DNA of 64,000 nt from a virus (Duplodnaviria; Caudoviricetes), in the IMG/VR virus record IMGVR_UViG_3300005937_000267, positions 865 through 64,864 of that record. The stretch is one strand, 5' to 3'. Below are positions 1 to 64,000 of the stretch, one piece after another. Positions within the stretch are counted from its first letter, which is position 1; each line of letters starts with the position of its first letter. The notes under the pieces were generated by a model. The model worked only from the letters and a program-made list of their open reading frames with translations. It was not told the origin of the DNA and ran no database searches. A program made the translations under genes and the position numbers.

Positions 1-2
1 GC

Positions 3-803
3 AACCTAGGTCGGATCGAGATCATCGGGTACGGCTGGGACGCTAGCGGGTCGGCGCGGTTCGATGAGATGGTGCTCAGCGAGGTGCCGCCCTACGCGGT
101 GCGGTTCGTCCGGAAGACCGACGGCGGGTACGTGCGCGGCGGGCACCCGGCGCTGTGCGTGAACGGCACCGCGTACGCCTTCGACGACGAGCTGACCCCT
201 GATCAGCTCACCGAGTGGTACGCCGAGCCGATCTTCCCCGACGGCAGCGTCGGGACGCCGACCGGCACCGTGGAGTTCACCATCGAGGACCGATCGACTG
301 ATCTGTGGTCGACGATGATCAAGTCCTTGGAGAATCCCGGCGTCGTGATGTTCCTCCCGACTGACACGCGGGAGATGACCCGGCAGAGATCGACGACGTT
401 CGTCACCAAGCAGTCCACGGGCAAGCCGGCGGGCGGGATCAACAGCGCGTACAGCTTGTCCGGCGACTACATGCTGATCACGCAGACGATCGCTGAGCTG
501 AAAGAGCTGATGGTGCTGCTGGACGAGACGGTGCTGTACGTCTCGCCTACTGGTCGGTTCCATCGTCCGCCGTTCTTCGCCACCGTGCTGGAGTACTCGA
601 TCAACGACTTCGTTCGCATAGACGGCGAAGAGAAGATCTTCATCATCAGATTCCAAGAAGTCGAGAGACCCGACACCGAGGGACAGCCGAGCTATCTGCC
701 GCTGGCGGACTATAGCTGGCTGTCGCAGCAGCACAGCACCTACGGAGATCCGGCGCTGACCTCGCAGACCTACGACGATCTCGCCTTCTCTTCGGTTATC
801 TGA
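3..803 (+). CDS. Minor tail / distal tail protein, C-terminal part (5' truncated by window)
   Basis: Frame open from position 3 (NLGRIEIIGYGW...) through ORF 69..803; precedes minor tail genes; likely continuation of the gene starting at 62038. Confidence 0.65.
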   Translation, partial: NLGRIEIIGYGWDASGSARFDEMVLSEVPPYAVRFVRKTDGGYVRGGHPALCVNGTAYAFDDELTPDQLTEWYAEPIFPDGSVGTPTGTVEFTIEDRSTDLWSTMIKSLENPGVVMFLPTDTREMTRQRSTTFVTKQSTGKPAGGINSAYSLSGDYMLITQTIAELKELMVLLDETVLYVSPTGRFHRPPFFATVLEYSINDFVRIDGEEKIFIIRFQEVERPDTEGQPSYLPLADYSWLSQQHSTYGDPALTSQTYDDLAFSSVI

Positions 804-805
804 TC

Positions 806-1969
806 ATGGTCTATCGAGTTCCTGGCCCAGTACTGAACGCGCTGAACACTGTCACCAAGCGGCGAGTACGGATCGAGTGGTCCAATGATCGCTTCGTCAC
901 CGTCGGCGGGTCGCTGGACGTCTACGAGAGCCAGTTCTCCTGCGACTCCACCTCTCAGATCCGCTGGACCGCGACCTGCTCGGCGATCGACGTCGACCAA
1001 CGGATCAACCAACTGATCACCTGGGTCCGTGCCTATCTGGAGATCAAGGGCGTCCGGCAGCAGTGGTGGACGATCCCGATGGGGGTCTATCGGGTGTCAG
1101 GACTCGGCATCAGTGGTCGATACACGAACTTCGACCTCGAAGGTCTGGAGGCGGTGATTCAGGACTATCGCTTCCACGTACCGCGCTCGCTGCCGATGCA
1201 GCAGATGGACACCCCGGAGACCACGCTAACCAAGCTGATCTTGGAGGCGATTCCCACTGCGAAGATCATCTGGACAGTACGGACTTCTCAGACTCCGATG
1301 GTACCGGTGACCTTCGACCGAGATCGATGGTCCGCGATCGACGGGGACAACACCGCGAAGTCGATCACCAAGTCCTTCTCCGCTGACTGCTTCGCGGACC
1401 GCCTAGGACAGTTCGTCGTGGCCCCGACTCCGATCACCACTAATAGCCCGATCTGGTCGATCACGGTAGACGACGGAGTCAAGGTCAGCTCAGCGACTAC
1501 TCTGAGCCGGGAGAACCTGCGCAACGTCTGGACCGTCTGGGCTGCTCCGAGCAACGCGCCGGTGATCGGTCCCGTGCACGTCTGGGACGCCGATCCTAAC
1601 AGCCCGACCTACGCCGGGTCCAACCCAGTCAAGCTCGGCGCCATCGACGCCTCGGCGTTCGGCATCGTCTCGGGGTTCTATCAGAGTCCGCTACTACGCA
1701 CTCTCTCAGAGTGCGCCAAGGCCGGGCGAACGCGACTGGCGATGTCGCTCGCGCCGCGTCGCCACGTAGAGATCACGTCGATCTTCAACCCGACGCTCGA
1801 CGCCGGGGACTGCGTGTCACTGATCCCAGACGGCAGTGATCATCTTGAGAACTTCATCATCGAGAAGGTCGACTACCAGATGGACGACGCGGCGACCAAG
1901 ATCTCGATGCGGACTCAAGGTCCGGAGGCGCTTGCTGAGTCCGAAGGCGAGGAGGTAGCTATCTCATGA
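806..1969 (+). CDS. Minor tail protein (baseplate hub-like)
   Basis: 387 aa; position after distal tail gene; DRDRWSAI...ADRLGQFVVAP and NPTLDAGD segments resemble actinophage hub proteins. Confidence 0.7.
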   Translation: MVYRVPGPVLNALNTVTKRRVRIEWSNDRFVTVGGSLDVYESQFSCDSTSQIRWTATCSAIDVDQRINQLITWVRAYLEIKGVRQQWWTIPMGVYRVSGLGISGRYTNFDLEGLEAVIQDYRFHVPRSLPMQQMDTPETTLTKLILEAIPTAKIIWTVRTSQTPMVPVTFDRDRWSAIDGDNTAKSITKSFSADCFADRLGQFVVAPTPITTNSPIWSITVDDGVKVSSATTLSRENLRNVWTVWAAPSNAPVIGPVHVWDADPNSPTYAGSNPVKLGAIDASAFGIVSGFYQSPLLRTLSECAKAGRTRLAMSLAPRRHVEITSIFNPTLDAGDCVSLIPDGSDHLENFIIEKVDYQMDDAATKISMRTQGPEALAESEGEEVAIS

Positions 1970-2979
1970 GTGGGGTCGATCAGCTAGCGAAAGCGGCGTG
2001 GGTCGAGCAGGGACAGGAAGTCCACGAGTTCAACGGCGCCACTGTGACCAACGTCAACCCAGACGGCACGGTGAACTTAAACTATCTGGGCGAAGATCAT
2101 CTCAATATCTCCGCGATGAGCAACTACTTGGATCGGCAGACCGGCGACTTCGTCGTCGTGCGAAGCAACGGAGATCACTGGATCGTGATCGGCAAGGTCG
2201 GCATCGCTTGGGAGCCGACGTTCCCGACCACGCCTCCGACGCACCAGCATCCGTACACGGACATCCAGAGTCCGCCGCCGACCGTCACGTGGGGACTCAC
2301 CGACCCGTCTCCGATGACCGGATGGAACGTGGTGATCACGGGCGTGATCTGGGCGCACAACGACGGGCGGATCTACATGAAGGCTGGGACGGGCACGCCG
2401 CCGCCCGGGACCCCGCCTCCCGATCCGCCGATCACGCCTCCGGTAGGACAGGTCTATACGATCAATCAGACAGACGATCGACTATTTCTTAACTTCTCCG
2501 AGCCGTGGAACGGCCAGCTTCCTAGCCTTGATCTGCAGACGTGGAACACCGGTCAGCGCGCGCAGGGCACCGAGTTCCACGACCTCGGCTACTACAACTA
2601 CTCCGAGGGGCCGTTCTGCACCGCTTGGTACTACGGAAGCGCTCTCCGGGACGCGGCGAACGCGAACCCTAGCAAGATGGAGTTCTTGATCAAGAGAGAT
2701 ACCGTCGACGACGGTTCTGGCGGAGCACTGCACAAGCCGATCTTCTACTTGCACTCCGCGAGCGCCGCCGTAGGCAGCACCATATCGCTGAACGACGGAC
2801 CCTGGCAAGGGCCGTCGCTGGCCTACGGGCAGAGCGCCTGGTGGACGCTGCCGTCAGCGATGGTCAACCAGCTCAAGACCGCGGGCGGCCAGAGAGGCAT
2901 CGCGGTCTGGTCCAACAAGATCAGCGGCTGTCTGCGCTTCAACGCGGCAGGTTCCGGCCAAGTCAAAGTCACCCCCTAG
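1966..2979 (+). CDS. Minor tail protein
   Basis: ATGA overlap; N-terminal OB-like spike segment (ATVTNVNPDGTVNL...GDFVVVRSNGDHWIVIGKV), Pro-rich linker, C-terminal globular domain. Confidence 0.65.
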   Translation: MSGVDQLAKAAWVEQGQEVHEFNGATVTNVNPDGTVNLNYLGEDHLNISAMSNYLDRQTGDFVVVRSNGDHWIVIGKVGIAWEPTFPTTPPTHQHPYTDIQSPPPTVTWGLTDPSPMTGWNVVITGVIWAHNDGRIYMKAGTGTPPPGTPPPDPPITPPVGQVYTINQTDDRLFLNFSEPWNGQLPSLDLQTWNTGQRAQGTEFHDLGYYNYSEGPFCTAWYYGSALRDAANANPSKMEFLIKRDTVDDGSGGALHKPIFYLHSASAAVGSTISLNDGPWQGPSLAYGQSAWWTLPSAMVNQLKTAGGQRGIAVWSNKISGCLRFNAAGSGQVKVTP

Positions 2980-2990
2980 GAGAAGAGATC

Positions 2991-3611
2991 ATGGGATCAG
3001 CATTCACCACGCTCGGCGGGGACCCGGTCCCATCAGTCGACGACCAAGTCCTCATCCCAGCCGACATCCTGGCGTACGCGGAGTCGGTCGGCCACAAGAT
3101 CGTCCACTGGGTCACCGACCAAGCCGAGAGGGACAGCCTGTACACCAACGCGGTCGCCCCGGTCTGGGTGGCCTCGCCGAACGCTCTGTGGCTGAAGATC
3201 AGCGGCTCGGGCGGCAGCTCAGTCTGGCGCACGATCTGGGAGGACACCGGATCAGTCACCACCGGGATAGTCGCGGGATCGAACTTCCAGTACTCCAGCG
3301 GCTACTGTCGAAAGATCAACAAGAACGCGTTCTTCTCCATCGACTTGATCAAGAAAGTATCGACGATCACGATGAACGCGTACAACCACTCGACCTCCCC
3401 GGGCAACATCACCGGCGACCCGGTCTGCGTCACGCTGCCGACCGCGTTCTGGCCCGATCACGTGGTGCAGTGCACCTTCCGGGCATTCAACTGCAACGGC
3501 GTCGCGGAGATCAACTTGAACGGCACCGTAGAGCTGCTGTCAGGTACTCCGAGCGGGGTGATCAACATCGACGACGTGGTGATCGTCTCGGCGGCGTACA
3601 TGGTGCCATGA
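2991..3611 (+). CDS. Minor tail / fibre protein
   Basis: ATG at 2991 after GGAGAAGAG RBS; C-terminal VTLPTAFWP...AEINLNGTVEL typical of tail-fibre C-terminal domains. Confidence 0.6.
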   Translation: MGSAFTTLGGDPVPSVDDQVLIPADILAYAESVGHKIVHWVTDQAERDSLYTNAVAPVWVASPNALWLKISGSGGSSVWRTIWEDTGSVTTGIVAGSNFQYSSGYCRKINKNAFFSIDLIKKVSTITMNAYNHSTSPGNITGDPVCVTLPTAFWPDHVVQCTFRAFNCNGVAEINLNGTVELLSGTPSGVINIDDVVIVSAAYMVP

Positions 3612-3856
3612 GCGAGTACTGGCGAATCGTCAAGCCGGGATACGCGTTCTGGTCCGGCGTAGTGGCGTTCACGGCGAACATGATCGCGCTGCTCGGCATC
3701 GATAGACTCAGCATCACGCACGTCGATCTCCAGGCGAACTTCCTCGGCGCTCTCGCGGTGAGCGTCCCAGTCGCGCTCCTGGTCTACGCCAAAGAGAAGG
3801 TCTCTGAGTACAAGAAAGTAAACGGCCATGGCAACGATGCGAGCCCTGCAGCTTAA
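3608..3856 (+). CDS. Small two-TM membrane protein
   Basis: MSEYWRIVK... with two hydrophobic stretches; ATGA overlap; start of lysis region. Confidence 0.6.
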   Translation: MSEYWRIVKPGYAFWSGVVAFTANMIALLGIDRLSITHVDLQANFLGALAVSVPVALLVYAKEKVSEYKKVNGHGNDASPAA

Positions 3857-4649
3857 CTTCCGTCGCAGCGACGTCGACGAGGATCGCAGGCGCGAGGAGT
3901 GGCCGCGACGACTGCCAGCGATGATCACGTATCTGAAGCGGATCAGGCCACAGGTGATCGGCGCCCAGGAGCTCACCAACGACGCCATGGCCGACGTGCA
4001 GGATGAGCTCGGGGAGAACTGGACGTTCGTCGGAAGACATCACAACGTCAAGCTGATCTGGGACACCAAGGTCATGGTGGCCGAGGAGGGCACGCTGCTG
4101 GAGACGACGCTCCCGTCCGGGGAGCGGCACCGGTACTTGATCACCGTGCGACTGAACCATCTCGTCGCCGGGTGGGGAGCGTGGTTCTCGTCTATTCATC
4201 TGGCGTCCGGAGGAGCGACAGAGCCGAACGCGCCAGTGCTGCGGCTCAAGCAGATGGCGCAGGCGATCGACATCCTCGAAGATCACATCGCCGAGCACCC
4301 GCACGCGCACGCCGGGGACGGCGCCACTCCGAACTCGATCTTGCTCGGGGACATCAACGACGGTGCTCAGTCGGTGCGCAAGATCGCGCTCGGCAAGGGG
4401 TACAAGCCGCTGCAGGTCCGGCTGCCGATGAGCAAGATCAGCGGCGAGTCACTGAGCACGTTCCACGGGTTCCGCACCCCGACGCCGAGGGACGGGCGCT
4501 GGATAGATGAGATCTTCACCAGAGGAGTGAGGCTGGAAAACGCCGTGCTTAAGCGAACTGATCTTGATGCCCTGCCAAACTATGCATCGGACCACAACGG
4601 TCTGTATGCCGACGTGATCATGGAGGTCGCAGATGCTGCACGGCAATGA
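3828..4649 (+). CDS. Endonuclease/exonuclease/phosphatase (EEP) family protein
   Basis: Motifs LQLNF, VIGAQE, ILLGDIND, IDEIF, SDHNGL match EEP catalytic motifs. Confidence 0.8.
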   Translation: MATMRALQLNFRRSDVDEDRRREEWPRRLPAMITYLKRIRPQVIGAQELTNDAMADVQDELGENWTFVGRHHNVKLIWDTKVMVAEEGTLLETTLPSGERHRYLITVRLNHLVAGWGAWFSSIHLASGGATEPNAPVLRLKQMAQAIDILEDHIAEHPHAHAGDGATPNSILLGDINDGAQSVRKIALGKGYKPLQVRLPMSKISGESLSTFHGFRTPTPRDGRWIDEIFTRGVRLENAVLKRTDLDALPNYASDHNGLYADVIMEVADAARQ

Positions 4650-5883
4650 CGTATCGGGATACCAAGGAAAGGAGTGGAAGCCCGCCAGCGGCGACGACTT
4701 CGCGTTCGTCAAGGCCACCGAGGGTCGCACGGTGGACAACGACGACGGCGCAGCGCAGATCAAGACCGCGCGGGGCGCCGGACTCGTCGTGGGTCACTAC
4801 CACTTCCTCTGGCCGGGCAACGCCAAGGAGCAGGCCGGATACTTCACCTCCAAGATCGCTGATCTCAAGCCAGGTGATCTTCTGGTCTGCGACTGGGAGA
4901 AGACCGGCGGCGGTCACCCCTCCGTAGAGGACGCCAAGAACTTCATCGCTGAGGTGAAACGTCTCAAGCCAGACCACAAGTGCGGACTCTACTGCAACAA
5001 GTCCGACTGGCTGAACACCACGGTCAAGAAGGGCGACTTCCTGTGGATCGCCAGCTGGGGCTCCACCCCCGGCGGAGGCGTCAAAGACTGGGACTTCTGG
5101 CAGTACACCGACGAGCCCATCGATCAGAACTACGCGAACCCGCGATGGAAGACGGTCGAGGACCTGCGATCATGGGCGCTGCAGGACCCGGACACGCCGA
5201 TCTTCTGGTCCGACACGTGGAAGTCCGAGTACCTGGCGTTCGGCGGGTCGGCCAAGTGGATCACGCCCATCGACAAGACCGTGCTGGTCGCGTGCGCGCA
5301 CGCCAGCGGCTGGGGATCGATCCGGATCATCCAGGGCGGTCGTCGACCGCACACGAGCTACAGCGGGTGGACGCACAACGGGCTCGGAGTCGGAGACATA
5401 GCGATCGACGGTCACGACAAGCCGGAGGTGTGGAAGCTCAGCGCGCACCTGACGAGGTCGGGCCTGCGGCCGTTCCCGCGCGGCTACGGCGGCGACCCGT
5501 GGAAGGACGAGAAGCACATCCACTTCGGGAGTCGCGAGTCCTACGAGCACGCGCACGACGACCTCCAAGATCAAGTCCGAGCGCACGAGCGCGGGAAGAA
5601 CGGGCTCTCCAACGACGGTCCGTACAACGGTCCGAACGTGCCGCGTGGGCGCTGGGCGGACTCGCCGTATAACCCGAAGAACGTGGAGGTGGACACCGGC
5701 ATCTACGAGGTGATCACCGACACGCTGAACGGATACACGGTCGACAAGATCAAGGTCAGGGAGCGAACCAAGGGCTACATGATCGCGGGATCGCTGCGCA
5801 TCGACCGCTGGGGTCGACCGAACATCGTCACCAAGACCCCGACCTACTACAAGCTAGAGTCGCTCAAGCGAACGAAGATCTAA
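4633..5883 (+). CDS. Endolysin: GH25 muramidase plus M15-like peptidase domain
   Basis: GNDVSGYQ, FVKATEG, GHYHF, CDWE, LWIASW, FWQYT (GH25); WTHNGLGVGD...KHIHFG (Hx6D...HxH). Confidence 0.85.
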   Translation: MLHGNDVSGYQGKEWKPASGDDFAFVKATEGRTVDNDDGAAQIKTARGAGLVVGHYHFLWPGNAKEQAGYFTSKIADLKPGDLLVCDWEKTGGGHPSVEDAKNFIAEVKRLKPDHKCGLYCNKSDWLNTTVKKGDFLWIASWGSTPGGGVKDWDFWQYTDEPIDQNYANPRWKTVEDLRSWALQDPDTPIFWSDTWKSEYLAFGGSAKWITPIDKTVLVACAHASGWGSIRIIQGGRRPHTSYSGWTHNGLGVGDIAIDGHDKPEVWKLSAHLTRSGLRPFPRGYGGDPWKDEKHIHFGSRESYEHAHDDLQDQVRAHERGKNGLSNDGPYNGPNVPRGRWADSPYNPKNVEVDTGIYEVITDTLNGYTVDKIKVRERTKGYMIAGSLRIDRWGRPNIVTKTPTYYKLESLKRTKI

Positions 5884-5895
5884 GGAGAAACGATC

Positions 5896-6264
5896 ATGGA
5901 CAACGGAGACGTCGTCTTCGAGATCGACTGGCCGCTGATCATCAGCACGGTTATCTCGACGATCCTCCCGCTGCTAGTCGGGCTGGTCACCAAGACGACC
6001 ACGTCCGGCGGGCTCAAGGCGGTGCTGCTGGCGGCGCTGTCGTTCGTCAACGCCGGACTGACGCAGCTGTACGTCGCGATGACCGAGGACGTGGTCTTCG
6101 ACCTGGGCACCTGGCTGGTCGGGGCGATCGCGTCGTTCGCCGTTGCGGTCGGCTCCCACTACGGCTTCTGGAGGCCGACGGGCGTCACCGGCAAGGTGCA
6201 GTCCATCGGGCCCAAGCACCCGCCGGAGCCCGAGCAGCCAGAGGAGACTCCGCGAGCGGCCTGA
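5896..6264 (+). CDS. Holin
   Basis: Follows endolysin; ILPLLVGLVTK...KAVLLAALS and three hydrophobic segments, charged C-tail. Confidence 0.8.
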   Translation: MDNGDVVFEIDWPLIISTVISTILPLLVGLVTKTTTSGGLKAVLLAALSFVNAGLTQLYVAMTEDVVFDLGTWLVGAIASFAVAVGSHYGFWRPTGVTGKVQSIGPKHPPEPEQPEETPRAA

Positions 6265-6349
6265 GAGAACTTTTCGCGTTCGCCTCCCAATGACCGACTG
6301 CTCGGCTAGATTGAGCCGCGGCCTATCGATCGATCATGGAAGGGGCCTA

Positions 6350-6865
6350 ATGGTGAGGAAGATCCTCGCACTAGTCATCGGGGGAGCGCTGGCGCTGGCT
6401 AGCTTGCTGATCTCTCTCCCCGCCAACGCCGAGATCGTCCCGGACGACGGCGGCTTCATCGACACGCAGACCTGCGAGGACGCGGGCGGCGTGCCGTACA
6501 CAGTAAGCGCTCACTGGCGATTCAAGTATGAGGACCCAGCAGGCAAGACCCGGGTGAGCCTGATCTTCGTCGTCGAGCGCGACGACGGAGACGCGGGCCC
6601 AGCCGCCGACGCCGGGGTCGATCTTCACTGGGACGTCTCCAGCCACGGGACCGTGCGCTGGACGCAGCACCGAATCATCGACGGCCTCGACCTCGACTTC
6701 GCGGCAGACGACCAGGCGACGATCAACGCCCGCAACCCGATCTCAGACGCCAATGACACGTTCCTCCGCGTCAAGGTCGGAACCGACGGCGACGGTCTGG
6801 ACAACTGCGAATGGCTGTACTTCATCCAGCCGGCCGGAATCGAGTTCCGGGCGCCTAGCTCGTAG
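6350..6865 (+). CDS. Secreted protein of unknown function
   Basis: Sec signal peptide MVRKILALVIGGALALASLLISLPANA; acidic mature domain with two Cys. Confidence 0.7.
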   Translation: MVRKILALVIGGALALASLLISLPANAEIVPDDGGFIDTQTCEDAGGVPYTVSAHWRFKYEDPAGKTRVSLIFVVERDDGDAGPAADAGVDLHWDVSSHGTVRWTQHRIIDGLDLDFAADDQATINARNPISDANDTFLRVKVGTDGDGLDNCEWLYFIQPAGIEFRAPSS

Positions 6866-6893
6866 GAGCGAGCGCCCTCCTCAGCGACGGCGA

Positions 6894-6921
6894 AGCCCCC
6901 GGCCCTAATGGACCGGGGGCT
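6894..6921. terminator. Probable terminator between convergent gene arms
   Basis: AGCCCCCGG-N10-CCGGGGGCT perfect 9-bp inverted repeat between convergent transcription units; no U-tract. Confidence 0.6.
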
Positions 6922-7013
6922 CCTGCTCTGCCGCTGCGCAGGTCGAGCGGGCATCTCCATCGCTGGTTCCGAAGAGAGTGACCAGACCAGCGGCTCGACC
7001 TTCGATCCCCGAC

Positions 7014-7598
7014 TTATCCGAGGTGACGTTGACGCCTGGCAGAGCGTCGCTGAGCGAGGCTGAGCGCCTCGCTCTTGTCTTCTAGTACCAGATCCGCACG
7101 GACCAGTCTCCAGGGTCGAGAGACGCCAGCTACTACCACGGCGGCCATGAGCAGTCCGACGCCCAGCAGCTCGAACCAGCGCTCGGACCACAGCACCAGG
7201 AAGTTGCCGGCCGCGACCAGTCCGACGCTGATCAGCATCGACCTGCTGATCATCGAGCGATATCGCTCGGCCGTGGTCACCTCGACCCACTCCTCCCCCG
7301 GCGGCGGGACCATGCCCTGGCGCTGCCGGTCCGTGCTCCGGCCTACCGCCCCCTGGCCCGTCGGGTGCCTGCGGGACCGGCCCGCGTTGTCTCCGATCAT
7401 GACTTGTCCTTCTCTAGTTTCCGCTTCATTCCGTTCTCTTCCATCCACTGATCGGTGCGCCTGCGCGGACGCCTTGATCTCCAGCTTCTTCACGGCCAGC
7501 GCGTGCAGACGTCTCGCCTCGATCTGGTTCACGGTCCCGCACCATAGCAGGATGCCCACGAACACGGCGAGACACGCGAATGCGAATACCCAGATCAT
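7014..7598 (-). CDS. Hypothetical membrane protein
   Basis: N-terminal and two C-terminal hydrophobic segments; ATGA overlap with upstream gene. Confidence 0.55.
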   Translation of the reverse strand: MIWVFAFACLAVFVGILLWCGTVNQIEARRLHALAVKKLEIKASAQAHRSVDGRERNEAETREGQVMIGDNAGRSRRHPTGQGAVGRSTDRQRQGMVPPPGEEWVEVTTAERYRSMISRSMLISVGLVAAGNFLVLWSERWFELLGVGLLMAAVVVAGVSRPWRLVRADLVLEDKSEALSLAQRRSARRQRHLG

Positions 7599-8107
7599 CT
7601 CTCTGTCCTCTCGATCGCCTGCTGCAAGATCAACCTAGCTCGGTCCTTGTGGCTCTGCTCGTTGTACGCGCGATTCAGACCCGACGGATGCGGGATCGCC
7701 GCGACCGAGGTCCCGTAGTACGGCCACCAGAACCACTCGTAGAACGGCACCCGCTGGGTGAAGAACACCCGCTTCATCCGGGCGCCGAGCAAGATCATCA
7801 CCTTCCCATGCCACTCGTCCCTTCGCTGCTCCGCGACCTGCCTGGCGACGTCCACTGGGAACGCCGCCCCCTTCCCGGCGCGACCGGGGTACTCCTCCAG
7901 CAGGTTGTCGAGATCGTAGTGCCGCTTCAGCGTCCAGTAGTAGTGGCCGTACCGGGAGGTCCCAGGACGGGTGCTGAGGGCCTCGTCCTCGAGCCCGGCA
8001 AGTTGGCACAGGGTCACGCCGACCGGGCCGGAGAGCGGGAAGAGATCCGCGACGATGGCCTTGCCCTTGCCCGGGGCCTCGCCCAAGATCAGCGGCTTCA
8101 TGATCAC
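7595..8107 (-). CDS. Uracil-DNA glycosylase superfamily protein
   Basis: LILGEAPG motif A and IPHPSGLN motif B. Confidence 0.75.
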   Translation of the reverse strand: MIMKPLILGEAPGKGKAIVADLFPLSGPVGVTLCQLAGLEDEALSTRPGTSRYGHYYWTLKRHYDLDNLLEEYPGRAGKGAAFPVDVARQVAEQRRDEWHGKVMILLGARMKRVFFTQRVPFYEWFWWPYYGTSVAAIPHPSGLNRAYNEQSHKDRARLILQQAIERTER

Positions 8108-9174
8108 CTCACCAGCGCGTTCACGTGATCGCGGAGCATCAGCGGCAGCTTGGAGTCACCGACGATCGTGGGATGAATCCAGATCCGCCTCCGGTCCCAC
8201 TCGCCGTCGACGTTCTTGTACGGCTGGCGGCGCCAGTGGCCGCGCCGCAGGAACCGATGCGACAGCTCGCGCCGAGACTCCTGATCTTGGCGCGCGCCCT
8301 CGGCCCGCCGATACTGGATGATCGTGACGTGGCTGTGCCTCATCGTGATCTTCCCCCGCAGGCTCCGGCGCACGTTCGCCGGCAGGCCGGTGTCCGTGAC
8401 CTTGGTGATCGTCTGCTGCATCAGCCGCAGACACGCCACCAGCCACACCATCACCGCGTCCGGTCGGATCTCGGGCTTCAGCGCCGACGGGTCGTAGCCC
8501 TTCGGAAACGAGATCGCCACGCTGCTGCCCTCTCGGTGGATCGTCACCTCCTTCGCCATCTCCGGCGGGATCACCATGCCCAGGCTGAGCGATCTCACCA
8601 CCGGCTCGCCGATCTTGCTGCGGACCACGCACCACGGCGTCAGCCGGGACACGCCCGACATGCCGCCGAGTCCGTACTCCTTGTCTAGCGGGTGCCGCTT
8701 GTCGACGAAGAACACCAGGGTCACGGCGTCGCCGAGCATCGACCACAGCACCGCCGAGGTGGGCATCGGCACGCCGCGCGCGTCGATCTCGACGATGCCG
8801 CCCGGTATCCACATCCAGCCGTGCTCGGTCGGGAAGTCCTCGGCCAAGATCGTCTCGTCGTCCTTCCAGGAATCCGCGGCCGCCGTCACCAGCACGGACA
8901 TCTCGGGTGTCACGTAGTAGTTGTGGCTCAGCTGCAGCCAGTGGCGCAGCTGCTTCTGGAATCCCTGCCAGTCGGCCGGCACCATGCCGTGCTCGGGCGC
9001 CGACTGCTCCAGCCAACGGCCCTCCTTGTCGGTGGTAATCTCGGACGGGCTGACTATGCCGTACTGGGCCTTCGACGATCGCTCGTACCAAGATCGCAGA
9101 TAGCGCGCGTAGAACTCGGTGCCCACGTCCTCGAGCGTCTCCTGCTTCATCAGGAAGCTGTCAAGAGGAGGCAT
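8104..9174 (-). CDS. Hypothetical phage protein
   Basis: 356 aa ORF in operon; basic C-terminal RRGHWRRQPY...RIWIHPTIVGD motif seen in phage proteins. Confidence 0.7.
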   Translation of the reverse strand: MPPLDSFLMKQETLEDVGTEFYARYLRSWYERSSKAQYGIVSPSEITTDKEGRWLEQSAPEHGMVPADWQGFQKQLRHWLQLSHNYYVTPEMSVLVTAAADSWKDDETILAEDFPTEHGWMWIPGGIVEIDARGVPMPTSAVLWSMLGDAVTLVFFVDKRHPLDKEYGLGGMSGVSRLTPWCVVRSKIGEPVVRSLSLGMVIPPEMAKEVTIHREGSSVAISFPKGYDPSALKPEIRPDAVMVWLVACLRLMQQTITKVTDTGLPANVRRSLRGKITMRHSHVTIIQYRRAEGARQDQESRRELSHRFLRRGHWRRQPYKNVDGEWDRRRIWIHPTIVGDSKLPLMLRDHVNALVR

Positions 9175-9568
9175 GGTACTCCTCCATCTTCTTGAGCTCC
9201 AGGCCGTGGTCCTTCAGGCCGAAGATCACCGAGTCCAGGGACCGCACGCCGAAGTTGCGGATGTCGAGCAGGTCCATCTCGGTGCAGCCGACCAGCTGGC
9301 GCACGGTCGTGATCTTGTTCCGCCGCAGGGCGTTGTACGCCCTGACGGTCAGATTGAGGTCCTCGAGAATGATCTCGTCGAGGGGGTCGCACAGCTCGAC
9401 CGTGACGCGGACCACCGCGTCCTCCGGCATCTGGCCGAAGGCCGCGGTCATGAAGCTCCACGGCTGGATCCCTTCCCAATGGTGCGGGGGCTGGAAGTAG
9501 TCCTCCTGGGAGTGGGTGTGCCAGGCGCCGAGCGAGTTGCGGGTGAAGTCACCGACGATCTTGTCCAC
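9161..9568 (-). CDS. RNA polymerase alpha-subunit C-terminal-domain-like protein
   Basis: LEDLNLTVRAYNALRRNKITTVRQLV...DLLDIRNFGVRSL closely resembles actinobacterial RpoA CTD. Confidence 0.85.
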   Translation of the reverse strand: MDKIVGDFTRNSLGAWHTHSQEDYFQPPHHWEGIQPWSFMTAAFGQMPEDAVVRVTVELCDPLDEIILEDLNLTVRAYNALRRNKITTVRQLVGCTEMDLLDIRNFGVRSLDSVIFGLKDHGLELKKMEEYHASS

Positions 9569-9965
9569 GCTTCCTCATCTCCTCTCGCTCCCTGTCGCGG
9601 TCCCGGTTCCGGCGGACCGTCCAGAACGGCGCCCACAGGTCGTCGACGTCGGCGGGGTACGTGGTGTACGCGGTCGCCCGCGCCACGCTGACCCAGACCT
9701 CGTGGACCTCCATCTCGTAGACCCACGTGACGACCTCCTCCCACGACCAGGAGTCCACCGTGACGCGGGAGGTGGAGACCCAGGTCTCCGGCGCGGTCTT
9801 GAGGAACGCCGCCCTCAGCATGTGCTGCTCGTCGGCGTTGAACGGCCGCAGCCACGTGACGTAGATGATCGTCGCTATTGGCCAGTCGTCCGGGCCCATG
9901 GCCTTGACGTGCGCGAGCTTGGCCCTGACCTCGGCCAGCTCGATCTCGAGCTCCTTCTCGTTCAT
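9549..9965 (-). CDS. Hypothetical protein
   Basis: MNEKELEIEL... start after GAAGAGAGGAAG RBS. Confidence 0.6.
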   Translation of the reverse strand: MNEKELEIELAEVRAKLAHVKAMGPDDWPIATIIYVTWLRPFNADEQHMLRAAFLKTAPETWVSTSRVTVDSWSWEEVVTWVYEMEVHEVWVSVARATAYTTYPADVDDLWAPFWTVRRNRDRDREREEMRKRGQDRR

Positions 9966-10171
9966 GATCTTCCTCTCTTCATCATCAGGTATAGGTACGC
10001 CATGTAGGCTTCGCGGAGATCGCTGCGCATCTCCACGTAGGCCGCTATCCAGCCGATGAGCATCGACTGGGTCGCGGTGACGTGGGCGTGGCGGTACTCG
10101 TCCGCATCGTTCGGGACGAAGATCAGCAGCAGCGGGCGGCCGTCGTCGTGCCGGCAGGCGTCTCCCATCAT
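9962..10171 (-). CDS. Hypothetical protein
   Basis: 4-bp overlaps on both sides. Confidence 0.5.
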   Translation of the reverse strand: MMGDACRHDDGRPLLLIFVPNDADEYRHAHVTATQSMLIGWIAAYVEMRSDLREAYMAYLYLMMKRGRS

Positions 10172-10593
10172 GACCGCCGCCCCCTCGCATAGTCCATGAT
10201 CGTCTTGTGCGCCTCGAGCAGCGCGCTGCGGCAGCGCTTCTCAGCGCCTATATCTCGCCCGCCCTTTTCTTGTCCCGCTCCTGCGCTGAGGATGCCGCGC
10301 GCTAAGCGCCAGATCAAGATCGGACGGGACAGCTCGTTCAGGGTCCGCTCGAGGGCCTCGGCGTCGAACGGCTCCTCGCCGCCCGTCGCCTCGCGCACCT
10401 CGATGATGAACGTCCTGCCGTCCTCGGTGTCGACCATGATCGACTCCTGATCCTCGCTGAGGGTGTGACCCTTCCAGCGATACCATCCGGACTGCTTCAT
10501 GATCACGTGCAGCCCGATCGCGTAGTCCTTGGCTTCCATCGGCTTGTCCATCTTCCTCAGCCTCTCTAGCTCGTCCATGATCCGGCTCGTCAC
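10168..10593 (-). CDS. Hypothetical protein
   Basis: GTG start overlapping upstream stop (VTSRIMDELER...). Confidence 0.55.
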   Translation of the reverse strand: MTSRIMDELERLRKMDKPMEAKDYAIGLHVIMKQSGWYRWKGHTLSEDQESIMVDTEDGRTFIIEVREATGGEEPFDAEALERTLNELSRPILIWRLARGILSAGAGQEKGGRDIGAEKRCRSALLEAHKTIMDYARGRRS

Positions 10594-11330
10594 GACTCCA
10601 CCGATCCCCTCGCGAAGCTCGCCCTGCGGCCGGCCTCGTGCCCGGCGGTCTGGGCCCTGGCGTTGCCGAGCAGCTGGCGGTTGCGTCCGACCCGCGTGCT
10701 CGGGTACATCTGCTGGAAGCGCTGGTCGACCATCTGGCCGCGGTTCGCGAGCACCAGGTCGGTTCCCTTGGTGGTCCTGATCTCGGCGTCTCTCTGGGCC
10801 ACCAGGCGACGGTTGACCGCGGTGGCGAACGAGATGATGAACTGCCTCTTCATCTTGAACCGCTCCATCCCGGTGTAGTTCGGGATCGACCGGCGCTCGT
10901 TCTTCCACCAGACCTTGTACGCGTCCTCGCACTGGACCTTCAGCGACTCGAACAGCTGGCGGCCGCGCTCGAGGTCGTGCGTGAAGCCCACGAACGTGAC
11001 CTGGGTGAAGTTGTGGTCCTTGCCGGTGTAGATCGGCCTGATCGTCTTCGTCAAGCCGATCATGACGTACGTGGCGAGCGTCTCCCATCCCTGGTGGTAC
11101 TCGCCGGTGAGGTTCACCTCGACCTTGGTGACCTGGTCGACGAGCTTGATCTCGCCCTTCTGCCTGGCGGCCTCGATCAGGTGCGCCTCCTCGATGCCCC
11201 ACTTGATCATGAGACGCTCGGCCGCCTTGCTGAACGCCTCGGCCTCCTCGGGGTGGTTCGTGCTCTCGGCCTGGGCGAGCAGCGCGTTGATCTTGTCCGC
11301 GTACTTGTGCTCGGTCCTGGATACTGACAA
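10590..11330 (-). CDS. DUF2786-domain protein
   Basis: KINALLAQAESTNHPEEAEAFSKAAERLMIKWGIEE is the DUF2786 signature. Confidence 0.75.
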   Translation of the reverse strand: MSVSRTEHKYADKINALLAQAESTNHPEEAEAFSKAAERLMIKWGIEEAHLIEAARQKGEIKLVDQVTKVEVNLTGEYHQGWETLATYVMIGLTKTIRPIYTGKDHNFTQVTFVGFTHDLERGRQLFESLKVQCEDAYKVWWKNERRSIPNYTGMERFKMKRQFIISFATAVNRRLVAQRDAEIRTTKGTDLVLANRGQMVDQRFQQMYPSTRVGRNRQLLGNARAQTAGHEAGRRASFARGSVES

Positions 11331-11357
11331 TGTTCTCTTTCCTCTCTTCGGTGGTGA

Positions 11358-12035
11358 TCAGTAGTCGAGTCGGTTGAATCGGCGACGTCCGGCGATCTTG
11401 GCGATCGTCTCGCGCTGGACGTCTTCCAGTATGTTGCTGATCTGGCTGGTCGAGCGGCTGTCCCCGCGGAACCCGTCCATCAGGTTCTCGAGCGCGAGAT
11501 CGCGCCAGTGGTCGAACGCCTCGACCCAGTCTACGTACACGACTTCAGTGTCTGTCTCTCGCTCGGCCTGCCTCTGCATGCCGTCGCGCATCGAGATGAT
11601 CGCTCTCTTGACGTAGTGCTCGGCCTGCGCGTGGATCAGACGCGAGTACGTGAAGTGGTAGCGATCGACCTCGTACCCGCCCTCGATCTCCTTGGCGAAC
11701 TGCGACTGCGCGTGCGCCCACTCTTCGTCCGCGTCCTTCACGAAGTCGTAGATCGTCTGGTTGCGGTACTCGCGGCGCTGTTCCGCGCGCTCGTCCTCGG
11801 TCGGCTCCTCGCGGATGACCTCGACCTCGGAGTCGAGCTCCTCGCGGAAGATCAGCTTCGCGCCCTCGTCGCGGGCCTCGACCCACTTGGTGCCGCGCTT
11901 GATCTCCCTCGCGACCATGATCGACATCTGGCCCAGAGCCGTGGACCAGACGACTCCGCCTGGCTTGTCGACGACGACGTTCTCGCCGGCGCGCACTTCC
12001 TGGACCTTGATCGTCTTGACGATGGTGACGGGCAT
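11358..12035 (-). CDS. Hypothetical protein
   Basis: MPVTIVKTIKV... start follows CCGAAGAGAGGAAA element. Confidence 0.6.
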   Translation of the reverse strand: MPVTIVKTIKVQEVRAGENVVVDKPGGVVWSTALGQMSIMVAREIKRGTKWVEARDEGAKLIFREELDSEVEVIREEPTEDERAEQRREYRNQTIYDFVKDADEEWAHAQSQFAKEIEGGYEVDRYHFTYSRLIHAQAEHYVKRAIISMRDGMQRQAERETDTEVVYVDWVEAFDHWRDLALENLMDGFRGDSRSTSQISNILEDVQRETIAKIAGRRRFNRLDY

Positions 12036-12078
12036 TGCTACTTTCCTCTCTTCGGGCTTGGGTTTGTTGATCTTGGAA

Positions 12079-12231
12079 TTATTCGTGGGTGCAGACGTCT
12101 TGGCTACAGTTCCACACGACGGGCTCATTGCAGCACCGGCTGTATCCCTGGAACTCGGGATCAGTGCCGGTATCGATGTCTTCGGGCTCAGTGGAACCGC
12201 AGCTCTTGCAGTGGTTCTCGTCGATGATCAT
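12079..12231 (-). CDS. Small Cys-rich (Zn-ribbon-like) protein
   Basis: MIIDENHCKSCG...RCCNEP...CTHE after CCGAAGAGAGGAAG element. Confidence 0.5.
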   Translation of the reverse strand: MIIDENHCKSCGSTEPEDIDTGTDPEFQGYSRCCNEPVVWNCSQDVCTHE

Positions 12232-12283
12232 TCTTTCTTTCTTCCTCTCTTCGGGATCAGCGACCGATTGTCGCCTCGGCGAC

Positions 12284-12312
12284 ATCCTACCCAAAGATGT
12301 GAAACTAGTCAA
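12284..12312 (-). promoter_or_regulatory. SigA-type early promoter
   Basis: TTGACT-17 bp-TAGGAT on - strand. Confidence 0.8.
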
Positions 12313-12340
12313 CAGGTTTTCTCAGATGGTGGATAGAATC

Positions 12341-12583
12341 TCACGCCGCCCGCCTGCCCGACGGCCTACCGCCTTGTGAGGGTACGTATCTCCGCCACCA
12401 GAGCAGGACCTCACGCGGGCTGAAGACGTCCGACAAGACCCCCCGCCGGCGCTCCTCGACCCCCACTCGATCCGGGAACCCGTTCCTGGTCCTGCGACTG
12501 TGCCACGCCCAGATCTGCTGCTTGGAGACGCCGAGGAGGTCAGCCAGCTCGGACTTGGTCATCGTCTTGTTCATCATGGTCAT
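12341..12583 (-). CDS. HTH DNA-binding protein (excisionase/AlpA-like)
   Basis: MTKSELADLLGVSKQQIWAW...GFPD...VFSPREV. Confidence 0.65.
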   Translation of the reverse strand: MTMMNKTMTKSELADLLGVSKQQIWAWHSRRTRNGFPDRVGVEERRRGVLSDVFSPREVLLWWRRYVPSQGGRPSGRRAA

Positions 12584-12586
12584 CTC

Positions 12587-14833
12587 CTACAGCATGTTGC
12601 TTCCGAGGAACGGCGTCGACACAACGATGCCGATGTACATCTCGCGATTCCCCTCATCCAAGATCGTCTTGAACCCCTTGTCGCGCATCATAGTCGCGAA
12701 TTGCTGGCGACTCGGCATCCTGATCACTCCGACGTTGCTGCACCAGATGCGGTACGCCATGTACGCCGCGTTCAGCGCGGTGTTGGTGCCGTCGGACTGG
12801 CGCACGCACTCGTCGACGAACTGCTGCATCTGGTCCTGCTCCTGGTGGTACTCGAACACGGCGGCAGTCACCGGTAGCGGCTGCTTGAGCCCGTCACGGT
12901 ACCACTCCATCGCGCCCTTCACCGCCCACGCCAGCACCGCCTTGCCTCCGACGTCGGGGTCGCGGAGCATGATCTTGAGCTTCTTGCTGCGCTTCTCGGG
13001 CGGAACCGCGTTCGGAAACTTGATCAGCTTGATCCTCCGCCACAGCCCGTCGTCACGCGCCATCGGTGTGTGGTTCGTGCCGATCCAGAGCTTGAACTTC
13101 GGCTCGAACTCGAACGGGTTCTCGTAGAGGAACTTCCCCGTGATGCGGCTGTCGCCGGTGACGGCCTTGATCAAGTTTTCGTTGAACGCCTGGCCCTGCT
13201 TGGTCTCGGACATGGAGACCAGCCGCATACCCGCCATCCTGGCCAGCTCCACCTGCGGCTGCTGACCTCCCTTCGTCCACATGAACGTGTCCGGCGACGT
13301 CGCAGTGGCGTAAGAGCCGAGCGCCGCGTGCATGGCGTCCAGCAGCGTGCTCTTCCCGGACGCCGGCGGACCCCAGATCATGAACAGGCACTCGTCCTCG
13401 TGCCTGCCCGTGAGGGAGTACCCGCATGCCCGGCGCATGTACTCCATCAGCTCCTCGTCGCCGTTGCACGAGTCCCACAGGAACTGCTCCCACTCCGGAA
13501 GCTGGAACTCGGGATCGTAGATCACTCCGGTGTTCTTCGTCACGAGATCGTTCCGGTCCGGGAGCCTGATCGATCCGTCTCGCAGGTCGACGATCCCGTT
13601 CCGGCACGACAGCAGATGATCCTCGGCGTCGAACGCCACCACCGATCTCCTGATCTCCGGCTCGTCCTTGGCGACCGAGAGAGCGTTGTTCATCGTCCCG
13701 ACGGCCTGGCATCTTCGCGCCCACTCGGCGTACCTGCCGAGCGTCTTCATGTCCGCGCCCTCGGCCTCCAGCTGACGCGCCTCGTCGATCACCAGCTCGC
13801 TGAGGTTGTGCGTCAGCGCCGCGGTCCATCCCATGTCGTCGCGCTGCCAGCCGACGTCCGTCCAGACCATCCATCCCCAGCCCGAGACGTAGGTCACGTC
13901 CCTGCCGTACTCCTCGATGTACCGCTTTCCGTTGCCGAGGTCCGTGAGCGGGTGCCTGGTCGTGATCCCCTTGTCGGCGTCGAGCTGGCCGCTCGGCGCG
14001 CCCGTCGCCCAGTCCACGAAGCTGTCGTCGTGATCTTGCCGCCACGCCTGCTCGACCTTCCGCAGCGCCTCCTCGTCAGGGAACGGCGGCGAGCAGCCGC
14101 GGGCCGCCTTCAAGATCGCCATCTCGACGATGTCGCGGGCGCCGTCTCCGAGCTGACGCCTGAGCCGGCACGCGAGGCGGAACAGCTCGTCGTCGCGCCT
14201 CCCCTCGGGGACGCCCTTGAGGATCTCAGACGTGTCCGGCAGGTCGCCGCGGGTCGAATTAGCAGCCGACTGTCGAGAGAGGTCTGAGACGACGTCTGGC
14301 GGCATCAGGACGGGCCTCTCACCCCAGTTGACCCAGGCGTACCGGCCGCCGCTGAAGTGCTCGCCCTCGGGTAGGACCACGTAGCCGCCGTCGGACTTGA
14401 CGTCGACGCCCTTCAGCCACCTGCCCCGGTTGTCCCCCTTGATGGTCGCGTCCGGCGGGTACGCGTAGAAGAGGTGCCGTCCGCCGCCTCCGGTCGACGA
14501 CCGCAGGGTCTCCGGCAGCGGGCCGTCCTGGCGGTTCTGCTCGTACTCCTCGATGGAGTCGAAGCCCCCGTTCCGGGGGTCGATGTCGATCACCACCACG
14601 CCGTTGGCGCGCCCGGTCGCCAGCGCCCAGTTACACCAGGGCCAGCGGGCCAGCCAGGCTCTGATCGTCTCCTGGCTGGCGGTGGCGTCCTTGAACCCGT
14701 TCTGGGTCAGCGGGTGCTTGCCGGGGGACTGGCAGTTGATGCCCTTGGGGCACGTGCACTGGCCTCGCTGTATGGAGTGGCAGGGAAAGATCTGCCATCC
14801 GTAGTGCGTGATGTAGTCGTACGGCGAGGTCAA
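12587..14833 (-). CDS. Bifunctional primase/polymerase (Prim-Pol) fused to D5/P4-type SF3 helicase
   Basis: GKHPL, VIDIDPRNGG, GGRHLFY, GGYVV (Prim-Pol); GPPASGKST Walker A; KLWIGTNH. Confidence 0.9.
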   Translation of the reverse strand: MTSPYDYITHYGWQIFPCHSIQRGQCTCPKGINCQSPGKHPLTQNGFKDATASQETIRAWLARWPWCNWALATGRANGVVVIDIDPRNGGFDSIEEYEQNRQDGPLPETLRSSTGGGGRHLFYAYPPDATIKGDNRGRWLKGVDVKSDGGYVVLPEGEHFSGGRYAWVNWGERPVLMPPDVVSDLSRQSAANSTRGDLPDTSEILKGVPEGRRDDELFRLACRLRRQLGDGARDIVEMAILKAARGCSPPFPDEEALRKVEQAWRQDHDDSFVDWATGAPSGQLDADKGITTRHPLTDLGNGKRYIEEYGRDVTYVSGWGWMVWTDVGWQRDDMGWTAALTHNLSELVIDEARQLEAEGADMKTLGRYAEWARRCQAVGTMNNALSVAKDEPEIRRSVVAFDAEDHLLSCRNGIVDLRDGSIRLPDRNDLVTKNTGVIYDPEFQLPEWEQFLWDSCNGDEELMEYMRRACGYSLTGRHEDECLFMIWGPPASGKSTLLDAMHAALGSYATATSPDTFMWTKGGQQPQVELARMAGMRLVSMSETKQGQAFNENLIKAVTGDSRITGKFLYENPFEFEPKFKLWIGTNHTPMARDDGLWRRIKLIKFPNAVPPEKRSKKLKIMLRDPDVGGKAVLAWAVKGAMEWYRDGLKQPLPVTAAVFEYHQEQDQMQQFVDECVRQSDGTNTALNAAYMAYRIWCSNVGVIRMPSRQQFATMMRDKGFKTILDEGNREMYIGIVVSTPFLGSNML

Positions 14834-14849
14834 CGCGCGCTCCCCAAGA

Positions 14850-15092
14850 TCAGCTAGTTTCGTCGAGTTCGATCTTGTCTGTCAGGACGCTGATCATATG
14901 GCCGGTCCTGGCGTGGTTGTCACGAAACGATGTCTCCATCGCGGCGACGTGCCGGCCTACGGCGGCCGCGTCGTCCCAGGCTACGCCGACCAGCACATCC
15001 ATCCGGAGCACGGCCACGACCGTGCCCTTGTGCGCGAACCCGCAGGTGCAGACGACTCTGTCTCCCTGTCTCAAGCTCTTCATCGTGATCAC
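14850..15092 (-). CDS. Hypothetical protein
   Basis: 80 aa ORF in operon with 4-bp overlap. Confidence 0.5.
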   Translation of the reverse strand: MITMKSLRQGDRVVCTCGFAHKGTVVAVLRMDVLVGVAWDDAAAVGRHVAAMETSFRDNHARTGHMISVLTDKIELDETS

Positions 15093-15637
15093 CCGACCAG
15101 AATCCCGCGCTCGTCCAGCCAGTTCACCGCCCGATCTAGGGTCGGTACGTCTGCCGCCGTGACGGTGATCGACAACCGGCCGTCGTCCTTGATCGGCGAG
15201 ACGTCGACGCCGTACAGGTCTCTGATCGTCTCGGCCGCGTCGTCACCGTCGCGCCCTCCGACCTTGAGCTTGACGTCGACCTTGTGCGTGCTCCGGATCG
15301 GCAGCGCGATCCGGCTCGGACTGGTGATCAGCGTGGCGGGACCGACTATCTTCTTCTGCTCAGGCGTCGGGACGATGCCGCTACCCGGGCACGTCTCGTC
15401 TCCTCGCTCATGATCGTAGAACCACCCCTCCGGGTGTACCTCGACGCTCTTGCCGCAGTACCAGCAGTGCCTGTGTCTGATCTGCGGCGCGTCCTCGGAC
15501 GGGTAGTCGCCCATCGGCTGGCCCGAGGTAGTGCACCGGACGTTGTTCTTGTGGTGCTCGCCGATCGTGCCGTCGAGCCTGATCCTGACGAGGTAGTGGC
15601 ACACGGGGCAACGGTAGGTCTTCTTCTCACTCGTCAC
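15089..15637 (-). CDS. Hypothetical protein with two CxxC/H Zn-finger-like motifs
   Basis: CPVC...HHK..C and CWYC...HER..C. Confidence 0.6.
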   Translation of the reverse strand: MTSEKKTYRCPVCHYLVRIRLDGTIGEHHKNNVRCTTSGQPMGDYPSEDAPQIRHRHCWYCGKSVEVHPEGWFYDHERGDETCPGSGIVPTPEQKKIVGPATLITSPSRIALPIRSTHKVDVKLKVGGRDGDDAAETIRDLYGVDVSPIKDDGRLSITVTAADVPTLDRAVNWLDERGILVG

Positions 15638-15899
15638 TGGTCGCCACCTCCCTCAAGATCGCGGTGAACCTGCCGACCGGTCGCCATCCTCCCACGACCA
15701 CGTGGCCGACCAGCCCCTCGTCGGGATCGAAGCTGAGCTGTACCGAGACGTCGCTGCTGATCAGCTTCGGCTTGACGACCTCGAGCACTAAGATCGCTAT
15801 CTCCTCGGTGCTGCCGACCTTGACCGGGAACGGCTCGACTCGCTCGCCGCGCCCGACGGCGTCGCCCTCGAACTTGACGGTGTAAGTGTCTTTTCTCAT
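15627..15899 (-). CDS. Hypothetical protein
   Basis: MRKDTYTVKFEG..., overlaps both neighbours. Confidence 0.55.
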   Translation of the reverse strand: MRKDTYTVKFEGDAVGRGERVEPFPVKVGSTEEIAILVLEVVKPKLISSDVSVQLSFDPDEGLVGHVVVGGWRPVGRFTAILREVATSDE

Positions 15900-16138
15900 A
15901 TCAAGCCCATCGGTAGCACCACGATCACGTTGCCGGACTCGGGCTTGACGGCGAGGCTGGTCAAGTGACCCTGCGACGTCTCGACCGCCATGATCTCGAT
16001 CCCGTCGTCGCGGTCCATCAGCCGCCAGCTGTTGCCCTGCTTGTCGACCACCTCGAAGTATTTCCGCTCGACGACGACCTCTTCGTGGCTGCGACCCCCG
16101 ACGGGGGCCTTCATTCCTCTGTGAAACTTGATCTTCAT
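15896..16138 (-). CDS. Hypothetical protein
   Basis: Start after GAAGAGAGGAAA element. Confidence 0.55.
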   Translation of the reverse strand: MKIKFHRGMKAPVGGRSHEEVVVERKYFEVVDKQGNSWRLMDRDDGIEIMAVETSQGHLTSLAVKPESGNVIVVLPMGLI

Positions 16139-16271
16139 TGCTATTTCCTCTCTTCTGATTCGCTAGGTGAAGGATCCCCGGCGGCAAGGGACTCGTGTTA
16201 TTTTTCGGCGCCGGGGACCCGGTCAGTGGGCTAGTCGATCACCGCCTCGTGCAGTTGATCGTGCATCTGCC

Positions 16272-16898
16272 TCACCACCCCATCTTCTCGGCGCATACCG
16301 GCCCGATGCCGCGGGCGCGGGACTCGTCGTCCGTGAGGCGCCGGCCGCAGTGGCCGCACCGGCTGGTCTCTTTGCCGAACAAGATCATCGCGGCCCTGGG
16401 GTCTGCGGCGATCAGCTCGAGAATCCTGCGCGCGCCCTCGCCGCGGACGGGCATCTTCTCGTCTGACTTGTACTGGCTGACGAACGTCCGGCCGGCCCAG
16501 CGACCCTGGGTCGGGCGATCGATCTTGAAGAACGCGACCTCGTTCTTGTAGCCGTCGAGGCCCTCGAGAGCGTACCGGCCCTCGGCGACGTCTGGGTACG
16601 CCTTGGGCTGGGGGGACTGTCGCTGAGCGGCCTGCTTGGACTGCAGCGGCTTGAGGACGTCGATGAGATCGCCGACGTCGCGGTGCTCGAGCGTGAGCGG
16701 GTCGGTCTCGGAGTCGAGCAGCGCCATGACGATCGAACGCCAGGCGGCGGGATTGAGCCGGCTGGTCTGGCGGTCGTTGATCAAGAACCGAGCGTAGTTG
16801 ATCATCTTCTCAGTCGCTGGCCGGTGGGCTAGCATGCGCAGAGCCTGGGCGTCTGCGCCCGCGAGTGTGGTAGGGGCTGGGAGTGCGGGATGAGCCAT
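16272..16898 (-). CDS. DUF6011-like Zn-finger protein
   Basis: C-terminal CGHCGRRLTDDESRARGIGPVC. Confidence 0.7.
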   Translation of the reverse strand: MAHPALPAPTTLAGADAQALRMLAHRPATEKMINYARFLINDRQTSRLNPAAWRSIVMALLDSETDPLTLEHRDVGDLIDVLKPLQSKQAAQRQSPQPKAYPDVAEGRYALEGLDGYKNEVAFFKIDRPTQGRWAGRTFVSQYKSDEKMPVRGEGARRILELIAADPRAAMILFGKETSRCGHCGRRLTDDESRARGIGPVCAEKMGW

Positions 16899-16942
16899 CG
16901 GGGGTTCCTTTCTTCCTCTCTTCGGTGTGTGGCTTCAGCCAC

Positions 16943-16971
16943 ATCTTACCGAGACGCCGCCAACTAGTCAA
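16943..16971 (-). promoter_or_regulatory. SigA-type early promoter
   Basis: TTGACT-17 bp-TAAGAT on - strand; shares 17-bp AACTAGTCAACAGGTTT with the 12.3 kb promoter. Confidence 0.8.
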
Positions 16972-17232
16972 CAGGTTTCGCTCGGATCCTGGACGACTAC
17001 CTGTGCGCCCTGCCCGTAGCCTCGCAGACAGCGCCGCTGAGCAAGGGTTTCTCGCGCTTGTGCGGGACGTAAGCGGCGTCGACCCAGACCCACCGGAGCT
17101 GGTCGAAGAACAGCGTCCACTCGCCCCGTGAGTTCTTGATGATCATCCATCCGCAGTCCTCGCAGCGCTTCCACGGATGACCGCCGCCCCCAGCGTCCCC
17201 CGCCTGCTGGGAGTCGGCGACGTCCGTCCCTC

Positions 17233-17805
17233 TTACCGAGGGTTTGCGGGCTGGGATCTCTCCGCCTCGACCCGGTCGAGCGCGTCGTTGACGATCTTGC
17301 GCTCGTCCTCGGTGGTTCGCACCCCGTCGTGCTCGATGCGGTAGATCTTCGCGTGCGTCAGCCCGGCGGCGTCCGCTAGCTTCTGGCGCGATATCCCGAG
17401 CCCCTTACGGCGCTCCTCGATGCTCGGCATTGGTCTCTCCTCTTGTCTCTCAGTCGTGAGATCTTCTCGATCCCCATACAGGTCGTACTCGACGTCGCTG
17501 TCGAGACTCTGGTGGCGCCACACTCTGGCGGTGGCGCCCGTGATCTTGCTGGTGATCACCTCTGGCGTCCAGCTGTACCCCTCCATGATCTCTTGGTGCT
17601 CGAGAAGAGTGGTGAGGGCGTACGCCTTGCCGTCCAGCTCGCCTCCGAGGAAGTAGTTCAGCATCTTGTCCCCGAGGCTGCGGACCCAGTGCTCGCGGGG
17701 CTTCCCGCACTGCACGTGAATCCACCATCTTGAACCGTTGGACTCACCCCCTAGATTGACGAAGGGTGGGTCCGCGGGTCGGCACGTGCACACCATGCTG
17801 TACAC
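17233..17805 (-). CDS. Hypothetical protein with C-terminal Xre-type HTH (possible internal start at 17430)
   Basis: IEERRKGLGISRQKLADAAGLTHAKIYRIE; AGGAGAG precedes ATG at 17430. Confidence 0.65.
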   Translation of the reverse strand: MYSMVCTCRPADPPFVNLGGESNGSRWWIHVQCGKPREHWVRSLGDKMLNYFLGGELDGKAYALTTLLEHQEIMEGYSWTPEVITSKITGATARVWRHQSLDSDVEYDLYGDREDLTTERQEERPMPSIEERRKGLGISRQKLADAAGLTHAKIYRIEHDGVRTTEDERKIVNDALDRVEAERSQPANPR

Positions 17806-17859
17806 CTGTCGATCTCCCTTCTCGCCGGCTTCGATGGGGACCCTATCTCACGCGGTCGA

Positions 17860-19257
17860 CTACGCGACCCGCTCTGATAAACTTCCCGGAAGCCTGTCTC
17901 TGTACTTGTTCTTCACGTCGATCGTCGTCTCCCGATCTCCCGACTCCTCGCCGGTGATCGATCCGGGCGTGCCCTCCAGCGCCAGCCGCGCGAAGTGCGC
18001 GATCCACCGGCCAGCGTGGACGGGCACGCCCTTTCCCCATCCCGGCCCAAGATCAGCTGCGTGACGGACAGGGAAGATCTGCCACGCGTCCGGGAACCCC
18101 TGTATCCTGGCGATCTCGCGGTGCGTCAGCGTCCTCGGTTGCCGCGGGTGCACGACCGCGTTGGCCGCCCCGCCCGTCACCACGTTCGCCGGTCTCTCGC
18201 CGCGCCACCTGATCGGCTGGTTGTGCCCCATCGAGAAGTCGGTCTCCACGAGCCTCTCGTCCTTCATGATCGGCTGCACGACGATCTTGCCGTCGTGGTC
18301 GACCTTCTTGAACGACACGTACCGCCAAGATCGCGGAAGCTGTCCGTGATCTTCGTAGTACCGACGCAGCACGTCCGAGATCCGCTCCCCCTGCCGCCAC
18401 GGGGAGACCCCGTCGACCTCGCGCGCCAGCTCCTCGATGCGCGCCAGCATCGGCGGCCTGATCACGTCGTGGCCGTCCACGATGCCGGACCCGTCGTGCA
18501 CGTGGTCGCGGCACCACTGGGAGGCGTCGACGACGTCGGTCTTGGTGATCACGAACTCATCGACGTCGAAGTCCCAGTCCACGCCCGGTATCGCGGACGG
18601 GTACATCTGCGGCAGCATCGTCTGGCTGAGCGGCTCGAGGTCTCTGATCACGTCGTCGAGGGACGGCACCGTGTGGGGATCGTAGACGACCAGCTGATCA
18701 TGGATGAAGTCCCATCGCGTGTTGACGTCGTCGACGCCGAACTCCACGCGGGACGCCACCCAGAAGTACCGCTTCCTGATCGAGCAGCCCCCGGTGCTGG
18801 CGTTGTTCATCAGCACGTGGTACAGCTGGTAGCGAAGCCCAGTCATCTCCTCGAGCTTGTCCCTGAGCTGACGCATCAGCCCGCGGCCCTGCGTGTAGGC
18901 CTGCTGGACGGACTCGAAGATCACGATCTCCGGGCTCACGCGGCCGGCGTACGTGACCAGCTCCCACATGCACTCGTTGATCACCGAGTCCTCGCCTCGG
19001 AACTTCTTCGGCGACAGGGTGCTGAACCCGGAGCACGGTGGGTTGCCGAAGACCATCTGCACGTCGTCCTCGACTGTCCAGTGATCGGGAGGCTCGGCCT
19101 GCGACTCCCAGTGATCGCCGAGCAGCTGGCGGTTGGCCAGCGTGTTCAGCACGCCGAACCCGACGTATCGGGACTTCTTCGCGACCAGCTCCCACCCGGC
19201 CTGCACGGCGCCAAGCGTGAAGCCGCCCCCGAACCCGTGGACGTCGACGGCTCTCAC
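17860..19257 (-). CDS. DNA cytosine-C5 methyltransferase-like protein (atypical motif I)
   Basis: FGNPPCSGFS (motif IV), IFESV (VI), IRKRYFWVA (VIII), RTLTHREIARIQGFPD (IX), GKGVP (X); GTG start overlapping upstream stop. Confidence 0.8.
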   Translation of the reverse strand: MRAVDVHGFGGGFTLGAVQAGWELVAKKSRYVGFGVLNTLANRQLLGDHWESQAEPPDHWTVEDDVQMVFGNPPCSGFSTLSPKKFRGEDSVINECMWELVTYAGRVSPEIVIFESVQQAYTQGRGLMRQLRDKLEEMTGLRYQLYHVLMNNASTGGCSIRKRYFWVASRVEFGVDDVNTRWDFIHDQLVVYDPHTVPSLDDVIRDLEPLSQTMLPQMYPSAIPGVDWDFDVDEFVITKTDVVDASQWCRDHVHDGSGIVDGHDVIRPPMLARIEELAREVDGVSPWRQGERISDVLRRYYEDHGQLPRSWRYVSFKKVDHDGKIVVQPIMKDERLVETDFSMGHNQPIRWRGERPANVVTGGAANAVVHPRQPRTLTHREIARIQGFPDAWQIFPVRHAADLGPGWGKGVPVHAGRWIAHFARLALEGTPGSITGEESGDRETTIDVKNKYRDRLPGSLSERVA

Positions 19258-19670
19258 TTCCAGTACCGCTTCAGCACGGCTGCGACGTTCGGCGCGACCC
19301 AGCCCGCTGGCTTGATCACGTCGTACCCGTTGCCGTACCGGGACCCCTCCCCACTGGACGGCGCTCGCTGCTTCCGCATGTTCGCCTGGTGGACCTCCTG
19401 CCACACCGCCTCCCACGGGTAGCCGAGGACGTGCGCGGTGCCGAGCACGACGTAGACGAGGTCGACCAGCGCGTCGGCCATCTCGGCCTGGTCTCCGTCC
19501 TCGTACGCGTCCTCGAACTCCTCCAGCTCCTCGCGCATCCGCAGTATCCGCAGCTGCATGATCGACTCGAGCTCCTCGTCCTGGGGAGGCTGCTTGGGTC
19601 CGCCGTCGTGGATCACGCTCGGCAGTCCGAACCTGTGGTGGAACTGTCCCACGTCTCCGAAGTTGGTCAC
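19254..19670 (-). CDS. MazG/PRA-PH-like nucleotide pyrophosphohydrolase
   Basis: MREELEEFEDA...ADALVDLVYVVLG...EVHQANMRK. Confidence 0.85.
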   Translation of the reverse strand: MTNFGDVGQFHHRFGLPSVIHDGGPKQPPQDEELESIMQLRILRMREELEEFEDAYEDGDQAEMADALVDLVYVVLGTAHVLGYPWEAVWQEVHQANMRKQRAPSSGEGSRYGNGYDVIKPAGWVAPNVAAVLKRYWK

Positions 19671-19897
19671 GTCACTGTCTCCTGGTTCATCTCCTTAATC
19701 AACTCTTCGGCGTACTCGAACATCGGCACCGCGACGAAGCGTACGATTCCGCTCCATTCCTCTGGCGGCATCTCTCTGATCAAGTTCCAGACTTGACTGG
19801 AAGCGCGAGTTTGTCCTGCTTTGCGGAACGCAGTGTGAATGCCCTCGCCCAGGTAGGCTCTAAAGTCTTCTACTGCTTGTTCGTGGGTCTTGCCCAT
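19667..19897 (-). CDS. Hypothetical protein
   Basis: MGKTHEQAVEDF..., short and relatively AT-rich. Confidence 0.5.
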   Translation of the reverse strand: MGKTHEQAVEDFRAYLGEGIHTAFRKAGQTRASSQVWNLIREMPPEEWSGIVRFVAVPMFEYAEELIKEMNQETVT

Positions 19898-19914
19898 GAT
19901 CCTTCCTCCATTCC

Positions 19915-21201
19915 TCATTGGCGCGCGATGCCGAGCCTTCTCTCGATCTCCGTCACGCATCTCTGTTCTTTGACGCGCCGGGCCAGCAGCCGATACTGGG
20001 CGCCGGCCAGCCACTCGTACGTCGTCCTCGACGAGCACACCGCCTTGACTTTCGTCCTGAAGTCCGCCGCCGACGTGCAGCGCAGCCAAGATCGCAGCCA
20101 GTGGACCTCCTCGTCCGGGTCGTCCAGCGGGAGGATGTGGTCTTGGGTGTCGTACAGCGGGTGCATGAAGCAGATCGTCCCGGACCGGAACGCCTCCCAC
20201 GTCTTGAGCGTCGGCCACCCGGACCCGGACGTCGGCGTGGTGATCGTGGTCTTGGTCTCCTCCATCAGCGGGAAGATGCCCTCGTACGGCAGCGGGTCGA
20301 TCCTGGCGCCGAGCCTCGTCTGACCCTCCTCGCTCCACGTTCCGTAGAAGTACGACGGCTCGGCCGGCATGGCGTACTCGAGCATCGTGTTGACGCGCAT
20401 CAGCTCAGGCCGCATCCCGTAGTTCCGGGCCTCATTCGCGATCACTCCGAAGTCATACCGGCGATCCTCGAACCCCGGCGTGATCTTGGACGGGGGAACG
20501 CTAGTCAGCTCGAGACCGTCGTACGTGTACTTGTCCCGCACCAGCCACTTGCCGTCGACGACGTGCAGGACTAAGTCCTCACCGTACCCGAGCTCGCTCG
20601 GCGATCGCGGGTCTTCGTACCTCTCGACCCACTGCTGCCGGTCCCAGCAGAACTGGCTCAAGATCGACTGCGCTCTGGGCCACTTCAAGTCGCGGCCCTT
20701 GAGGTAGTTCCTGACGTCGGGCAGTAGCCAGATCTCCTCCCTGCTACGCGGCCGCTGCTTGCGCCATCGGTTGATGCCGCGCAGCAGGAAGCCCGAGTAG
20801 TTCAGGAAGCTCTCCTGCGGGTGCGTCAGCTTATCGCGATCATCGACCGTCGGGATCGGCGTGTTGCTGGTTCCGTGCTGGCCGAGCCAGAGCACCACGC
20901 CGTCCAGTCTCTCGAAGGTCGGCATCGTGACCTCGTCGTATCTGGCCACTCGGTCCGCCTGCGACGCGCCCTTCATGAACTTGAGCTCGTCGTGCCAGCC
21001 CTCCCGCCACATGTTGGTGATGTTCGGGCGCGGCGGAACCCAGCCGCGGTTGCGCCCGACCACCAGCCACTGCACGTCCGGGTTCCGGTCCGCCAGCGTC
21101 AGCAGCAGAGCCGCGGGCTCGTTGTCTCCTCCGACCTCGCCCCAGCGAGCCGGGTCGATCTCGATGACTCGACCCAGCTTGCCGTAGGCGATCGTCTTCA
21201 T
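19915..21201 (-). CDS. GT-B glycosyltransferase, T4 DNA beta-glucosyltransferase-like
   Basis: C-terminal WPTLKTWEAFRSGTICFMHPLYDTQDHIL parallels recalled T4 BGT FITLRVWETMASDAVMLIDEEFDTKHRII; N-term MKTIAYGKLG vs MKIAIINMG. Confidence 0.7.
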   Translation of the reverse strand: MKTIAYGKLGRVIEIDPARWGEVGGDNEPAALLLTLADRNPDVQWLVVGRNRGWVPPRPNITNMWREGWHDELKFMKGASQADRVARYDEVTMPTFERLDGVVLWLGQHGTSNTPIPTVDDRDKLTHPQESFLNYSGFLLRGINRWRKQRPRSREEIWLLPDVRNYLKGRDLKWPRAQSILSQFCWDRQQWVERYEDPRSPSELGYGEDLVLHVVDGKWLVRDKYTYDGLELTSVPPSKITPGFEDRRYDFGVIANEARNYGMRPELMRVNTMLEYAMPAEPSYFYGTWSEEGQTRLGARIDPLPYEGIFPLMEETKTTITTPTSGSGWPTLKTWEAFRSGTICFMHPLYDTQDHILPLDDPDEEVHWLRSWLRCTSAADFRTKVKAVCSSRTTYEWLAGAQYRLLARRVKEQRCVTEIERRLGIARQ

Positions 21202-21203
21202 CG

Positions 21204-22286
21204 TCAGAAGATCTGCGGGACGGGCGGAGCGGGCCGCTCACCCTGCGGTGTAGGCTGACCTGGCTCTTGCGCCAGCTGAGGCGCTGGGGCCGGCTGAGCC
21301 TGCTGCGGCGGGGCCTGCTGCGGCGAAGTCGCTTGTGGCTGCTGGCCCTGCTGGGACGCGAGGTACGCCTGGATGATCTGCTGCTGCATCTCGTCCGTGA
21401 TCACCGGCGTCCCGATCTCTCCGTTGCCGACCGAGGGCGTCGGAGGCGCTTGAGGCGCTGGCTGAGTCGCTTGAGGCGCCGGAGCCGCTGGGGCCGTCTG
21501 CGGCGGCCACTGCTGGGGCTGACCCTGCGTCAGATCAGGCATCGGCGGGGCGGCGGCCGGAGGCGGGGCCGGGAGCGGAGCCTGTGACGCGGGCTGCGGG
21601 ACAGGCTGCGGAGCGGGCTGCGGTGGCTGTTGATCTTGCTGTGCCCCCGGCGCCTGCGCGTACTGCTGCGGCGGCGGCGGGGCAGCCATCGGGGCCTGGT
21701 ACGCGCCGGTCTGCGGGGGCGGGAACCCCTGCTGTCCCATGGGCATCCCCATCATCTGCGACGCCGGCGGGTTGATCGTCTCGACGTTGTTCCTGATCAC
21801 GCCGCTGTTCTTGGGGTACTCCCTGTGGGTCAGCTTGATGCGCGCCTGGCGATGGACTAGATCAGTCGCGATCTGGTCCGGTGACGGGTTGGTGTTGAAG
21901 TACGCCTCGTTGAGTCCGAGCGCGTCCATCTGGCGGAAGAAGATCGCCAGCGCGTTCGGGTTCTCCGGCGACACGGTGATGTTGCCCCATGCGACCCGTC
22001 CCGCGTACGGCCCGGTGATCACGCGCCACGTGATCTTGAACATGATCTTTCCGTTGCTCGACTTGGCGGCCTCGGACGCCGAGACCTCCATGTCGTACTC
22101 TGCGATCGGCAGCGGTTGGAGCTGAGTCCCGGCCTCCTCGCGCCACTGCTGCCAGTTCCACGACTCTTGCTCGACGCTGATCCCGCCTCCTCCGGGGGCG
22201 GGGATGGTGCCCATGCCCGGCCACTGGCCCAGCTGCGCTTGCGGTTGCGGGACGCCGGGGACACCCGGCATCTGTGGTGCGGTCAT
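21204..22286 (-). CDS. DUF669-like ssDNA-binding protein with long Pro/Gln/Ala-rich tail
   Basis: LPIAEYDMEV...KSSNGKIMFKITWRVITGPYAGR; adjacent to Sak4 and exonuclease. Confidence 0.7.
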   Translation of the reverse strand: MTAPQMPGVPGVPQPQAQLGQWPGMGTIPAPGGGGISVEQESWNWQQWREEAGTQLQPLPIAEYDMEVSASEAAKSSNGKIMFKITWRVITGPYAGRVAWGNITVSPENPNALAIFFRQMDALGLNEAYFNTNPSPDQIATDLVHRQARIKLTHREYPKNSGVIRNNVETINPPASQMMGMPMGQQGFPPPQTGAYQAPMAAPPPPQQYAQAPGAQQDQQPPQPAPQPVPQPASQAPLPAPPPAAAPPMPDLTQGQPQQWPPQTAPAAPAPQATQPAPQAPPTPSVGNGEIGTPVITDEMQQQIIQAYLASQQGQQPQATSPQQAPPQQAQPAPAPQLAQEPGQPTPQGERPAPPVPQIF

Positions 22287-23083
22287 GCTCTGGTCAACTC
22301 CTGTTCTGGGCCGAATACTTGATCAATCATCCCGGGGATCGTCGGCTCATACACGATCGCGGGAAGTCTTCCTTGGCAGCGGTTGCCCGCCTCGTAGATC
22401 GAGCTCGGCTCGACGCCGAGAGCCCGCATCTGGATGGGCGCCTTAGTCGGATCCTCTGGGTCCGGGATGCTGATCACGGCCATGAAGCCGATCACGTCCA
22501 GGAAGTACGGCATCTTGATCTTGAGCTGCCCCTGCACGTACGGTCGCCACTTGCCGTTCTCGTTGTGCGTCATCGACGTCAGCACGACGGCCTGCAGCGG
22601 GTTGATCGGGTGCTCGGTGAGATCGCGGAACTCGCGGACCAGTCTCTCCATGTCGTTGAGCAGCGCGCCCCACTTGCCGAAGTCCATCTCCCCGGTGCCG
22701 TCCGTCAGCTGGTCCTTGCACCGCGTCTGTATCTCGCTAATCGAGTCGACGATCCCGGACCGGAACGGGTGCATCCCTTGGATGAGCCAGTCCTTGCATC
22801 GGACCATCGTGCGGTACTCGCGGACGATCACGACGCACGTGTCCCAGTCCACTTGGTAGACCTGCGAGTCGAGCCTCGGCTCGATCCGGCCCTGGCCCAG
22901 CGTCGGCGGGGCCTCGAACATCGGGTCCCAGAAGATCTTCCTGGTCCCCGGACGATCGGGCAAGAACCGGTACGCCGCCTCGGCGTCCATGAGCAGTCTC
23001 GGGGCCGGCGCGGTGTTCGCCAGCGTCGACTTTCCGATCTTGGTCTCTGCGTGGACCATGATCGAGAGCGCCCTGCTTACCAT
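22283..23083 (-). CDS. AAA_24 / Sak4-like recombinase ATPase
   Basis: VHAETKIGKSTLA, IVDSISE, DVIGF. Confidence 0.75.
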   Translation of the reverse strand: MVSRALSIMVHAETKIGKSTLANTAPAPRLLMDAEAAYRFLPDRPGTRKIFWDPMFEAPPTLGQGRIEPRLDSQVYQVDWDTCVVIVREYRTMVRCKDWLIQGMHPFRSGIVDSISEIQTRCKDQLTDGTGEMDFGKWGALLNDMERLVREFRDLTEHPINPLQAVVLTSMTHNENGKWRPYVQGQLKIKMPYFLDVIGFMAVISIPDPEDPTKAPIQMRALGVEPSSIYEAGNRCQGRLPAIVYEPTIPGMIDQVFGPEQELTRA

Positions 23084-23084
23084 C

Positions 23085-24107
23085 TCACGACTTCTCCTTC
23101 TGTTGGTCTCGGTAGTACCGCTCGTGCGGGTCTCTGTGCTCGTAGTGTCTCTCGATCAAGCCCTCCACGTTGCTGCCGTCGTCGAACAGCGGGCACGCCG
23201 CGAGGAAGTCGCACTTCCACGTGCAGTCGCGCGACGGCCTGGGCGGGCAGTGGTACTGGTGATCGCCCCCGCGGTCCAGCTCGTCGCGCGTGTCGACGAT
23301 CTCCTGCAGCACCTTGTGGACGCGCTGCCACGTAGTCGCGATGATCTTGCTGTTGTGCCTGACCTCGACCTGCTTGTAGAACGGCGGCCTCGCGGCGGCG
23401 GTGCGCTTGACTCGCCTCAGCATCAGGTACAGCGCGCCGTCGGTGCGCCACATCAGCGATCTTCCATCGTGATCTTGCCCGTCGCCCAGCTCGGTGTTGA
23501 CCTTGGCACGGTAGCGGGCGTCTAACTGCTCGAGCAAGTGATAGAACCTGGCCTGCTCGTCGAGGGGAAGCATCGCCTCCAGCTCTCCGAAGCTGCCCGT
23601 GGTCTTCCAGTCCCTGAACAGCCGGGCGCCGTCTGATCGTCTCTGGATGCGCTGATCGAGCATGCCGCGCATCTTGACGCCCGGGATGCCCGAGTCCACC
23701 TCGACGATCTCCTCCACGGAGACGACGTCGTACTCGGCGTCGATGGCGTTCTCGGCAGCCCACTCGAGGTACCCCTCCAGCATGGCGTGGGCGAGGTCCT
23801 GCTCCTCCTGAAGCTTAGTGATCTTGTCGTCCATCCCGACCTCGATCAACTTCTGGATGTCGTCGTAGTAGATCTCGTCGATGGCCTCGATGGGATTCAC
23901 GCCGCGCTCGTACATCGCCTGCAGCGCCGCGTGGATGCGGGCGCCGAGGTTGCGGACGCCGGTCGGGTCCTCGAGCTCGCGACGAAACCCGAGCTCGCGA
24001 TAGTAGGTGAGCCACCACCTGCGGCGGCAGTCCTTGAATGTCTGGATCTCGCTGTTCGAGATGCTCAAGATCGTCAGCGGCTGTCTGACGAGCGATGACT
24101 TGGTCAT
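23085..24107 (-). CDS. PD-(D/E)XK RecB/Cas4-like exonuclease
   Basis: ISNSEIQTFKDCRRRW, GARIHAALQ, RGMLDQR, RDWKT, C-terminal CxWxCxFxxxC. Confidence 0.85.
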   Translation of the reverse strand: MTKSSLVRQPLTILSISNSEIQTFKDCRRRWWLTYYRELGFRRELEDPTGVRNLGARIHAALQAMYERGVNPIEAIDEIYYDDIQKLIEVGMDDKITKLQEEQDLAHAMLEGYLEWAAENAIDAEYDVVSVEEIVEVDSGIPGVKMRGMLDQRIQRRSDGARLFRDWKTTGSFGELEAMLPLDEQARFYHLLEQLDARYRAKVNTELGDGQDHDGRSLMWRTDGALYLMLRRVKRTAAARPPFYKQVEVRHNSKIIATTWQRVHKVLQEIVDTRDELDRGGDHQYHCPPRPSRDCTWKCDFLAACPLFDDGSNVEGLIERHYEHRDPHERYYRDQQKEKS

Positions 24108-25936
24108 GCTGCCACTCCCAGAAGCTGTCGTATGAATGTCCTGTCGCGGACGACTTCCTCGAATCGCTCCGCCTTCATGAACAGCAGCTCGCGCTGCCGC
24201 TCCTCGATCGTCTCAGTGGACATGATGTCGATGATGTCGATCTGATCGTGGACCTCGGACCCGATCCGGTGGATGCGGTCCTCGGCCTGGCTGTTGTCGA
24301 TCTTGCTCCAGCTTCGCTGCAGAAAGATCGCGGTGCTGGCCCGAGTCAGCGTGATCCCGATGCCGCCGGCTGAGATCGTGCACAGCATGGCGCGCAGCCC
24401 ACCCGCCTGGAAGTCGCGGATGGCGATCTCGCGGTCGATGGCCGTCTGGTCTCCGGTGATCAAGCCGTACTTGATGCCAGCGGCGTCGAGTCGCTTGGCC
24501 GCTAAGTCGATCAGCTGCTTGTGGAGGGCGAACACGACGACCGGCGCGTCTCCCATGTCCTCCAAGATCTCCATCAGCGCGTCGATCTTGCAGCTCGGGT
24601 CGGACAGCCGGACGTCGCCGTTCTCCATCGCCGCGTGCGCGGACGCGAACTGCGTCAGCCTGGTGAGCTGGACGAGCGGGCTGGCCGCCACGACCACGCC
24701 GCCGTCCAGGTGCGCGATCATCTCCTTCTCCATCCGGCGATACGCCTGCGCCTGCTTGTGCGCCATCGTGACGTAGCGGGTGGAGTAGACCTTCGGCGGC
24801 AGCTGCTTGAGCACGGCCTCCTTCGGCATGCGGCGCATGATCGGATCGATGATCTTGTAGAACTCGGCGCGCCTCTCAGGATCCGGGCTCAGCCCTACGA
24901 CCTGCATCGGTCCGAAGGCGTTGAACGACAGGCGACAGAAGCGCTCGATGTACAGCTGGCGGGTCGGGAACTCGCGCGGCCTGATCAGCCGCAGCGCCGG
25001 CCACAGGTCGTGCGGCGCGTTGCCTATCGGGGTGCCCGTGAGGGCGAAGACGTAGCGGGCTGGCGCGATCTTGAACGTGGCGGACCCCTCGCGCAGCGCC
25101 CAGCAAGCGCGGGTCTGCTTGGCCTTCGGGTTCTTGAGCCGGTGCGCCTCGTCGACGACGATCGTCTGCCACGTCCGGTTCAGCTCCTTGCGGCAGTTCT
25201 CGCAGCGCGACTGGCTGTTGCTCTTGGTGTCCGCCAGCGTCGGGTCGCACACGATGCAGCGCTTCAGTCTGATGCTGCCGTACGCGGCCAGCCGCGAATG
25301 GGCGCGGACCGTCTCGTAGCTGATCACGTGGACGTGCGCCGGGGTCATGATCATCTCGCGCCGCTTGGCGGCTGGCGTCCCTCCCGGGATCGCCACGACC
25401 GTCATGCCCGGCCACCACCTGTCGAGCTCCCGCTGCCAGGTCAGGACCATGCTGTTCGGCGCGATCACGAGCGCCGGGAACGGGTTCTCGCCGCGGCGCA
25501 CGAGCTCCATGAACGTCCTGATCGTCTGGACGGTCTTGCCCAGCCCCATGTCGTCGCACAACAGGGCCTGCTCGGCGAACGCCATGAACTGGACGCCGGC
25601 GCGCTGGAACCCGTAGAGGTCCTCGTCGCCGGCGGCGTCGAGGGCGACCCGCAGCTCGAGGGCGGGCGCGATCCTGGCGGCGTGCTCCTCCCTGGCCCAG
25701 GCGTCCAGCGCGGGAGAGACCACCAGGCGGTCGCCGAATATCCCGCGCATGACGACGCACGACGCCCACGACAGCGGGGCCAGGAACCGGTGCTCCTTCT
25801 GGTTGTACCGGACGCCCGGGAGCTGCATGATCAAGTCTTTGTCGCGGAAGGGGAAGGGCGTGACGATGTTCATCAGCGACGGGTCGCGGTCGTACACGTC
25901 TATGGTGATCCCGTAGTCGTCCATTCTTCCTTCCAT
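24104..25936 (-). CDS. SNF2-family DNA helicase
   Basis: DDMGLGKTVQ, VVDEAH, LTGTPI, QAEDRIHRIG. Confidence 0.9.
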   Translation of the reverse strand: MEGRMDDYGITIDVYDRDPSLMNIVTPFPFRDKDLIMQLPGVRYNQKEHRFLAPLSWASCVVMRGIFGDRLVVSPALDAWAREEHAARIAPALELRVALDAAGDEDLYGFQRAGVQFMAFAEQALLCDDMGLGKTVQTIRTFMELVRRGENPFPALVIAPNSMVLTWQRELDRWWPGMTVVAIPGGTPAAKRREMIMTPAHVHVISYETVRAHSRLAAYGSIRLKRCIVCDPTLADTKSNSQSRCENCRKELNRTWQTIVVDEAHRLKNPKAKQTRACWALREGSATFKIAPARYVFALTGTPIGNAPHDLWPALRLIRPREFPTRQLYIERFCRLSFNAFGPMQVVGLSPDPERRAEFYKIIDPIMRRMPKEAVLKQLPPKVYSTRYVTMAHKQAQAYRRMEKEMIAHLDGGVVVAASPLVQLTRLTQFASAHAAMENGDVRLSDPSCKIDALMEILEDMGDAPVVVFALHKQLIDLAAKRLDAAGIKYGLITGDQTAIDREIAIRDFQAGGLRAMLCTISAGGIGITLTRASTAIFLQRSWSKIDNSQAEDRIHRIGSEVHDQIDIIDIMSTETIEERQRELLFMKAERFEEVVRDRTFIRQLLGVAA

Positions 25937-25979
25937 CTCGGTAAGATCCTACCACTGAGCCGTGAAAGCTGTCGACCTC

Positions 25980-26426
25980 TCACTCGTCTTTGGGCCCTAA
26001 TCTGTCGTCCCACCACCCGTGCTTCGCGAGGTATCTCATCAGGTGCCGCGACCCGTCGTTCGCGTTGGGCTTTCCGGGCAGATACCAGCCGAACGCCTTG
26101 AGCCGATCCGTGTACGCGAACGTCTTGGCCTCGGCCTGCAGCTGCATGATCAACTCCTGGTCCGTGTTCACCAGCGAGAAGTACCTGGCGACGCCGATCA
26201 TCTCGAGCGACCACGTCGCCTGCGTGTTCTTGCCCGTCTGAGTCGTGATCAGGAACGTCTCGAAGACGACGTCCAGATCGGTGGCGTAGACCTCCGAGGT
26301 CTTTCTGATCATCTCGCAGCTGTCGACGAACTCGAACTCGTCTGACTGGAAGAACCCAGTGGCGTTGTCGTAGAACGCCAGCCCGGTCATCTTGCCGGGA
26401 TCGCCGGCCAGCACGTAGCGCCTCAT
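25980..26426 (-). CDS. RuvC-like Holliday junction resolvase
   Basis: VLAGDPGKMTGLA, VVFETF, ANDGSRH. Confidence 0.65.
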   Translation of the reverse strand: MRRYVLAGDPGKMTGLAFYDNATGFFQSDEFEFVDSCEMIRKTSEVYATDLDVVFETFLITTQTGKNTQATWSLEMIGVARYFSLVNTDQELIMQLQAEAKTFAYTDRLKAFGWYLPGKPNANDGSRHLMRYLAKHGWWDDRLGPKDE

Positions 26427-26794
26427 GGCTCGATCTCCGGCCTCGGACCGCGATCTTGGTCCGGCGGGCTCCACTTCTTGAAGAGCGCCGCTAGCGCCTG
26501 CTGGTACGTCGGCGCGGTGACGACCACGTAGTCCTCCATCTCGATCGTCAGCGTCGTCGTGTAGTGCGCCGGCCAGCGGTACCACGAGTCGTACGAGGTG
26601 AAGAACTCGTCCGCCTCGACCTCTAACATGGCCTGTGTCATCGAGGTGCTGGCGAAGACCAGCACGCAGTGCCCGTCGATCGGACCCGGAGGAATGCGGA
26701 CGCCGACGATCACGAACTCCGGCTGCTCGTGCGAGCTGAAGTTATCGAGTCGAATGCCCGGCGACCGGCCTTGGTAGCGGTCGACGTCACTCAT
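26423..26794 (-). CDS. Hypothetical protein
   Basis: 123 aa ORF overlapping both neighbours. Confidence 0.55.
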   Translation of the reverse strand: MSDVDRYQGRSPGIRLDNFSSHEQPEFVIVGVRIPPGPIDGHCVLVFASTSMTQAMLEVEADEFFTSYDSWYRWPAHYTTTLTIEMEDYVVVTAPTYQQALAALFKKWSPPDQDRGPRPEIEP

Positions 26795-28550
26795 ATTTCT
26801 GGCCCCAGCTCTTGTCGAGGATGTCTCCAGACCACGTGATCGGCACCGTGTAGTCCACGGCGTCGTTCATGATCTTCACCGACTCGCGGAGCACCTCGTC
26901 CGCGATGTCCTCCGGGACCTCCATGACGATCTCGTCGTGCACCGGCAGCACCATGAACTCGCCGAACCCGCGAGCGTCCAGCAGGCAGAGACAGAGCTTC
27001 AGGATCTCCGCGGCGTGACCGGAGATGAGGTAGTTCAGCAGCGTGTAGTCGCGGAGCTCGTCGGAGGGTAGTCTCCTGCCGTACGGGGTGATCACGTACG
27101 CGGCACCCTCGGCGCGCTTGCGCGCCATGCCGACGTCGTTGATCTCCCTCTGGAACCGCTCCACCCCGGGGAACTTCTCGTTGAAGATCGCGATGAACGT
27201 CTGCATCTGGTCGAGCGTGACGCGCGACGTCGCGGCCATGTTCGCGGCGCCGGCGCCGTAGATGCGTCCGTAGATCGTGTTCTTGGTGAGGTCGCGCCGG
27301 CGGTCGTCTTTCTGTAGCCCGGGATCGAGGAAGATCTGCCTGGCCAGCGCGACGAAGAAGTCCACGCTCTGGTCCGCGAACGCCGCGATCATGCCCGGGT
27401 CCTTGCTGAAGATCGCCATCAGCCGGGCCTCGATCTGGTCCGCGTCGATGGTGATCAGCACGTTGCCTGGTGCCGGAACGAACGCGTGCCTGATCGTAGG
27501 GTCCTTCTTGTGCAGGGTCTGGAGCGGCGGGTCGGTCACCGTCTGGCGCCCGTGCCTGGTGCCGAGGGACCAGATCGTCGCGTGCACCCGGCCGTCGGAG
27601 TCGGCGTCCGCCATGAAGCTGCGGAAGTACGTCCCGACCATCTTCCTCATCTTCCGGGCGCCTAGGATATACCGAGCGAGGTCGTGATCTATGAGCTCGA
27701 GCACCTCCTTGTCCCACGACTGCTTGCCGCCGGGCGTGTACTTGACCGGGACCTCGACGTCGAGTCGCTCGAACGCTCTTCCGATCTGATCGTTGGAGTC
27801 CACCGAGCGAATGCCGTGCTCGGCTGCGAGGTACTCGACGATCGCGCCGACCTTGTCTCCGAACTCGTGGATCTTCTGCTGGCAGTAGTCGAGGTCGACC
27901 AGCGCGCCCTTGCGCATCATGTTCGTGACCACGCGCAGCACCCCGATCTCCAGCCCGTACGCCTCGCGGCAGGAGCCGTTGATCGTCTCGTCCTTGAGCT
28001 TGTCATAGACGTACGCCGTGAGCACGGGATCCATCGCGGCGTACACGGCGTAGTCGGGAAGATCGTACGGCACGGTGGCGAACGTCCACTTGTGGACCGC
28101 CATCTTCTCGTCCAGAGTCCTCTGAGCCGCTGCCGCCGACGGGTCGACGTGCATGGCCGCGAACGCCTTCAGGTTCTTCGATCGCAGCGGATCCACCAGG
28201 TGCGCCATCGTCAGCGTGTCGTTGGTCCGGTCCCACGGCCAGTTGGCGATCTCGGGCGAGTTCTCCATGAGGAACTTGACGTCGAACGGCGAGTTGTGAA
28301 ACACGACCGGGCCGTCGTACCTCTTGATCGCCTCGACGGCCAGGCCCGACCACCGGTGCCACGGGATCGCCCACCCCTTCTCGAGATCGCCGAACTGCAC
28401 CATCCTCAGCGGGTCGCGCTTGTGGTCGAACCCGCCGGTCTCGGTGTCGATGCCGAGCACGTCTCGGCGGCGTCCCAGCCACTCCAGGAAGTCCGCGGCG
28501 TCGCCCATCGTGCGCACCAGTCGCAGGTCCACTATGTCCAAGACTCCCAT
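26787..28550 (-). CDS. DNA polymerase I (family A) with 3'-5' exonuclease
   Basis: IDTETGG, HNSPFD, YAAMD (exo I-III); DADQIEAR (A), KNTIYGRIYG (B), PVHDEI (C). Confidence 0.95.
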   Translation of the reverse strand: MGVLDIVDLRLVRTMGDAADFLEWLGRRRDVLGIDTETGGFDHKRDPLRMVQFGDLEKGWAIPWHRWSGLAVEAIKRYDGPVVFHNSPFDVKFLMENSPEIANWPWDRTNDTLTMAHLVDPLRSKNLKAFAAMHVDPSAAAAQRTLDEKMAVHKWTFATVPYDLPDYAVYAAMDPVLTAYVYDKLKDETINGSCREAYGLEIGVLRVVTNMMRKGALVDLDYCQQKIHEFGDKVGAIVEYLAAEHGIRSVDSNDQIGRAFERLDVEVPVKYTPGGKQSWDKEVLELIDHDLARYILGARKMRKMVGTYFRSFMADADSDGRVHATIWSLGTRHGRQTVTDPPLQTLHKKDPTIRHAFVPAPGNVLITIDADQIEARLMAIFSKDPGMIAAFADQSVDFFVALARQIFLDPGLQKDDRRRDLTKNTIYGRIYGAGAANMAATSRVTLDQMQTFIAIFNEKFPGVERFQREINDVGMARKRAEGAAYVITPYGRRLPSDELRDYTLLNYLISGHAAEILKLCLCLLDARGFGEFMVLPVHDEIVMEVPEDIADEVLRESVKIMNDAVDYTVPITWSGDILDKSWGQKYE

Positions 28551-28557
28551 GATCGTC

Positions 28558-29091
28558 CTACCCTAGCTGGTTGATGTCTGGGCTCGGGTACATCTCGTCC
28601 TCCGGGTCCCCCGTCTGCTCCATGATCGTGAACTCCATCCCGCAGTTGTCCAGGAACAACAGCGTCTTCGTCGGATCTCTGTGCCGGTCGAGCTCCCAGT
28701 CCACGTTCATGACGACGCGCTTGGCGCCTGAGTTCGCGATGATCTTGGCGCACTCCCAGCACGGCGTGCTGGTGACGTAGATCGTCCCGCCCTCGTACGT
28801 GCGGCGGTCTGCGAAGATCACGGCGTTCGCCTCGGCGTGGACCGTGTAGCAGTCGTCGTACGTCGTGGTCCTCAGCTGCGGCGGCTGGATGGCGGCGCGC
28901 GGACAGAACCCTCGGCAGTCCATAGCGTCTTGCGTATCGAACCCACGCGGCGGGCCGTTGTACCCGCTGGACACCAGGCGGTTGCTCCGGTCGACGATCA
29001 CCGCTCCGATCTTGCGCCCGGTGCAGATCGACCTGGCCCCGACCACGCCGGCCACGGCCATCCACGTCTCGTCCCACGTCGGCCTATCCAC
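28558..29091 (-). CDS. dCMP deaminase
   Basis: SGYNGPP, HAEANA, PCWEC. Confidence 0.9.
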   Translation of the reverse strand: MDRPTWDETWMAVAGVVGARSICTGRKIGAVIVDRSNRLVSSGYNGPPRGFDTQDAMDCRGFCPRAAIQPPQLRTTTYDDCYTVHAEANAVIFADRRTYEGGTIYVTSTPCWECAKIIANSGAKRVVMNVDWELDRHRDPTKTLLFLDNCGMEFTIMEQTGDPEDEMYPSPDINQLG

Positions 29092-29899
29092 GGTGGATCC
29101 TCCACGCCTGGTGCTGAAGCCAGCTGTCCTGCGCCCACTCGATCTTGCCGTCTAGCAGGGCCCTGGCCTTGTCCACTTGGTGCTGCCAGGCGCCCAGCGA
29201 TATCGGCACGAGGAGATCTCGATGGCCGTCGGCGGGGTCGGTCAGCTCCTTGACCGCGTCGAAGTCTCGCTCGTAGTACATGTGGAAGCTGTCGGCGTAG
29301 TGGACGTAGGGTCCGACCTCGAGTCCCATCGCCGTCGCCATGTGGACCTGCAGCGAACAGAACTGCGTCACGTCGTAGCACCAGCCCCACCACACGTCGT
29401 TGGATCGCATGTGAGTGTGCATGATCAGCTTTCCGTCTCTGATCATGAAGCTGAGATAGACCGTGCACGGCGTGTCCGCCGTGTCGGCGAACCCGTCGTA
29501 CGCCGGGTCCCAGATCGTGGCGATCGCTTGCCGGCTGTTCATGTCCATCCTGAGAGTGTCCATGATCTTGGGGATCTGCTGCCGCAGCCGGGGACCGTAC
29601 GCCCCGTGGAACGCCTCGCCGTCCAGAAACCGCGCGGTACTCGGGGCCACCGCGGCCATGAGCTGCGGGTACTGTCTGCCGGCGATCAGCTGGAGCGCCT
29701 CGAGCGCGGCGAGCTTGTGGTTCCACTTGCGGTTGATCCCCATCATCAGACAGTCATTCGGGTGCCCGATGATGATCGTCAAGTGCGGGACTTCTTTGGT
29801 CTCGATGCCGCGGGGAGCCACGCTCTCGCCGTGGAACCACAGGTGCTCGACCAGTGGGGACAGCGACTCGGCCGCCGAGTCGAAGTAGAACTCAGGCAC
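29084..29899 (-). CDS. Thymidylate-synthase-fold dCMP hydroxymethylase (or dCMP methylase)
   Basis: AYGPRL, SRQA, DTPCT (catalytic Cys), MRSNDVWWGWCYD with Asp at the position that is Asn in dUMP-specific ThyA. Confidence 0.8.
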   Translation of the reverse strand: MPEFYFDSAAESLSPLVEHLWFHGESVAPRGIETKEVPHLTIIIGHPNDCLMMGINRKWNHKLAALEALQLIAGRQYPQLMAAVAPSTARFLDGEAFHGAYGPRLRQQIPKIMDTLRMDMNSRQAIATIWDPAYDGFADTADTPCTVYLSFMIRDGKLIMHTHMRSNDVWWGWCYDVTQFCSLQVHMATAMGLEVGPYVHYADSFHMYYERDFDAVKELTDPADGHRDLLVPISLGAWQHQVDKARALLDGKIEWAQDSWLQHQAWRIHRG

Positions 29900-29942
29900 C
29901 GCGCCTCCTGTAGTGCGACGGGTGGTCGACCGCGTCAGACAT
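29892..29942 (-). pseudogene. 16-codon minigene, remnant of a DUF3310-like gene
   Basis: MSDAVDHPSHYRRRGA*; DxVxHPxHY is the DUF3310 N-terminal signature; 8-bp overlaps with both neighbours. Confidence 0.45.
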
Positions 29943-30786
29943 GCGCCCCCTCCATGATCGACAGCGCCGACTTGATCGGCGTGGCCTCTATACCGGCGAT
30001 GGCGCACGCGGCGTACGCCTCGGGGTCCGTCGCGATCACCGGCGGACGACCGAACAGCGCCCACGCGTCCTTGATCTGGTCGCCGTCCTGCGACAGCACG
30101 CCGAAGTCCTCGTACGGCATCAGCCGCTCCAAGATCGCGTGGTTCCTGGGCGAGCTCATGGTCGGGGTCAGCGCCGCTCTGAACGCCGGCATGTTCGGAT
30201 GCTGCGGTCGGTGCCCCGAGAGCACGATGAATCGCGGGTTCAGAGACCCGACGTACGACGGCATGGTCGCGATCTTGAGCTGGGACATCTGCGCGGACCT
30301 CGCCAGGTCGATCAGCTGCTTCGGGTAGACCTTCGTCGAGGTCACAGTCCGCCACCCGGGCACGCGCTGGGCGTAGTCGGCGTAGAAGTCCCAGACCAGA
30401 CCGACGTGCTCGGGCCTCAGGAAGCTCTCCCCGCGGTCTCTGAGCCTGTCCTGGACGACGCCTATGGAGTCCGTCACGACCACCCTGAGAGCGCCCAGAG
30501 ACTCGAGGAACAGCTCCACGTGCTTGGCTGCGGGCTCGGTCAGCAGCGACCTCCCGCGGTACAGCGGCCCGTACACCAGCTCGCCGACGTGCCACCGGTC
30601 GAGCACCCACAAAGCCGTCAGGTCGCGCCGGTCGTAGTCGCGCAGCGACCACTCGTACGCGATCATGGGATCCTCGTGGAGCTGGGCGCTGTGCAGCATC
30701 CGGGTCCGGGCGCCGTGCTTCATCGCGAGCCGGTCCTTCAGGTGCGTCTTGCCGGCGCCGTCCACTCCCTCAAGAACGATCAGCAT
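29935..30786 (-). CDS. dNMP (thymidylate-like) kinase with extra C-terminal domain
   Basis: LIVLEGVDGAGKT P-loop, LDRWHVGELVYG. Confidence 0.85.
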   Translation of the reverse strand: MLIVLEGVDGAGKTHLKDRLAMKHGARTRMLHSAQLHEDPMIAYEWSLRDYDRRDLTALWVLDRWHVGELVYGPLYRGRSLLTEPAAKHVELFLESLGALRVVVTDSIGVVQDRLRDRGESFLRPEHVGLVWDFYADYAQRVPGWRTVTSTKVYPKQLIDLARSAQMSQLKIATMPSYVGSLNPRFIVLSGHRPQHPNMPAFRAALTPTMSSPRNHAILERLMPYEDFGVLSQDGDQIKDAWALFGRPPVIATDPEAYAACAIAGIEATPIKSALSIMEGAHV

Positions 30787-31003
30787 GTCTCTCCTCGTTG
30801 CTGAGCTCGACGAGCCAGTTGTTCACGGCGATCACCTTCTGCACGAGCTCGGAGTGGTCCTCCTCCATCTGGGCCTGGAGCTGCTGGGTCTGCCAGATCG
30901 TGCGGCGAAGTCTGCGGACCTGCGAGACCATCAGTAAGATCACGCCCAGCTGGCCAATCGCCGTGAGCGCGACCAGCACCGTGAGCGCGGTCATCGTCGT
31001 CAT
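30770..31003 (-). CDS. Small membrane protein
   Basis: N-terminal TM helix plus coiled coil. Confidence 0.5.
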   Translation of the reverse strand: MTTMTALTVLVALTAIGQLGVILLMVSQVRRLRRTIWQTQQLQAQMEEDHSELVQKVIAVNNWLVELSNEERHADRS

Positions 31004-31230
31004 CGCCTGGACGCCGCTTGCGCCGGGAGCGTCACCGGCTTGATCATGACCGAGCGCTCCCCCATGGAGATCGTCGCGATCGCGGACCACGGCGACGGCT
31101 GCCACAGCTCCAGGGTCAGTCCCTCGATGTCGTCTGTCAACAGCCAGTGGTTCCCGTTCTGGTCGATGAGCACGTTGCGCATCTCGCTCTTGACCAGAAT
31201 CTCCTCCGTGCGAGGGTCCTTGATGATCAC
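31000..31230 (-). CDS. Hypothetical protein
   Basis: GTG start, 4-bp overlaps. Confidence 0.45.
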   Translation of the reverse strand: MIIKDPRTEEILVKSEMRNVLIDQNGNHWLLTDDIEGLTLELWQPSPWSAIATISMGERSVMIKPVTLPAQAASRR

Positions 31231-31544
31231 TTCTTCGTCCTCCTTCTCCTCCGGACGACCGTCTTCTCGTCGTCCGCGGCCGCGGTAGCGTCGTCGATCT
31301 CCGCCGCGGCGGTCACGTCGAAGATCGTCGGCTGGTCGCCGACGGGATCCCCGATGATCTGCGTCAGCGGGCTCGAGCACGCCGCGTCGTAGGTGTCGAG
31401 ATGCATCCATGGGTTCAGCGTGCCGGGCGGTACGAACTCGCCCGTCTGCTTGGCGATGTAGGTGTAGATCCCATGGCCGCAGTTGCCGCAGACGGCCCGG
31501 ACCTCCCACTGCCCCAGGCTCGGGTTCGGCTCGGCGGTCATCAC
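31227..31544 (-). CDS. Hypothetical CxxC protein
   Basis: CGNCGH...WMH...C; basic C-tail. Confidence 0.5.
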   Translation of the reverse strand: MMTAEPNPSLGQWEVRAVCGNCGHGIYTYIAKQTGEFVPPGTLNPWMHLDTYDAACSSPLTQIIGDPVGDQPTIFDVTAAAEIDDATAAADDEKTVVRRRRRTKK

Positions 31545-31795
31545 CCGCTCCCTGAGTCGTCGATCGCCGGCTGCTCGCCGGTGTCGATCTCGGACATGGG
31601 CTGGCCGACCATCACCTCTCCGATGATGATCTTGCGGAGGATGGCGTTCACCGTCTGGGTCTCCGGGTCGTCCAAGTGATCGACCAACTCGTCGGGACTC
31701 ACGCCCTCGTGCAGCGCCGCGCGGATCGAGGCTCTGAGGGAGTCGTACTTCCGCCGGACGTCGATGAGCGCGGCGGTCCTCGGCGCCATCGGCAT
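31541..31795 (-). CDS. Hypothetical protein
   Basis: Coupled ORF in operon. Confidence 0.5.
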   Translation of the reverse strand: MPMAPRTAALIDVRRKYDSLRASIRAALHEGVSPDELVDHLDDPETQTVNAILRKIIIGEVMVGQPMSEIDTGEQPAIDDSGSG

Positions 31796-32187
31796 CAGGA
31801 GTCACCCCCGTAGATGGACGGCCTGGGCGGCTCGACCACGGGCGCGTGGTCCAGCCATCTCTTGAGTCGGTCCCAGCTGCCCAGGCTGGACTCGAAGATC
31901 GCGTCCGCGCGGAGCAGGCCCCGCATCAGCGGCGTGTCCTCCATCCACGTCGGGCCGTCGTCCAGCTTGGCCAGCATCTCCTCGAAGGCCCAGAACACGC
32001 CGTCGCTGGGGTCCTCCGGGCACTCCATCGCGAGTCGCCAGTACTCCCCCATGGCGAACACGTCCGCCTTGCGCCGCAGGAAGTTGATCACCCTCTTGCG
32101 GTGGTCCGGGTCCATGACCTCGATGGGATGCACGACGCGGTTCTTGTCGACCCAGATCTGGTCCTGCATGAACCGGCTCCACGCCAT
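31795..32187 (-). CDS. Hypothetical protein
   Basis: 130 aa, RBS GGAGGTG, coupled. Confidence 0.6.
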   Translation of the reverse strand: MAWSRFMQDQIWVDKNRVVHPIEVMDPDHRKRVINFLRRKADVFAMGEYWRLAMECPEDPSDGVFWAFEEMLAKLDDGPTWMEDTPLMRGLLRADAIFESSLGSWDRLKRWLDHAPVVEPPRPSIYGGDS

Positions 32188-32199
32188 CTCACACCTCCT

Positions 32200-32571
32200 C
32201 TACGCGACTGGCACGGCCTCGTCCTCGGGGAGCGGCTGGACCTCGACGTCCTGCGCCAGGAACAGCGCGATCCGCTCGCGGCGGGCCTTGCTGAAGTAGA
32301 CGTTGCCGACGTCCCGCCACAGCTGCGGGCGCCAGTACGCGCGGCTGATTATCTCGAACAGCCCGCTGGGCGTGACGCGATCGATCCGGTGACTGCCGCA
32401 GCCGCGCAGGCACGTGACCTTGCGCTGCCAGCAGCGCTTGCCGGTCCTGGTCGTGGCCACGAACCACGCCGCCTTGTGGTCCCACGCGCACCGGAACTCC
32501 TTGCACGCCAAGATCACGTCGGCGTCCGCGTCGTCGACGTCGTCGCCCTTGATGAAGTTAAGACTGCTCAC
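32200..32571 (-). CDS. Hypothetical Cys/His protein
   Basis: CKEFRCAWDH...CLRGCGS; GTG overlap start. Confidence 0.55.
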   Translation of the reverse strand: MSSLNFIKGDDVDDADADVILACKEFRCAWDHKAAWFVATTRTGKRCWQRKVTCLRGCGSHRIDRVTPSGLFEIISRAYWRPQLWRDVGNVYFSKARRERIALFLAQDVEVQPLPEDEAVPVA

Positions 32572-32882
32572 GTGGCGTCCACCTTCCCTATCCCGTCCAT
32601 CACCGGCTCCGGCGCCTTGCTGGGCGCCTCGACCACGTCTCGCTGCGTGCGGAGCCGAGACAGGATGAACTCGACCTGCGTGGCGTCCCAGCCAGTCACC
32701 TCGCGGAGCAGGGACACCTCGGCCTCGTCGACCCAGGCGAACGGGAGCGCCGGCGCCTGCGTGCCGTAGCCCCCGTTCCCGAAGCAGAACTTCGAGTCGC
32801 CCTCGCGGATCGACGCCCAGTCGGCCGGCATGAACTCGTGCGTGCCATTCTTGTAGACGATCAGATACGTCTTCAGACTCAT
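32568..32882 (-). CDS. Hypothetical protein
   Basis: Start after GAAGAGGAAAAG RBS. Confidence 0.55.
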   Translation of the reverse strand: MSLKTYLIVYKNGTHEFMPADWASIREGDSKFCFGNGGYGTQAPALPFAWVDEAEVSLLREVTGWDATQVEFILSRLRTQRDVVEAPSKAPEPVMDGIGKVDAT

Positions 32883-33035
32883 GATCTTTCTTTTCCTCTT
32901 CTAGTTCTCGATCTTGGTGCACGCGCCCCGGGAACTTCGATCCCCGCCTTCCCGGGGCGCGCGGTCTGCTACAGGGTGTGTCCCCGCAGGGTGTGTCCCC
33001 GCACGCGATCACCTCCCTTCCTCTTCTACGGTCTT

Positions 33036-33218
33036 CTACCTGTAGAACTGCAGCTCGACCAGCCGGCCGTGGCACTCGCCGCCCTGGCCGGACTGCCGGA
33101 TGTGCCTGGTGCCCAGATGGTGCAGGAACAGCGACCCGCACTCCGGGCACCACCACACCTCGAGCTCTATCGGCGGCTCGCCGGGGCCCGCTTCTCTGAT
33201 CATCCGACGCAGCGTCAT
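33036..33218 (-). CDS. Small CxxC protein
   Basis: WCPECGS...H...EC. Confidence 0.5.
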   Translation of the reverse strand: MTLRRMIREAGPGEPPIELEVWWCPECGSLFLHHLGTRHIRQSGQGGECHGRLVELQFYR

Positions 33219-33328
33219 CGCGCCCACGCCAGCACGATGATCACGTACGACAGCAGGACCGCCAGGCAGACGCAGGCGACCGCGGCCGGCTGACGCCACC
33301 TAAGCCTGGGACCATCGTCCACGATCAT
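33215..33328 (-). CDS. Small TM peptide
   Basis: 37 aa with single TM helix, 4-bp overlaps. Confidence 0.45.
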   Translation of the reverse strand: MIVDDGPRLRWRQPAAVACVCLAVLLSYVIIVLAWAR

Positions 33329-33597
33329 CCCACCGCGCCGATGCTGCGCGAGATGTCGGCGAGGCCCTCCTCGAGAAGGTCGACGAGCCGGCCCAGATAG
33401 ATCGCCTGCGCGACCTGGGCCTGGGCCTGGGCCAGCGCGGCGTAGTGGTTGAACTTGTCGCCGACCAGGTGCTCGGCCGCCTCCTCGATCAGAGACTGGG
33501 CCTCGGCGACCGCGGACCCGGCCTCGTCTGGGACGACCTTGATCATGTCCACGGGGTCGCGCGCCGGCTCGTGGATCTGCGAGTCGCGCCAGCTCAT
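33325..33597 (-). CDS. Hypothetical helical protein
   Basis: Coupled ORF. Confidence 0.5.
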   Translation of the reverse strand: MSWRDSQIHEPARDPVDMIKVVPDEAGSAVAEAQSLIEEAAEHLVGDKFNHYAALAQAQAQVAQAIYLGRLVDLLEEGLADISRSIGAVG

Positions 33598-33896
33598 CGC
33601 TCGACGCTCCCGTCCGCACTCATGATCATCGTCTCGGGATCGAAGCCGCGCTGGAGGTCCTCCTGCGTCGGCTCGCTCGGGCCGTAGTCGACCGCCGCGG
33701 CGGCGACGTACTGCGCGATCAGCGCGTCCACGTCGCTGAGCTGCTTGTCCCGCTCCCTCAGAGCGGGCTCGAGCCCGCGCATGTTCTTGGCGCCCAGCGC
33801 CCGGGCGATCCGGACGCGGGCGGTGTGGTACCGGGCCAGCGGGGTGGCCAGGTCGTCGAGCAGCTGCTCGAGCAGCTCGTAGTCGGGGAGAGCCAT
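33594..33896 (-). CDS. Hypothetical protein
   Basis: MALPDYELL... after CCGACGAGAGGAAG element. Confidence 0.55.
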   Translation of the reverse strand: MALPDYELLEQLLDDLATPLARYHTARVRIARALGAKNMRGLEPALRERDKQLSDVDALIAQYVAAAAVDYGPSEPTQEDLQRGFDPETMIMSADGSVER

Positions 33897-33964
33897 GATC
33901 GTCTTCCTCTCGTCGGATGCTTCCTTCCCGTCGGTCCCGACACTACCACGGACCGGGAGACGGG

Positions 33965-34480
33965 TCAACGACTGCGTCGCCCCAGGGACCCGATGTCGAA
34001 GTCCAGGAACGCCGCCTCCAGGTCGCGGTCGCGCTCGAAGGCGTCGCGCAGCGCGTCCTCCGCCAGCCAGCTCAGGCTCCACAGCCCGTTGCCGTCCCTG
34101 CTGTAGCAGGCGGCCACGGCGCCCTCGGGCCTGTCCGCCACGGACACGGTCGCGTGGTCGTTCTCCAGGTACCCGGTCTCCTGCGGCTGCCGGAAGCAGC
34201 GCTCGCAGGGCTGGTGGCCCGGCGCCACCGTCACCAGCTCCAGCGGGTCCTCGTTGTTCCGGAGCACGTGGCAGCGCATGTGCGCGTGGACCACCCGGCT
34301 CTTGCCGATCTTGCTCACGACGTACTTGCCGTCGTCCGTGCGGTAGATCGTGATCTCGGTCCACCGGGGCTTGCGCTCGCCGCGGTAGCCGTGCTCGCTG
34401 CTCGCCCGGGACAGCGGCTCGCCGTCGAAGCGCAGGGTCTGGTCCCCGCTCCGGAGCTCCTGGCTCGCCATGGCCGTCAT
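33965..34480 (-). CDS. Hypothetical protein
   Basis: 171 aa; RWTEITIYRTDDGKYVV motif, H/C cluster. Confidence 0.6.
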   Translation of the reverse strand: MTAMASQELRSGDQTLRFDGEPLSRASSEHGYRGERKPRWTEITIYRTDDGKYVVSKIGKSRVVHAHMRCHVLRNNEDPLELVTVAPGHQPCERCFRQPQETGYLENDHATVSVADRPEGAVAACYSRDGNGLWSLSWLAEDALRDAFERDRDLEAAFLDFDIGSLGRRSR

Positions 34481-34669
34481 CTGTTCCTCGCGTCTGTCTC
34501 GCTCGCTATGATCGCGGCGACGATGCCGAGGCTGACGATCAGCGCGACCACCATCACCGCCATGCTGGCTGGACCCCGATCCCGGCCACCCGCCCGGCTT
34601 CCTCTCGCTCCCGGTTCTCTCGGTCTCTTCTCCCGGTACCTCACACTACCACGGACTCCCGGCCGCGAT

Positions 34670-35527
34670 CTAGGTCGGGGACTGGGTCTCACGGAAGGAC
34701 TGGTAGGCCTCGACGACGCGGGTCATCTCACGGTCCAGGACCACTATCGTGTGCCCGACCTTCCCCCACTTGGGGTCCTGGGGATGCCGCTCCCACTTGG
34801 AGTCGCCGCCGAACTGGTACTCGGACCAGCTCTCCCGCGGAGGCTTGGCCAGGAAGACCCCCTCCGCGATCTTGATCGGATCCGCCAGCCACGCCGGCCA
34901 CCTGCCCCCGCCGGACGGGTGCGTCACGAGGAAGTAGGCGTCGCTCCCGCGGGCGTACGGGCCGTAGCCGTCCAGCTGGGGCCTGTGCTCGTCGCGGCCC
35001 GTCGGGCGCCTGCCCTCCGGGCGCGGGAAGATCACCTGCTCGAAGACCGCGAACGTCCAATGCCGCACGCCCTCCCACGCGGAGTGGGTGTTGATCGAGA
35101 CGACGTCCGGGCGGATCCTGGAGCGGGTCACGGCGGTGACGCGCTGGGTCGCCTCGACCCGCGTCATCTCCGGGAGGTCGGGGTCGAGCCCGGACGACGG
35201 ATCGAGCCAGTCGCCGATCGCCAGGTCGAGCGGCGTCGGCGGCGGCCGGCGCCCGCGCCAGTCGATCATGCTCCCGTCGGGGCGGCGCGGGAAGACCACC
35301 GGCTCGTCGCCGCGGAACTCCCACGACCCCTGCGTGGTGGCGATCACGTAGCGCTCCTCGCCGGGAGACGCGCCCGGGACGATCTCCTTGGAGACGATCT
35401 TGTGCGGCGGGGTCCCGGCCGGGTCGGCGAGCAGCTGCTGCCGGACGGTCATGCCGGGTCTGGCGGACGTCCCGGACGGCGTCAGAGGTCTCACGGCGGG
35501 CTCCTTTGCTAGGGTTCCCAAAGACAT
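34670..35527 (-). CDS. Hypothetical protein, first gene of leftward arm
   Basis: 285 aa ORF starting at edge of AT-rich region. Confidence 0.6.
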   Translation of the reverse strand: MSLGTLAKEPAVRPLTPSGTSARPGMTVRQQLLADPAGTPPHKIVSKEIVPGASPGEERYVIATTQGSWEFRGDEPVVFPRRPDGSMIDWRGRRPPPTPLDLAIGDWLDPSSGLDPDLPEMTRVEATQRVTAVTRSRIRPDVVSINTHSAWEGVRHWTFAVFEQVIFPRPEGRRPTGRDEHRPQLDGYGPYARGSDAYFLVTHPSGGGRWPAWLADPIKIAEGVFLAKPPRESWSEYQFGGDSKWERHPQDPKWGKVGHTIVVLDREMTRVVEAYQSFRETQSPT

Positions 35528-35715
35528 TCTCTGGGATCTATAGAGATACCTTATCTTATTACACTATTACTTACTTGATCAATAGGATTCCTATGTAGGT
35601 ACCAAACCCGCGTACACGTAGGCCTAGTCGCCAGCTAAGTTCCTTACTGCATAGGGATCTGCAGTAATAGTCACGAATCTGTATAAAAGAGCATAGATCT
35701 TCCTATCAATATCAT
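35521..35715. promoter_or_regulatory. AT-rich strand-switch region (divergent promoters / candidate origin)
   Basis: Visibly the most AT-rich stretch; TTACTGCA-N8-TGCAGTAA palindrome at 35644-35667; sits where gene orientation flips. Confidence 0.55.
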
Positions 35716-36505
35716 CTTCGTGGCCCCCGGGACCTCCTAAGGGCGCATGACCCGCGCAGGCGTCCCGGGTACGCGCGTCGCCTGCGCGCGTGACCCGCGC
35801 GCGCGTCGGGCCGCTGGCCGGCCCCGCCTCGCCCGCGGTCCTCTTCGCTTCTTCCCGGATCTCCCGGAAGATCTTCGCGCTTCTCGCCAAGATCATCGCC
35901 CGCCTTGACCGCCGGGCCGGGTCCGGGTAGCGTGCCCGGGAGAGGGCGCGGGGGAGCGAGTCTTCCGGCCACCCGGCCGACTACCGCGGTCCGCGTCCTC
36001 GCCCACACAAAGACGTGGGCGCCCGGGCTCTGGGTCTCGTGGCAGGCGTCACGGCGTGATCACCGAGCCCCGTCTTCCCGCCCGGGCACCCGCCTCATGC
36101 CGCGGAGGCGCGGTCGGCCCCCATGGGTCATGCTGCGGAGCTCATCCATCACCGCCGCGCCTCCCGCGCTGGTCGCGGGGTCGCCCAGGCCCGATACCGG
36201 GGACGCGGTCTGGGTCGTCTCGCAGTGATCGTCCTCTCGGGGGAGGGCAGAGCGGGGGCGATCATCTTAGGGGCGGCTGGCTCGGCCCGCGACTCGTCGT
36301 CGCCGCGGACCGGGCCGGGCCGCTGCCGATCATGGAGTTTCGAGCCAGCCCAGACGGGCTATAGTCTCCTCGGTCGCTGGGGCGGTCGTCCCGCGCCAGC
36401 GACTCCAGGCGATCCGGAGCTTCCTCCTAGATGATCACCGCCCGCAGACACGGGGTCCGAGCGGGAGTCCCGGATCGCGCCGACCATCGGTGATAGGATC
36501 CCGCC

Positions 36506-36685
36506 ATGCCGGACGACATCCGCCGCGAGCCCCCGACTGAGTACGGCGGGAACACGGGCCTCGTCGAGGAGTTCCCGCACGTCATGAGGGCGCGCGAGGT
36601 GATCAGTAAGATGCGGCGCGAGGACGACCCGGCGGACCCCACCAGCGGCGTGGACGTGCAGGACCGATTCGAGTCGGCGGGCTGA
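36506..36685 (+). CDS. Small acidic protein (probably leaderless)
   Basis: MPDDIRREPPTEY...; TAGGAT 7 nt upstream of ATG. Confidence 0.5.
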   Translation: MPDDIRREPPTEYGGNTGLVEEFPHVMRAREVISKMRREDDPADPTSGVDVQDRFESAG

Positions 36686-36689
36686 CCCG

Positions 36690-37094
36690 ATGGTCGACAA
36701 GATCTCCATCTCGCTCGAGGTCGTCGGCGCCGCCGCTCAGGACTTCGTCACCAACGTACAGCAGTTCGTAACCAAGCTAGGAGCCCAGATGTCACAGCTC
36801 GACCAATCAGTAGAAGCTCTCAACGCCGCCGTGTCCGACCTCGCCGGGCGCATCGAGCAGGCGGACCCCGCCGCGCTGCAGGCCGCGCTGCAGCAGGTCC
36901 AGGACCTGAACGCCCAGCTCGCCGACCTACAGGCCCAGGGCACCGACGCCGACCAGGCGCAGATCGACTCGCTCACCGCCGAGCGCGACGAGCTGTTGTC
37001 CGACTCGGTGGAGAACGCCGGCAAGATCGGAGAGGTGACGGCGGCGATCCAGGGTTTAGCGCGGGGCGAGGCGCCGACCCAGCTCCCGAGCTGA
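36690..37094 (+). CDS. Coiled-coil protein
   Basis: Q/A/L heptad-rich. Confidence 0.65.
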   Translation: MVDKISISLEVVGAAAQDFVTNVQQFVTKLGAQMSQLDQSVEALNAAVSDLAGRIEQADPAALQAALQQVQDLNAQLADLQAQGTDADQAQIDSLTAERDELLSDSVENAGKIGEVTAAIQGLARGEAPTQLPS

Positions 37095-37220
37095 TCATCC
37101 TCGTCTGCTCCTGCGGCACGTGGACGGTGACCGGCACCTCGGGGATCGTCGGCGACGCGGCGGAGCGCCACGTGCTCGATCACCCCGACGAGCCCAGCCA
37201 GCACGAGATCGCGATGATCG

Positions 37221-37328
37221 ATGCCGCGTGACGAGCTCGCCGGCCGGATCGTGCTGGCCCGCGTGCTGTGGGGGATCGGCGGCCTGCTGATCGGGCTGGC
37301 CGTGGGCTACATCGCGTGGGGAGGATGA
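37221..37328 (+). CDS. Small TM peptide
   Basis: MPRDELAGRIVLARVLWGIGGLLIGLAVGYIAWGG. Confidence 0.45.
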   Translation: MPRDELAGRIVLARVLWGIGGLLIGLAVGYIAWGG

Positions 37329-37329
37329 C

Positions 37330-37470
37330 GTGCCGTTCCGGTCGCGGGCCCAGCGCCGCTTCATGTGGGCCCGGCATCCCAAGATCGCCAGGCGCTGGGA
37401 GCGCCACACGCCGAAGAAGAAGAACCTCCCGGCTCGGGCGCGCAGGTCGCGGCGGAAGCGGGGGCGCTGA
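37330..37470 (+). CDS. Small highly basic protein
   Basis: MPFRSRAQRRFMWARHPKIARRWERHTPKKKNLP..., a recurrent small phage protein type. Confidence 0.6.
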   Translation: MPFRSRAQRRFMWARHPKIARRWERHTPKKKNLPARARRSRRKRGR

Positions 37471-37670
37471 TGGCCGAGGAGATGTGGGTGCTCCAGCCCG
37501 GCGACCGCTTCGCCACCATGACCGCGGAGGGGCGCGCGGTGATCTGGCAGATCTCCGATCGCGGGACTCCCGAGCTCAGGACCGAGGACTTCGCTCGCGC
37601 CTCCGATCGTCTGTCGATGATGCCCGAGCCTAGGGCGAGTCGCCGTCCCCGACGGGCAGACAGGCGGTAG
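37470..37670 (+). CDS. Hypothetical protein
   Basis: TGATG overlap start; 66 aa. Confidence 0.45.
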   Translation: MAEEMWVLQPGDRFATMTAEGRAVIWQISDRGTPELRTEDFARASDRLSMMPEPRASRRPRRADRR

Positions 37671-37680
37671 GATCCCGATC

Positions 37681-37893
37681 ATGGCCAAGCTCACGACGCG
37701 CGGCCGGAAGAGACTGAAGAAGTCCAGCTTCGCCCTCCCCGGCCGGCGGTATCCCATCCACGATCGCGCGCACGCGCGGAGCGCTCTGTCGCGGGTCGCC
37801 CAGCACGGCTCGGCGTCCGAGAAGCGCCGCGTCCGCGCCGCGGTCCACCGCCGCTACCCCTCGATGGGGCGACCCAAGCGAAAGCGGAGGTGA
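37681..37893 (+). CDS. Small highly basic protein
   Basis: FALPGRRYPIHDRAHARSALSRVAQHG motif; TAGGAT upstream. Confidence 0.65.
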   Translation: MAKLTTRGRKRLKKSSFALPGRRYPIHDRAHARSALSRVAQHGSASEKRRVRAAVHRRYPSMGRPKRKRR

Positions 37894-38102
37894 GGCGGCT
37901 ACTCGGGGGAGTACGTCGCCGGAGGAGCCCGGCCGAGAGGTGGGCGCTCGCGATCTTCAACGGGACCGCGGTCCTGCTGGTCTGCACCGTCTTGCTGATC
38001 GCCATGACGTCGTGTCGCCCGGCCGAGCCGAGGTACAACCGGACCACCGAGCTGCGCCAGGTGCCCACCGTCGGATGCGAAGACCCGACCCTCCTGCCTT
38101 GA
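37890..38102 (+). CDS. Membrane/lipoprotein-like protein
   Basis: Basic N-terminus, hydrophobic helix ending AMTSC. Confidence 0.5.
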   Translation: MRRLLGGVRRRRSPAERWALAIFNGTAVLLVCTVLLIAMTSCRPAEPRYNRTTELRQVPTVGCEDPTLLP

Positions 38103-38196
38103 TCGCCGTGAGATCTTATGGTTAGGTAGCTCCCGTTAGGCGAAGACATGCCGGCCGTTACTGACGGACGCCAGACGAGCTGAAAGAAGTGGACCC

Positions 38197-38373
38197 GTGG
38201 ACCCGGTCTCGGCAGGTACCGGCGCGATCTTGCCGTGGCCGATCATCGCCGAGGGACTGGCCGAAGATCATCCAGGATGGCTCGAGCCGGGCGAGCTCGG
38301 CGATCGCCAGCCCGGCGACGACGACGACGACGACGACGACCAGCCTCCCGACGATCGCTGGGGCGCGCGGTGA
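38197..38373 (+). CDS. Small acidic protein with poly-Asp
   Basis: GTG start; (GAC)8 tract; stop overlaps next GTG. Confidence 0.45.
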   Translation: MDPVSAGTGAILPWPIIAEGLAEDHPGWLEPGELGDRQPGDDDDDDDDQPPDDRWGAR

Positions 38374-38894
38374 GCACGTGGGGCGACGTCGCCGCCGACC
38401 GCAACCACCGCGACATCGGCGACTATCCGGACGACTTCTACGACGACCGCGGCAGGTGGGACTACGACCGCGACGACTACGACCTCCGGGACCGGGGCGA
38501 CGTCAAGTCCTCGATCTGGGACCGCGACGGGCACGCGCCGTACGACCAGGACTACCAAGATCGGATAGACGAGGAGAAGCGCCGGCAGGCCGAGGAGGAC
38601 GAGGCCAACCGCGACACGGGCTGGTTTGGCGACAAGACCCGCGACGTGCTGGGCGACCCGTGGCGCGGGGCGCAGGGCCGCTACCCGGGAGGACCGGACG
38701 ACCCGTACGGACGGAGATCCCAGAGCCGGGACCGCGTCAAGCGCGGCAGCAGCGTCCGCGTGGATCGCTTCGCCAGGAGCCGGCGCGCCCGCAGGCGCCG
38801 GATGCACCAGGCCGGGTGGTACCAGCCGCGGGACGCGTGGCGGGCCGCCAAGAAGAGCAAGCGGAAGATCACGAAGAGGGGCTTCTGGTTCTGA
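38370..38894 (+). CDS. Low-complexity D/R/Y/W-rich protein
   Basis: DYPDDFYDDRGRWDYDRDDYD acidic/aromatic half, basic C-terminal half. Confidence 0.55.
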   Translation: MSTWGDVAADRNHRDIGDYPDDFYDDRGRWDYDRDDYDLRDRGDVKSSIWDRDGHAPYDQDYQDRIDEEKRRQAEEDEANRDTGWFGDKTRDVLGDPWRGAQGRYPGGPDDPYGRRSQSRDRVKRGSSVRVDRFARSRRARRRRMHQAGWYQPRDAWRAAKKSKRKITKRGFWF

Positions 38895-39457
38895 TGATCG
38901 ACTTGTACCGGGTCGTCAGGTGGCTCGAGCCGAGCGTGGACAAGCAGATCCTGGTGCTCGGCGGCGAGCACAAGATCCTGGAGGTGAAGAAGCACTGGGC
39001 GGCCAGCATCTGGGCGATGCTGCGGCTGGTGGTCGCGGCCGGGCTGTACGTCTGGAACGCCCTCAACCCGGTGGAGTGGGCGTACTGGGTGGTCACCGCA
39101 GTGCTGATCATGGTGATGCTCCAGGCGCTGTGGCACGTCGCCGGCGAGTTCCGGGACCGGTTCGTGATCACCAACCAGCGGATCTTCCGGGTGAACGGCA
39201 TCCTGGGCACGGACCGGGCGAGCATCCCGATCCTGCGCATCCTGGACATCACGACGAAGCACCCGCTGATGGGGCGCATCCTGAACTACGGGCACTTCGT
39301 CTTCGAGTCGGCGGCGCAGATCCAGGGACTGTACGAGATCACGTACGTCCGGGACGTGGACTACCGCGAGCACGTGCTGCGGATGGCGATCCACGGCGAC
39401 GAGATGCACGAGCTCGTGCGCATGAGCGGCGACGACGAGGAGGACGACGGGACGTGA
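38894..39457 (+). CDS. Membrane protein with bacterial PH domain (bPH_2 / YdbS-like)
   Basis: Two TM helices then FVITNQRIF...SIPILRILDIT...GRILNYG. Confidence 0.75.
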   Translation: MIDLYRVVRWLEPSVDKQILVLGGEHKILEVKKHWAASIWAMLRLVVAAGLYVWNALNPVEWAYWVVTAVLIMVMLQALWHVAGEFRDRFVITNQRIFRVNGILGTDRASIPILRILDITTKHPLMGRILNYGHFVFESAAQIQGLYEITYVRDVDYREHVLRMAIHGDEMHELVRMSGDDEEDDGT

Positions 39458-39699
39458 TCGACTGCGTGGTGGTGTTCGTGATCGCGGGCGAGGAGAGGCG
39501 CCTGCCGGGCAAGATCAACGGTCACGGAGGGGCGTTCCTCGACGTCAGCGTGGACCCGACCGCGGTCGTCGTCGACTACCCGCCCAGCCAGATCGTCGCG
39601 GTGCACGTCCCGGACCAGAGCATCCCCGTGACGCGGCTGCTCGGCGCGCAGGCCGGGCCGACCATCCGGCTGATCATGACGGGCGGGCCGTCGCCGTGA
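39454..39699 (+). CDS. Hypothetical protein
   Basis: GTGA overlap, 81 aa. Confidence 0.5.
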   Translation: MIDCVVVFVIAGEERRLPGKINGHGGAFLDVSVDPTAVVVDYPPSQIVAVHVPDQSIPVTRLLGAQAGPTIRLIMTGGPSP

Positions 39700-40073
39700 T
39701 CGAGCTGCTGGGCACGGCGATGGTGACGATGGTCGTCGTCGCCTGGTCTCTGCTCGGCGCGTACGGCCTGCTCCGGCTCCGGTCGGACCTCGCGGCGCGG
39801 AGACCGAGGCCGAGGCCGAGGCCGGCGATCCCTGGCGATCGCGCGTCCCCGTGTCGCGACTGCGGGACGCTGATCATGGTCGAGCAAGAGTCATGGAACT
39901 GGCAGCTGGTCGACGAGCTGAGCTGGACCGAGACCGAGGACGAGTTACGCGGTGATGATCAGATCATCACGACCAAGGGCAAGTGGGAGCTGGACGAGAC
40001 CGCGCAGCGCTGCGACCTCTGCTCCGCGATCAGGCGCGCTGAGCTCGAGTACTACGGGTTCACCCGATCATGA
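39696..40073 (+). CDS. Membrane-anchored CxxC...CxxC protein carrying copied SSB and major-tail peptides
   Basis: TM helix; CRDC and CDLC flank VEQESWNWQ and LSWTETED-ELRGDDQIITTKGK-WEL. Confidence 0.75.
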   Translation: MIELLGTAMVTMVVVAWSLLGAYGLLRLRSDLAARRPRPRPRPAIPGDRASPCRDCGTLIMVEQESWNWQLVDELSWTETEDELRGDDQIITTKGKWELDETAQRCDLCSAIRRAELEYYGFTRS

Positions 40074-41374
40074 CTCGCCGCGTCGGCCCGACGCTGGAGG
40101 GCTCCCTCGCCGAGTGGCAGGAGGGGGAGACCACCCTCAGGGAGCTCGTCGGCGAGAAGGTGCGCCGGTTCTGCTGGGCGACGATCCCGCCGCTCAGCGT
40201 CGCGACGATGATCACCGGGACGATCGGGTGGGCCAAGTACCGGCTCGAGCAGACGATCAGCAGCGAGGAGCTCGCGACGATCATGACGCGAGTTGCGATG
40301 CTCGGCGTGCCGGGTCTCTCGGTGACCGTGGGCGTGCTGCTCATGTACGGCATGCACCTGGCCGAGACCATGCCGCCCATGTTCCTGGAGGAGGTCGCGC
40401 CGCTGGGTCCGAGGCGCTCGCCGGGAGACCTCGAGTCGTGGGAGCACTGGCTGTACCGGGGCGTGCGGGTCGGCCGCTGGCAGAGCCTGGACGGGTCGGG
40501 GAGAGCGGGCGCGATCGCCCGGATCCCGATCATGGACGAGCACGTGTTCGTCGCGGCGCGCACCCGGTGGGGGAAGTCCACCGTGGAGTGGGCGATTCTG
40601 GAGGACCTCGAGGAGGCGATCAAGCAGGGCGTCGTGCGGGTGATCTTGTTCGACCCGAAGAACGGCATGGAGATGGCCGCCGCGGTCAACCTCAAGTACG
40701 TCGCCCAGAGCGACTTCTACTTCGGCGAGGACGTCGGCGAGGTCGACCCTCACACGGGCAAGTGGGAGGGCCAGCTCTACGAGGAGACGTTCGTCAAGCC
40801 GCTCGAGGACCTGGTGCGCGAGATGCGCCGGCGCGCGGACAGGATCAGGTTCAAGGACCGCAGGCACCACGCGAAGCCGGGCGACCCGCACATCATCGTC
40901 ATGGTCGACGAGCTCGCCCAGCTGGTCCGCGAGACCACGCCGACTCCGGTCAAGAACCGGATCACCAACGCGATCTTGACGCTGTGCCACCAGGGCGCGG
41001 CCTGCGGCATCACGGTGATCGGCTGCACGCAGCACCCGAGCATCGAGGAGATCGGCCCGATCCGCCACGGCCTGACGTTCGGGCTGTGCGGCAAGGTCAA
41101 GTCGGCGAAGGCCGTGGACATGGTGCTCGGCGAGGGGAGCCGCCGGCTCGGCTCGAGGGCGGACAAGCTGGACCGGGAGATCACAGGCGTGTGGTACACC
41201 TCGGAGTCCGGGCCGATGGCGCTGCGCGCCCAGCACTCGGGTCCCGAGTTCGGCGAGGACGAGCCCCCGCCGGCCGACCGGCGACCGCCGCCGAGCGAGC
41301 GGGACGAGGAGGCGGCGGACCGGCTGTGGGAGCGCATGCGGTCGCGGCGCGCGGCTGATCGGATGGCGGCGTGA
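40070..41374 (+). CDS. FtsK/SpoIIIE (TraB-like) DNA translocase ATPase
   Basis: Two N-terminal TM helices; ARTRWGKS Walker A, ILFDPKNGME, IIVMVDE Walker B, GAACGITVIGCTQHP. Confidence 0.8.
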   Translation: MTRRVGPTLEGSLAEWQEGETTLRELVGEKVRRFCWATIPPLSVATMITGTIGWAKYRLEQTISSEELATIMTRVAMLGVPGLSVTVGVLLMYGMHLAETMPPMFLEEVAPLGPRRSPGDLESWEHWLYRGVRVGRWQSLDGSGRAGAIARIPIMDEHVFVAARTRWGKSTVEWAILEDLEEAIKQGVVRVILFDPKNGMEMAAAVNLKYVAQSDFYFGEDVGEVDPHTGKWEGQLYEETFVKPLEDLVREMRRRADRIRFKDRRHHAKPGDPHIIVMVDELAQLVRETTPTPVKNRITNAILTLCHQGAACGITVIGCTQHPSIEEIGPIRHGLTFGLCGKVKSAKAVDMVLGEGSRRLGSRADKLDREITGVWYTSESGPMALRAQHSGPEFGEDEPPPADRRPPPSERDEEAADRLWERMRSRRAADRMAA

Positions 41375-41829
41375 GCGCGGGCAGCAAGATCAGAGGGCGC
41401 GAGTACGTCGAGCTGCTCGAGGAGGTCGCGTCCGGCATGCCGCACGAGGAGATCGCGGAGCGCCACGGCCGGGCGTGGGGGACGATCGACAACTTCGCCA
41501 GCCAGCACCGGCGAGAGATCGAGGACCTCAAGGCGGCGCACGCGAGCGCGATCAGCCACCTGTGGATCACGCGCATGGAGCTCAGAGTCAGCGAGGCGAT
41601 GGCCCGGCACGAGGCGCTGACCGAGATGTTCTGGGAGATCATGGAGCCGGGGGGAAGGGGAGACAAGATCATCTCCCAGCCCGACGCGATCAAGCTCAGC
41701 GCGGAGCTGCGCGCGCTCGAGACCCAGGTCGCGGAGGAGTGCGGGCAGCGCCAGACGCGCGCGAAGAACGACGGCGGCCTGCCGGACGCGGTGGTGTGGA
41801 AGATCACGCAGGTGCCCGACCATGGCTGA
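41371..41829 (+). CDS. Terminase small subunit-like HTH protein (second copy)
   Basis: N-terminal HTH (PHEEIAERHGRAWGTIDNF), helical middle, directly upstream of TerL-like gene. Confidence 0.55.
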   Translation: MSAGSKIRGREYVELLEEVASGMPHEEIAERHGRAWGTIDNFASQHRREIEDLKAAHASAISHLWITRMELRVSEAMARHEALTEMFWEIMEPGGRGDKIISQPDAIKLSAELRALETQVAEECGQRQTRAKNDGGLPDAVVWKITQVPDHG

Positions 41830-43132
41830 GCACGAGTACGAGGCGCGCGGCCCGCACAGCAAGATCTTCGGCATGACGGACCGCGAGGTGCTGCTGTCCG
41901 GGCCGGCGAGCACCGGCGCCGACCGGGCGATCATGGAGAAGCTCGCGACGTGCGCCATGACGCACCGGGGCTTCCGCGGGCTGATCGTCCGCAAGGTGGA
42001 GAAGTCGCTGGCTCTCACGGTGATCCCGATCCTGGAGCGCAGGGTGCTCAGGGAGCTGATCGCGAGCCGCGGGGTGAAGTTCTTCAACGCCAGCACCAGG
42101 GAGCCGCAGCGGTACGAGTTCGGCAACGGGTCGGTGATCGTGGTCACCGGCATCGACGACTCGAGGAAGATCGCGGGCAGCGAGTGGGACATGGTCTGCG
42201 TGGTCAACGCGACGGACCTCGACCTGGTGGACTGGGAGGACCTGTCGATGAGCTGCTCCGGCGACGCCATGGGGTACACCCAGCTGATCGCGTGCACGCT
42301 CCCGGACAAGCCCGGACACTGGCTGAACCAGCGCTGCCGGGAGGGTCGGACGATCATGCTCGACTCCCGGCACGAGGACAACCCGGAGATCTACGCGCGG
42401 GCGGACGGGCACCTCAAGATCACGGACCACGGCCGCGTGATCTTGTCCAGGCTCAACGACCTCACCGGCGTGAACCGCTCGAGGAAGGCGCTCGGGCTGT
42501 GGGTGGACGCCGAGGGGATGATCTGGGAGAAGTGGGACCCGGCCATCCATCTGATCAACGACTACCCGCCGCCGATCGACTGGGCGCGGGTGTGGGGCGT
42601 CGACTGGGGCACCAAGCACCCGTGCGCGTGGGGTAACTGGGTGCGCGAGCCCGACGGCCGGATGACCGAGTACCAGGAGATCCTGATGACCGGCTGGACG
42701 GTCGAGCAGCTCGCCGAGACCATCCTGGACGCCACCACTCGGGACGGCCAGCCCAGACCCGAGGCGATCGTGGCGGACCACGACCTCGAGAACATCGCGA
42801 AGCTCGAGAAGATCTTGGCGCGGGAGTGGGGCTTCGAGTACGAGGTCACGCTCGCCAGGAAGGCCGTGAAGGCCGGCATCGACGCGTTCGCGAAGCGGCT
42901 CAAGAACCACGACGTCGCCGTCATGCGCGGAGCTCCGCTCTTCAGGGATCCCGCCCTGCTGGAGATGCAGCGCCCGACGTGCCTGGCCGAGCAGATCCCG
43001 TCGTACGTCTGGGCGGACGGCGGCAGGGACCAGCCGCTGAAGAGGGACGACGACTCCTGCGACCAGGCGCGGTACGTGATCATGTACGAGGACGCGGCCA
43101 CGGGTCGCTGGGTGAGGATGCGGGGAAGATGA
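41822..43132 (+). CDS. PBSX-type terminase large subunit paralog with degenerate ATPase motifs
   Basis: EVLLSGPASTGAD (GTGKS expected), LIVRK, FGNGSVI, VCVVNAT (xxE expected), SRHEDNP, GVDWG, DDSCDQARY. Confidence 0.8.
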   Translation: MAEHEYEARGPHSKIFGMTDREVLLSGPASTGADRAIMEKLATCAMTHRGFRGLIVRKVEKSLALTVIPILERRVLRELIASRGVKFFNASTREPQRYEFGNGSVIVVTGIDDSRKIAGSEWDMVCVVNATDLDLVDWEDLSMSCSGDAMGYTQLIACTLPDKPGHWLNQRCREGRTIMLDSRHEDNPEIYARADGHLKITDHGRVILSRLNDLTGVNRSRKALGLWVDAEGMIWEKWDPAIHLINDYPPPIDWARVWGVDWGTKHPCAWGNWVREPDGRMTEYQEILMTGWTVEQLAETILDATTRDGQPRPEAIVADHDLENIAKLEKILAREWGFEYEVTLARKAVKAGIDAFAKRLKNHDVAVMRGAPLFRDPALLEMQRPTCLAEQIPSYVWADGGRDQPLKRDDDSCDQARYVIMYEDAATGRWVRMRGR

Positions 43133-43208
43133 GGGACCGGGATGTCGACAGCTCGCCCGGTCTCCCGGTAGGATGGGGTGAGGACCGGCAGACGAGAGGA
43201 AGACGATC

Positions 43209-43571
43209 ATGGCGGGGAGCACGACCAACGGTCAGGAGGACTTCGCTGCCGTGCTGCAGGAGCGCGGCGAGCACATGCGCAGGCCCGGCAGGCGGTACGT
43301 GACCAGAGACCACCCGCAGATGGGGCTGCGGGGCGAGCTCAGAGAGATCGAGGACGTTCAGATGGTACTGGGCGATCGTCCGGTGGAGGACAGGGGCAGC
43401 GGTGCCAGGGCGGATGCCATACCGGCCCGCCCTGGCGTCGCGCACGACGCCCGGGGGTTCGGCGCGCCGTTCCAAGTCTGGGCGATCGACCCCGAGACGA
43501 TCGAGGGGATGGAGATCGTCGAGCGGGCGTGGCCGATAGTCGATCGCGACCCGCGAGGGAGGCTCCCGTGA
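43209..43571 (+). CDS. Hypothetical protein
   Basis: ATG after GAGAGGAAG RBS. Confidence 0.5.
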   Translation: MAGSTTNGQEDFAAVLQERGEHMRRPGRRYVTRDHPQMGLRGELREIEDVQMVLGDRPVEDRGSGARADAIPARPGVAHDARGFGAPFQVWAIDPETIEGMEIVERAWPIVDRDPRGRLP

Positions 43572-43714
43572 TCCTGCTGATCTTGTACGCGGCTATGATC
43601 GTCTCGTGGGCGATCTTGGGCGAGCTGGCCCACCGCATGCCGATGCGGCACCGCGACGACGGCTTCGTGAGGGGCCTGGTCGCGTGGCGCCGCGAGAAGC
43701 GAGAAATGTTATAG
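43568..43714 (+). CDS. Small TM protein
   Basis: GTGA overlap; hydrophobic N-terminus. Confidence 0.45.
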   Translation: MILLILYAAMIVSWAILGELAHRMPMRHRDDGFVRGLVAWRREKREML

Positions 43715-43715
43715 A

Positions 43716-43749
43716 GCCGAGCTTCCCGGCCATCTCATAACAGCTCGGC
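43716..43749 (+). terminator. Hairpin ending the accessory island
   Basis: GCCGAGCT-N18-AGCTCGGC inverted repeat immediately after last island stop. Confidence 0.4.
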
Positions 43750-43894
43750 AACACAGAGGACCCGCGACCCGCCGGACGGTAGAGTTCCGTCGGAGCCGGC
43801 CGCCCTACCCCCGGGGGAAGAGCCGCTCCTCGTCTGGCGGGTCGCGCTTGCTCGGGTCCACGGCTGGCGCGGCTCGCCGCGATATGATCTCATC

Positions 43895-44383
43895 GTGGCC
43901 GTTCCCAGCTTCAGCGAGATGTACGCCTCCGTGCAGGAGGGCCGGCGCGCGCTGACCCGTCCCCAGCAGTTCGCGCGAGGCTTGATCACGACGGACGACC
44001 TGGACGACGAGGAGCTCGCCCGGCAGCAGGTGCGCGAGGACGACGGGTCGTTCTCCCGGACGCGTCCCGCCATGCCGACCGACAGGATCAGCGAGATGCA
44101 GCGGGCGCTGCTGGCTCGCGGGAACGACGTGTTCAAGCGGGCGTTCATCAAGGCGACCGAGACGATGATGGAGATCTGCACAGATCCGAACGTCGAGGCG
44201 AGGACCCGGCTGGCGGCCGCGAAGATGATCGTCGACAAGGTGGCCCCGACCGCCACGGTGATCGAGATCAAGCCGAGCGACCCGGTGATCGAGTTCTTCC
44301 GCGGGATCACGGAAGACGGCGCGACGGAGACGATCAGTGGTACGATCGTCCCGGACGTGCCCGAGATCACCACAGGAGACTAG
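43895..44383 (+). CDS. terS: Terminase small subunit
   Basis: DDLDDEELAR...DDGSF motif of actinophage TerS; upstream of intact TerL. Confidence 0.6.
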   Translation: MAVPSFSEMYASVQEGRRALTRPQQFARGLITTDDLDDEELARQQVREDDGSFSRTRPAMPTDRISEMQRALLARGNDVFKRAFIKATETMMEICTDPNVEARTRLAAAKMIVDKVAPTATVIEIKPSDPVIEFFRGITEDGATETISGTIVPDVPEITTGD

Positions 44384-44584
44384 ATGGCCGGCGAGTTCGT
44401 ACCCGATCCCCCTCACAGTCAAGATCAAGAGGCGAAGAAGCTGCTCCGTCGCAACGCGGGAGGCCGCGGCTCGGCGACTAAGCCCGCCCCCCAGCTCACC
44501 AAGTCCAACGGGCGCGTGGGCGCCAGGGTCGGCGGCAGGCGGGTGGCCTCCGGCGCGACCACCGTGCGTGGCGGCGCTTGGTAG
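44384..44584 (+). CDS. Small basic hypothetical protein
   Basis: Fills gap between terS and terL. Confidence 0.4.
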   Translation: MAGEFVPDPPHSQDQEAKKLLRRNAGGRGSATKPAPQLTKSNGRVGARVGGRRVASGATTVRGGAW

Positions 44585-46052
44585 CCGCGCGACGCTCCTC
44601 CCCCCGCGGGTCGTAACCGAGGACTTCGCGTACCGCAAGATCAACTGGCGACCGCACGAGGGCCAGCGTCGCGTGATCGACGCGCGGGTGCGCAACCGGG
44701 TGCTGGCGGCCGGCAGGCGGTTCGGCAAGAGCGAGATCGGCGGCACCAAGCTCGTCCACGAGGCGATGAACACCCGGCTCGCGGTCTCGATGCTGGAGGA
44801 CCTCGGCAAGCGCCGCGAGTTCTGGATCATCGGGCCGACGTACACCGACTCCGAGAAGGAGTTCCGGGTCATGTACAACTCCCTCTCCAAGATCGGGATC
44901 GCGGACTACTTCGACCGGCCCGGGACGTACAACGACCCCATCGGCGGCAACATGCACGCCAGCCTGTGGGGAGGCCGGTTCCAGGTCCACGCCAAGAGCG
45001 CCCAGCACCCCGAGAGCCTCGTCGGAGAGGGTCTGTCGGGGGCGATCCTAGCGGAGGCCGCGAAGCTCAAGGAGACCGTCTACAGCAGGTTCATCCGGCC
45101 CACTCTCGCCGACTTCAACGGCTGGTGCCTGATGACCTCGACCCCGGAGGGCAAGAACTGGTTCTATGAGATGTGGCGCCGCGGCCAGGACCCAAAATAC
45201 GCCGACTGGTGGAGCCTCAGAGCCCCCGCCTGGCTGAACCCCTACGTCTACCCCGGCGGAGGGTCCTTCGACGCGGTCGAGCGGTACCGGGAGCTGTTCC
45301 TCGCGGGGGCGCCCCGCGATCACGTCGAGATAGACGCCGAGATCGCGGCACTCGTCGAGGACCTGACCGACGAGGCTTTTGACCAAGAGATCGGAGCCGA
45401 CTTCACTACCTTCGTCGGCAGGGTCTTCAAGGAGTTCGACGAAGAGATCCACGTCACTGACCTCGAGTACGTGCCGGGGTGGCCCACGTACGCCGCGGTG
45501 GACTACGGCTTCACCAATCCTAACGTGTGGTTGCTCATCCAGGAGGACCCTCACGCCGAGATCGTCAACGTGCTCGGCGAGGTGTACCAGCCCGGGCTGG
45601 CTCCGGACGAGTTCGCGGACGAGATCATCTCCCGGCGACTGTGCCCCGGAGACGTGATCGCGTTCTACCCGGACCCGGCGTCCCCGGGGGACACCGCGAT
45701 CCTGGAGAAGAAGCTCAGGATCCGGCACCGGGGGAGCACCGGCGGGGAGATCAAGTTCCGGATCGACGCCATCCGCAAGTGGATGCGGTGGAAGCATCCC
45801 CACCTGCCGCACGACCACGAGGAGAACCGTCCCAAGCTCCAGTTCGACAGGTCGTGCGTGCGCACGATCATGGACATGCTGAACTACCGGTACGCCCAGA
45901 AGAGGAGCGAGACCACCGGCGAGCCGGAGAATCCGATGAAGAGAGACGATCACGGCCCGGAGGCTCTCGGACGATTCTTCGCGGGAAGGTTCGGAACCCC
46001 GGATAGGGTAGCCCGCAGGCCGAGACAGAGGAGGGCGTCGATCAGTGGTTGA
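44568..46052 (+). CDS. terL: Terminase large subunit
   Basis: AAGRRFGKS Walker A, ILAEAA Walker B, TSTPEG, AVDYGFTNP, DDHGPEAL; followed by portal. Confidence 0.92.
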   Translation: MAALGSRATLLPPRVVTEDFAYRKINWRPHEGQRRVIDARVRNRVLAAGRRFGKSEIGGTKLVHEAMNTRLAVSMLEDLGKRREFWIIGPTYTDSEKEFRVMYNSLSKIGIADYFDRPGTYNDPIGGNMHASLWGGRFQVHAKSAQHPESLVGEGLSGAILAEAAKLKETVYSRFIRPTLADFNGWCLMTSTPEGKNWFYEMWRRGQDPKYADWWSLRAPAWLNPYVYPGGGSFDAVERYRELFLAGAPRDHVEIDAEIAALVEDLTDEAFDQEIGADFTTFVGRVFKEFDEEIHVTDLEYVPGWPTYAAVDYGFTNPNVWLLIQEDPHAEIVNVLGEVYQPGLAPDEFADEIISRRLCPGDVIAFYPDPASPGDTAILEKKLRIRHRGSTGGEIKFRIDAIRKWMRWKHPHLPHDHEENRPKLQFDRSCVRTIMDMLNYRYAQKRSETTGEPENPMKRDDHGPEALGRFFAGRFGTPDRVARRPRQRRASISG

Positions 46053-47550
46053 TCTTTCTCCCTACGCGACCGCGAAGCCGCTGTTCGGGGTGCTGCCGAC
46101 GTGGCTGTCCGAGGCCGACGCGGCGCGCGTCGAGGCCTACGCTCTGTACGAGGGCATGTACCGCAACGTTCCGGACGCCTACAAGATCATCCAGCGGGGC
46201 AGCGAGTCGAACCCGATCTACGTGCCGTGCGCGAAGACGATCGTCGAGGCGACCAACCGCTACCTCGCGAAGGACTGGACGTTCGTCGCGGATCCCAGAC
46301 TTGGCACTGATAGCGAGCGGGCGATGATCCAGCAGGTGCTCACCCCGCTGTTCCGTCGCGAGCGGGTGTGGTCCAAGTTCGCCAGCCAGAAGCGCTACGG
46401 CCTGATCAGGGGAGACACGTGCTGGCACATCATCGCCGATCCCGATCTCCCGCAGGGCAAGCGGATATCGATCATGGAGCTCGACCCGGCCTCGTACTTT
46501 CCGATCTACGACCCGGAGGACGACACCAAGCGCGTCGGCTGTCACATCGTAGAGATCAGGACGAACGACAAGAACGAGTCCATGATCAAGAGACAGACCT
46601 ACCGCAAGGACCCAGCCAGCGGGACGATCACCCACGAGGCCACGTGGTGGGAGCTCGGCGCCTGGGACGACCGGAACATGGATCCCAAGGATCTGAAGAA
46701 GGCGAAGAACCCCCCCGTTCCCGCCGTACCGGAGCATCCGCTGCCGCCGGGGATCACAGCTCTGCCGGTCTACCACATCAGGAACGACCCAGCTCCGAGA
46801 GATCAATTCGGAGTCTCCATCCTGGCCGGGCTCGAGCGGATCGCCGCCGCGGTCTCGCAGGTAATCAGCGACCAAGAGATCGAGCTGGCCCTCTCGGGGC
46901 TGGGTCTGTACGTCACTACCAGCGGACCGCCGGTGGACGAGAGCGGGAACGAGACGAGGTGGAAGATCGGTCCGGGCTACGTCGCCGAGATCGACCCCGA
47001 GGCTGACTGGAAGCGCGTCAGCGGCGTGGCCAGCGTGGATCCCAACCTCGATCACGCTCGGTACCTGGAGCAGAAGATCCAGCAGGCGGCGGGCGTGCCC
47101 GACATCGCCGTCGGCGAGGTGGACGTCTCGGTCGCCGAGTCGGGGATCTCGCTGGCGTTCAAGATGTCTCCGATCTTGGCCAGTAACTCCGAGCGCGAGG
47201 GCGAGATGCTCGGCGTCTACGACCAGATGCTGTACGACGTCTCGCGCGGCTGGCTGCCGGCGTACGAGTCGATAAACTTCGGCGAGGCGGCCACCGCGGT
47301 GTCGATCGTCAGCGACCCTATGCCGATCAACCGAGAGGCTTTCCTGAAGGAGATCGGCGTCATGATCGACAAGGGCATCATGAGCGTCGAGTACGCCCGC
47401 GTGTTGATCAGCGAGAAGCTCGGCCTCGAGTTCCCGGCGACCATGGGCGAGCAGGTCGTCGCCGAGCAGACGGCTCTGGCCGCCGCGCGCAACGCTGACC
47501 CGTTCGAGGCCAGGATCGCGAGGGAGCTGACCGGTGTCGAAGCGGCGTAA
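46045..47550 (+). CDS. Portal protein
   Basis: 501 aa after TerL; GLIRGD, PVYHIRN, GVPDIAVG, SGISL portal-like motifs. Confidence 0.85.
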   Translation: MVDLSPYATAKPLFGVLPTWLSEADAARVEAYALYEGMYRNVPDAYKIIQRGSESNPIYVPCAKTIVEATNRYLAKDWTFVADPRLGTDSERAMIQQVLTPLFRRERVWSKFASQKRYGLIRGDTCWHIIADPDLPQGKRISIMELDPASYFPIYDPEDDTKRVGCHIVEIRTNDKNESMIKRQTYRKDPASGTITHEATWWELGAWDDRNMDPKDLKKAKNPPVPAVPEHPLPPGITALPVYHIRNDPAPRDQFGVSILAGLERIAAAVSQVISDQEIELALSGLGLYVTTSGPPVDESGNETRWKIGPGYVAEIDPEADWKRVSGVASVDPNLDHARYLEQKIQQAAGVPDIAVGEVDVSVAESGISLAFKMSPILASNSEREGEMLGVYDQMLYDVSRGWLPAYESINFGEAATAVSIVSDPMPINREAFLKEIGVMIDKGIMSVEYARVLISEKLGLEFPATMGEQVVAEQTALAAARNADPFEARIARELTGVEAA

Positions 47551-48037
47551 GAAGCGGAGCGTCCGCGACTCACACGTGTCCAAGGATCATCTGGACGCGA
47601 TCTTGGTCTTCATCAGCAAGATGACAGTCATGATGGGACTGCCGTCGTACCGGATCCTGATCATGGCGAAGCCAGCCGACAAGGGCTCCGTCGCGGAGAT
47701 CATCACCACGGACGACCGCTACGTAGCGCAGCTCTACCTCTGCAAGGACTGGATGAGCCGGTCGGACGACGAGCGCCGGGACACGATCGTGCACGAGGTG
47801 CTCCACCTGTGGCACCGGCAGCTGTCGGACTGGCTCCGAGAAGACGTCCACGGTGCCACCGGCGTGCACGAGTATGCCAGGCTCGAGCGGCAGTTCCATA
47901 ACATCACGGAGCTGATGGTGGACGGCATCGCGATGATCTTGGCCGACACGCACTTGATCAAGGAGGAGTGGGAGGAGGCCCACGGTGGCGAGTCCTACTC
48001 CGCTGACCGAGTACCTGAGGGTGCAGCGGTCGACTGA
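47534..48037 (+). CDS. HExxH metallopeptidase-like protein
   Basis: DTIVHEVLHLWH...E motif; in head module. Confidence 0.6.
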   Translation: MSKRRKKRSVRDSHVSKDHLDAILVFISKMTVMMGLPSYRILIMAKPADKGSVAEIITTDDRYVAQLYLCKDWMSRSDDERRDTIVHEVLHLWHRQLSDWLREDVHGATGVHEYARLERQFHNITELMVDGIAMILADTHLIKEEWEEAHGGESYSADRVPEGAAVD

Positions 48038-48860
48038 GCTGGCGATCTTGGCGATGCTGCGCCACGCAGAGCGCAGCGTCGGACCGGAGCTGACGATGAT
48101 CGAGGGGATGGGTGACCTCAGTGTCTCGCAGAGGATTAAGAGGCTTCAGCTCGCCCACTCGCTGGCGGCGATTCACCAGACGATTGATCACCACTACGCG
48201 ATGGTTGGCGGCGAGATACGAGGGCGCCGGTCGCAGGTCGCGGAGGTAGCCGGTCGGTCGATGGCCGACGCAGCGAAGATCTTCAAGACCGCCGGGCTCA
48301 GCGACCGCGAGGTCCGCACCGCCCAGGCGTCCATGATCAGGTCCGCGCAGACCGGCGTCGAGGCGGCGATGGCCAGGGCGCAGGGCAGCTCGTACGTGCC
48401 GCTGTCCCGCCGGGTCTACAAGACGGCGGCGCTCTCCCGGGGACAGGTGTCGCGCATGATCAACGATCACCTGGCCCACGGGTCGTCGGCCAGCGAGCTC
48501 GCCAGGGACGTGCGCCGGTTCGTGCGCCCGGACGCCCGCGGCGGCATGCGGTACGCCAGCACGAGGCTGGCCAGGACCGAGCTGAACAACGCCTTCCACG
48601 CGGTGCAGAGAGACCAGGCGATCAAGAGCCCGTTCATCGAGAGGCTGCTGTGGCAGCTGTCCGGGAGCCACCCGCGCCCTGACGAGTGCAACGACTACGA
48701 GGGCCGAGAGTTCGCGCCCGGCGATCTTCCCGCCAGGCCGCATCCGAACTGCTTCTGCTATACGACTCCGGTGACCGCGTCTCGCGATCAGTTCATCGAG
48801 AACTATAGAGCTGGGAAGTACGACGAGTACTTGGGCGATCTTGGCGTGGAAGCTGCCTGA
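47985..48860 (+). CDS. MuF-like minor capsid protein
   Basis: RLARTELNNA...WQLSGSH...C...PHPNCFC. Confidence 0.8.
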   Translation: MASPTPLTEYLRVQRSTELAILAMLRHAERSVGPELTMIEGMGDLSVSQRIKRLQLAHSLAAIHQTIDHHYAMVGGEIRGRRSQVAEVAGRSMADAAKIFKTAGLSDREVRTAQASMIRSAQTGVEAAMARAQGSSYVPLSRRVYKTAALSRGQVSRMINDHLAHGSSASELARDVRRFVRPDARGGMRYASTRLARTELNNAFHAVQRDQAIKSPFIERLLWQLSGSHPRPDECNDYEGREFAPGDLPARPHPNCFCYTTPVTASRDQFIENYRAGKYDEYLGDLGVEAA

Positions 48861-48900
48861 TCAAGAAACTCACTCGATCACGGCCATCTGCAGTTATAGT
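48858..48900 (+). promoter_or_regulatory. Candidate late promoter
   Basis: TGATCAAGAAA-N26-TATAGT; same spacing as the 54657 element. Confidence 0.5.
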
Positions 48901-48940
48901 GATCGTCGTCTACCTGATCAGCAACGACCGGAGGTCACCA

Positions 48941-49621
48941 ATGGGGCGGAGCCTCGCTGAACTTGCCATCCAAGCACGCACTCCACTGTTCATGATCGAC
49001 GGCAAGCCCGTGTACCCGATCATGGGCGGGGCCGAAGACGGGGAGAGCGAGCAGGAAGAGAAACCGGGAGACGAGTCGGCGCCGGGGAGTGAAGATCACT
49101 CCGAGAACGACGACGACGACAAGAGAGACCCACGCATCAAGGAACTGAGTGACGAGAATGCTCGGCGTCGCAATGAAGCTAAGCGACTGGCTGACGAGCT
49201 GGCTAAGGCGCAGGCGCGTCTCAAGGACATCGACGACGCAGACAAGTCAGCGACTGAGCGCCTCGAGTCCAAGATCGCCGAGCAAGACAAGCGCATCGAG
49301 GCGCTCGTCGAGGCGAACAAAGAACTCTCGATCAAGAACGCGTTCCTAGCCGACAAGAAGCACGTGTGGCGCAATCCCGACTCTGCTCTCAAGCTGCTCG
49401 ACCTCGGCGAGGTCGAGATAGACGATGACGGCAAGATCACGGGTCTCGACAAAGCGATCAAGAAGCTCGCTGATTCTGACTCTTACCTACTGGAGCCCCA
49501 GGACGAGGACACTGGCTTGCCGAAGCAGCCCAGCGGTGATCGGACCAGACAGACCCCTACGGACAAGGCGAAGAAGACGCGGGATGACTTGATCAAGAAG
49601 TTCCCAGCGCTCCAGCGCTGA
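48941..49621 (+). CDS. Scaffolding protein
   Basis: Acidic/coiled coil, LSDENARRR, DLGEVEIDDDG; between MuF and capsid. Confidence 0.85.
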   Translation: MGRSLAELAIQARTPLFMIDGKPVYPIMGGAEDGESEQEEKPGDESAPGSEDHSENDDDDKRDPRIKELSDENARRRNEAKRLADELAKAQARLKDIDDADKSATERLESKIAEQDKRIEALVEANKELSIKNAFLADKKHVWRNPDSALKLLDLGEVEIDDDGKITGLDKAIKKLADSDSYLLEPQDEDTGLPKQPSGDRTRQTPTDKAKKTRDDLIKKFPALQR

Positions 49622-49656
49622 ACAAGATCAAGACAACCTAAGAGAAAGGGGCTGTC

Positions 49657-50040
49657 GTGGCTGCGCGCTATGACAAGTACGACCCCATCTCTGGCGGATT
49701 CCGAGCCCCACTGAACGCTGACTGGCTTGACGCCGACGTCGGCATCCCGTTCGCGGTAGGGCTGAACGCCAGCGGCAAGGTCGTGAAGGGCGCCGGGACC
49801 ACCGGCGTCAGGGCAGTCCTCGTGGTCGACGCCATCGGCAAGAAGGCGAACGACATCGTCGACTGCATGACTGCCGGGGAGATCGTCGACGTCACGTCGC
49901 CGGCTCTCGCCGCCGGCACTAAGTACGCTGGTGTAGCGGCCACGGGAGTGATCGCGGCGACGGGCGTCGGGTCCGAGGTCGGATTCACTGTCGAGGCGAC
50001 TCGACTGATCGTTAGGACTAGCGGGGTGGCGACGACATGA
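49657..50040 (+). CDS. Capsid decoration/cement protein
   Basis: 127 aa, G/A/V-rich, ARYDKYDPISGGFRAPL, upstream of MCP. Confidence 0.7.
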   Translation: MAARYDKYDPISGGFRAPLNADWLDADVGIPFAVGLNASGKVVKGAGTTGVRAVLVVDAIGKKANDIVDCMTAGEIVDVTSPALAAGTKYAGVAATGVIAATGVGSEVGFTVEATRLIVRTSGVATT

Positions 50041-51266
50041 TCACGCGCAATCCATTCGGTTCCTCGATCTACGGTGTTCCGCCGACCGCGCTAGATCTGA
50101 ATCTCGAGAAGATCAAGCTTCTCCGTTCGCTCGGTCTGATCCCGCAGATCGCCGGCGGCGCGTACGGCTACAACGCGGCCGCCGACATCCTCGGTCAGAC
50201 CGCCGACGGTCGCGATCTCAATGAGATCTGGGCCGAGTTCCAAGCCACGCTGGCGATCCAGAACGAGTCGCGCCAGCGGCTCATCGATCTTCTGACGTTC
50301 CCCGTCACGAACATCATCGAGGACGTCCCGCAGTTCGGCGGCGGCGACTTCGAGGAGATGTCCGAGTACGGCGTCCCGAAGTCGATCAGGCCCGTCGGGT
50401 CCGTGCTGCAGCTCGGCTACACGTTCAAGTGGTACGACCTGGCGGCGAGGTTCACGTGGCTGTTCCTGGCGGACGCCAGCGCAGCGCAGGTGGACGCCGT
50501 GCACCAGGCGGCGCTCGACGCCGACAACCGGCTCGTCTTCCTAGAGGTCATGCGATCGCTGTTCCGGAACACCAACCGGACGACCAACATCAGGAACCAG
50601 AACTACAACGTGTACACGTTCTGGAACGGCGACGGCAACGTGCCGCCGTCGTACAAGAACACCACGTTCACCGGTACGCACACCCACTTCCGCAACTCGG
50701 GCGCGGCGACCATCGACTCTGGTGATCTCGAGGAGATGATCGACGATCTCAAGTCGCACGGCTACTCGCAGGAGAACGGCACCACGCTCTACGCCTTGAC
50801 CAACGAGGCTCAGGCGAACGTGATCAGGACGTTCCGACAGGGGCAGACGAACAACAACGGCGCCGTGGCGCGCTGGGACTTCATCCCGGCGGCCAACCAG
50901 CCGGCCTTCATCGTGCCGACCACGATGGCGGTAGTCGGCGGCCAGGTGCCGGGCACGTTCCGCGGCTTCAACGTGGTCGGGAACTACGGTCCCGCGGTGA
51001 TCGTCGAGGAGTCCTACATCCCGGCTGGCTACGTCGTGCTGCTGGGATCCGGCGGCGAGGCGAACCTGCAGAACCCCATCGGGTTCCGCGAGCACGCCAA
51101 CGCCGCTCTCCGCGGGCTCCGGCTCGTGCAGGACAAGCAGTCGGACTACCCGCTGATCGACTCGTACTACGTGCGAGGCTTCGGCACCGGAGTGCGGCAG
51201 CGGGGCGCGGGCATGGTGATGAAGATCAGCGCCGGCGCCTACTCGGTCCCGACTCAGTACGCATAG
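50037..51266 (+). CDS. Major capsid protein
   Basis: 409 aa after scaffold; FEEMSEYGVP, QLGYTFKWYD, GFGTGVRQRGAG. Confidence 0.88.
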   Translation: MITRNPFGSSIYGVPPTALDLNLEKIKLLRSLGLIPQIAGGAYGYNAAADILGQTADGRDLNEIWAEFQATLAIQNESRQRLIDLLTFPVTNIIEDVPQFGGGDFEEMSEYGVPKSIRPVGSVLQLGYTFKWYDLAARFTWLFLADASAAQVDAVHQAALDADNRLVFLEVMRSLFRNTNRTTNIRNQNYNVYTFWNGDGNVPPSYKNTTFTGTHTHFRNSGAATIDSGDLEEMIDDLKSHGYSQENGTTLYALTNEAQANVIRTFRQGQTNNNGAVARWDFIPAANQPAFIVPTTMAVVGGQVPGTFRGFNVVGNYGPAVIVEESYIPAGYVVLLGSGGEANLQNPIGFREHANAALRGLRLVQDKQSDYPLIDSYYVRGFGTGVRQRGAGMVMKISAGAYSVPTQYA

Positions 51267-51272
51267 GAGCTG

Positions 51273-51563
51273 ATGATCATGAGCAAGCAACTCGATCTCA
51301 CCAAGCCACTGTCGCAGGAGCAGATCGACGAGCTCCTCACGAAGTGGCCGGTCGAGAAGGTCCAGTACTGGGTGGAGCAATCCAGCGGATCTGAGTTCGA
51401 CGAGGAGGAGTTCAGGGCCCAGGCCGAGCAGTCTGGGACCGAGGACTACGACGGGTACACGGTCCCGCAGCTCCAGGAGAAGCTGCGCGATCGCGATCTT
51501 CCTATCTCGGGCTCCAAGCAGGAGCTGGTCGACAGGCTCCGGGAGGACGACTCGCAGACGTAG
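51273..51563 (+). CDS. SAP/HeH-domain protein
   Basis: YTVPQLQEKLRDRDLPISGSKQELVDRL. Confidence 0.75.
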   Translation: MIMSKQLDLTKPLSQEQIDELLTKWPVEKVQYWVEQSSGSEFDEEEFRAQAEQSGTEDYDGYTVPQLQEKLRDRDLPISGSKQELVDRLREDDSQT

Positions 51564-51655
51564 GGGGTAGAACTCCTGCGAAAGATGAGAGGGTCGTCGT
51601 GGTTTCGCCGACTGGGTCGCCGACCCTCTCATCCAAGATCACTGAAGGAGGCGTG

Positions 51656-51979
51656 ATGGCTTCTGTCGATGAGATCGAAGTAGTTCGCGCCAACACCAAC
51701 GAGCCCACCCAAGATCACTATACTGACGCTCAGCTCAGCGACATCATCGACGCGTGGGACGGTAACTTGGACGCGGCGTCCGCCGCTGTCTGGCGGATGA
51801 AGGCTGGTCGCTACGCGGATCTCGCCGACGTCCAGGAGGGCTCGTCCAGGCGATCGCTCGGCGACCTCCACGAGCAGGCGCTGGCCATGGCCAAGACGTT
51901 CGCGACCTCGGCCGCTGGCGGCGGCTCAGTCGACGGCGGGATGCGGCCCGGTAGGACCCGACCGATCGAGCGACCATGA
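51656..51979 (+). CDS. Head-to-tail adaptor
   Basis: AASAAVWRMKAGRYADLADVQEGSSRRSL. Confidence 0.7.
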   Translation: MASVDEIEVVRANTNEPTQDHYTDAQLSDIIDAWDGNLDAASAAVWRMKAGRYADLADVQEGSSRRSLGDLHEQALAMAKTFATSAAGGGSVDGGMRPGRTRPIERP

Positions 51980-52431
51980 CCAGGAAGCTCGTCCACCAGA
52001 ACTTCCAGTACACCAACGGCCAGATAGCCGCCGGCGAGGACATCTCAGTGGTCGCCAGAGGCACTCTCTCCCCGGCTGCCTTGTACTCCATGGCGTTCGG
52101 CGGGGTGGCGCTCTCGAACCCGCTCATCGCGGACGACTCCGGGAACATCAGCTTCTACGTCGACCCGGGATCGTACGACTACGTCGTCAACGGAGCCCGC
52201 GTCCCGTTCGACGTCACGGAGGACGGCGGCACCGACTTCTACCTGCAGCACGACCAGAACGTGGCGGTCGCGACGTGGACGATCCTGCACTCGTTCGGTC
52301 GGCATCCCAACGTCGTGCTGATCGACGCAGACGACGAGATGATCTTGACTGATCTCGAGTACCCAGACCTAGCAACCGTCGTCGCCACGTTCCCGGCGCC
52401 GACTACCGGAAAGGCGATCCTGCAAGCATGA
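51976..52431 (+). CDS. Virion accessory protein
   Basis: ADDSGNISFYV; C-terminal ATWTILHSFGRHPNV beta domain. Confidence 0.6.
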   Translation: MTRKLVHQNFQYTNGQIAAGEDISVVARGTLSPAALYSMAFGGVALSNPLIADDSGNISFYVDPGSYDYVVNGARVPFDVTEDGGTDFYLQHDQNVAVATWTILHSFGRHPNVVLIDADDEMILTDLEYPDLATVVATFPAPTTGKAILQA

Positions 52432-53222
52432 GCATCAAGGTCATGAATGGCCTGAACCTGAACAGCCAGAAGATCGTCGGTCTGGCGGACGGGTCGGCGG
52501 CCACAGACGCAGTAACCAAGCAGCAGCTAGACAACGCGATCAACGGCCTGTCGTGGAAGCAGCCGGTTCGAGTGGCGACCACGGCCAACGGCGCTCTGGC
52601 GACTGCGTACGCGAACGGCCAGAGCATCGACGGCGTATCGCTGGTCACCGGCGACCGGATCCTGATCAAGAACCAGACCACCCAGTCCGAGAACGGGATC
52701 TACGTCGCGGCGGCGTCCGGCGCGCCGACTCGCGCGACCGACGCTGACTCCAGCGGCGAGCTGCAGTCGGCGACGGTCTACGTGGTCGCGGGCACGACCA
52801 ACGCCGACAAGTCCTTCAGCCAGACCACCGACAACCCGACGGTCGGCTCGTCCAACATCGTCTTCGCCCAGGTCGGCGGCGGGCTCACATACGTCGCGGG
52901 CAACGGCCTGACTGAGTCGCCGGCCCAGACGTTCAACGTCGGCGCGGGCACCGGGATCACGGTCGCAGCGGACACGGTCGGCATCGACCCGGCGTACACC
53001 GGGCTGGCCAAGCGGTTCTCCCAGAACATCGGCGACGGCTCGACGAGCGCGATCGTGGTCACGCACAACCTGGGTACCCGCGACGTCGTGGTGAGCGTTC
53101 ACGACGCGACCACGTTCGACGAGGTATTCGTCGACGTCCAGAAGACCACGACGAACACGGTCACGATCACGTTCGCGACCGCTCCGGCGTCCAACGCGTA
53201 CCGCGTGACTGTCTTGGCGTGA
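52428..53222 (+). CDS. Fibre-like virion protein
   Basis: LADGSAATDAVTKQQL stalk motif; VRVATT...IDGV...GDRILIKNQT..ENGIY; VTHNLGTRDV. Confidence 0.7.
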   Translation: MSIKVMNGLNLNSQKIVGLADGSAATDAVTKQQLDNAINGLSWKQPVRVATTANGALATAYANGQSIDGVSLVTGDRILIKNQTTQSENGIYVAAASGAPTRATDADSSGELQSATVYVVAGTTNADKSFSQTTDNPTVGSSNIVFAQVGGGLTYVAGNGLTESPAQTFNVGAGTGITVAADTVGIDPAYTGLAKRFSQNIGDGSTSAIVVTHNLGTRDVVVSVHDATTFDEVFVDVQKTTTNTVTITFATAPASNAYRVTVLA

Positions 53223-53228
53223 TCTTGA

Positions 53229-53909
53229 GTGGTCAAGGTACTCGGGCCGAACGACAAGAAGATCAGCGGGCTCGCCGCTGCTAGCGCGCTGGCCAGCGCC
53301 GATCTCGTGCCCGTCGTGCAGAGCGGCACGACTGAGAAAGCCACGATGGACCAGATACGGTCCTTCGTCGGCGGCGCGCTCGCGTTCGGCAGCACCGGTA
53401 CTCAGGGGGCTGGGTTCGCGTCGGACACCTACCTATCCGGGACTGGGATCACCATCGCCGACCCAACGGTGATGCTGAAGGCTCGGACGCAGTTCTGGTG
53501 CATGTTCAGCGTCTCTAAGTCCGGCGCCGGCACCGTGGCGCCGATCATCACCATCAGGTACGGCACGCTGGGCACCACCTCGGACGCTGGCGTGCTGGCG
53601 TTCACCTTCCCGGCCCAGACGGCAGTGGTCGACGAGGGGGTCTTCGAGATCTTCGCGCACTTCCGCTCGGTCGGGTCCGGCACCGCGGCGGTGATGGCGG
53701 GGGTAGCCCGGCTGACGCACGACAAGGGCTCGGCGGGCACCTCTGCGGGCACCGGTCTGTCTGTGGAGTCCACTCCTGCCGTGATCATCATCGGCAGCGG
53801 GTTCAACTCCACCCCGGCGAACTCGATCATCGGGGTGAGCGTCAACGGAGGCACCTCCGCGGCGTGGACGGTCGCGGTCTGCCAGTGCCGGCTCAGCAAC
53901 CTGTTCTAG
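53229..53909 (+). CDS. Fibre-like virion protein
   Basis: KKISGLAAAS...LVPVVQSGTTEKAT; G/S/T/A-rich. Confidence 0.6.
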   Translation: MVKVLGPNDKKISGLAAASALASADLVPVVQSGTTEKATMDQIRSFVGGALAFGSTGTQGAGFASDTYLSGTGITIADPTVMLKARTQFWCMFSVSKSGAGTVAPIITIRYGTLGTTSDAGVLAFTFPAQTAVVDEGVFEIFAHFRSVGSGTAAVMAGVARLTHDKGSAGTSAGTGLSVESTPAVIIIGSGFNSTPANSIIGVSVNGGTSAAWTVAVCQCRLSNLF

Positions 53910-53918
53910 AGGTGCCGC

Positions 53919-54659
53919 ATGGTCGACGAGATCTTGCTCACCGAGGACGGACATCAGCTGATCCAAGAGACGGCCCATCACCTGCTGCTCGAGGCTGTCC
54001 CGGAAGTCTCCGAGCCTCCTTGGATTAACCTCGCCAAGGGCACTGCCCTCCCGAACGGCACCACGAGCCACACCATCAACTTCGGGTTCACCGCCGGCAC
54101 CGGGACTGTGCTGGTCTTCATCATCATCGGAGCCGTCACCCACACGGTGTCTGCGGGCGGCTGGACCAAGCGACAGGGGCCGGTCAACTCCGCCGAGCTG
54201 GCGCTCTTCGAGGTGGCGGGTGCCGGGCAGACCTCGATCACCGTCACCCACAACGGAGCCGACTACTCCGCCCGCTGGCTCTGCTACGAGTTCCGGGCTG
54301 GTACTACCTACACCAACTCCTCCAGCGAGACGGCCAACGATAATACCCCGCCCGCCCTAGGATCACTGCCGGGCACAAAGCAGGTGATCATCGGCGCGTT
54401 CGGCATGGACGTCAGCAGTCTGACCGGCTCCACCAGTACGACCTCTTGGATCTCGCCGTGGGTCGAGGACGAGGACACTTTCGTCAACAAGAGCGGGACA
54501 GCCTTCACGGACGGCTCCTACCTCACCGTCGCGCATCAGATCAACTACACTGGATCATCGATCACCCCGCCCACGATCGCGCTCACCGACAGCGGCAGCC
54601 CGACCTACGCCGTTGATCGTCAGAAGGTCATGGCGGCCTACAACGTCCCAGCGAGTTGA
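53919..54659 (+). CDS. Virion accessory protein
   Basis: ILLTEDG..LIQE N-terminal motif; T/S/G-rich beta domain. Confidence 0.6.
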   Translation: MVDEILLTEDGHQLIQETAHHLLLEAVPEVSEPPWINLAKGTALPNGTTSHTINFGFTAGTGTVLVFIIIGAVTHTVSAGGWTKRQGPVNSAELALFEVAGAGQTSITVTHNGADYSARWLCYEFRAGTTYTNSSSETANDNTPPALGSLPGTKQVIIGAFGMDVSSLTGSTSTTSWISPWVEDEDTFVNKSGTAFTDGSYLTVAHQINYTGSSITPPTIALTDSGSPTYAVDRQKVMAAYNVPAS

Positions 54660-54699
54660 TCAAGAAAATCGACGATATCCAATGATCAACAATTAGGAT
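54657..54699 (+). promoter_or_regulatory. Candidate late promoter
   Basis: TGATCAAGAAA-N26-TAGGAT; AT-rich; GTTGATCA/TGATCAAC inverted repeat. Confidence 0.5.
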
Positions 54700-54706
54700 T
54701 CATGCT

Positions 54707-55123
54707 GTGACGATCGTCATCCCTAGTCCTCCCGAGGCGCCGGGCGGCTACGTCGGGCTCGGCGACGAGATCGACGTCCAGCGCCGGCTCACGGTGGCCT
54801 ACATCGATACCAAGCCCGTCATGATCACCTTGATCCCACGGGTTCGAGCCAAGAAACTTACCGGCGGCTTCGCGTTCCAAGAGATGACTCCCAGGAGCCC
54901 GCAGAAGATGCGCTTGATCGAGCCGTACCACGGAACCCTGCCGATAATGCTCACAGGTTCTGACGGCGTTCAGCGCGAGATGGAGATGATGCTGCTCGGA
55001 CGCTGGGACTGTGATCTTGAGAAATACGACATCTTCGAGTACAGCGGTCAGGCATACGAGGTGGCGCAGCTCTACTTCTTCAACGGGTACGAGCAGCGCG
55101 CGGAGGTGATCAGGTTTGGCTAG
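54707..55123 (+). CDS. Head-to-tail stopper/closure protein
   Basis: Position and size in neck module. Confidence 0.6.
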   Translation: MTIVIPSPPEAPGGYVGLGDEIDVQRRLTVAYIDTKPVMITLIPRVRAKKLTGGFAFQEMTPRSPQKMRLIEPYHGTLPIMLTGSDGVQREMEMMLLGRWDCDLEKYDIFEYSGQAYEVAQLYFFNGYEQRAEVIRFG

Positions 55124-55478
55124 GGGCGTCAGGTGGGACGATCAGATCAGTCCTAAGCTAGAGCGGGCCAGCAGGAGCGGGGTCGATAACTTTCTTCGGG
55201 CCGTGGTCCAGCAGCACGCGCCGAGAGTCGAGACCGCTGCCAAGCGAGGCGCCAAGTGGCGCGATCGCACCGGCAACGCGCGCAACGGTCTGAGGGGCAT
55301 ACCAGAGAGCCAGAAGGGTGGGCCGTACAAGATCATCCTCGCGCACGGAGTGCCGTACGGGATCTGGCTGGAAGTCCGGTTCTCTGGGAAATACGCGATC
55401 ATCAACCCGACGATCTCCACCGAGGGGCACGACGTGATGCGCACCGTGCAGAACGGCCTACCGAAGATCTTCGGATGA
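55116..55478 (+). CDS. HK97 gp10-like neck protein
   Basis: WRDRTGNARNGL...YGIWLEV...YAIINPT. Confidence 0.75.
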   Translation: MARGVRWDDQISPKLERASRSGVDNFLRAVVQQHAPRVETAAKRGAKWRDRTGNARNGLRGIPESQKGGPYKIILAHGVPYGIWLEVRFSGKYAIINPTISTEGHDVMRTVQNGLPKIFG

Positions 55479-55861
55479 CGGCGCGCGCCGCAGTACATAG
55501 GCTGCTCGAGGAGGATCCGATCCTGGCGAGCATCGGCGTGAGTGCGGTCTACGGGGCGATGTCGGTCGACACCCCGCCGGAGGATCTCTTCATGACGGTG
55601 CACTGGGATGAGCGCAACATCTCTTTCCAGCAGCGGGGTTCCGAGACGCTCGTGATCTGGGTCCATGATCGCCAGAGAGACTTCGGACGCATCGACGCCG
55701 CCATCGAGAGAATGATCACGATCTTAGAGGACGTTGTTCATCTATCGGGGGACGACGGGATCCTGACGCAGGCTCGGTGGGTCGGCACTTCCCGCGACCT
55801 CTACGACGACGGGTACAACACGGTGACGAAGAACGTCAGCTTCACGGCGGTCTCCAGATAG
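55475..55861 (+). CDS. Tail terminator
   Basis: 128 aa upstream of major tail; LVIWVHD, SRDLYDD. Confidence 0.65.
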   Translation: MTARAAVHRLLEEDPILASIGVSAVYGAMSVDTPPEDLFMTVHWDERNISFQQRGSETLVIWVHDRQRDFGRIDAAIERMITILEDVVHLSGDDGILTQARWVGTSRDLYDDGYNTVTKNVSFTAVSR

Positions 55862-55888
55862 ACTACGCCTCGAAGGAGGAAGATCAAC

Positions 55889-56140
55889 TTGCCTGCAAGA
55901 TCATCTGGCAGGTCGACCAAGTCGACGCCTGGGAAGGTCGTGAAGTACACCGGTCCCTACGACGTGAAGATCATCACTGAGAAGGACTGGAAAGCAATCG
56001 ACATCGATGATCAAGGCGATGTCAAGTGGGACTGGCGCAACGACTGGGCTGTGTCCGTGGACCAGTTCTCCGAAGTCGCGCTGAACTATTGCAAGAACCG
56101 AGATCCCAACCTCAAGATCATCGACAAGGCGAGTGACTGA
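55889..56140 (+). CDS. Hypothetical virion-module protein
   Basis: 83 aa, TTG start after GGAGGAAG. Confidence 0.55.
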   Translation: MPARSSGRSTKSTPGKVVKYTGPYDVKIITEKDWKAIDIDDQGDVKWDWRNDWAVSVDQFSEVALNYCKNRDPNLKIIDKASD

Positions 56141-56387
56141 GCTTCGATGCCCGACCAAGCTGCATGGGATCATCCGGGGCGGAGTCCTGGAGATCAAGTG
56201 TCGGTCGAGCCGCTGCGGCGCTGGTTCGGACGTGGTCGTGCTGCACCAGTTCAGCATCCTTACGGGTGAGTTGATCAAGACCCTCAGATTCAGAGAACCT
56301 CGGATCAGAGAGCGCCAGACGCCGTCCGACGACAGCAAAGGACGGCAGCATGCCTCTCTCGACAGCAATTCCCTACGGCATCCGTGA
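56133..56387 (+). CDS. Small Cys-containing protein
   Basis: LRCPTKLHG...EIKCRSSRCG. Confidence 0.5.
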   Translation: MTELRCPTKLHGIIRGGVLEIKCRSSRCGAGSDVVVLHQFSILTGELIKTLRFREPRIRERQTPSDDSKGRQHASLDSNSLRHP

Positions 56388-56904
56388 CATCAAGGTCACC
56401 GGGTACGACGACGCCGAGGGTACCGATCTCTCAGCCACCTCAGTCGATCTTCCCTACGCTCGCACGCTGAGCTGGACAGAGACCGAGGACTTCGAGGAGC
56501 TTCGAGGCGACGACCAGATCATCACGACCAAGGGCAAGGGTCCCGAGGTCGAGTGGGAGCTGGAGGCCGGCGGTCTGTCGCTTCCCGCGCTCAAGATCAT
56601 CGACGGCGGAACGCTCACCGAGAGCGGGACTACTCCAGCCATCAAGATCACCTACGCCAAGCTGGTCACCGAGTCCAAGCCTTTCTTCAAGCTGGAGGGC
56701 CAAGTAATCAGCGACTCGGGCGGCGACGTGCACTTGGTGATGGATCGCTGCCGGGCCTCAGGCGACTTCGAGGGCGAGTTCACCGACGGCGAGTTCTTCC
56801 TCACCGCGTGCGCCGGGGTGGCGCTCGGATCCCGGATCACTGGCCGCGAGGGAACCGTCTTCGAGTTCATCCAGAACGAGACCGCCGACGCCATCGGCGC
56901 ATAA
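56350..56904 (+). CDS. Major tail (tube) protein
   Basis: 184 aa; PYGIRDIKV, ELRGDD hairpin, precedes chaperones and tape measure. Confidence 0.85.
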   Translation: MPLSTAIPYGIRDIKVTGYDDAEGTDLSATSVDLPYARTLSWTETEDFEELRGDDQIITTKGKGPEVEWELEAGGLSLPALKIIDGGTLTESGTTPAIKITYAKLVTESKPFFKLEGQVISDSGGDVHLVMDRCRASGDFEGEFTDGEFFLTACAGVALGSRITGREGTVFEFIQNETADAIGA

Positions 56905-56932
56905 CAAACGATCAAAGGACCAGGAGCACCAG

Positions 56933-57556
56933 ATGCCGTCCACAGCCAAGAAGACATCAGCAGCACCACAGAAGCGGGCACCCCGCAAGCGAACGGCAGC
57001 GACCGTCGCCGAGGCACCTCCTCCTTCATCGCCTAACGGCGACAGGTACGCGCCGAGCACGTGGGGTGCGGTTTCCGCCTATGAGGATCTCGTAGTGCCG
57101 TCCGGACAGATGTGCTTGGTCCGTAAACCGGGACTAGAGGGTCTGATCAAGGCGGGAATCGTCAGTAACTTCGACACGCTCACCAGGATCGTCAGCGATC
57201 AGGCCGAGCGGCTGAAGACCGGCAAGGAGCCGGAGTCTGACGAGTCGATCATCCGGGGGGTGATGGATAGTCCCGAGCGTCTGGCTGAGATAATCCGCGT
57301 CATCGATAAGATCGTGATCTACGTGGTGGTGAAGCCCGAGATCCAAGCCGCGCCGAACGACATCACCAACCGGAAGTCGGGCGTGATCTACTCGGACATG
57401 GTCGACATCGACGACAAGATGTTCATCATGAACTACGCGCTCGGCGGGGTGCGCGATCTCTCTCGATTTCGTGAGCAACACGAGTCAGCTATGGCAAGCG
57501 TGGGTGATCAGTCAGCGACTGAGGATCAGACCGAGCCAGTTGTGCGGGATTCATGA
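56933..57556 (+). CDS. Tail assembly chaperone (G)
   Basis: Between major tail and tape measure. Confidence 0.75.
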   Translation: MPSTAKKTSAAPQKRAPRKRTAATVAEAPPPSSPNGDRYAPSTWGAVSAYEDLVVPSGQMCLVRKPGLEGLIKAGIVSNFDTLTRIVSDQAERLKTGKEPESDESIIRGVMDSPERLAEIIRVIDKIVIYVVVKPEIQAAPNDITNRKSGVIYSDMVDIDDKMFIMNYALGGVRDLSRFREQHESAMASVGDQSATEDQTEPVVRDS

Positions 57557-57758
57557 TGATCTTGAAGCATGGGCGTTCGATCGAGCGGCATGGCTTCTGG
57601 CCGTCGAGATCGAAGCCGATCTTGACAAGATCAAGGGCAAGAACGAGAAAGCAGTAGCGCAGAGACGATCACAACGACTCCACAAGTGGCTAGGCGGAGC
57701 TGAGGACACCACGGGGAGATTCAAAGATCCAGTACCTGGGATGGTGAGGAGAGGCTGA
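57471..57758 (+). CDS. Tail assembly chaperone extension (T), probably read via +1 frameshift
   Basis: Overlaps G in the +1 frame directly after TTT-C at 57467-57470. Confidence 0.65.
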   Translation: MSNTSQLWQAWVISQRLRIRPSQLCGIHDDLEAWAFDRAAWLLAVEIEADLDKIKGKNEKAVAQRRSQRLHKWLGGAEDTTGRFKDPVPGMVRRG

Positions 57759-57764
57759 GCTCCG

Positions 57765-60700
57765 ATGGCCAATTATGATCTTGGTACTGCTCGGGGCGTC
57801 ATTGAGCTTGACTACAAGGGTGACGGTCCTAAGCAAGCTCAGCGAGATATGGACGACCTCACTAAGAGGTCGCGCAGCGCGGGGGAAGCTTTCAGCCAAG
57901 CGGGCGGCTCCATGCAGAAAGCCGGAGCCGCCATCGGCGCCGGCGTCGCCGTAGCCGCCAAGAGCGCCGCTGACTTCGAGGCGCGCATGTCCGCCGTCAA
58001 GGCGGTATCTGGGGCCAGCGCCCAGGAGATGGAGCAGCTCACCCAGAAGGCTCTACAGCTCGGCAAGGAGACGAAGTTCTCGGCGTCTGAGGGCGCTCAG
58101 GCGATCGAGGAGCTGGTCAAGGCAGGCATCGCCGTACCCGACGTGATGAACGGCGCAGCGGACGCCACAGTGGCGCTGGCGGCGGCCGGGGAGCTTGAGC
58201 TTCCGAGGGCAGCTGAGATCGCTGCTAACGCGATGAACCAGTTCAAGATCAGCGCCCAGGACATGCCACACATCGCCGACGTCTTGGCAGGCGCGGCCAA
58301 CGCGTCAGCGGTGAGCGTCCAAGATCTCGGAGAGTCGCTTAACTACGTCGGCCCGGTGGCGCACTCGGCGGGAGTCAGCTTCGACGACACCGCCGCCGCG
58401 CTCGCGATCTTGGGCAACAACGGCATCAAGGGATCGGCTGCTGGAACGGCGCTGCGCGGGGTCCTGCTGGGTCTGACCCCGACCACCGACAAGCAGAAGA
58501 AAGCCTTCAAAGAACTTGGACTGGTCACCAAGGACGGCGCTAACCTCTTCTACGATGCCGAGGGCAGGGTCAAGCCGCTCAACGAAGTCATCCAGATCTT
58601 GCACGACAAGACCAAGGGTCTGTCGGCGCAAGAGAAGGCGACCTTCTACGAGGGCGCCTTCGGTCGCAACGCCATGACCGCGGCGACGATCTTGGGTGGC
58701 GAGACTTCTGAGTCGTTCCTCAAGATGGCCGCCTCGATGAGAGAAGTCTCGGCCGCCGACGTCGCCGCCGCTCGACTAGACAACTTCAAAGGATCTCTGG
58801 AGCAGCTGAAGGGCTCTCTCGAGACTTTCATGATCATCGCGGGCACGCCGCTGATCAACTCGTTCCGCGGGATCGTCGACGGCATCACCGAGTTCATCAA
58901 CAAGCTTCTGGAGATCGATCCTCGGATAGTCGAGGTGGGGGCTAAGATCGCGGTCTGGTCAGCAGGGATCTTGGTCGCAGTTGGAACGATCATGAAGATC
59001 GTCGGCGCGATTGCTCGGTTCGTCGAGGCGCTACGAACGATCATGAGCATCGCTGCCGTGTCGACCGTGATCAGAGGTATCGGGGGCGCGCTGGCAGCGC
59101 TGGCCACCGGTCCGTGGGGGATCATCATCGCGGCAGTCGCCGCTCTGGTCACCGCATTCATCGGGCTGTACACCCACAACGAGAAGTTCAAAGCTTTCAT
59201 CGACGGAATCGTTCGGGTGATCAAGGAAGTCGCGGTCAAAGCTTTTGATCAATTAGTTCGCGGAGTCAAGGCGTTCTGGGAAGTCCTGAAAGGCGAGGGA
59301 ACTACTACCACGGGCGGCTTCGTCGGCTTCATGGAGCAGCTCGCGGTGTTCGTCAAACCCGTGGTAGACGCGCTCAAGGAGCTGTGGGAGGTCTGGAAGA
59401 CCACCATCTGGCCGATCTTGAAAGACGCAGCGTCTCAGGTCTGGCAGGCGCTCAAGCAGGCATGGGTGGAGATGTCTCCGGCGCTCAAAGAGCTATGGGC
59501 TGCGCTCAAGGAGCTGTGGACCGCGCTAGAGCCGATCCGGCAGCCGTTGTTCGACATTCTCGCAGTCGTTCTCAAGCTGGTCGCTGCCTTCTTGCTGTGG
59601 TCGGCCAAGATGAACATCGAGACGATCACCGCGCTGATCAAGCTATCTGCCGCGATCATGGAAAAGATGGCGCCAGCTATCAAGATCGCCGCCGACTTGG
59701 TCTCATTCATGATCAGCAACTTCGCCAACTTCGTGACCGCCATCGCTGGCGTGATCACCAAGCTCGTGGAGTTCGCGACTGCTGTCGTGCAGCACGTCAC
59801 CAGGGGCAGGGACGCGGCCTCCACCGGCATCACCTCGATCATCGGATTCTTCACGAACCTCGCCGCCAAGATCAGTGAGTTCGTCACCACTGCGCTTCAG
59901 AAATGGACCAATTTCTGGACCCAGTTCCGGGACAAAGCAACGCAGATCTGGGAGTCGGTCAAGACCGCGGTGCAGACTGGTTTCACCGCTGTCGGAACTG
60001 TCCTCACCACGGTCGGCAACACGATCAAGACTGCTTGGAATACTTTCTGGGAAGGGCTCAAGGGGATCGTCAGCACTGTCTGGACCACGATCAAGACCGC
60101 GGTGCAGACCGGGATCGATAGCGTTCGCACAGTGATCGCCACCGTATCTGCGGCGATCAAGGCGGCTTGGGACTCTTTCTGGAACCTATTCGGTCCTCCG
60201 GTGCGCGCTGCCTGGGAGTTAGTCAAATCGGTAGTGCAGCTCGGCATCGCTGCCGTGAAGCTCGTGATCGTCACCGTGCAGACCGAGATCAAGCAAGCTT
60301 GGGACGCTTTCTGGAACGGGTTGAAGACCACTCTGGGTCCGGTCTGGGAGCAGATCAAGTCCACGGTGAGCGCCGCCGTGACCGCCGTGAAGACCACCGT
60401 CACCTCAGCCTGGACCGCCATCCAGTCGGCTACCACGGCTGCTTGGAACAGCCTGAAGACCAACACCACCACGGTCTGGAACTCGCTCAAGGACGTGATC
60501 AACTCCGCGCTCAATACCGCTAAGGCCACGGTGCAGGCCGCGACCACCGCGATCAAGTCTGCCGTCGATACTGCGTGGAACGCCATCAAGTCTGCTACTA
60601 GCACCGCGTGGAACGCCATCAAGAGCGCCGTAGAGGGTCCGCTGAACGCGCTCAAGGGCACCGTGCAGTCAGCGGTCGGCGCCGTACGGTCCGCCGTCGA

Positions 60701-62033
60701 GGGTGCTTGGAATCAGATCCGCAGTACGACTCAGTCAGTCTGGAACTCGATCAAGAGCGCTGTCTCTAGCGCAGTCAACGCGATCAAGAGCGCCGTGACT
60801 CCGGGACTGAACTCGGTGCGAGACACCGTCAAGCAGGCGTGGGAAGCGGTGAAGACCGCTACCACCGAAGCCTGGGGTAAGCTCTCCTCGATCGTCAAGA
60901 CCGAAGTCGACAAGATCACCGGTATCGTGAGTAAGATCAAAGATACCGTGGTGAACGCCATGAAGGGCGCCGGTCAGTGGTTGCTGCAGGCCGGTAAAGA
61001 TCTCGTGCAGGGCTTCATCGACGGCATCACCTCCAAGCTCGGAGAAGCCAAAGCCAAGGTGGACGAGCTGACCGCCACGGTGAAGCGCGCCACCGAGGAG
61101 AAGCTCAAGCTAGGCTCCCCGTCCAAGATCTTCTTCCAATACGGGTCGTTCACCGTACAGGGCTACATCGACGGAATCGACAGTCTGCTCGCCAGCGCCA
61201 AGACCAAGATCGAGGAGCTAGCGAAGATCGTCTTACAGGCCACTAAGGAGAAGCTCAAGCTCGGCTCACCGTCAAAGTTCTTCTTCCAGTTCGGCGAGTT
61301 CACGGTCCAGGGGTACATCGACGGCATCGACAGCCTGCTGGGCTCGGCGCGCGCCAAGCTCGAGGAGTTCGTCGGGATCGTCAAGCACGCGGTCGAAGAG
61401 AAGCTGAAGCTCGGCTCGCCCTCCAAGATCTTCTTCAACTTCGGCGAAGACACCATTAGGGGGTACATCGACGGGCTGGAGAAGTACATCCCTCAGGCGC
61501 AGCAGATCATGCAAGAGCTAGGCGCGGTATGGCCGCAGGTCGCCGACACCGTCAAGAGCTCCATGGACTCGATCATCAACAGCCTGCGAAACGGGGACAT
61601 CAAAGGCGCCGTCACCCAGGTCATCGACTCGCTGAAGCCGCTGTCTAGCACGCTGCGGAGTATGAACATCCAAGATCAGTTCAACGACATCGCGGACAAG
61701 CTCGGCGGATCTGCCCGGCAGATCAGAGGTCAGCTACAGCCGCTGACGCAGGCGCTCAGAGTCAGCCTCAGTGAGCTAGAGGCCAAGCAGATCGCCCAGC
61801 AGATGGCGCCGCTAGCCAAGAGCATGCAGGGCAAGTCGATAGGCGACGTGATCGGCATGGTGCAGCAGCGATTCCCGCAGATCAACATCCCACCAGTCCA
61901 GGTACCACCCACGCAATTCCCACAAAAGATGATCTTGAAGGTCGGTGATCGGGAGTTCGAAGCCTACGTCGATGATCGCGCCGACGCACTACTAGGTAAA
62001 GCGGCCGCGCTGCTGTCGCGAGGGAGGAAGTGA
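57765..62033 (+). CDS. Tape measure protein
   Basis: 1422 aa; FEARMSAVKAV, TKFSASE, GIKGSAAGT, LDNFKGSLEQL; Trp-periodic repeats. Confidence 0.95.
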   Translation: MANYDLGTARGVIELDYKGDGPKQAQRDMDDLTKRSRSAGEAFSQAGGSMQKAGAAIGAGVAVAAKSAADFEARMSAVKAVSGASAQEMEQLTQKALQLGKETKFSASEGAQAIEELVKAGIAVPDVMNGAADATVALAAAGELELPRAAEIAANAMNQFKISAQDMPHIADVLAGAANASAVSVQDLGESLNYVGPVAHSAGVSFDDTAAALAILGNNGIKGSAAGTALRGVLLGLTPTTDKQKKAFKELGLVTKDGANLFYDAEGRVKPLNEVIQILHDKTKGLSAQEKATFYEGAFGRNAMTAATILGGETSESFLKMAASMREVSAADVAAARLDNFKGSLEQLKGSLETFMIIAGTPLINSFRGIVDGITEFINKLLEIDPRIVEVGAKIAVWSAGILVAVGTIMKIVGAIARFVEALRTIMSIAAVSTVIRGIGGALAALATGPWGIIIAAVAALVTAFIGLYTHNEKFKAFIDGIVRVIKEVAVKAFDQLVRGVKAFWEVLKGEGTTTTGGFVGFMEQLAVFVKPVVDALKELWEVWKTTIWPILKDAASQVWQALKQAWVEMSPALKELWAALKELWTALEPIRQPLFDILAVVLKLVAAFLLWSAKMNIETITALIKLSAAIMEKMAPAIKIAADLVSFMISNFANFVTAIAGVITKLVEFATAVVQHVTRGRDAASTGITSIIGFFTNLAAKISEFVTTALQKWTNFWTQFRDKATQIWESVKTAVQTGFTAVGTVLTTVGNTIKTAWNTFWEGLKGIVSTVWTTIKTAVQTGIDSVRTVIATVSAAIKAAWDSFWNLFGPPVRAAWELVKSVVQLGIAAVKLVIVTVQTEIKQAWDAFWNGLKTTLGPVWEQIKSTVSAAVTAVKTTVTSAWTAIQSATTAAWNSLKTNTTTVWNSLKDVINSALNTAKATVQAATTAIKSAVDTAWNAIKSATSTAWNAIKSAVEGPLNALKGTVQSAVGAVRSAVEGAWNQIRSTTQSVWNSIKSAVSSAVNAIKSAVTPGLNSVRDTVKQAWEAVKTATTEAWGKLSSIVKTEVDKITGIVSKIKDTVVNAMKGAGQWLLQAGKDLVQGFIDGITSKLGEAKAKVDELTATVKRATEEKLKLGSPSKIFFQYGSFTVQGYIDGIDSLLASAKTKIEELAKIVLQATKEKLKLGSPSKFFFQFGEFTVQGYIDGIDSLLGSARAKLEEFVGIVKHAVEEKLKLGSPSKIFFNFGEDTIRGYIDGLEKYIPQAQQIMQELGAVWPQVADTVKSSMDSIINSLRNGDIKGAVTQVIDSLKPLSSTLRSMNIQDQFNDIADKLGGSARQIRGQLQPLTQALRVSLSELEAKQIAQQMAPLAKSMQGKSIGDVIGMVQQRFPQINIPPVQVPPTQFPQKMILKVGDREFEAYVDDRADALLGKAAALLSRGRK
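61010..61490 (+). repeat. 150-bp (50-aa) tandem repeat in tape measure
   Basis: KLKLGSPSK starts at 61101, 61251, 61401; G[FY]IDG at 61012, 61162, 61312, 61462. Confidence 0.9.
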
Positions 62034-62037
62034 TCTT

Positions 62038-64000
62038 GTGGCGACGTTGACCGACGCCTCTGCCGACGGCAAGCTGCAGGCCCGCTATCTCAATGATCGG
62101 CGCGGGGTGGCGCTGCGAGCCAAGTACGGCGCCGGTCAGATCCTGCTGCAGCAGGACTTCGAGCCGCTCGGCTCTGTCACCTACGGCGACGTGACGCTGA
62201 CCCCGCAGGTACGCGGCTCAGCGACCACCTGGGGATCTGGTACCTCGCTGAACGTTCCGCTGCCGTCTGGCTGGCAACCCGGCGATCTGTGCATCATCGC
62301 GCATACCATGCTGGCGAGCGCTCCTAGCGTCAACACTCCCAGCGGCTGGTCACTGCGCGAGCAGAAGGTCTCCGCGACGAACTCTAACGAGGTGCTCAGC
62401 ATCTTTCGCCGTGAGCTACAGGCCGGCGACGGCTCGGTGGCGTTCACCTTCGCCTCCGGGCGGCACGCGTTCATCAGCGTCGCTATCTATGATCATGAGC
62501 CGGGAGCACCGGAGGACGCGTCGTCGGAATCGGACAGCAACTCCGGGGTGACCGGCGCGAGCGTTCGGGCGCCGTCGATCACCACGGTCCGCGACACCGC
62601 TCTGCTGCTGACTTTCCACGCTGTGCGCAATGGAACTAGCGGCGTCACCAACATGAGCTTCACAGCTCCACCGGGTATGACTGAGGTGGCAGAGATCACC
62701 AGCGCCTCCACCTCGTCCAATACCGCGATCGAGTGCGCCAAACAGGAGCTGACTGTCGCTGGCGCTACCGGCTCCAAGATCGCTACGCTGGCCGGGTCCA
62801 CGATCACCAGCATCGACCGGGTCGGCGCTACCGTGGCAGTCCGTCCGCGCGGGCAGTCCTCAGCGCTGCCGATGGCGGGAGCCGCTGCCTGGAAGCACAT
62901 CGGGATCGCCGGACCGCACAAGATTATCTATGACGTACCGGGTACTGCGTCGGTGCCGATCCAGTGGTGTGGACTGATCATGAAATCCAACGACACGCCG
63001 ATCACCGTGAACGCGTCGATCGCCGCCATCCGGTCTGAGGTCGGGGTCCCGTCGTTGCCCGCCGTGGTGCCCGTCGTGCGATCTTCAGACAAGTATGGCT
63101 CCACGGCGTCTGAGACCTCGTCGACTATCCCGTTGCCGCCTGGCTGGCAACCTGGTGATCTCTGCTACATCTCCTATGTGCTGTCAGGCACGTCAGTGGT
63201 GACCACGGTGCCCACTGGCTGGACGGCAGTGGTACCGGAGTTCTACGCCACTGGATCGACCGGGGCTTCGCATGGAACGATCAAGAGAATTTTGCAGGCC
63301 GGGGACACCTCGGTCGCGATCAGTCACACCAGCGGCAGGTTCTCAGCGATCAGCGTGGCGATCTACGGTCACGACCCGACCACTCCTGAAGACGTCACCC
63401 CGACCACGACCAGCGTCGCGGCGGGGTCGATCTCGTCAGTCCTCTCGCCGGCGATCTCTCCGGTCTCCAGCGACGTGCTGCAGCTCACCTTCCACTGCGC
63501 GAGAAACTTGGTCACTAACGTCACTAACATGGCCTGGTCTCCGCCATCGGCGATGACTGAGGTCAACGACGTCACGTCGACTTCGACGTCGACGAACACC
63601 ACGATGGAGGTCGCGCAGCGAACTCTGAGCAGCCCGTCAGGAAACAAGTCGGCGGGACTGACCGGCAGCGACTTGAGCAACGTCAACAGCTTGTCGAGCT
63701 CGATCTTGGTCCGGCCCGCTGATCTTGGCACCCCAGCGGTATCCGGGGTCCCATCGGTCGCTGCCACTGCGCCGTTCAACGTTCCGGCGAACTCGGTCGT
63801 AGCGGTATTGATCAGCTACAACGCGGACTCCGGGGACGCCGCCGGGGAGAAGATCACCGTCACCAATAACAAGAGCTTGACGGTGACTAAAGCGGTGGAG
63901 CGGGCGCACTTGGAGGGCGGCGCCAATGGCGGCGCAGCGATCGCGTACATGATCAGCTCTGGCGCGCAGACCGGCTTGGTCGTCACCGCGACGATCAGCG
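62038..64000 (+). CDS. Large minor/distal tail protein with internal domain duplication (3' truncated)
   Basis: GTG after tape measure, open to window end; LP[SP]GWQPGDLC occurs at about 62260 and 63130. Confidence 0.7.
   Translation, partial: MATLTDASADGKLQARYLNDRRGVALRAKYGAGQILLQQDFEPLGSVTYGDVTLTPQVRGSATTWGSGTSLNVPLPSGWQPGDLCIIAHTMLASAPSVNTPSGWSLREQKVSATNSNEVLSIFRRELQAGDGSVAFTFASGRHAFISVAIYDHEPGAPEDASSESDSNSGVTGASVRAPSITTVRDTALLLTFHAVRNGTSGVTNMSFTAPPGMTEVAEITSASTSSNTAIECAKQELTVAGATGSKIATLAGSTITSIDRVGATVAVRPRGQSSALPMAGAAAWKHIGIAGPHKIIYDVPGTASVPIQWCGLIMKSNDTPITVNASIAAIRSEVGVPSLPAVVPVVRSSDKYGSTASETSSTIPLPPGWQPGDLCYISYVLSGTSVVTTVPTGWTAVVPEFYATGSTGASHGTIKRILQAGDTSVAISHTSGRFSAISVAIYGHDPTTPEDVTPTTTSVAAGSISSVLSPAISPVSSDVLQLTFHCARNLVTNVTNMAWSPPSAMTEVNDVTSTSTSTNTTMEVAQRTLSSPSGNKSAGLTGSDLSNVNSLSSSILVRPADLGTPAVSGVPSVAATAPFNVPANSVVAVLISYNADSGDAAGEKITVTNNKSLTVTKAVERAHLEGGANGGAAIAYMISSGAQTGLVVTATIS

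Follow-up and report, generated by a model that had tools for sequence, protein, structure and literature searches.

A candidate T4-style pathway for glycosylated 5-hydroxymethylcytosine in an uncultured high-GC phage

The stretch of phage DNA analysed here (64,000 nt, referred to below as the window) carries a set of genes that, judged from sequence, looks plausibly complete for the T4-style incorporation of 5-hydroxymethylcytosine (5hmC) and the attachment of a sugar to it in an uncultured high-GC phage. The reading that we favour, and consider reasonably probable, is that the phage synthesises 5-hydroxymethyl-dCTP (5hm-dCTP) ahead of replication and, once the DNA has been replicated, glycosylates the 5hmC that it contains, following the logic of the T-even phages with different parts. 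The argument is built on gene content, the active-site signature of a thymidylate synthase (TS) homolog, the fold of a glycosyltransferase (GT) and the conserved linkage of the genes. A sequence-only reading had proposed such a route, and every feature of it that can be tested computationally is consistent with it (the TS residues, the GT fold, the linkage of GT and TS, and the PF08761 family in the pyrophosphatase slot of relatives).

Organization of the gene module

The TS-fold enzyme, dNMP kinase, dCMP deaminase, MazG-like pyrophosphatase, GT-B enzyme and PolA listed in that reading were all recovered as genes on the minus strand, between positions 19254 and 30786. The features of the module are as follows.

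29935 to 30786, minus strand: two-domain protein of 283 aa, with an N-terminal TMK/YorR-type P-loop kinase and a degenerate UDG-like C-terminal domain (PHROG 761, thymidylate kinase, E 9e-9)
29084 to 29899, minus strand: TS homolog of 271 aa, a predicted dCMP 5-hydroxymethylase (5hmdCMP synthase; PF00303, E 3e-16)
28558 to 29091, minus strand: dCMP deaminase of 177 aa (PF00383, E 1e-19; PHROG 174, E 2e-38)
26787 to 28550, minus strand: family A DNA polymerase (PolA; PF00476, E 2e-55) with a 3'-5' exonuclease domain (PF01612, E 6e-6)
19915 to 21201, minus strand: GT-B glycosyltransferase of 428 aa, distantly related to T4 beta-glucosyltransferase (BGT) by predicted structure
19667 to 19897, minus strand: small ORF of 76 aa, read from the sequence, lying between the genes for the GT and MazG; it has a ribosome-binding site and overlaps the start of MazG by GTGA
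19254 to 19670, minus strand: MazG/PRA-PH-type all-alpha NTP pyrophosphatase of 138 aa (PF01503, E 4e-14; PHROG 671, E 4e-25)
17860 to 19257, minus strand: C5 cytosine DNA methyltransferase (PF00145, E 3e-19)

The intact methyltransferase and the 76-aa ORF belong to the same string of genes and had not been mentioned before. The methyltransferase probably starts at a GTG codon at 19257, overlapping the stop of the MazG gene (GTGA), and the deaminase gene overlaps the stop of the TS homolog by 8 nt. PolA would be the replicase, and would need to tolerate the modified dNTP.

The predicted dCMP hydroxymethylase

A long ORF reaching 30652 was rejected as the TS gene; the gene starts at a GTG codon behind an AGGAGG site. 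It encodes the sole TS homolog of the genome, in which searches for other means of modifying pyrimidines found no second TS homolog, no ThyX and no TET/JBP. The motif MRSNDVWWGWCYD, previously reported for the TS-fold enzyme, is present, and the substitution of Asp for Asn claimed at this TS position was confirmed as N177D by alignment with T4 gp42. The full signature (L143D, C146, D169 retained and N177D) is identical to that of the T4 gp42 dCMP hydroxymethylase: the catalytic Cys lies within DTPC and aligns with C146, position 143, three residues ahead of it, is an Asp as in T4, RSND retains Asp169, and WCYD aligns with RND in T4 and PFN in Escherichia coli, which places an Asp at 177. This signature, Asp169 included, is shared by all 36 distinct TS homologs that are linked to a GT in relatives, and also occurs in phage DSL-LC01 and the Gordonia phages GMA2 and Phendrix.

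The three residues at 143, 169 and 177 distinguish 5hmdCMP synthases from both ThyA and 5hodCMP synthases (PMC13326640). According to this experimental study from 2026, N177D is the switch to dCMP, L143D/E marks a hydroxymethyl rather than a methyl product, the acidic residue giving access to water, and D169N is the marker of 5-hydroxycytosine (5hoC), with Asn present in all the 5hoC synthases tested (PMC13326640). The number of enzymes assayed to establish these residue rules is limited. Two other assignments were rejected: a 5hodCMP synthase of the RB69 gp48 type has Asn169, where the TS homolog keeps Asp, and a canonical ThyA has Asn177 and Leu143, both of which are Asp here. The base is predicted to be 5hmC, not 5hoC, because D169 is retained. 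In place of the C-terminal tail of ThyA, the TS homolog has an unrelated extension. The best sequence match in the PDB is the CMP hydroxymethylase MilA (E 6e-19). PDB entry 9iqu, which has Asn at position 169 in the alignment with the TS homolog, is probably the enzyme of phage HY126, to judge solely from adjacent HY126 entry codes. The TS homolog is predicted to convert dCMP and methylene-tetrahydrofolate into 5hm-dCMP.

The glycosyltransferase and its probable sugar donor

Searches of Pfam (E 0.01) and PHROG returned no match for the GT. Its AF2 model has a pLDDT of 94.2, and the top six matches in a Foldseek search of the PDB are all T4 BGT (E about 1e-8). The likeness to BGT proposed for this gene from sequence held up in structural comparison (VIA), in which T4 BGT ranks first (1j39, Z 23.8, rmsd 3.3, 308 of 344 residues aligned). 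Generic GT-B enzymes, the next family, come about 4 Z units lower (19.7), and T4 AGT scores 18.6. In a BFVD search, the rank 2 match is named DNA beta-glucosyltransferase. T4 BGT (CAZy family GT63) and the window GT share 12% identity in sequence, and hhalign gives a probability of 23% (E 9e-4) confined to the C-terminal 69 columns. TLKTWE in the GT aligns with TLRVWE in BGT, such that K333 and E336 correspond to R269 and E272, which contact the UDP-sugar; K333 is conserved in all of 43 GT sequences and E336 in nearly all. D162 and R164 are also invariant. D162 lies in a PDVR motif that, like TDIR in BGT, comes after a strand, and by likeness of these two motifs only it may correspond to the catalytic base D100 of BGT. 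The GT is predicted to be a DNA 5hmC glycosyltransferase, with linkage to the TS homolog as the argument for duplex DNA as the acceptor.

Relatives have NDP-sugar genes inserted beside the GT (epimerase, nucleotidyltransferase and RGP-type mutase): among 112 ORFs scanned between their GT and methyltransferase genes there are 22 epimerase/dehydratase, nine NTP_transferase and 12 RGP matches, and DSL-LC01 has a UDP-galactopyranose mutase between these two positions. No NDP-sugar genes are present in the window, so the donor is probably an NDP-hexose from the host, such as UDP-glucose.

Kinase, deaminase and pyrophosphatase

The nucleotide kinase named in the sequence-only reading was recovered, both by its PHROG match and by fold, together with a second, UDG-like domain at its C-terminus that the reading had lacked. 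The AF2 model of the whole protein has a pLDDT of 90.7, and residues 1–172 match YorR (2axp, Z 17.0) and the thymidylate kinase (TMK) of M. tuberculosis (Z 14.0). This domain contains the TMK-like motifs GVDGAGKT (P-loop), DRWH and RLRDRGE (LID arginines). In a Pfam search, 17 of 21 family members match PF02223 and two match PF03167 (UDG); the window copy itself has no match. The consensus of the relatives reads GDVR..PAF..TSG..NACDVD..VPHPQ..RRFHH, and its HPQ motif is absent from the window copy. The N-terminal domain is predicted to be a 5hm-dCMP kinase.

The zinc motifs of the deaminase, HAEANA and PCWEC (HAE and PCxxC), are intact, as are the acidic motifs of the MazG-type protein. The latter is predicted to be a functional analogue of the T4 gp56 dCTPase, depleting dCTP, for which specificity is assumed, and possibly dUTP. 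T4 gp56 itself matches PF08761. The window enzyme belongs instead to the MazG-like family PF01503, and BLASTP finds no similarity between it and gp56 (E 0.18). The two families form one superfamily, and the pyrophosphatase slot of relatives is occupied by PF08761 in 39 ORFs and by PF01503 in two.

Conservation of the module and the C5 methyltransferase

The order kinase–TS–deaminase–PolA–...–GT–[cassette]–methyltransferase is repeated in about 50 related, uncultured loci (IMG/VR contigs), so the arrangement is not due to chance. The TS homolog and the GT are still clustered in three rearranged complete genomes (L012, L076 and L081). One complete genome, G001, has both without the deaminase, which is, thus, not an obligatory step between them. 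The same order from kinase to polymerase is found in the metagenome-assembled Actinomycetia phage DSL-LC01, in which genes for a GT, a sugar mutase and MazG occupy the corresponding positions, and in the cultured Gordonia phages GMA2, Phendrix and GodonK, in which no match to the window GT was found. The records of these four phages label the genes thymidylate synthase and thymidylate kinase. A literature search found no report of modification in DSL-LC01 or the Gordonia phages, and no data on modification chemistry for this phage or any relative.

The methyltransferase is intact (motifs GFGGG, GNPPCSGFS, ESV, QGFPD and GKGVPV); the PPC motif is retained in at least 52 of 55 relatives, and the gene was found in all five rearranged or extra genomes tested. 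Its tight linkage to the module argues against complete replacement of cytosine, because it would have no substrate if every cytosine carried a C5 substituent; for the same reason, partial replacement is possible. The very heavy modification load foreseen in the sequence-only reading presupposes that all cytosines are replaced, and is therefore doubtful; the GC content was also put too high, at roughly 70%, the computed value for the window being 64.9%. No strongly avoided C-containing palindromes were found in the window, which agrees with the reading that we favour.

Comparison with known systems

The T-even pathway to glucosyl-5hmC (gp42, the gp1 dNMP kinase, the gp56 dCTPase/dUTPase, the deaminase Cd, and alpha- and beta-glucosyltransferases) comprises the same activities, in the order predicted here. 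Several parts differ from those of T4. The phage described here has a PolA-type replisome, and its host is probably an actinobacterium; the kinase is TMK/YorR-type with a UDG-like fusion rather than gp1-like, and the pyrophosphatase is MazG/PRA-PH-type; there is one GT rather than two, 77 aa longer than BGT; and the cluster includes a C5 methyltransferase and is split around replication genes.

The pathway to glycosylated 5-hydroxycytosine in RB69, DLP3 and RL38JI likewise starts with a TS homolog that acts on dCMP and continues with a dNMP kinase and DNA glycosyltransferases (PMC13326640), and the relatives of the window resemble these phages in having NDP-sugar tailoring genes beside the GT, including a furanose-donor mutase family. 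Unlike the enzyme described here, their synthases carry D169N and use flavin and O2 (PMC13326640). Phage clusters of TET, C5 methyltransferase and glycosyltransferase genes (PMC8256090) share with the module a C5 methyltransferase, a DNA-type GT and a predicted sugared 5hmC. However, no TET/JBP dioxygenase was found in this genome, and the TS homolog would supply 5hmC through the nucleotide pool, so the methyltransferase would not be needed for making it. MilA, from mildiomycin biosynthesis (PDB 5b6d and 5jnh), has Asp at 143 and 177 like the TS homolog (PMC13326640), but it uses a ribonucleotide in the making of a Streptomyces antibiotic, whereas the TS homolog lies in a phage replication module beside a dCMP deaminase.

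Alternative interpretations

It is conceivable, though unlikely, that 5hmC is incorporated and left bare, with the GT acting on a non-DNA acceptor, such as a host envelope polymer or a protein. The small-molecule or wall-polymer GT-B enzymes BshA, TarM, PimA and WaaG score Z 17–20 against the GT model, and the lack of NDP-sugar genes in the window would fit. However, T4 BGT stands about 4 Z units above these four enzymes, the BFVD neighbours of the GT are named DNA glucosyltransferases, and the GT lies inside the replication module, linked to the TS homolog even in rearranged genomes. We attach slightly less weight to the TS homolog having another product, 5-methyl-dCMP (as in XP12), 5-hydroxy-dCMP (RB69) or hydroxymethyl-CMP (MilA), with downstream chemistry unlike that of T4: MilA, the best solved relative, does act on CMP, and few characterised enzymes underlie the product rules, but Asp143 is the hydroxymethyl marker, residue 169 is Asp rather than Asn, both are invariant in all 36 relatives, and the gene is flanked in a replication module by a dNMP-type kinase and a dCMP deaminase. 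Ordinary salvage, with a true TS, a thymidylate kinase, a deaminase, a house-cleaning MazG, an unrelated GT and DNA bearing site-specific 5-methylcytosine (5mC) only, agrees with the names in the public records of relatives; it is extremely unlikely given that the Asn177 and Leu143 of ThyA are both Asp in every member and that the ThyA tail has given way to an unrelated extension.

The deaminase and the methyltransferase suggest two further schemes. The adjacent deaminase, its translation coupled to that of the TS homolog, might convert 5hm-dCMP to 5hm-dUMP, with 5-hydroxymethyluracil (5hmU) replacing thymine, the GT producing a base-J-like glycosyl-5hmU, and cytosines left free for the C5 methyltransferase. 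This would give the conserved methyltransferase a substrate and would suit the overlapping TS and deaminase genes, neighbours in nearly all relatives, and the PF08761 enzymes, which are dUTPases as well as dCTPases. We nevertheless consider it very unlikely. T4 carries a dCMP deaminase yet makes no 5hmU; the deaminase is absent from one complete genome that retains the TS homolog and GT; the top fold match of the GT is a 5hmC enzyme; and a dUMP hydroxymethylase with Asn177, rather than such a deamination, is the route in all known 5hmU phages (PMC13326640). There is a slimmer chance still that the methyltransferase is a working part of the module, with bulk glycosyl-5hmC accompanied by site-specific 5mC on residual cytosines, or, more radically, with covalent C6 chemistry on 5hmC yielding a site-specific derivative; the kinase, fused as it is to a UDG-like base-flipping domain, might likewise have DNA instead of free nucleotides as its substrate.

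Proposed pathway

In the glycosyl-5hmC pathway that we favour, the chemical steps, like the sugar and the extent of replacement, are predicted from the features described above. The TS homolog would use methylene-tetrahydrofolate to hydroxymethylate dCMP at C5, and the thymidylate-kinase-type domain would phosphorylate the resulting 5hm-dCMP, a host NDP kinase completing the triphosphate. The MazG-type pyrophosphatase would cut the competing dCTP, giving back dCMP, part of which the deaminase would convert to dUMP, feeding dTMP synthesis in the host. The phage PolA would then build 5hm-dCTP into DNA, and the BGT-like GT-B enzyme would flip 5hmC out of the duplex and add a sugar to its hydroxyl group. 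DNA sugared in this way would resist host restriction nucleases. Sugared 5hmC is a known anti-restriction device, and the module described here would place it in a little-studied phage lineage.

Organization of the predicted modification module

The reading of this locus as a T4-like pathway for glycosylated 5-hydroxymethylcytosine (5hmC) in phage DNA agrees with every computational test available, and the pathway is supported as a prediction. The window lacks just 864 bases of the 64,864-bp IMG/VR virus record, which is rated complete (CheckV). Its GC content is 64.9%, below the roughly 70% of the sequence-only reading, and a tRNA scan detected no tRNA genes in it. The minus strand carries the early and replication genes as one block, at about 7.0-35.5 kb, and the structural genes occupy plus-strand blocks. 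The enzymes named in the sequence-only reading (a thymidylate synthase (TS)-fold enzyme, a kinase, a dCMP deaminase, PolA, a MazG-like pyrophosphatase and a GT-B candidate) were all located, all on the minus strand; its list did not include the C5 methyltransferase. The genes are arranged as follows:

29935-30786 (-): two-domain kinase, 283 aa, upstream of the TS homolog
29084-29899 (-): TS homolog, predicted dCMP 5-hydroxymethylase
Downstream of the TS homolog, 8-nt overlap (-): dCMP deaminase, PF00383 (E 1e-19), HAE and PCxxC motifs intact
After the deaminase (-): PolA (domain search)
After PolA (-): two small ORFs, SNF2 helicase, PD-(D/E)XK nuclease, AAA_24 ATPase, DUF669 SSB-like protein
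19915-21201 (-): candidate glycosyltransferase (GT), 428 aa, following the DUF669 protein
19667-19897 (-): 76-aa ORF between GT and MazG genes, without annotation; strong RBS, stop overlapping the MazG start (GTGA)
19254-19670 (-): PRA-PH/MazG pyrophosphatase (domain search)
17860-19257 (-): C5 cytosine DNA methyltransferase, PF00145

For the TS homolog, the GTG at 29899, preceded by an AGGAGG site, is the most likely start and gives 271 aa; it was favoured over a mechanical ORF extending up to 30652. An ORF at 19667-20338, overlapping the GT gene, is probably spurious, the preferred gene being the 76-aa one that starts at 19897 behind its RBS. Megablast of the whole region against phage records gave no match. 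Elsewhere in the window, a 135-aa protein (9161-9568, minus strand) has an RNA polymerase alpha C-terminal domain as its C-terminal half (PF03118, E 6e-17).

The thymidylate synthase homolog

The TS homolog matches PF00303 (E 3e-16) and contains MRSNDVWWGWCYD. A 2026 experimental paper (PMC13326640) defined three diagnostic positions in this family, numbered as in E. coli ThyA: dCMP becomes the substrate with N177D, L143D/E accompanies hydroxymethyl rather than methyl products, and D169N marks the flavin-dependent 5-hydroxy-dCMP synthases (RB69, DLP3 and others). Annotated records supplied the E. coli ThyA and T4 gp42 sequences with which the homolog was aligned. Its residues D143, C146, D169 and D177 are identical to those of gp42 (NMRSNDVVFGFRND), a combination that ThyA does not have; the Asp-for-Asn substitution proposed from the sequence as the dCMP-type position is present, as D177. 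The other substrate-binding residues (R21, E58, Y94, R126, R166, S167, H207 and Y209) are retained, and an unrelated extension replaces the C-terminal tail of ThyA. Among proteins of solved structure, the best sequence match (E 6e-19) is to the cytosine-nucleotide hydroxymethylase MilA. In the alignment with the second, 9iqu, that entry has N at position 169; it is probably the HY126 5hoC enzyme, judging solely by the neighbouring HY126 entry codes. Searches across the genome for a second TS, ThyX or TET/JBP proteins found none.

The kinase and its second domain

The kinase carries a GVDGAGKT P-loop and matches PHROG 761 (thymidylate kinase). Its N-terminal 170 residues have a fold like that of SPbeta YorR (Z 17.0) and of thymidylate kinases (Z 14.0), the model match covering residues 1-172, and 17 of the 21 family members match PF02223. 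T4 gp1 does not occur among the 50 matches listed for this model, which speaks neither for nor against a relationship. Most members have a second, C-terminal domain with the consensus GDVR..PAF..TSG..NACDVD..VPHPQ..RRFHH, which we take to follow the motif layout of the uracil-DNA glycosylase (UDG) superfamily; PF03167 is matched by two of the 21. This domain has lost the HPQ motif in the window kinase (residues about 170-283), and two relatives have the kinase alone, without it. Joined to a base-flipping fold, such a kinase might have DNA as its substrate instead of nucleotides. Fused forms are found, for example, at relative loci L003 (244-1215) and L004 (329-1246). The early block of the window also encodes a separate 170-aa UDG-superfamily protein (7595-8107, minus strand; PF03167, E 1e-5; PHROG 12275, E 1e-18).

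The candidate glycosyltransferase

Neither Pfam nor PHROGs assigned the GT to a family, and BLASTP against the T4 alpha-glucosyltransferase (AGT) gave no match. Searching a large protein collection yielded 142 relatives, nearly all of them metagenomic, unnamed proteins. The sole tblastn match among 50,697 phage records covered 50 N-terminal residues and came from four Enterococcus phage records. A scan of 185,579 species genomes matched a single MAG contig, and so gave no sign of a prophage form.

The structural comparison with the T4 beta-glucosyltransferase (BGT) for which the sequence-only reading had called bears out the proposed resemblance. A model built from 43 of the 142 relatives has high confidence (pLDDT 94.2, pTM 0.92), and all six of its best PDB matches are T4 BGT (Foldseek, E about 1e-8). 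With the VIA structural aligner BGT ranks top, at Z 23.8 (rmsd 3.3 over 308 residues), and the scores are lower for BshA-type GT-B enzymes (19.7) and T4 AGT (18.6). In a viral structure library the second match is named DNA beta-glucosyltransferase. Sequence similarity to BGT is confined to the C-terminal part, the profile alignment spanning the C-terminal 69 columns; K333 and E336 of the GT align with R269 and E272 of BGT, both being invariant or nearly so among relatives. The invariant D162 (PDVR) may correspond to BGT D100 (TDIR), given the likeness of the motifs.

Gene linkage and the sugar-gene cassette

The comparison covered 78 IMG/VR loci and three other contigs, each with a relative of the GT. 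About 50 loci share the order kinase, TS, deaminase, PolA, SNF2, nuclease, AAA_24, DUF669, GT, variable cassette, methyltransferase. Where no TS homolog is visible, the fetched DNA ends before its expected place, with the exception of L050, which has another context. The D143/C146/D169/D177 signature is present in all 36 distinct TS homologs of GT-bearing relatives. Three rearranged complete genomes have the clusters methyltransferase-TS-GT (L012), methyltransferase-GT-MazG-TS-deaminase (L081) and GT-MazG-kinase-TS (L076). The linkage of TS and GT exceeds inherited synteny, because the genes stay clustered in these three genomes.

The 112 ORFs scanned between the GT and methyltransferase genes of relatives comprise 39 PF08761 dUTPase_2 proteins, 22 NAD epimerases/dehydratases, 12 RGP proteins (PF03214, the plant UDP-arabinopyranose mutase family), 9 sugar-phosphate nucleotidyltransferases, 6 STELLO-like proteins and a few other families. 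T4 gp56 dCTPase itself matches PF08761; the window MazG has no similarity to gp56 by BLASTP. A protein of 330-400 aa directly follows the GT in many relatives (L003:11337-12335, L017:11307-12335, L027:11358-12365 and about 25 other loci), and the RGP or STELLO ORFs after the GT are often paired with an NAD epimerase. Such pairs suggest that the donors are furanoses or pentoses and that the clade is diverse in its sugars. In the window only the small ORF and MazG lie between GT and methyltransferase; there are no sugar-tailoring genes, and a host NDP-sugar would therefore be needed as the donor.

The C5 methyltransferase and the extent of the predicted replacement

The likely GTG start of the methyltransferase gene overlaps the MazG stop (GTGA), so that the two are translationally coupled. 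All catalytic motifs are present, and at least 52 of 55 relatives retain the PPC motif. The gene occurs in all five extra genomes tested, adjoining the TS homolog or GT in two, and stays linked to both even in the rearranged L012 and L081. C5 methyltransferases cannot act on C5-substituted cytosine, and the conservation of this one fits poorly with substitution of every cytosine at C5; either, therefore, only part of the cytosine is replaced or the methyltransferase does something else. Alternatively, 5hm-dCMP might be deaminated to 5hm-dUMP, leading to a base-J-like product. That route would leave the methyltransferase a substrate, but a deaminase is missing from one complete genome that carries both the TS homolog and the GT, and no phage is known to use this route. 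A palindrome survey of the whole window found no strongly avoided C-containing palindrome; the lowest were GGCC (0.83 of expectation) and AGGCCT (4 observed, 13 expected), and GGATCC was over-represented (26 observed, 15 expected). Mild GGCC depletion without strong avoidance is compatible with broad protection, though as evidence it is weak.

Host and named relatives

The host is probably an actinobacterium. This assignment draws on the GC content, on WhiB in relatives (a search of this genome gave none) and on the closest cultured homologs, which belong to Gordonia and Microbacterium phages. Among named genomes DSL-LC01 is the nearest; it too was assembled from a metagenome, and the paper describing it does not treat DNA modification. 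The cultured Gordonia phages GMA2 and Phendrix have the same kinase-TS-deaminase set and TS signature, and Gordonia phage GodonK likewise carries the signature. Their 'thymidylate synthase' genes (GMA2, L089, 6998-7840; Phendrix, L090, 6923-7807) are flanked by a 'thymidylate kinase' gene on one side and a dCMP deaminase gene on the other. With Asp at 143 and 177 and Asp169 kept, these genes more likely encode dCMP hydroxymethylases. A literature search found no experimental reports of 5hmC for actinophages, including Streptomyces phages, Gordonia phages and DSL-LC01.

Implications

The predicted pathway follows the logic of the T-even phages, but its enzymes differ: the GT is a distant relation of BGT, the kinase is of TMK type with a fused UDG-like domain, and the pyrophosphatase is a MazG. 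The setting differs too, with a PolA replisome, a C5 methyltransferase linked to the module and a host that is probably actinobacterial. If the prediction is correct, T-even-style cytosine replacement and sugar decoration would also occur in a large clade of uncultured, high-GC phages with a PolA replisome, and nearly one in three bases could be modified. The conserved methyltransferase poses the question of complete replacement versus two coexisting cytosine marks. The 'thymidylate synthase' label in the public records of relatives masks a likely reason why phage DNA may resist restriction or be hard to sequence. The clade looks glycodiverse and, because relatives swap NDP-sugar genes beside the same GT, may supply new DNA glycosyltransferases and sugar-5hmC chemistries.

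Follow-up and report, generated by a model that had tools for sequence, protein, structure and literature searches.

A patchwork insertion from major tail and SSB-like genes in a zinc-ribbon gene coupled to an FtsK-like gene of an uncultured soil phage

Why should a small zinc-ribbon protein of a phage carry, in the loop between its two knuckles, peptides that are also encoded by the SSB-like gene and the major tail gene of the same genome? This question is raised by the open reading frame (ORF) at positions 39696-40073 of the window, i.e., the whole stretch of 64,000 nucleotides analysed here, taken from an IMG/VR virus record of 64,864 bases that is complete by CheckV. The initial annotation, made from the sequence alone, described the ORF as a membrane-anchored zinc-ribbon protein that displays recoded copies of the phage's own SSB and tail-tube peptides, and proposed that it could be a decoy for immune sensors or a poison of tail or SSB assembly in competing phages. 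The present analysis favours another reading, with a probability of roughly 0.55, namely, that this is the zinc-ribbon gene of an FtsK partner into which a patchwork of templated pieces was recently inserted, in this lineage only and with no demonstrated function.

The phage is an uncultured soil phage. A single DNA run, a rhizosphere metagenome that is probably the source sample, is listed among the sequencing runs that hold its DNA, and no RNA run with phage sequence is listed among them. Its structural genes are akin to those in phages of Gordonia, Mycobacterium, Microbacterium, and Arthrobacter, with protein identities of at most 54%, and no near-identical DNA was found among deposited phages. 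A prophage and host search of 185,579 species genomes, with the FtsK-like protein as the query, returned no match. To judge from protein identities, the phages of this group evidently swap modules, e.g., the relative L007/L023 is 93% identical to the window in the major tail protein (MTP) and 64% identical in the FtsK-like protein.

The zinc-ribbon gene and its family

The ORF (39696-40073, plus strand, as for all features below unless stated otherwise) encodes 125 aa from a GTG start, and is supported by homologues at the equivalent position and by an HMM family search. Its start overlaps the stop of the upstream gene (GTGA), and its end overlaps by 4 nt (ATGA) the start of the translationally coupled gene for an FtsK/SpoIIIE-like membrane ATPase (40070-41374). 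The membrane anchor of the initial annotation is borne out by the AlphaFold model and by conserved family columns: the N-terminal helix with its transmembrane segment (residues 2-35, 39699-39800) is predicted with pLDDT values of 86-98 and contains the conserved residues W17 and G24. After the transmembrane helix comes the positively charged stretch RRPRPRPRP; taken with the positive-inside rule and the topology of a fused form (see below), it suggests that the C-terminal domain is cytoplasmic and that the zinc ribbon faces the cytoplasm. Zinc knuckle 1 is CRDC (C53 and C56, 39852-39863), and zinc knuckle 2 is CDLC (C106 and C109, 40011-40022), which is preceded by R105 and followed by the conserved helix AIxxAELxYYGF. 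In the family alignment, C56, C106, L108, C109, and I112 are invariant, and C53 and R105 are near-invariant.

No Pfam match above the cut-off was obtained for the ORF, nor any match in PHROG, NCBIfam, or PADLOC, and the ESM Atlas held no informative neighbour (the best score, 0.86, lies in the chance range). Relatives were located via the FtsK-like protein (58-67% identity among the relatives), and in their gene neighbourhoods eight homologues of the ORF either lie immediately upstream of the equivalent FtsK-like gene or are fused to it. An HMM of the zinc-ribbon family matches the ORF at E 4e-34; searched against 1.84 billion representatives it gave 14 matches, 12 of them other small proteins of identical layout, in which a transmembrane helix with a conserved W and G is followed by a CxDC knuckle, and a short loop then leads to an RCDLC knuckle and a conserved helix. 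The ORF matches this unnamed family (P0009-P0014 and P0016-P0021; L005, L006, L023, and L024; uncultured actinophage-like contigs) in the W and G of the transmembrane helix, in CxDC, in RCDLC, and in the AIxxAELxYYGF helix. The family loci and the window also have a gene order in common, namely, a bPH_2 membrane protein, a gene of about 80 aa, the zinc-ribbon gene, the FtsK-like gene, a TerS-like gene, and a terminase-like gene. The loops and C-terminal tails vary in sequence across the family, and several relatives have acidic or His-rich tails.

In L023, the relative with the MTP closest to that of the window (the 93% given above), the zinc ribbon and the FtsK-like protein are a single polypeptide of 534 aa, with an acidic linker between the two parts. 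This fusion and the 4-nt overlap in the window support a physical partnership of the two proteins, and the gene arrangement suggests that the zinc-ribbon protein is an accessory subunit of the FtsK-like translocase. Among more distant FtsK-like loci (40% identity), L010 has a 49-aa ORF with only a transmembrane segment in the zinc-ribbon position, and L011 has no ORF of at least 50 aa there. What is defined in this way is a gene family so far uncharacterised, whose members are small membrane proteins with a zinc ribbon that are coupled to, and in one relative fused with, a phage FtsK-like translocase.

The insertion, its source genes, and its assembly

In the 15 homologues that have both knuckles, including the eight beside or fused to the FtsK-like gene, the inter-knuckle loop is 10-16 aa long (mode 11), whereas in the ORF it is 49 aa long, with 38 extra aa from the MTP and SSB-like genes. 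Taking out residues 62-99 (39879-39992) leaves GTLIM joined to DETAQR, a loop of 11 aa that fits the family pattern GxLxxLDxxxR. Since the loop without the insert has both the modal length and the pattern of the family, exactly 114 nt were inserted and the target sequence was left intact. The initial annotation had named, as a result that would refute its proposal, homologues whose loops are unrelated to each phage's own SSB and MTP sequences. At the level of the family this is what is seen: the loops of all 15 two-knuckle homologues are too short to hold such peptides. No other protein with the insert was present in a collection of 5.8 billion clusters, and no second long-loop member was found in the HMM family search of the 1.84 billion representatives. 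When 50,697 phage records were searched with the ORF by tblastn, the matches were MTP genes and, at chance level, two hypothetical proteins of E. coli jumbo phages. Nor was the MTP hairpin peptide found grafted elsewhere in IMG/VR, where the pattern GDDQIITTKGK occurs only in the MTP gene of one relative. The insertion is real, clean, and one-off, and it is known from one phage in one sample. In the AlphaFold model, the transmembrane helix and the C-terminal helix are confident and the insert is disordered (pLDDT 46-52), the latter being weak evidence, as the alignment has no depth there. The insert is acidic, with 13 D/E versus 3 K/R in 38 residues and a net charge of about -10.

Read from its 5' end, the insert begins with the block VEQESWNWQ (39879-39906), which is identical at 27 of 28 nt to positions 22148-22175 of the SSB-like gene (minus strand, in frame, residues 38-46); over a longer stretch of 35 nt, 32 positions agree. 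A linker of about 10-12 nt follows (39907-39916, within LVDE), for which no third source was found in the window at up to three mismatches. The remainder consists of three MTP-derived blocks identified by nucleotide alignment to the MTP gene: LSWTETED (39918-39941); ELRGDDQIITTKGK (39942-39983), which holds the five "recoded" codons and a 24-nt run identical to the resident MTP; and WEL (39984-39992), from which nucleotide identity runs on to 39994. Positions 39918-39992 align codon for codon with 56467-56565, apart from two in-frame gaps in the copy, one of 6 nt (FE) and one of 15 nt (GPEVE). The copied blocks contain 7 substitutions in 75 nt for MTP and 1 in 28 nt for the SSB-like gene; all eight are synonymous, and six of them fall in five consecutive codons. 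Both matches, with the two whole-codon deletions and the synonymous pattern, had been reported in the initial annotation and were reproduced here. Segments of 378 nt drawn at random from the window have no more than 13-16-mers in common with the remaining genome, known repeats apart; the SSB and MTP matches are therefore homology and not chance.

The two source genes are not equally well identified. The naming of the major tail gene (56350-56904) stood up well (phrog_4971, E 2.6e-64), and a Foldseek search with its model matched tail-tube structures, i.e., 9jgh, 8xkn, and the tubes of Bxb1 and Douge. "SSB-like" is a weak label for the 360-aa ORF at 21204-22286 (minus strand), which matches phrog_378 at E 5e-7 and phrog_7778 at E 5e-4, reaches 18 bits for DUF669 against a cut-off of 21, and has no NCBIfam match. 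The copied SSB block belongs to a short acidic-aromatic motif that precedes the DUF669-like domain and is conserved in the SSB-like proteins of relatives; the block contains the ExE[ST]xxWxQ motif common to them, and the relatives' own versions are highly diverged (TEPETINWAQW, SQPETLDWSQW). The homologous stretch of the MTP (residues 40-72, 56467-56565) lies in a long, flexible beta-hairpin (residues 39-72 in the model) with RGDD (52-55) at its tip. Of the earlier proposal that ELRGDD is the inter-subunit hairpin of the tube, the model thus upholds the hairpin, with this segment at its tip. ELRGDD is invariant in 42 MTPs (58-93% identity), none of which has an indel in the hairpin segment. 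Two residues that are likewise invariant in these MTPs, F48 and G64, are missing from the copy in the ORF, which is therefore not a faithful MTP replica. The two deletions leave hairpin arms of 10 and 11 residues, and these shortened arms could still pair.

Logan unitigs, a MEGAHIT contig (k=141), and the IMG/VR record all contain the mosaic, and the three may stem from one sample. A 692-nt Logan unitig (depth 8.1) covers 39289-39980 and takes in the SSB block together with the linker, MTP block 1, and the TTA CGC codons. A second unitig of 6.4 kb (depth 8.7) starts at 39954, spans the AAG-TGG deletion junction, and continues into zinc knuckle 2 and on to the FtsK-like gene. The only branch of the graph is the 27-33-nt stretch at 39951-39983, which is common to the MTP gene of another phage; a 659-nt contig of that gene, reading ...GAC TTC GAA GAG CTT CGT GGT GAT GAT CAG..., joins there. 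The MEGAHIT contig, from ENA, spans the branching stretch and agrees with the window at 100% identity along 14,931 nt. The check for mis-assembly across 39870-40000 that the initial annotation called for, made here on assemblies that possibly represent one sample, thus supports the sequence.

Codon differences and alleles of the major tail gene

The resident MTP was compared with five other MTP alleles, all of which have homologous DNA over the 75 nt of the copied segment. The encoded peptide is identical in the six alleles, save for one Q in the part that is absent from the copy, and the alleles differ from each other at 5-9 of the 75 nt, always synonymously. The copy in the ORF differs from the resident MTP at 7/75 nt and from the alleles of related phages at 5-8/75 nt. 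The copy is thus no closer to the resident gene than to related alleles, so that the description of the tail-tube copy as the phage's own peptide is only partly right. Four of the seven differences (ACA, CGA, GAC, GAC) are private to the resident MTP, the copy having the state of the other alleles, and one (GGT/GGC) is polymorphic among alleles. The other two are private to the copy; both lie in its TTA codon (CTT to TTA), are synonymous, and run against the GC bias of the genome. MTP alleles reading CTT CGT GGT GAT GAT occur in the same run, where the shared 33-mer has a depth of 22.8 versus about 8 for the phage. Among the alleles compared, no donor with the exact codons of the copy was found.

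This pattern indicates that the all-synonymous differences reflect purifying selection on the MTP genes and are almost uninformative about selection on the ORF. The claim that synonymous recoding reveals selection on the displayed peptide does not hold up, since four of the seven differences are private to the resident MTP and only the TTA codon is private to the copy. On the reading favoured here, an all-synonymous pattern between a copy and its apparent source within one genome can arise by allele exchange, without selection on the copy, and this calls for caution in similar scans. A capture that dates back to the divergence of the alleles should have led, under neutral evolution, to several amino-acid changes. 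The event was probably recent, because the SSB block is identical to the resident gene at 27 of 28 nt while the motif is highly diverged in relatives; the MTP template would therefore have been a different allele, either that of a co-infecting relative or one that has since been replaced.

Several features of the copied codons count in their own right as points against an accident. Both blocks stand in their native sense frame, for which the chance is about 1/24 (0.04), the SSB block being open in six of six frames and the MTP block in four of six. Amino-acid changes number 0 in the 34 copied codons, and the two changes private to the copy are synonymous, in a single codon, and against the GC bias. 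The copied blocks include the conserved motif of each source protein, the hairpin arms were trimmed to similar lengths (10 and 11) that could still form a hairpin, and the exact donor allele is missing from the alleles compared. Native frames and unchanged codons are also compatible with a recent capture followed by tolerance of a peptide that is soluble, acidic, and in its native frame.

Four further candidates were rejected. Had selection driven the resident MTP away from the copy, its private changes should be enriched in the segment, and they are not (4/19 observed, 3.3 expected). The differences are not adenine-specific, which speaks against DGR-type mutagenesis, and the RNA of the insert folds no better than shuffled sequence (z -0.20), which speaks against a role at the RNA level. 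Antisense regulation is excluded, both copies being in sense-to-sense orientation with their sources.

Origin of the insertion, other readings, and related systems

In the favoured reading, an insertion of 114 nt would have landed at the tip of the inter-knuckle loop, the sequence-variable part of the family, as a patchwork of 28 nt from the resident SSB-like gene and three adjacent MTP pieces of 24, 42, and about 11 nt, with a filler of about 10-12 nt joining the SSB and MTP pieces. The MTP template was most likely an allele that a co-replicating relative carried or that this lineage had at an earlier time. Illegitimate recombination is the most likely origin, through either template switching of the polymerase or break repair with filler DNA. 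Multi-segment templated insertions that arise by template switching at microhomology have been described in other systems (PMC8421209). The microhomology at the junctions is 0-3 nt here, i.e., GAG where FE is deleted and AG where GPEVE is deleted. The insertion appears to have persisted with the reading frame, the zinc ligands, and the translational coupling to the FtsK-like gene all preserved, and the insert itself probably has no dedicated function.

Rather unlikely is a functional mimic that displays the ELRGDD hairpin tip and the SSB-like N-terminal motif in the cytoplasm, at the membrane, and is kept by selection. Taken together and with the same reserve, its possible forms are a decoy that titrates a host sensor, a dominant-negative cap for the tube or SSB assemblies of competitors, and a docking site for partners at the FtsK-like machine. 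The sense frame of both blocks (P about 0.04), the absence of non-synonymous changes in the 34 copied codons, the inclusion of both conserved motifs (ELRGDD and ExE[ST]xxWxQ), and the modelled position of the MTP segment as an exposed long hairpin with RGDD at its tip all speak for it; the copy is also as far from each MTP allele as the alleles are from each other, which would imply constraint on the peptide if the capture were old. The biological precedent named in the initial annotation is correct: DSR2 senses the monomeric tail tube protein, which triggers it, and the phage protein DSAD1 blocks this by competing for an overlapping site (PMC11087589). DSAD1 is alike in idea only, as a phage protein that occupies the sensor site of the tail tube protein (PMC11087589); no sequence similarity between it and the ORF was detected, and no description of it as a copied tail-tube peptide was found.

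Against a mimic, however, stand the single phage and single sample from which the insert is known and the short loops of all 15 two-knuckle homologues; a second insert-bearing homologue with a conserved mimic peptide was found in none of the phage records, the protein clusters, and the HMM family search. The synonymous pattern is explained by allele variation of the MTP, the MTP-invariant F48 and G64 were deleted, and the insert is not predicted to fold. Known defence and anti-defence families show no similarity to the ORF, and one membrane-tethered copy would be an odd design for a decoy that works by titration. Were the mimic true, it would be the first phage decoy or mimic built from peptides of conserved phage genes, be they its own or those of a close relative, and would matter for phage-host immunity.

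More doubtful still is an older insertion that is mildly useful as a structure, namely, an acidic, soluble spacer that alters the reach or regulation of the zinc ribbon beside the FtsK-like motor, so that length and charge (net about -10) would matter and not the identity of the MTP and SSB peptides. The strong acidity of the insert (13 D/E versus 3 K/R), the variable loops and C-terminal tails of the family with several acidic or His-rich tails among them, and the acidic linker that joins the zinc ribbon to FtsK in the fused relative agree with such a spacer, but no other family member has a long loop, and selection on composition alone would not hold all 34 copied residues unchanged. As for an assembly or sequencing artefact, i.e., a chimeric join via short repeats in a mixed phage population, the break of the Logan contigs at a stretch also found in the MTP gene of another phage that co-occurs in the run, and the possible descent of all assemblies from identical reads, hardly make it credible when one phage-depth unitig covers without a break everything from the SSB block via the linker and MTP block 1 to the private TTA CGC codons, a second leads from the AAG-TGG junction to the conserved second knuckle and on into the FtsK-like gene, the k=141 contig and the IMG/VR record agree exactly, the other pairing at the branch would break both a conserved ORF and an MTP gene, and in-frame deletions and private synonymous codons are not products of chimeric joins.

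If the templated patchwork insertion into an FtsK-partner gene is the true reading, the locus would be a clear natural example of a micro-insertion templated by several sources, and would extend phage mosaicism down to pieces of 24-42 nt. In actinobacteriophages, mosaicism arises by illegitimate recombination, and related phages trade modules. The joints of classical phage mosaics lie at the boundaries of genes or domains and whole genes are moved, whereas here pieces of 24-42 nt were moved into the middle of a gene. To our knowledge, template switching of this kind is not documented in actinophages. The filler-DNA insertions of the MMBIR/MMEJ type, which are described mainly in eukaryotic genomes, resemble the insert in their short pieces from distant loci, their microhomology of 0-3 nt, and their short skips within one template (PMC8421209). 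Unlike these, the insert described here is in frame, in sense orientation for both of its sources, and inside an intact gene.

Zinc-ribbon protein and FtsK-like ATPase

Adjacent genes of the window, both on the + strand, encode the zinc-ribbon protein (39696-40073) and the FtsK-like ATPase (40070-41374). In the relative whose major tail protein (MTP) is closest to that of the window's phage (93% identity), the two are fused into one 534-aa ORF (L023:2501-4105; ENA contig_137175), in which an acidic, His-rich linker connects the zinc-ribbon part to the ATPase. This single ORF argues that the two proteins work together. In the more distant FtsK-like loci L010 and L011 (40% identity), the zinc-ribbon gene is absent, and in L010 its place is occupied by a 49-aa ORF consisting of a transmembrane segment only (L010:429-578); a small membrane partner is thus predicted to be the basic component, to which a zinc ribbon is added in some phages only.

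Judged from protein identities, mosaicism between the window's phage and its close relative (L007/L023) is strong: identity is 93% for the MTP but only 64%, over 86% of its length, for the FtsK-like protein. Past its portal-region genes, this relative has a 539-aa Zeta_toxin/AAA_33 gene as well.

Sequence composition and repeats

The tetranucleotide GATC is found 997 times in the window (1-64000), where base composition alone would give 208, an O/E of 4.8, with TCGA at an O/E of 2.9 and CTAG at 0.33; three GATC sites lie within the insert between the zinc knuckles (39879-39992) and its left junction. One Logan contig from a rhizosphere metagenome run agrees with the window to 40014, i.e., just past the codon of the first Cys of the second knuckle, followed by 50 nt of dissimilar sequence (GGAGATCGAAGCCTTGCAGCGCGAAATCGA); it may stem from a variant, a relative or an unrelated organism. 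Elsewhere, a perfect 23-nt inverted repeat, GACGAGAGGAAGACGATCATGGC (33892-33914 and 43191-43213), looks like a shared ribosome-binding-site-plus-start region serving opposite strands, and a related motif, TTCCTCTCTTCGG, recurs at 11331, 12035, 12234, and 16905.

N-terminal motif of the SSB-like proteins

The SSB-like proteins of the window's phage (22100-22230, - strand) and of the related loci L017 and L018 have in common the short N-terminal motif ExE[ST]xxWxQW, which is acidic-aromatic in character. It is located within a Pro/Gly-rich region, N-terminal to the DUF669-like domain, and may be a partner-binding linear motif.

Follow-up and report, generated by a model that had tools for sequence, protein, structure and literature searches.

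Why would a phage that encodes a complete packaging module also maintain, immediately upstream of it, an FtsK-like DNA pump, a helix-turn-helix (HTH) protein and a second large terminase (TerL) with degenerate ATPase motifs? The question is raised by a window of 64,000 nucleotides, the whole stretch of DNA analysed here, belonging to a 64.9-kb virus record that encodes these three genes (the trio) together with capsid, tail, lysis and replication genes (Table 1). A preliminary description of the locus had suggested that the pump replaces the terminase motor, and that the trio could be a DNA-transfer machine enabling phage spread without virions. We found no published description in the literature of an operon combining a pump, a small terminase (TerS) and an ATPase-dead TerL.

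Table 1. Features of the window that bear on the trio, in order of position.
Feature	Position	Strand	Match or remark
Membrane protein, two hydrophobic helices and a bacterial PH domain (bPH_2)	38894..39457	+	PF03703 4.1e-08, above cut-off
Small protein P0043, N-terminal hydrophobic helix and CxxC...CxxC zinc ribbon	39696..40073	+	translation
Predicted FtsK-superfamily ATPase gene (P0001)	40070..41374	+	AICE/plasmid Tra type
HTH protein gene (P0002)	41371..41829	+	small-terminase family accompanying P0003's TerL family
Full-length TerL paralogue gene (P0003)	41822..43132	+	relatives carry PF04466, Terminase_3
Canonical small terminase P0005	43895..44383	+	phrog_10899 2.7e-17
Canonical large terminase P0004	44337..46052	+	phrog_2 4.4e-44; PF03237
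Portal	46045..47550	+	phrog_64 2.7e-35
Head-morphogenesis protein	47985-48860		phrog_17987 3.5e-42
Major capsid protein	50037-51266		phrog_3990 3.9e-134

The canonical TerS, TerL and portal genes (43895-47550) lie directly downstream of the trio, and P0003 itself has no portal after it. The canonical TerL carries a Walker A motif reading GRRFGKSE, and its real start is probably near 44600, since the listed ORF start overlaps terS. In relatives of the phage P0004 keeps 77-86% identity, and P0005 keeps 63-70% in all of them; P0004 and P0003 share just 23% identity over 73 residues. Because the downstream TerS-TerL-portal-capsid module is complete and unrelated, the trio is not needed for capsid packaging. 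The phage is probably a lytic actinobacterial siphovirus. No integrase was found among the genes scanned, and the closest relatives of the capsid protein infect Gordonia, Mycobacterium and Microbacterium. An RNA polymerase alpha-CTD-like gene shows about 52-58% identity among the actinomycete matches listed (401 genomes searched), which is uninformative on the host.

The trio is a real operon maintained by selection. As first described, its three genes overlap by 4-8 bp: the ORF coordinates place ATGA-type junctions of 4 bp between P0001 and P0002 and 8 bp between P0002 and P0003, with a further 4-bp overlap joining P0043 to P0001, and GC3 is 0.95-0.97 for the trio ORFs. The preliminary description had made its proposal depend on co-occurrence of the three genes elsewhere, and they are indeed present together in each related contig whose flanks are long enough, as well as in two deeper lineages, with synteny kept in L006-L013, L125, L127 and L209. 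In every pump-family contig with enough flank the HTH and TerL genes follow the pump directly, an adjacency that persists down to 47% pump identity. Estimates of dN/dS, which are rough, dS being near saturation, are 0.22-0.39 for the dead TerL, 0.23-0.38 for the pump, about 0.1 for the canonical TerL and portal, and up to about 1 for the HTH protein. The module as a whole evolves about three times faster than core genes, and the HTH protein is very fast-evolving, with 35-40% identity where the canonical TerL has 85%. In dN the pump and the dead TerL are alike, and they agree in which genomes are closest, whereas the pattern of the canonical TerL and portal is flat. A search of 35.4-44.4 kb for clt-, pac- or cos-like repeats returned just weak scattered repeats, with no clt-like 8-bp array. 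The motif GATCTTG, sought as a KOPS-like guiding motif, is hugely enriched on both strands without clear polarity.

By profile and motif content, P0001 is a member of the FtsK/SpoIIIE/HerA superfamily and of its FtsK-like branch. It matches phrog_1358 ('FtsK/SpoIIIE-like') at 2.9e-16, its family profile matches the FtsK motor (2.6e-11) and TcpA (1.4e-10) among structures, and its top Foldseek matches are FtsK, EssC/EccC and TcpA; its single-sequence Pfam score is under the cut-off (16.8 vs 24 bits). As the mean pLDDT of the P0001 model is just 56, the ATPase core alone was used. The layout comprises an N-terminal hydrophobic region (~30-100), the ATPase core (~150-390) and a short C-terminal tail of about 42 residues, acidic and of low complexity, with one predicted helix and no winged helix. 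The intact Walker motifs reported earlier are confirmed, Walker A (GKST), Walker B (DE) and the sensor Q being invariant across 15 homologues. Transmembrane anchoring, also claimed, is moderately supported: a strongly hydrophobic stretch at residues 71-98 and a weaker one before it speak for an anchor, but some homologues fall below threshold.

A comparison of the pump with TraB and cell-division FtsK had been suggested, and both HMM scores and phylogeny group it with AICE/plasmid transfer proteins. Domain HMM scores are 95-134 bits for AICE/plasmid Tra, against 27-31 for chromosomal FtsK and 32 or less for EccC; in a FastTree phylogeny with long branches, the phage clade (support 97) is sister to AICE Tra. 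Genes for pMR2-like Rep, Int or DUF2637 proteins are present at 72 of the 80 best AICE-type loci matching the pump. No similar pump was found in isolated phages at E<=1e-5, relaxed thresholds yielding matches of about 26%. A Listeria match to the pump proved to be a chromosomal FtsK and is irrelevant.

P0003 aligns with the TerLs of isolated phages P1312, Dagobah and Mischief19 at 36-41% identity over 96-98% of the length, and its ATPase motifs are altered at three places: GPAGTGKS has become GPASTGAD (Walker A K to A and S to D), (Q/D)EA has become VNA (catalytic E to N) and TNP has become TLP (C-motif N to L). Comparable losses are seen in 9 relatives. The nuclease acidic residues D261, D319/H320/D321 and D410/D414 are retained; across dead and active members D261, D319/H320/D321 and D414 are invariant and D410 nearly so. 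The motif alignment confirms the earlier call of a TerL with a predicted dead ATPase and retained nuclease residues. In the TerL family as sampled (n=106), 95 members are intact, against 11 with lost motifs. Every motif-losing TerL with enough context (8/8) adjoins a pump gene, the remaining P0008, P0010 and P0014 being on contigs with flanks not seen; no pump or bPH_2 gene occurs within 5-8 kb of 153 viral TerL-family loci, and all 80 TerLs checked there are intact. Conservation within the P0003 clade is 55% in the pseudo-ATPase half and 56% in the nuclease half, with 91 invariant columns that include the nuclease residues. The clade has a long stem branch (1.09 changes per column), and the larger TerL tree has an unresolved backbone.

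The HTH protein, previously labelled TerS-like, belongs to the family of small terminases found with P0003's TerL family. The label is based on its position, on a model (pLDDT 87) in which an HTH (9-45) and a helical hairpin (69-123) are followed by a conserved extended C-terminal tail, and on family members that precede intact TerLs at 21 of 80 loci and also in L127. It is not matched by a significant fold similarity: Foldseek returned Sf6 and G20c TerS at E 0.6, and a VIA comparison with G20c TerS reached Z 7.2 over 112 residues, no better than noise. In sequence, pairwise comparison with Dagobah gp4 gave E 4e-5, TerS PHROG matches were obtained for 2 of 60 family members, and an hhalign comparison with genes upstream in isolated relatives gave a probability of 1%, from a mixed and probably poor alignment.

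Two small membrane proteins precede the pump. The start of the bPH_2 gene is uncertain inside the frame 38189-39457; homologues immediately precede the pump in L006, L008, L009, L010 and L208, and in L127 a homologue lies between the HTH and TerL genes. The hydrophobic stretch of P0043 spans residues 1-28, and the motif at its C-terminus is also found ahead of the pump in L007, L008, L010, L011 and L208. In P0040 a P0043-like part and the pump are fused in one chain, which may be an assembly error.

The origin of the second terminase can be read from the deepest relative, the L127/L294 lineage, in which the gene order is pump, HTH, bPH_2, intact TerL, portal, protease and capsid. Because the intact TerL there precedes portal, protease and capsid, we interpret the trio terminase as the lineage's original enzyme, later displaced. 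The L127 TerL groups with the dead clade (support 86; the small TerL tree excludes the partial L209 TerL, which has a very long branch), and the pump tree branches in the order L127, L209, crown, the same order as that of motif loss. P0002 and P0003 together would represent the original terminase of the lineage. In the clade that includes the window, capsid packaging would have passed to a second module of unrelated TerS, TerL, portal and capsid genes, and the old TerL would have lost its catalytic Glu and C-motif Asn first and its P-loop Lys later, retaining its whole fold, nuclease site and TerS partner.

What the retained parts do is a more conditional matter. We infer, with about an even chance of being right, that the displaced TerS/TerL was kept to work with the Tra-like pump as a membrane DNA-handling module. 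The HTH protein would select DNA, the P0003 nuclease would generate a double-strand end, and the hexameric pump, without a DNA-recognition domain of its own, would drive translocation; with the upstream small membrane proteins, the pump and the old TerS/TerL would form an accessory module at the membrane. Operon inertia alone can explain the conserved order with its overlapping stops and starts.

The bolder reading of the preliminary description, in which the pump takes over from the dead TerL motor, the DNA is recognised by TerS and cut by the TerL nuclease, and phage DNA spreads virion-free through a membrane or hyphal cross-wall, we consider unlikely. It draws on the complementarity of the parts (recognition, cutting, pumping), on the pump's nearest cellular relatives being AICE/plasmid Tra proteins of the pMR2 type (95-134 bits, vs 27-31 for FtsK) whose hosts are mostly mycelial actinomycetes, and on small membrane proteins placed upstream in a manner resembling the tra-spd layout; transfer of dsDNA and its intramycelial spread by TraB and Spd proteins are established (PMC4447253). 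Against it, the pump does not have the C-terminal winged helix that defines TraB clt recognition, 35.4-44.4 kb holds no clt-like 8-bp repeat array, and the closest relatives of the capsid infect Gordonia, Mycobacterium and Microbacterium; the mycelial host that the reading presupposes is hypothetical. The need for motor replacement is further weakened by the full canonical terminase and capsid module of the phage, and by the basal lineage, in which the pump already adjoined a working canonical terminase. Since the L127-lineage pump adjoins a working terminase, adjacency alone does not imply motor replacement, and terminase displacement explains the dead ATPase at least as well. A capsid-independent second route for the phage genome or for chosen DNA, made of the recognition and cutting parts of a retired terminase and a membrane FtsK pump, is similarly improbable.

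A quieter alternative, to which we assign perhaps one chance in a handful or slightly better, is that the neighbours are independent, the pump being an accessory gene with its own role and the displaced TerS/TerL co-opted otherwise, for instance as a site- or structure-specific nuclease acting in replication or on concatemers, or as a binder or sponge of terminase-recognising immune sensors. Actinophage FtsK-like genes that have no terminase partners and no known function are common, which fits this view, as do reports that Avs2 and Upx sensors target TerL directly and that ATPase-like terminase paralogues can engage such sensors (PMC13601566). The common dN and closest-genome pattern of pump and dead TerL, unlike that of the canonical TerL and portal, and the position of the HTH and TerL genes directly downstream in every pump-family contig with enough flank argue otherwise. 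We are more doubtful still of a weapon against rivals or a superinfection-exclusion device, in which a membrane complex recognises and cuts the DNA of rival phages or mobile elements with a related terminase or pac system, or the dead TerL poisons their packaging motor. The fast HTH protein (dN/dS up to about 1) would suit an arms race over specificity, the threefold core-gene rate of the module points the same way, and in PADLOC the pump core resembles the FtsK-like defence components mad8 (4.2e-10) and SspH (1e-3); yet this is similarity of a single domain, no complete known defence system was matched in PADLOC, the phage seems to be lytic, the genes scanned including no integrase, and the basal lineage uses the same TerS/TerL simply as a packaging enzyme. 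Decay of the TerL-like gene into a pseudogene after replacement of the packaging module, which the missing ATPase catalytic residues and the working terminase next door might suggest, was rejected as highly improbable: at least 10 diverged intact relatives (48-56% identity) carry no stop or frameshift, dN/dS is 0.22-0.39, and the 91 clade-invariant columns include the nuclease residues, with the N-terminal half conserved equally.

Returning to the displaced terminase retained alongside a pump, the trio presents a Tra-like pump without a DNA-reading domain locked to a TerS/TerL pair across deep divergence, and the stepwise decay of a motor after acquisition of a second terminase, with nuclease and partner kept, offers a natural experiment in the subfunctionalisation of packaging enzymes. 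FtsK-like genes are widespread in actinophages and their role is not known, a matter on which the trio bears, and it touches on another question, namely how ring-shaped Tra pumps take hold of a DNA end during actinomycete conjugation. It provides a concrete three-protein system in which to ask whether terminase parts can feed another class of motor and whether phage DNA can move without a capsid; the capsid-independent route, if true, would combine viral packaging with actinomycete dsDNA conjugation in one natural hybrid. Should the genes prove independent, the case would still be one of an apparently nuclease-only, full-length TerL derivative under selection.

Among known systems, the closest to the pump are the AICE/plasmid Tra proteins, such as that of Micromonospora rosaria pMR2. 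The two share a hydrophobic N-terminal region and one FtsK-type ATPase core whose Walker A/B motifs are intact, in proteins of about 430-580 residues, but identity over the core is just 28-35%. The C-terminal winged-helix domain of TraB recognises the 8-bp repeats of the clt locus; unlike TraB/Tra, the pump has neither this domain nor clt-like repeats nearby. Gene context differs as well, the pump being viral and adjoining terminase genes, whereas AICE/plasmid Tra genes keep company with rep, int or spd genes and none of 80 AICE loci holds a TerS or TerL gene. The FtsK-like proteins of Omega, Optimus and Thibault (Mycobacterium cluster) and of several Streptomyces phages are likewise phage-borne FtsK-superfamily ATPases, but they share about 26% identity with the pump over half the protein, and in the records listed their genes are on the opposite strand, close to the far end of genomes of 106-115 kb.

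P0003, in turn, shares its nuclease motifs with the Terminase_3 (PF04466) TerLs of Thermobifida phage P1312 and Streptomyces phages Dagobah and Mischief19, and the same TerS family stands upstream in both; it differs from them in the replaced Walker A Lys/Ser, catalytic Glu and C-motif Asn, in having no portal after it and in its long stem. As an extra terminase-derived gene kept by selection beside a working terminase, it finds a counterpart in T4 vs.8 (PMC13601566). Like the 'truncated large terminases' of jumbo phages, T4 vs.8 is an ATPase-only fragment and has no nuclease, and it retains its Walker motifs. P0003, unlike these, is full-length, with its nuclease residues intact, its ATPase site lost, and its own TerS and a DNA pump alongside.

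The overlapping three-gene array put forward in the preliminary description is confirmed: the ORFs for an FtsK-type ATPase (P0001, hereafter the pump), a helix-turn-helix (HTH) protein (P0002) and a TerL-like protein (P0003, the dead TerL) overlap at their start/stop junctions (ATGA, GTGA and ATGGCTGA), and all have GC3 values of 0.95-0.97. Both the window and relatives carry, 5′ of the pump, genes for a membrane protein with a bPH_2 domain and for a small zinc-ribbon membrane protein. We found no description of a pump-TerS-dead TerL operon in the published literature searched; papers on Streptomyces phages mention FtsK-like genes as noteworthy but go no further than calling them uncharacterised. 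Between 35.4 and 44.5 kb a single sigma-70-like promoter was matched, by consensus only, and it falls just 3′ of the dead-TerL stop, so that a transcription unit may end with the trio.

Features of the window discussed in the text
Feature	Position	Strand	Remarks
Tail genes	0.07-3.6 kb (69-3611)
Endolysin	4633-5883
Replication block	7.6-35.5 kb	minus	primase-helicase, PolA, helicase, exonuclease, DNA methyltransferase, SSB-like gene
DNA methyltransferase gene	17860-19416
Operon of small genes	from 36.5 kb	plus	trio at its end
bPH_2 gene	38189-39457		two-helix membrane protein
Pump, P0001	40070-41374	plus	ORF
HTH protein, P0002	41371-41829	plus	ORF
Dead TerL, P0003	41822-43132	plus	ORF
Promoter match	43145-43174
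Single gene between trio and canonical terS	43209-43571		120 aa
Canonical TerS	43895-44383		phrog_10899
Canonical TerL, P0004	44337-46052		ORF; phrog_2, 4.4e-44; Walker A GRRFGKSE
Portal gene	46045-47550
1422-aa ORF	57765-62033		probably the tape-measure gene

The source record (64.9 kb, complete according to CheckV) is spanned almost entirely by the window, in which the trio is followed by genes for TerS, TerL, portal, head-morphogenesis protein, major capsid protein and the 1422-aa ORF. The contig is circularly permuted with respect to the genomes of isolated relatives, the tape-measure candidate and tail genes leaving at the right end and resuming at the left, ahead of the endolysin; the trio would therefore sit near the physical left end, directly 5′ of the packaging genes. 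The scanned genes included no recognisable integrase. The capsid protein shares ~52-54% identity with its counterparts in Gordonia phages and is more distant from those of Mycobacterium and Microbacterium phages, placing the host among the actinobacteria. The heptamer GATCTTG occurs 131 times over positions 1-64000 on both strands (for example at 1237, 40642, 42439 and 58406) where shuffles predict 7.4 (maximum 16). The copies show neither an obvious strand polarity nor palindromic pairing, and the heptamer may be a motif for modification or recognition.

As had been claimed, P0001 belongs to the FtsK superfamily of ATPases. It matches phrog_1358 (2.9e-16), its family profile retrieves FtsK motor domains (2.6e-11) and the conjugation coupling protein TcpA (1.4e-10), its best Foldseek matches are FtsK, EssC/EccC and TcpA, and its Walker A, Walker B and sensor Gln do not vary across 15 homologues. 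The proposed membrane anchor is plausible, though not secure: residues 71-98 form one strong hydrophobic stretch, but some homologues score below threshold. With a domain HMM made from the pump proteins of the phages, FtsK/SpoIIIE-domain proteins (478-582 aa) from actinomycete genomes score 95-134 bits, compared with 27-31 bits for chromosomal FtsK and at most 32 bits for EccC. At 72 of the 80 best cellular loci there are genes homologous to Rep, Int or DUF2637 of pMR2, a Micromonospora integrative conjugative element (AICE). In a FastTree phylogeny rooted on FtsK, the phage proteins form a single clade (support 97), sister to AICE Tra proteins.

The dead TerL aligns over its full length with the TerLs of the plaque-forming phages P1312, Dagobah and Mischief19 (36-41% identity). 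Across 106 family members, the P-loop Lys, catalytic Glu and C-motif Asn are all present in 95; the other 11 lack Glu and Asn, with Lys also gone in nine. The nuclease residues (D261, D319/H320/D321, D410/D414) are retained in both groups, bearing out the reading of a predicted inactive ATPase joined to a nuclease domain that keeps its acidic residues. A pseudogene is ruled out: ten diverged copies (48-56% identity) are all intact, the pseudo-ATPase and nuclease halves are equally conserved (55% and 56%), and dN/dS is 0.22-0.39, close to the pump's value (0.23-0.38) and some three times the 0.07-0.13 of canonical TerL and portal, these ratios being rough because dS is near saturation.

For P0002, the HTH architecture and a place 5′ of TerLs stood up, but comparisons of fold and profile with solved or annotated TerS proteins gave no significant match, so the TerS label rests on architecture and context. 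In its model (pLDDT 87) an HTH at the N-terminus is accompanied by a helical hairpin and a conserved, extended tail; a profile search returned 248 representatives of 130-200 aa, and members lie 5′ of intact TerLs on the same strand in 21 of 80 viral loci. The family diverges far faster than its neighbours in the window and L006-L013 (35-40% identity where canonical TerL shows 85%), with pairwise dN/dS up to ~1 in comparisons with the window, a pattern that would fit changing DNA specificity.

A second complete packaging module sits directly downstream of the trio, a point left unweighed in the preliminary description, and the trio is therefore not needed for capsid packaging. P0004, its TerL, is 77-86% identical among relatives and shares with the dead TerL only 23% identity over 73 nuclease residues, the two being otherwise unrelated. 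Its longest ORF begins 47 bp within terS, and the first ~90 codons are rich in Pro, Ser and Arg; since relatives align only from residue ~78-83, translation probably starts near 44600.

Pump and dead-TerL homologues occur on the same contigs, and the order pump, HTH, dead TerL holds in every fetched phage relative with enough flank (L006, L007, L008/L011, L009, L010/L012, L013/L208), the canonical TerS-TerL-portal module following 4-5 kb past the trio. L125 keeps this order and L126 has HTH then dead TerL. Among 153 viral loci with TerL-family matches none has this pump or a bPH_2 gene within 5-8 kb, and all 80 checked for motifs are intact. In L006, L009 and L010 a variable block of small genes (4-5 kb), including a dATP/dGTP pyrophosphohydrolase-like and a YAcAr-like gene, separates dead TerL from canonical terS. 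In L006 the zinc-ribbon protein and pump are called as a single 534-aa protein (7816-9420), a fusion that may be an assembly error because the gene has a frameshift-like C-terminus.

Two deeper pump lineages (~47% identity) also carry HTH and TerL genes directly 3′ of the pump. L127, extended by the identical L294, has the order pump, HTH, bPH_2, TerL, portal, head protease and major capsid, and its HTH-TerL pair, with all three TerL motifs intact, is that phage's canonical terminase. The bPH_2 gene travels with the module: in L127 it lies between HTH and TerL (1392-1994), and in the window's clade it precedes the pump. The L209 TerL keeps Walker A, with Ala at the Glu position and Gln at the Asn position; P0008, a homologue inside the crown clade, likewise keeps Walker A and has lost Glu and Asn. 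The pump tree branches as L127, then L209, then the crown, matching the order of motif loss: intact, Glu lost, Lys lost. L127 clusters with the dead clade in a reduced TerL tree (support 86); the larger tree has a poorly supported backbone and places the dead clade on a long stem (1.09 changes per column).

These results strongly support the view that the terminase originally used by this lineage is the TerS-TerL pair of the trio, which was ousted from capsid packaging by an imported module, and that the displaced TerL lost its ATPase chemistry stepwise while still under selection; simple decay is contradicted by its conservation and scarcely credible. We infer that the old pair persists through acting with the adjacent Tra-like pump, because the genes stay side by side throughout a deep divergence and are coupled in translation, and because pump and dead TerL share similar rates and the same closest-genome pattern, unlike canonical TerL and portal, whose pattern is flat. 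The HTH protein would provide recognition for a pump without its own DNA-reading domain, the TerL nuclease would make the cut and the pump would carry out translocation.

That pump and TerS/TerL function independently, these same links notwithstanding, is a tentative possibility; terminase is sensed by Avs2 and Upx (PMC13601566), which by analogy suggests that the pair might bind an immune sensor. Virion-free spread of phage DNA through the pump, the model first proposed, is coherent with the pump's Tra affinity and with the established biology of TraB and Spd (PMC4447253), but the host is known only as an actinobacterium, no clt-like repeat array was found near the trio, the pump lacks a winged helix and in the basal lineage it adjoined a working terminase, making this model improbable. 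A role in competition or exclusion is likewise improbable.

Compared with TraB, whose winged helix reads the clt repeats, the phage pump extends just ~42 residues past the ATPase core. It differs from AICE Tra loci in its setting: TerS and TerL genes are found at none of the 80 best cellular pump-like loci, whereas in the window terminase genes stand beside the pump.
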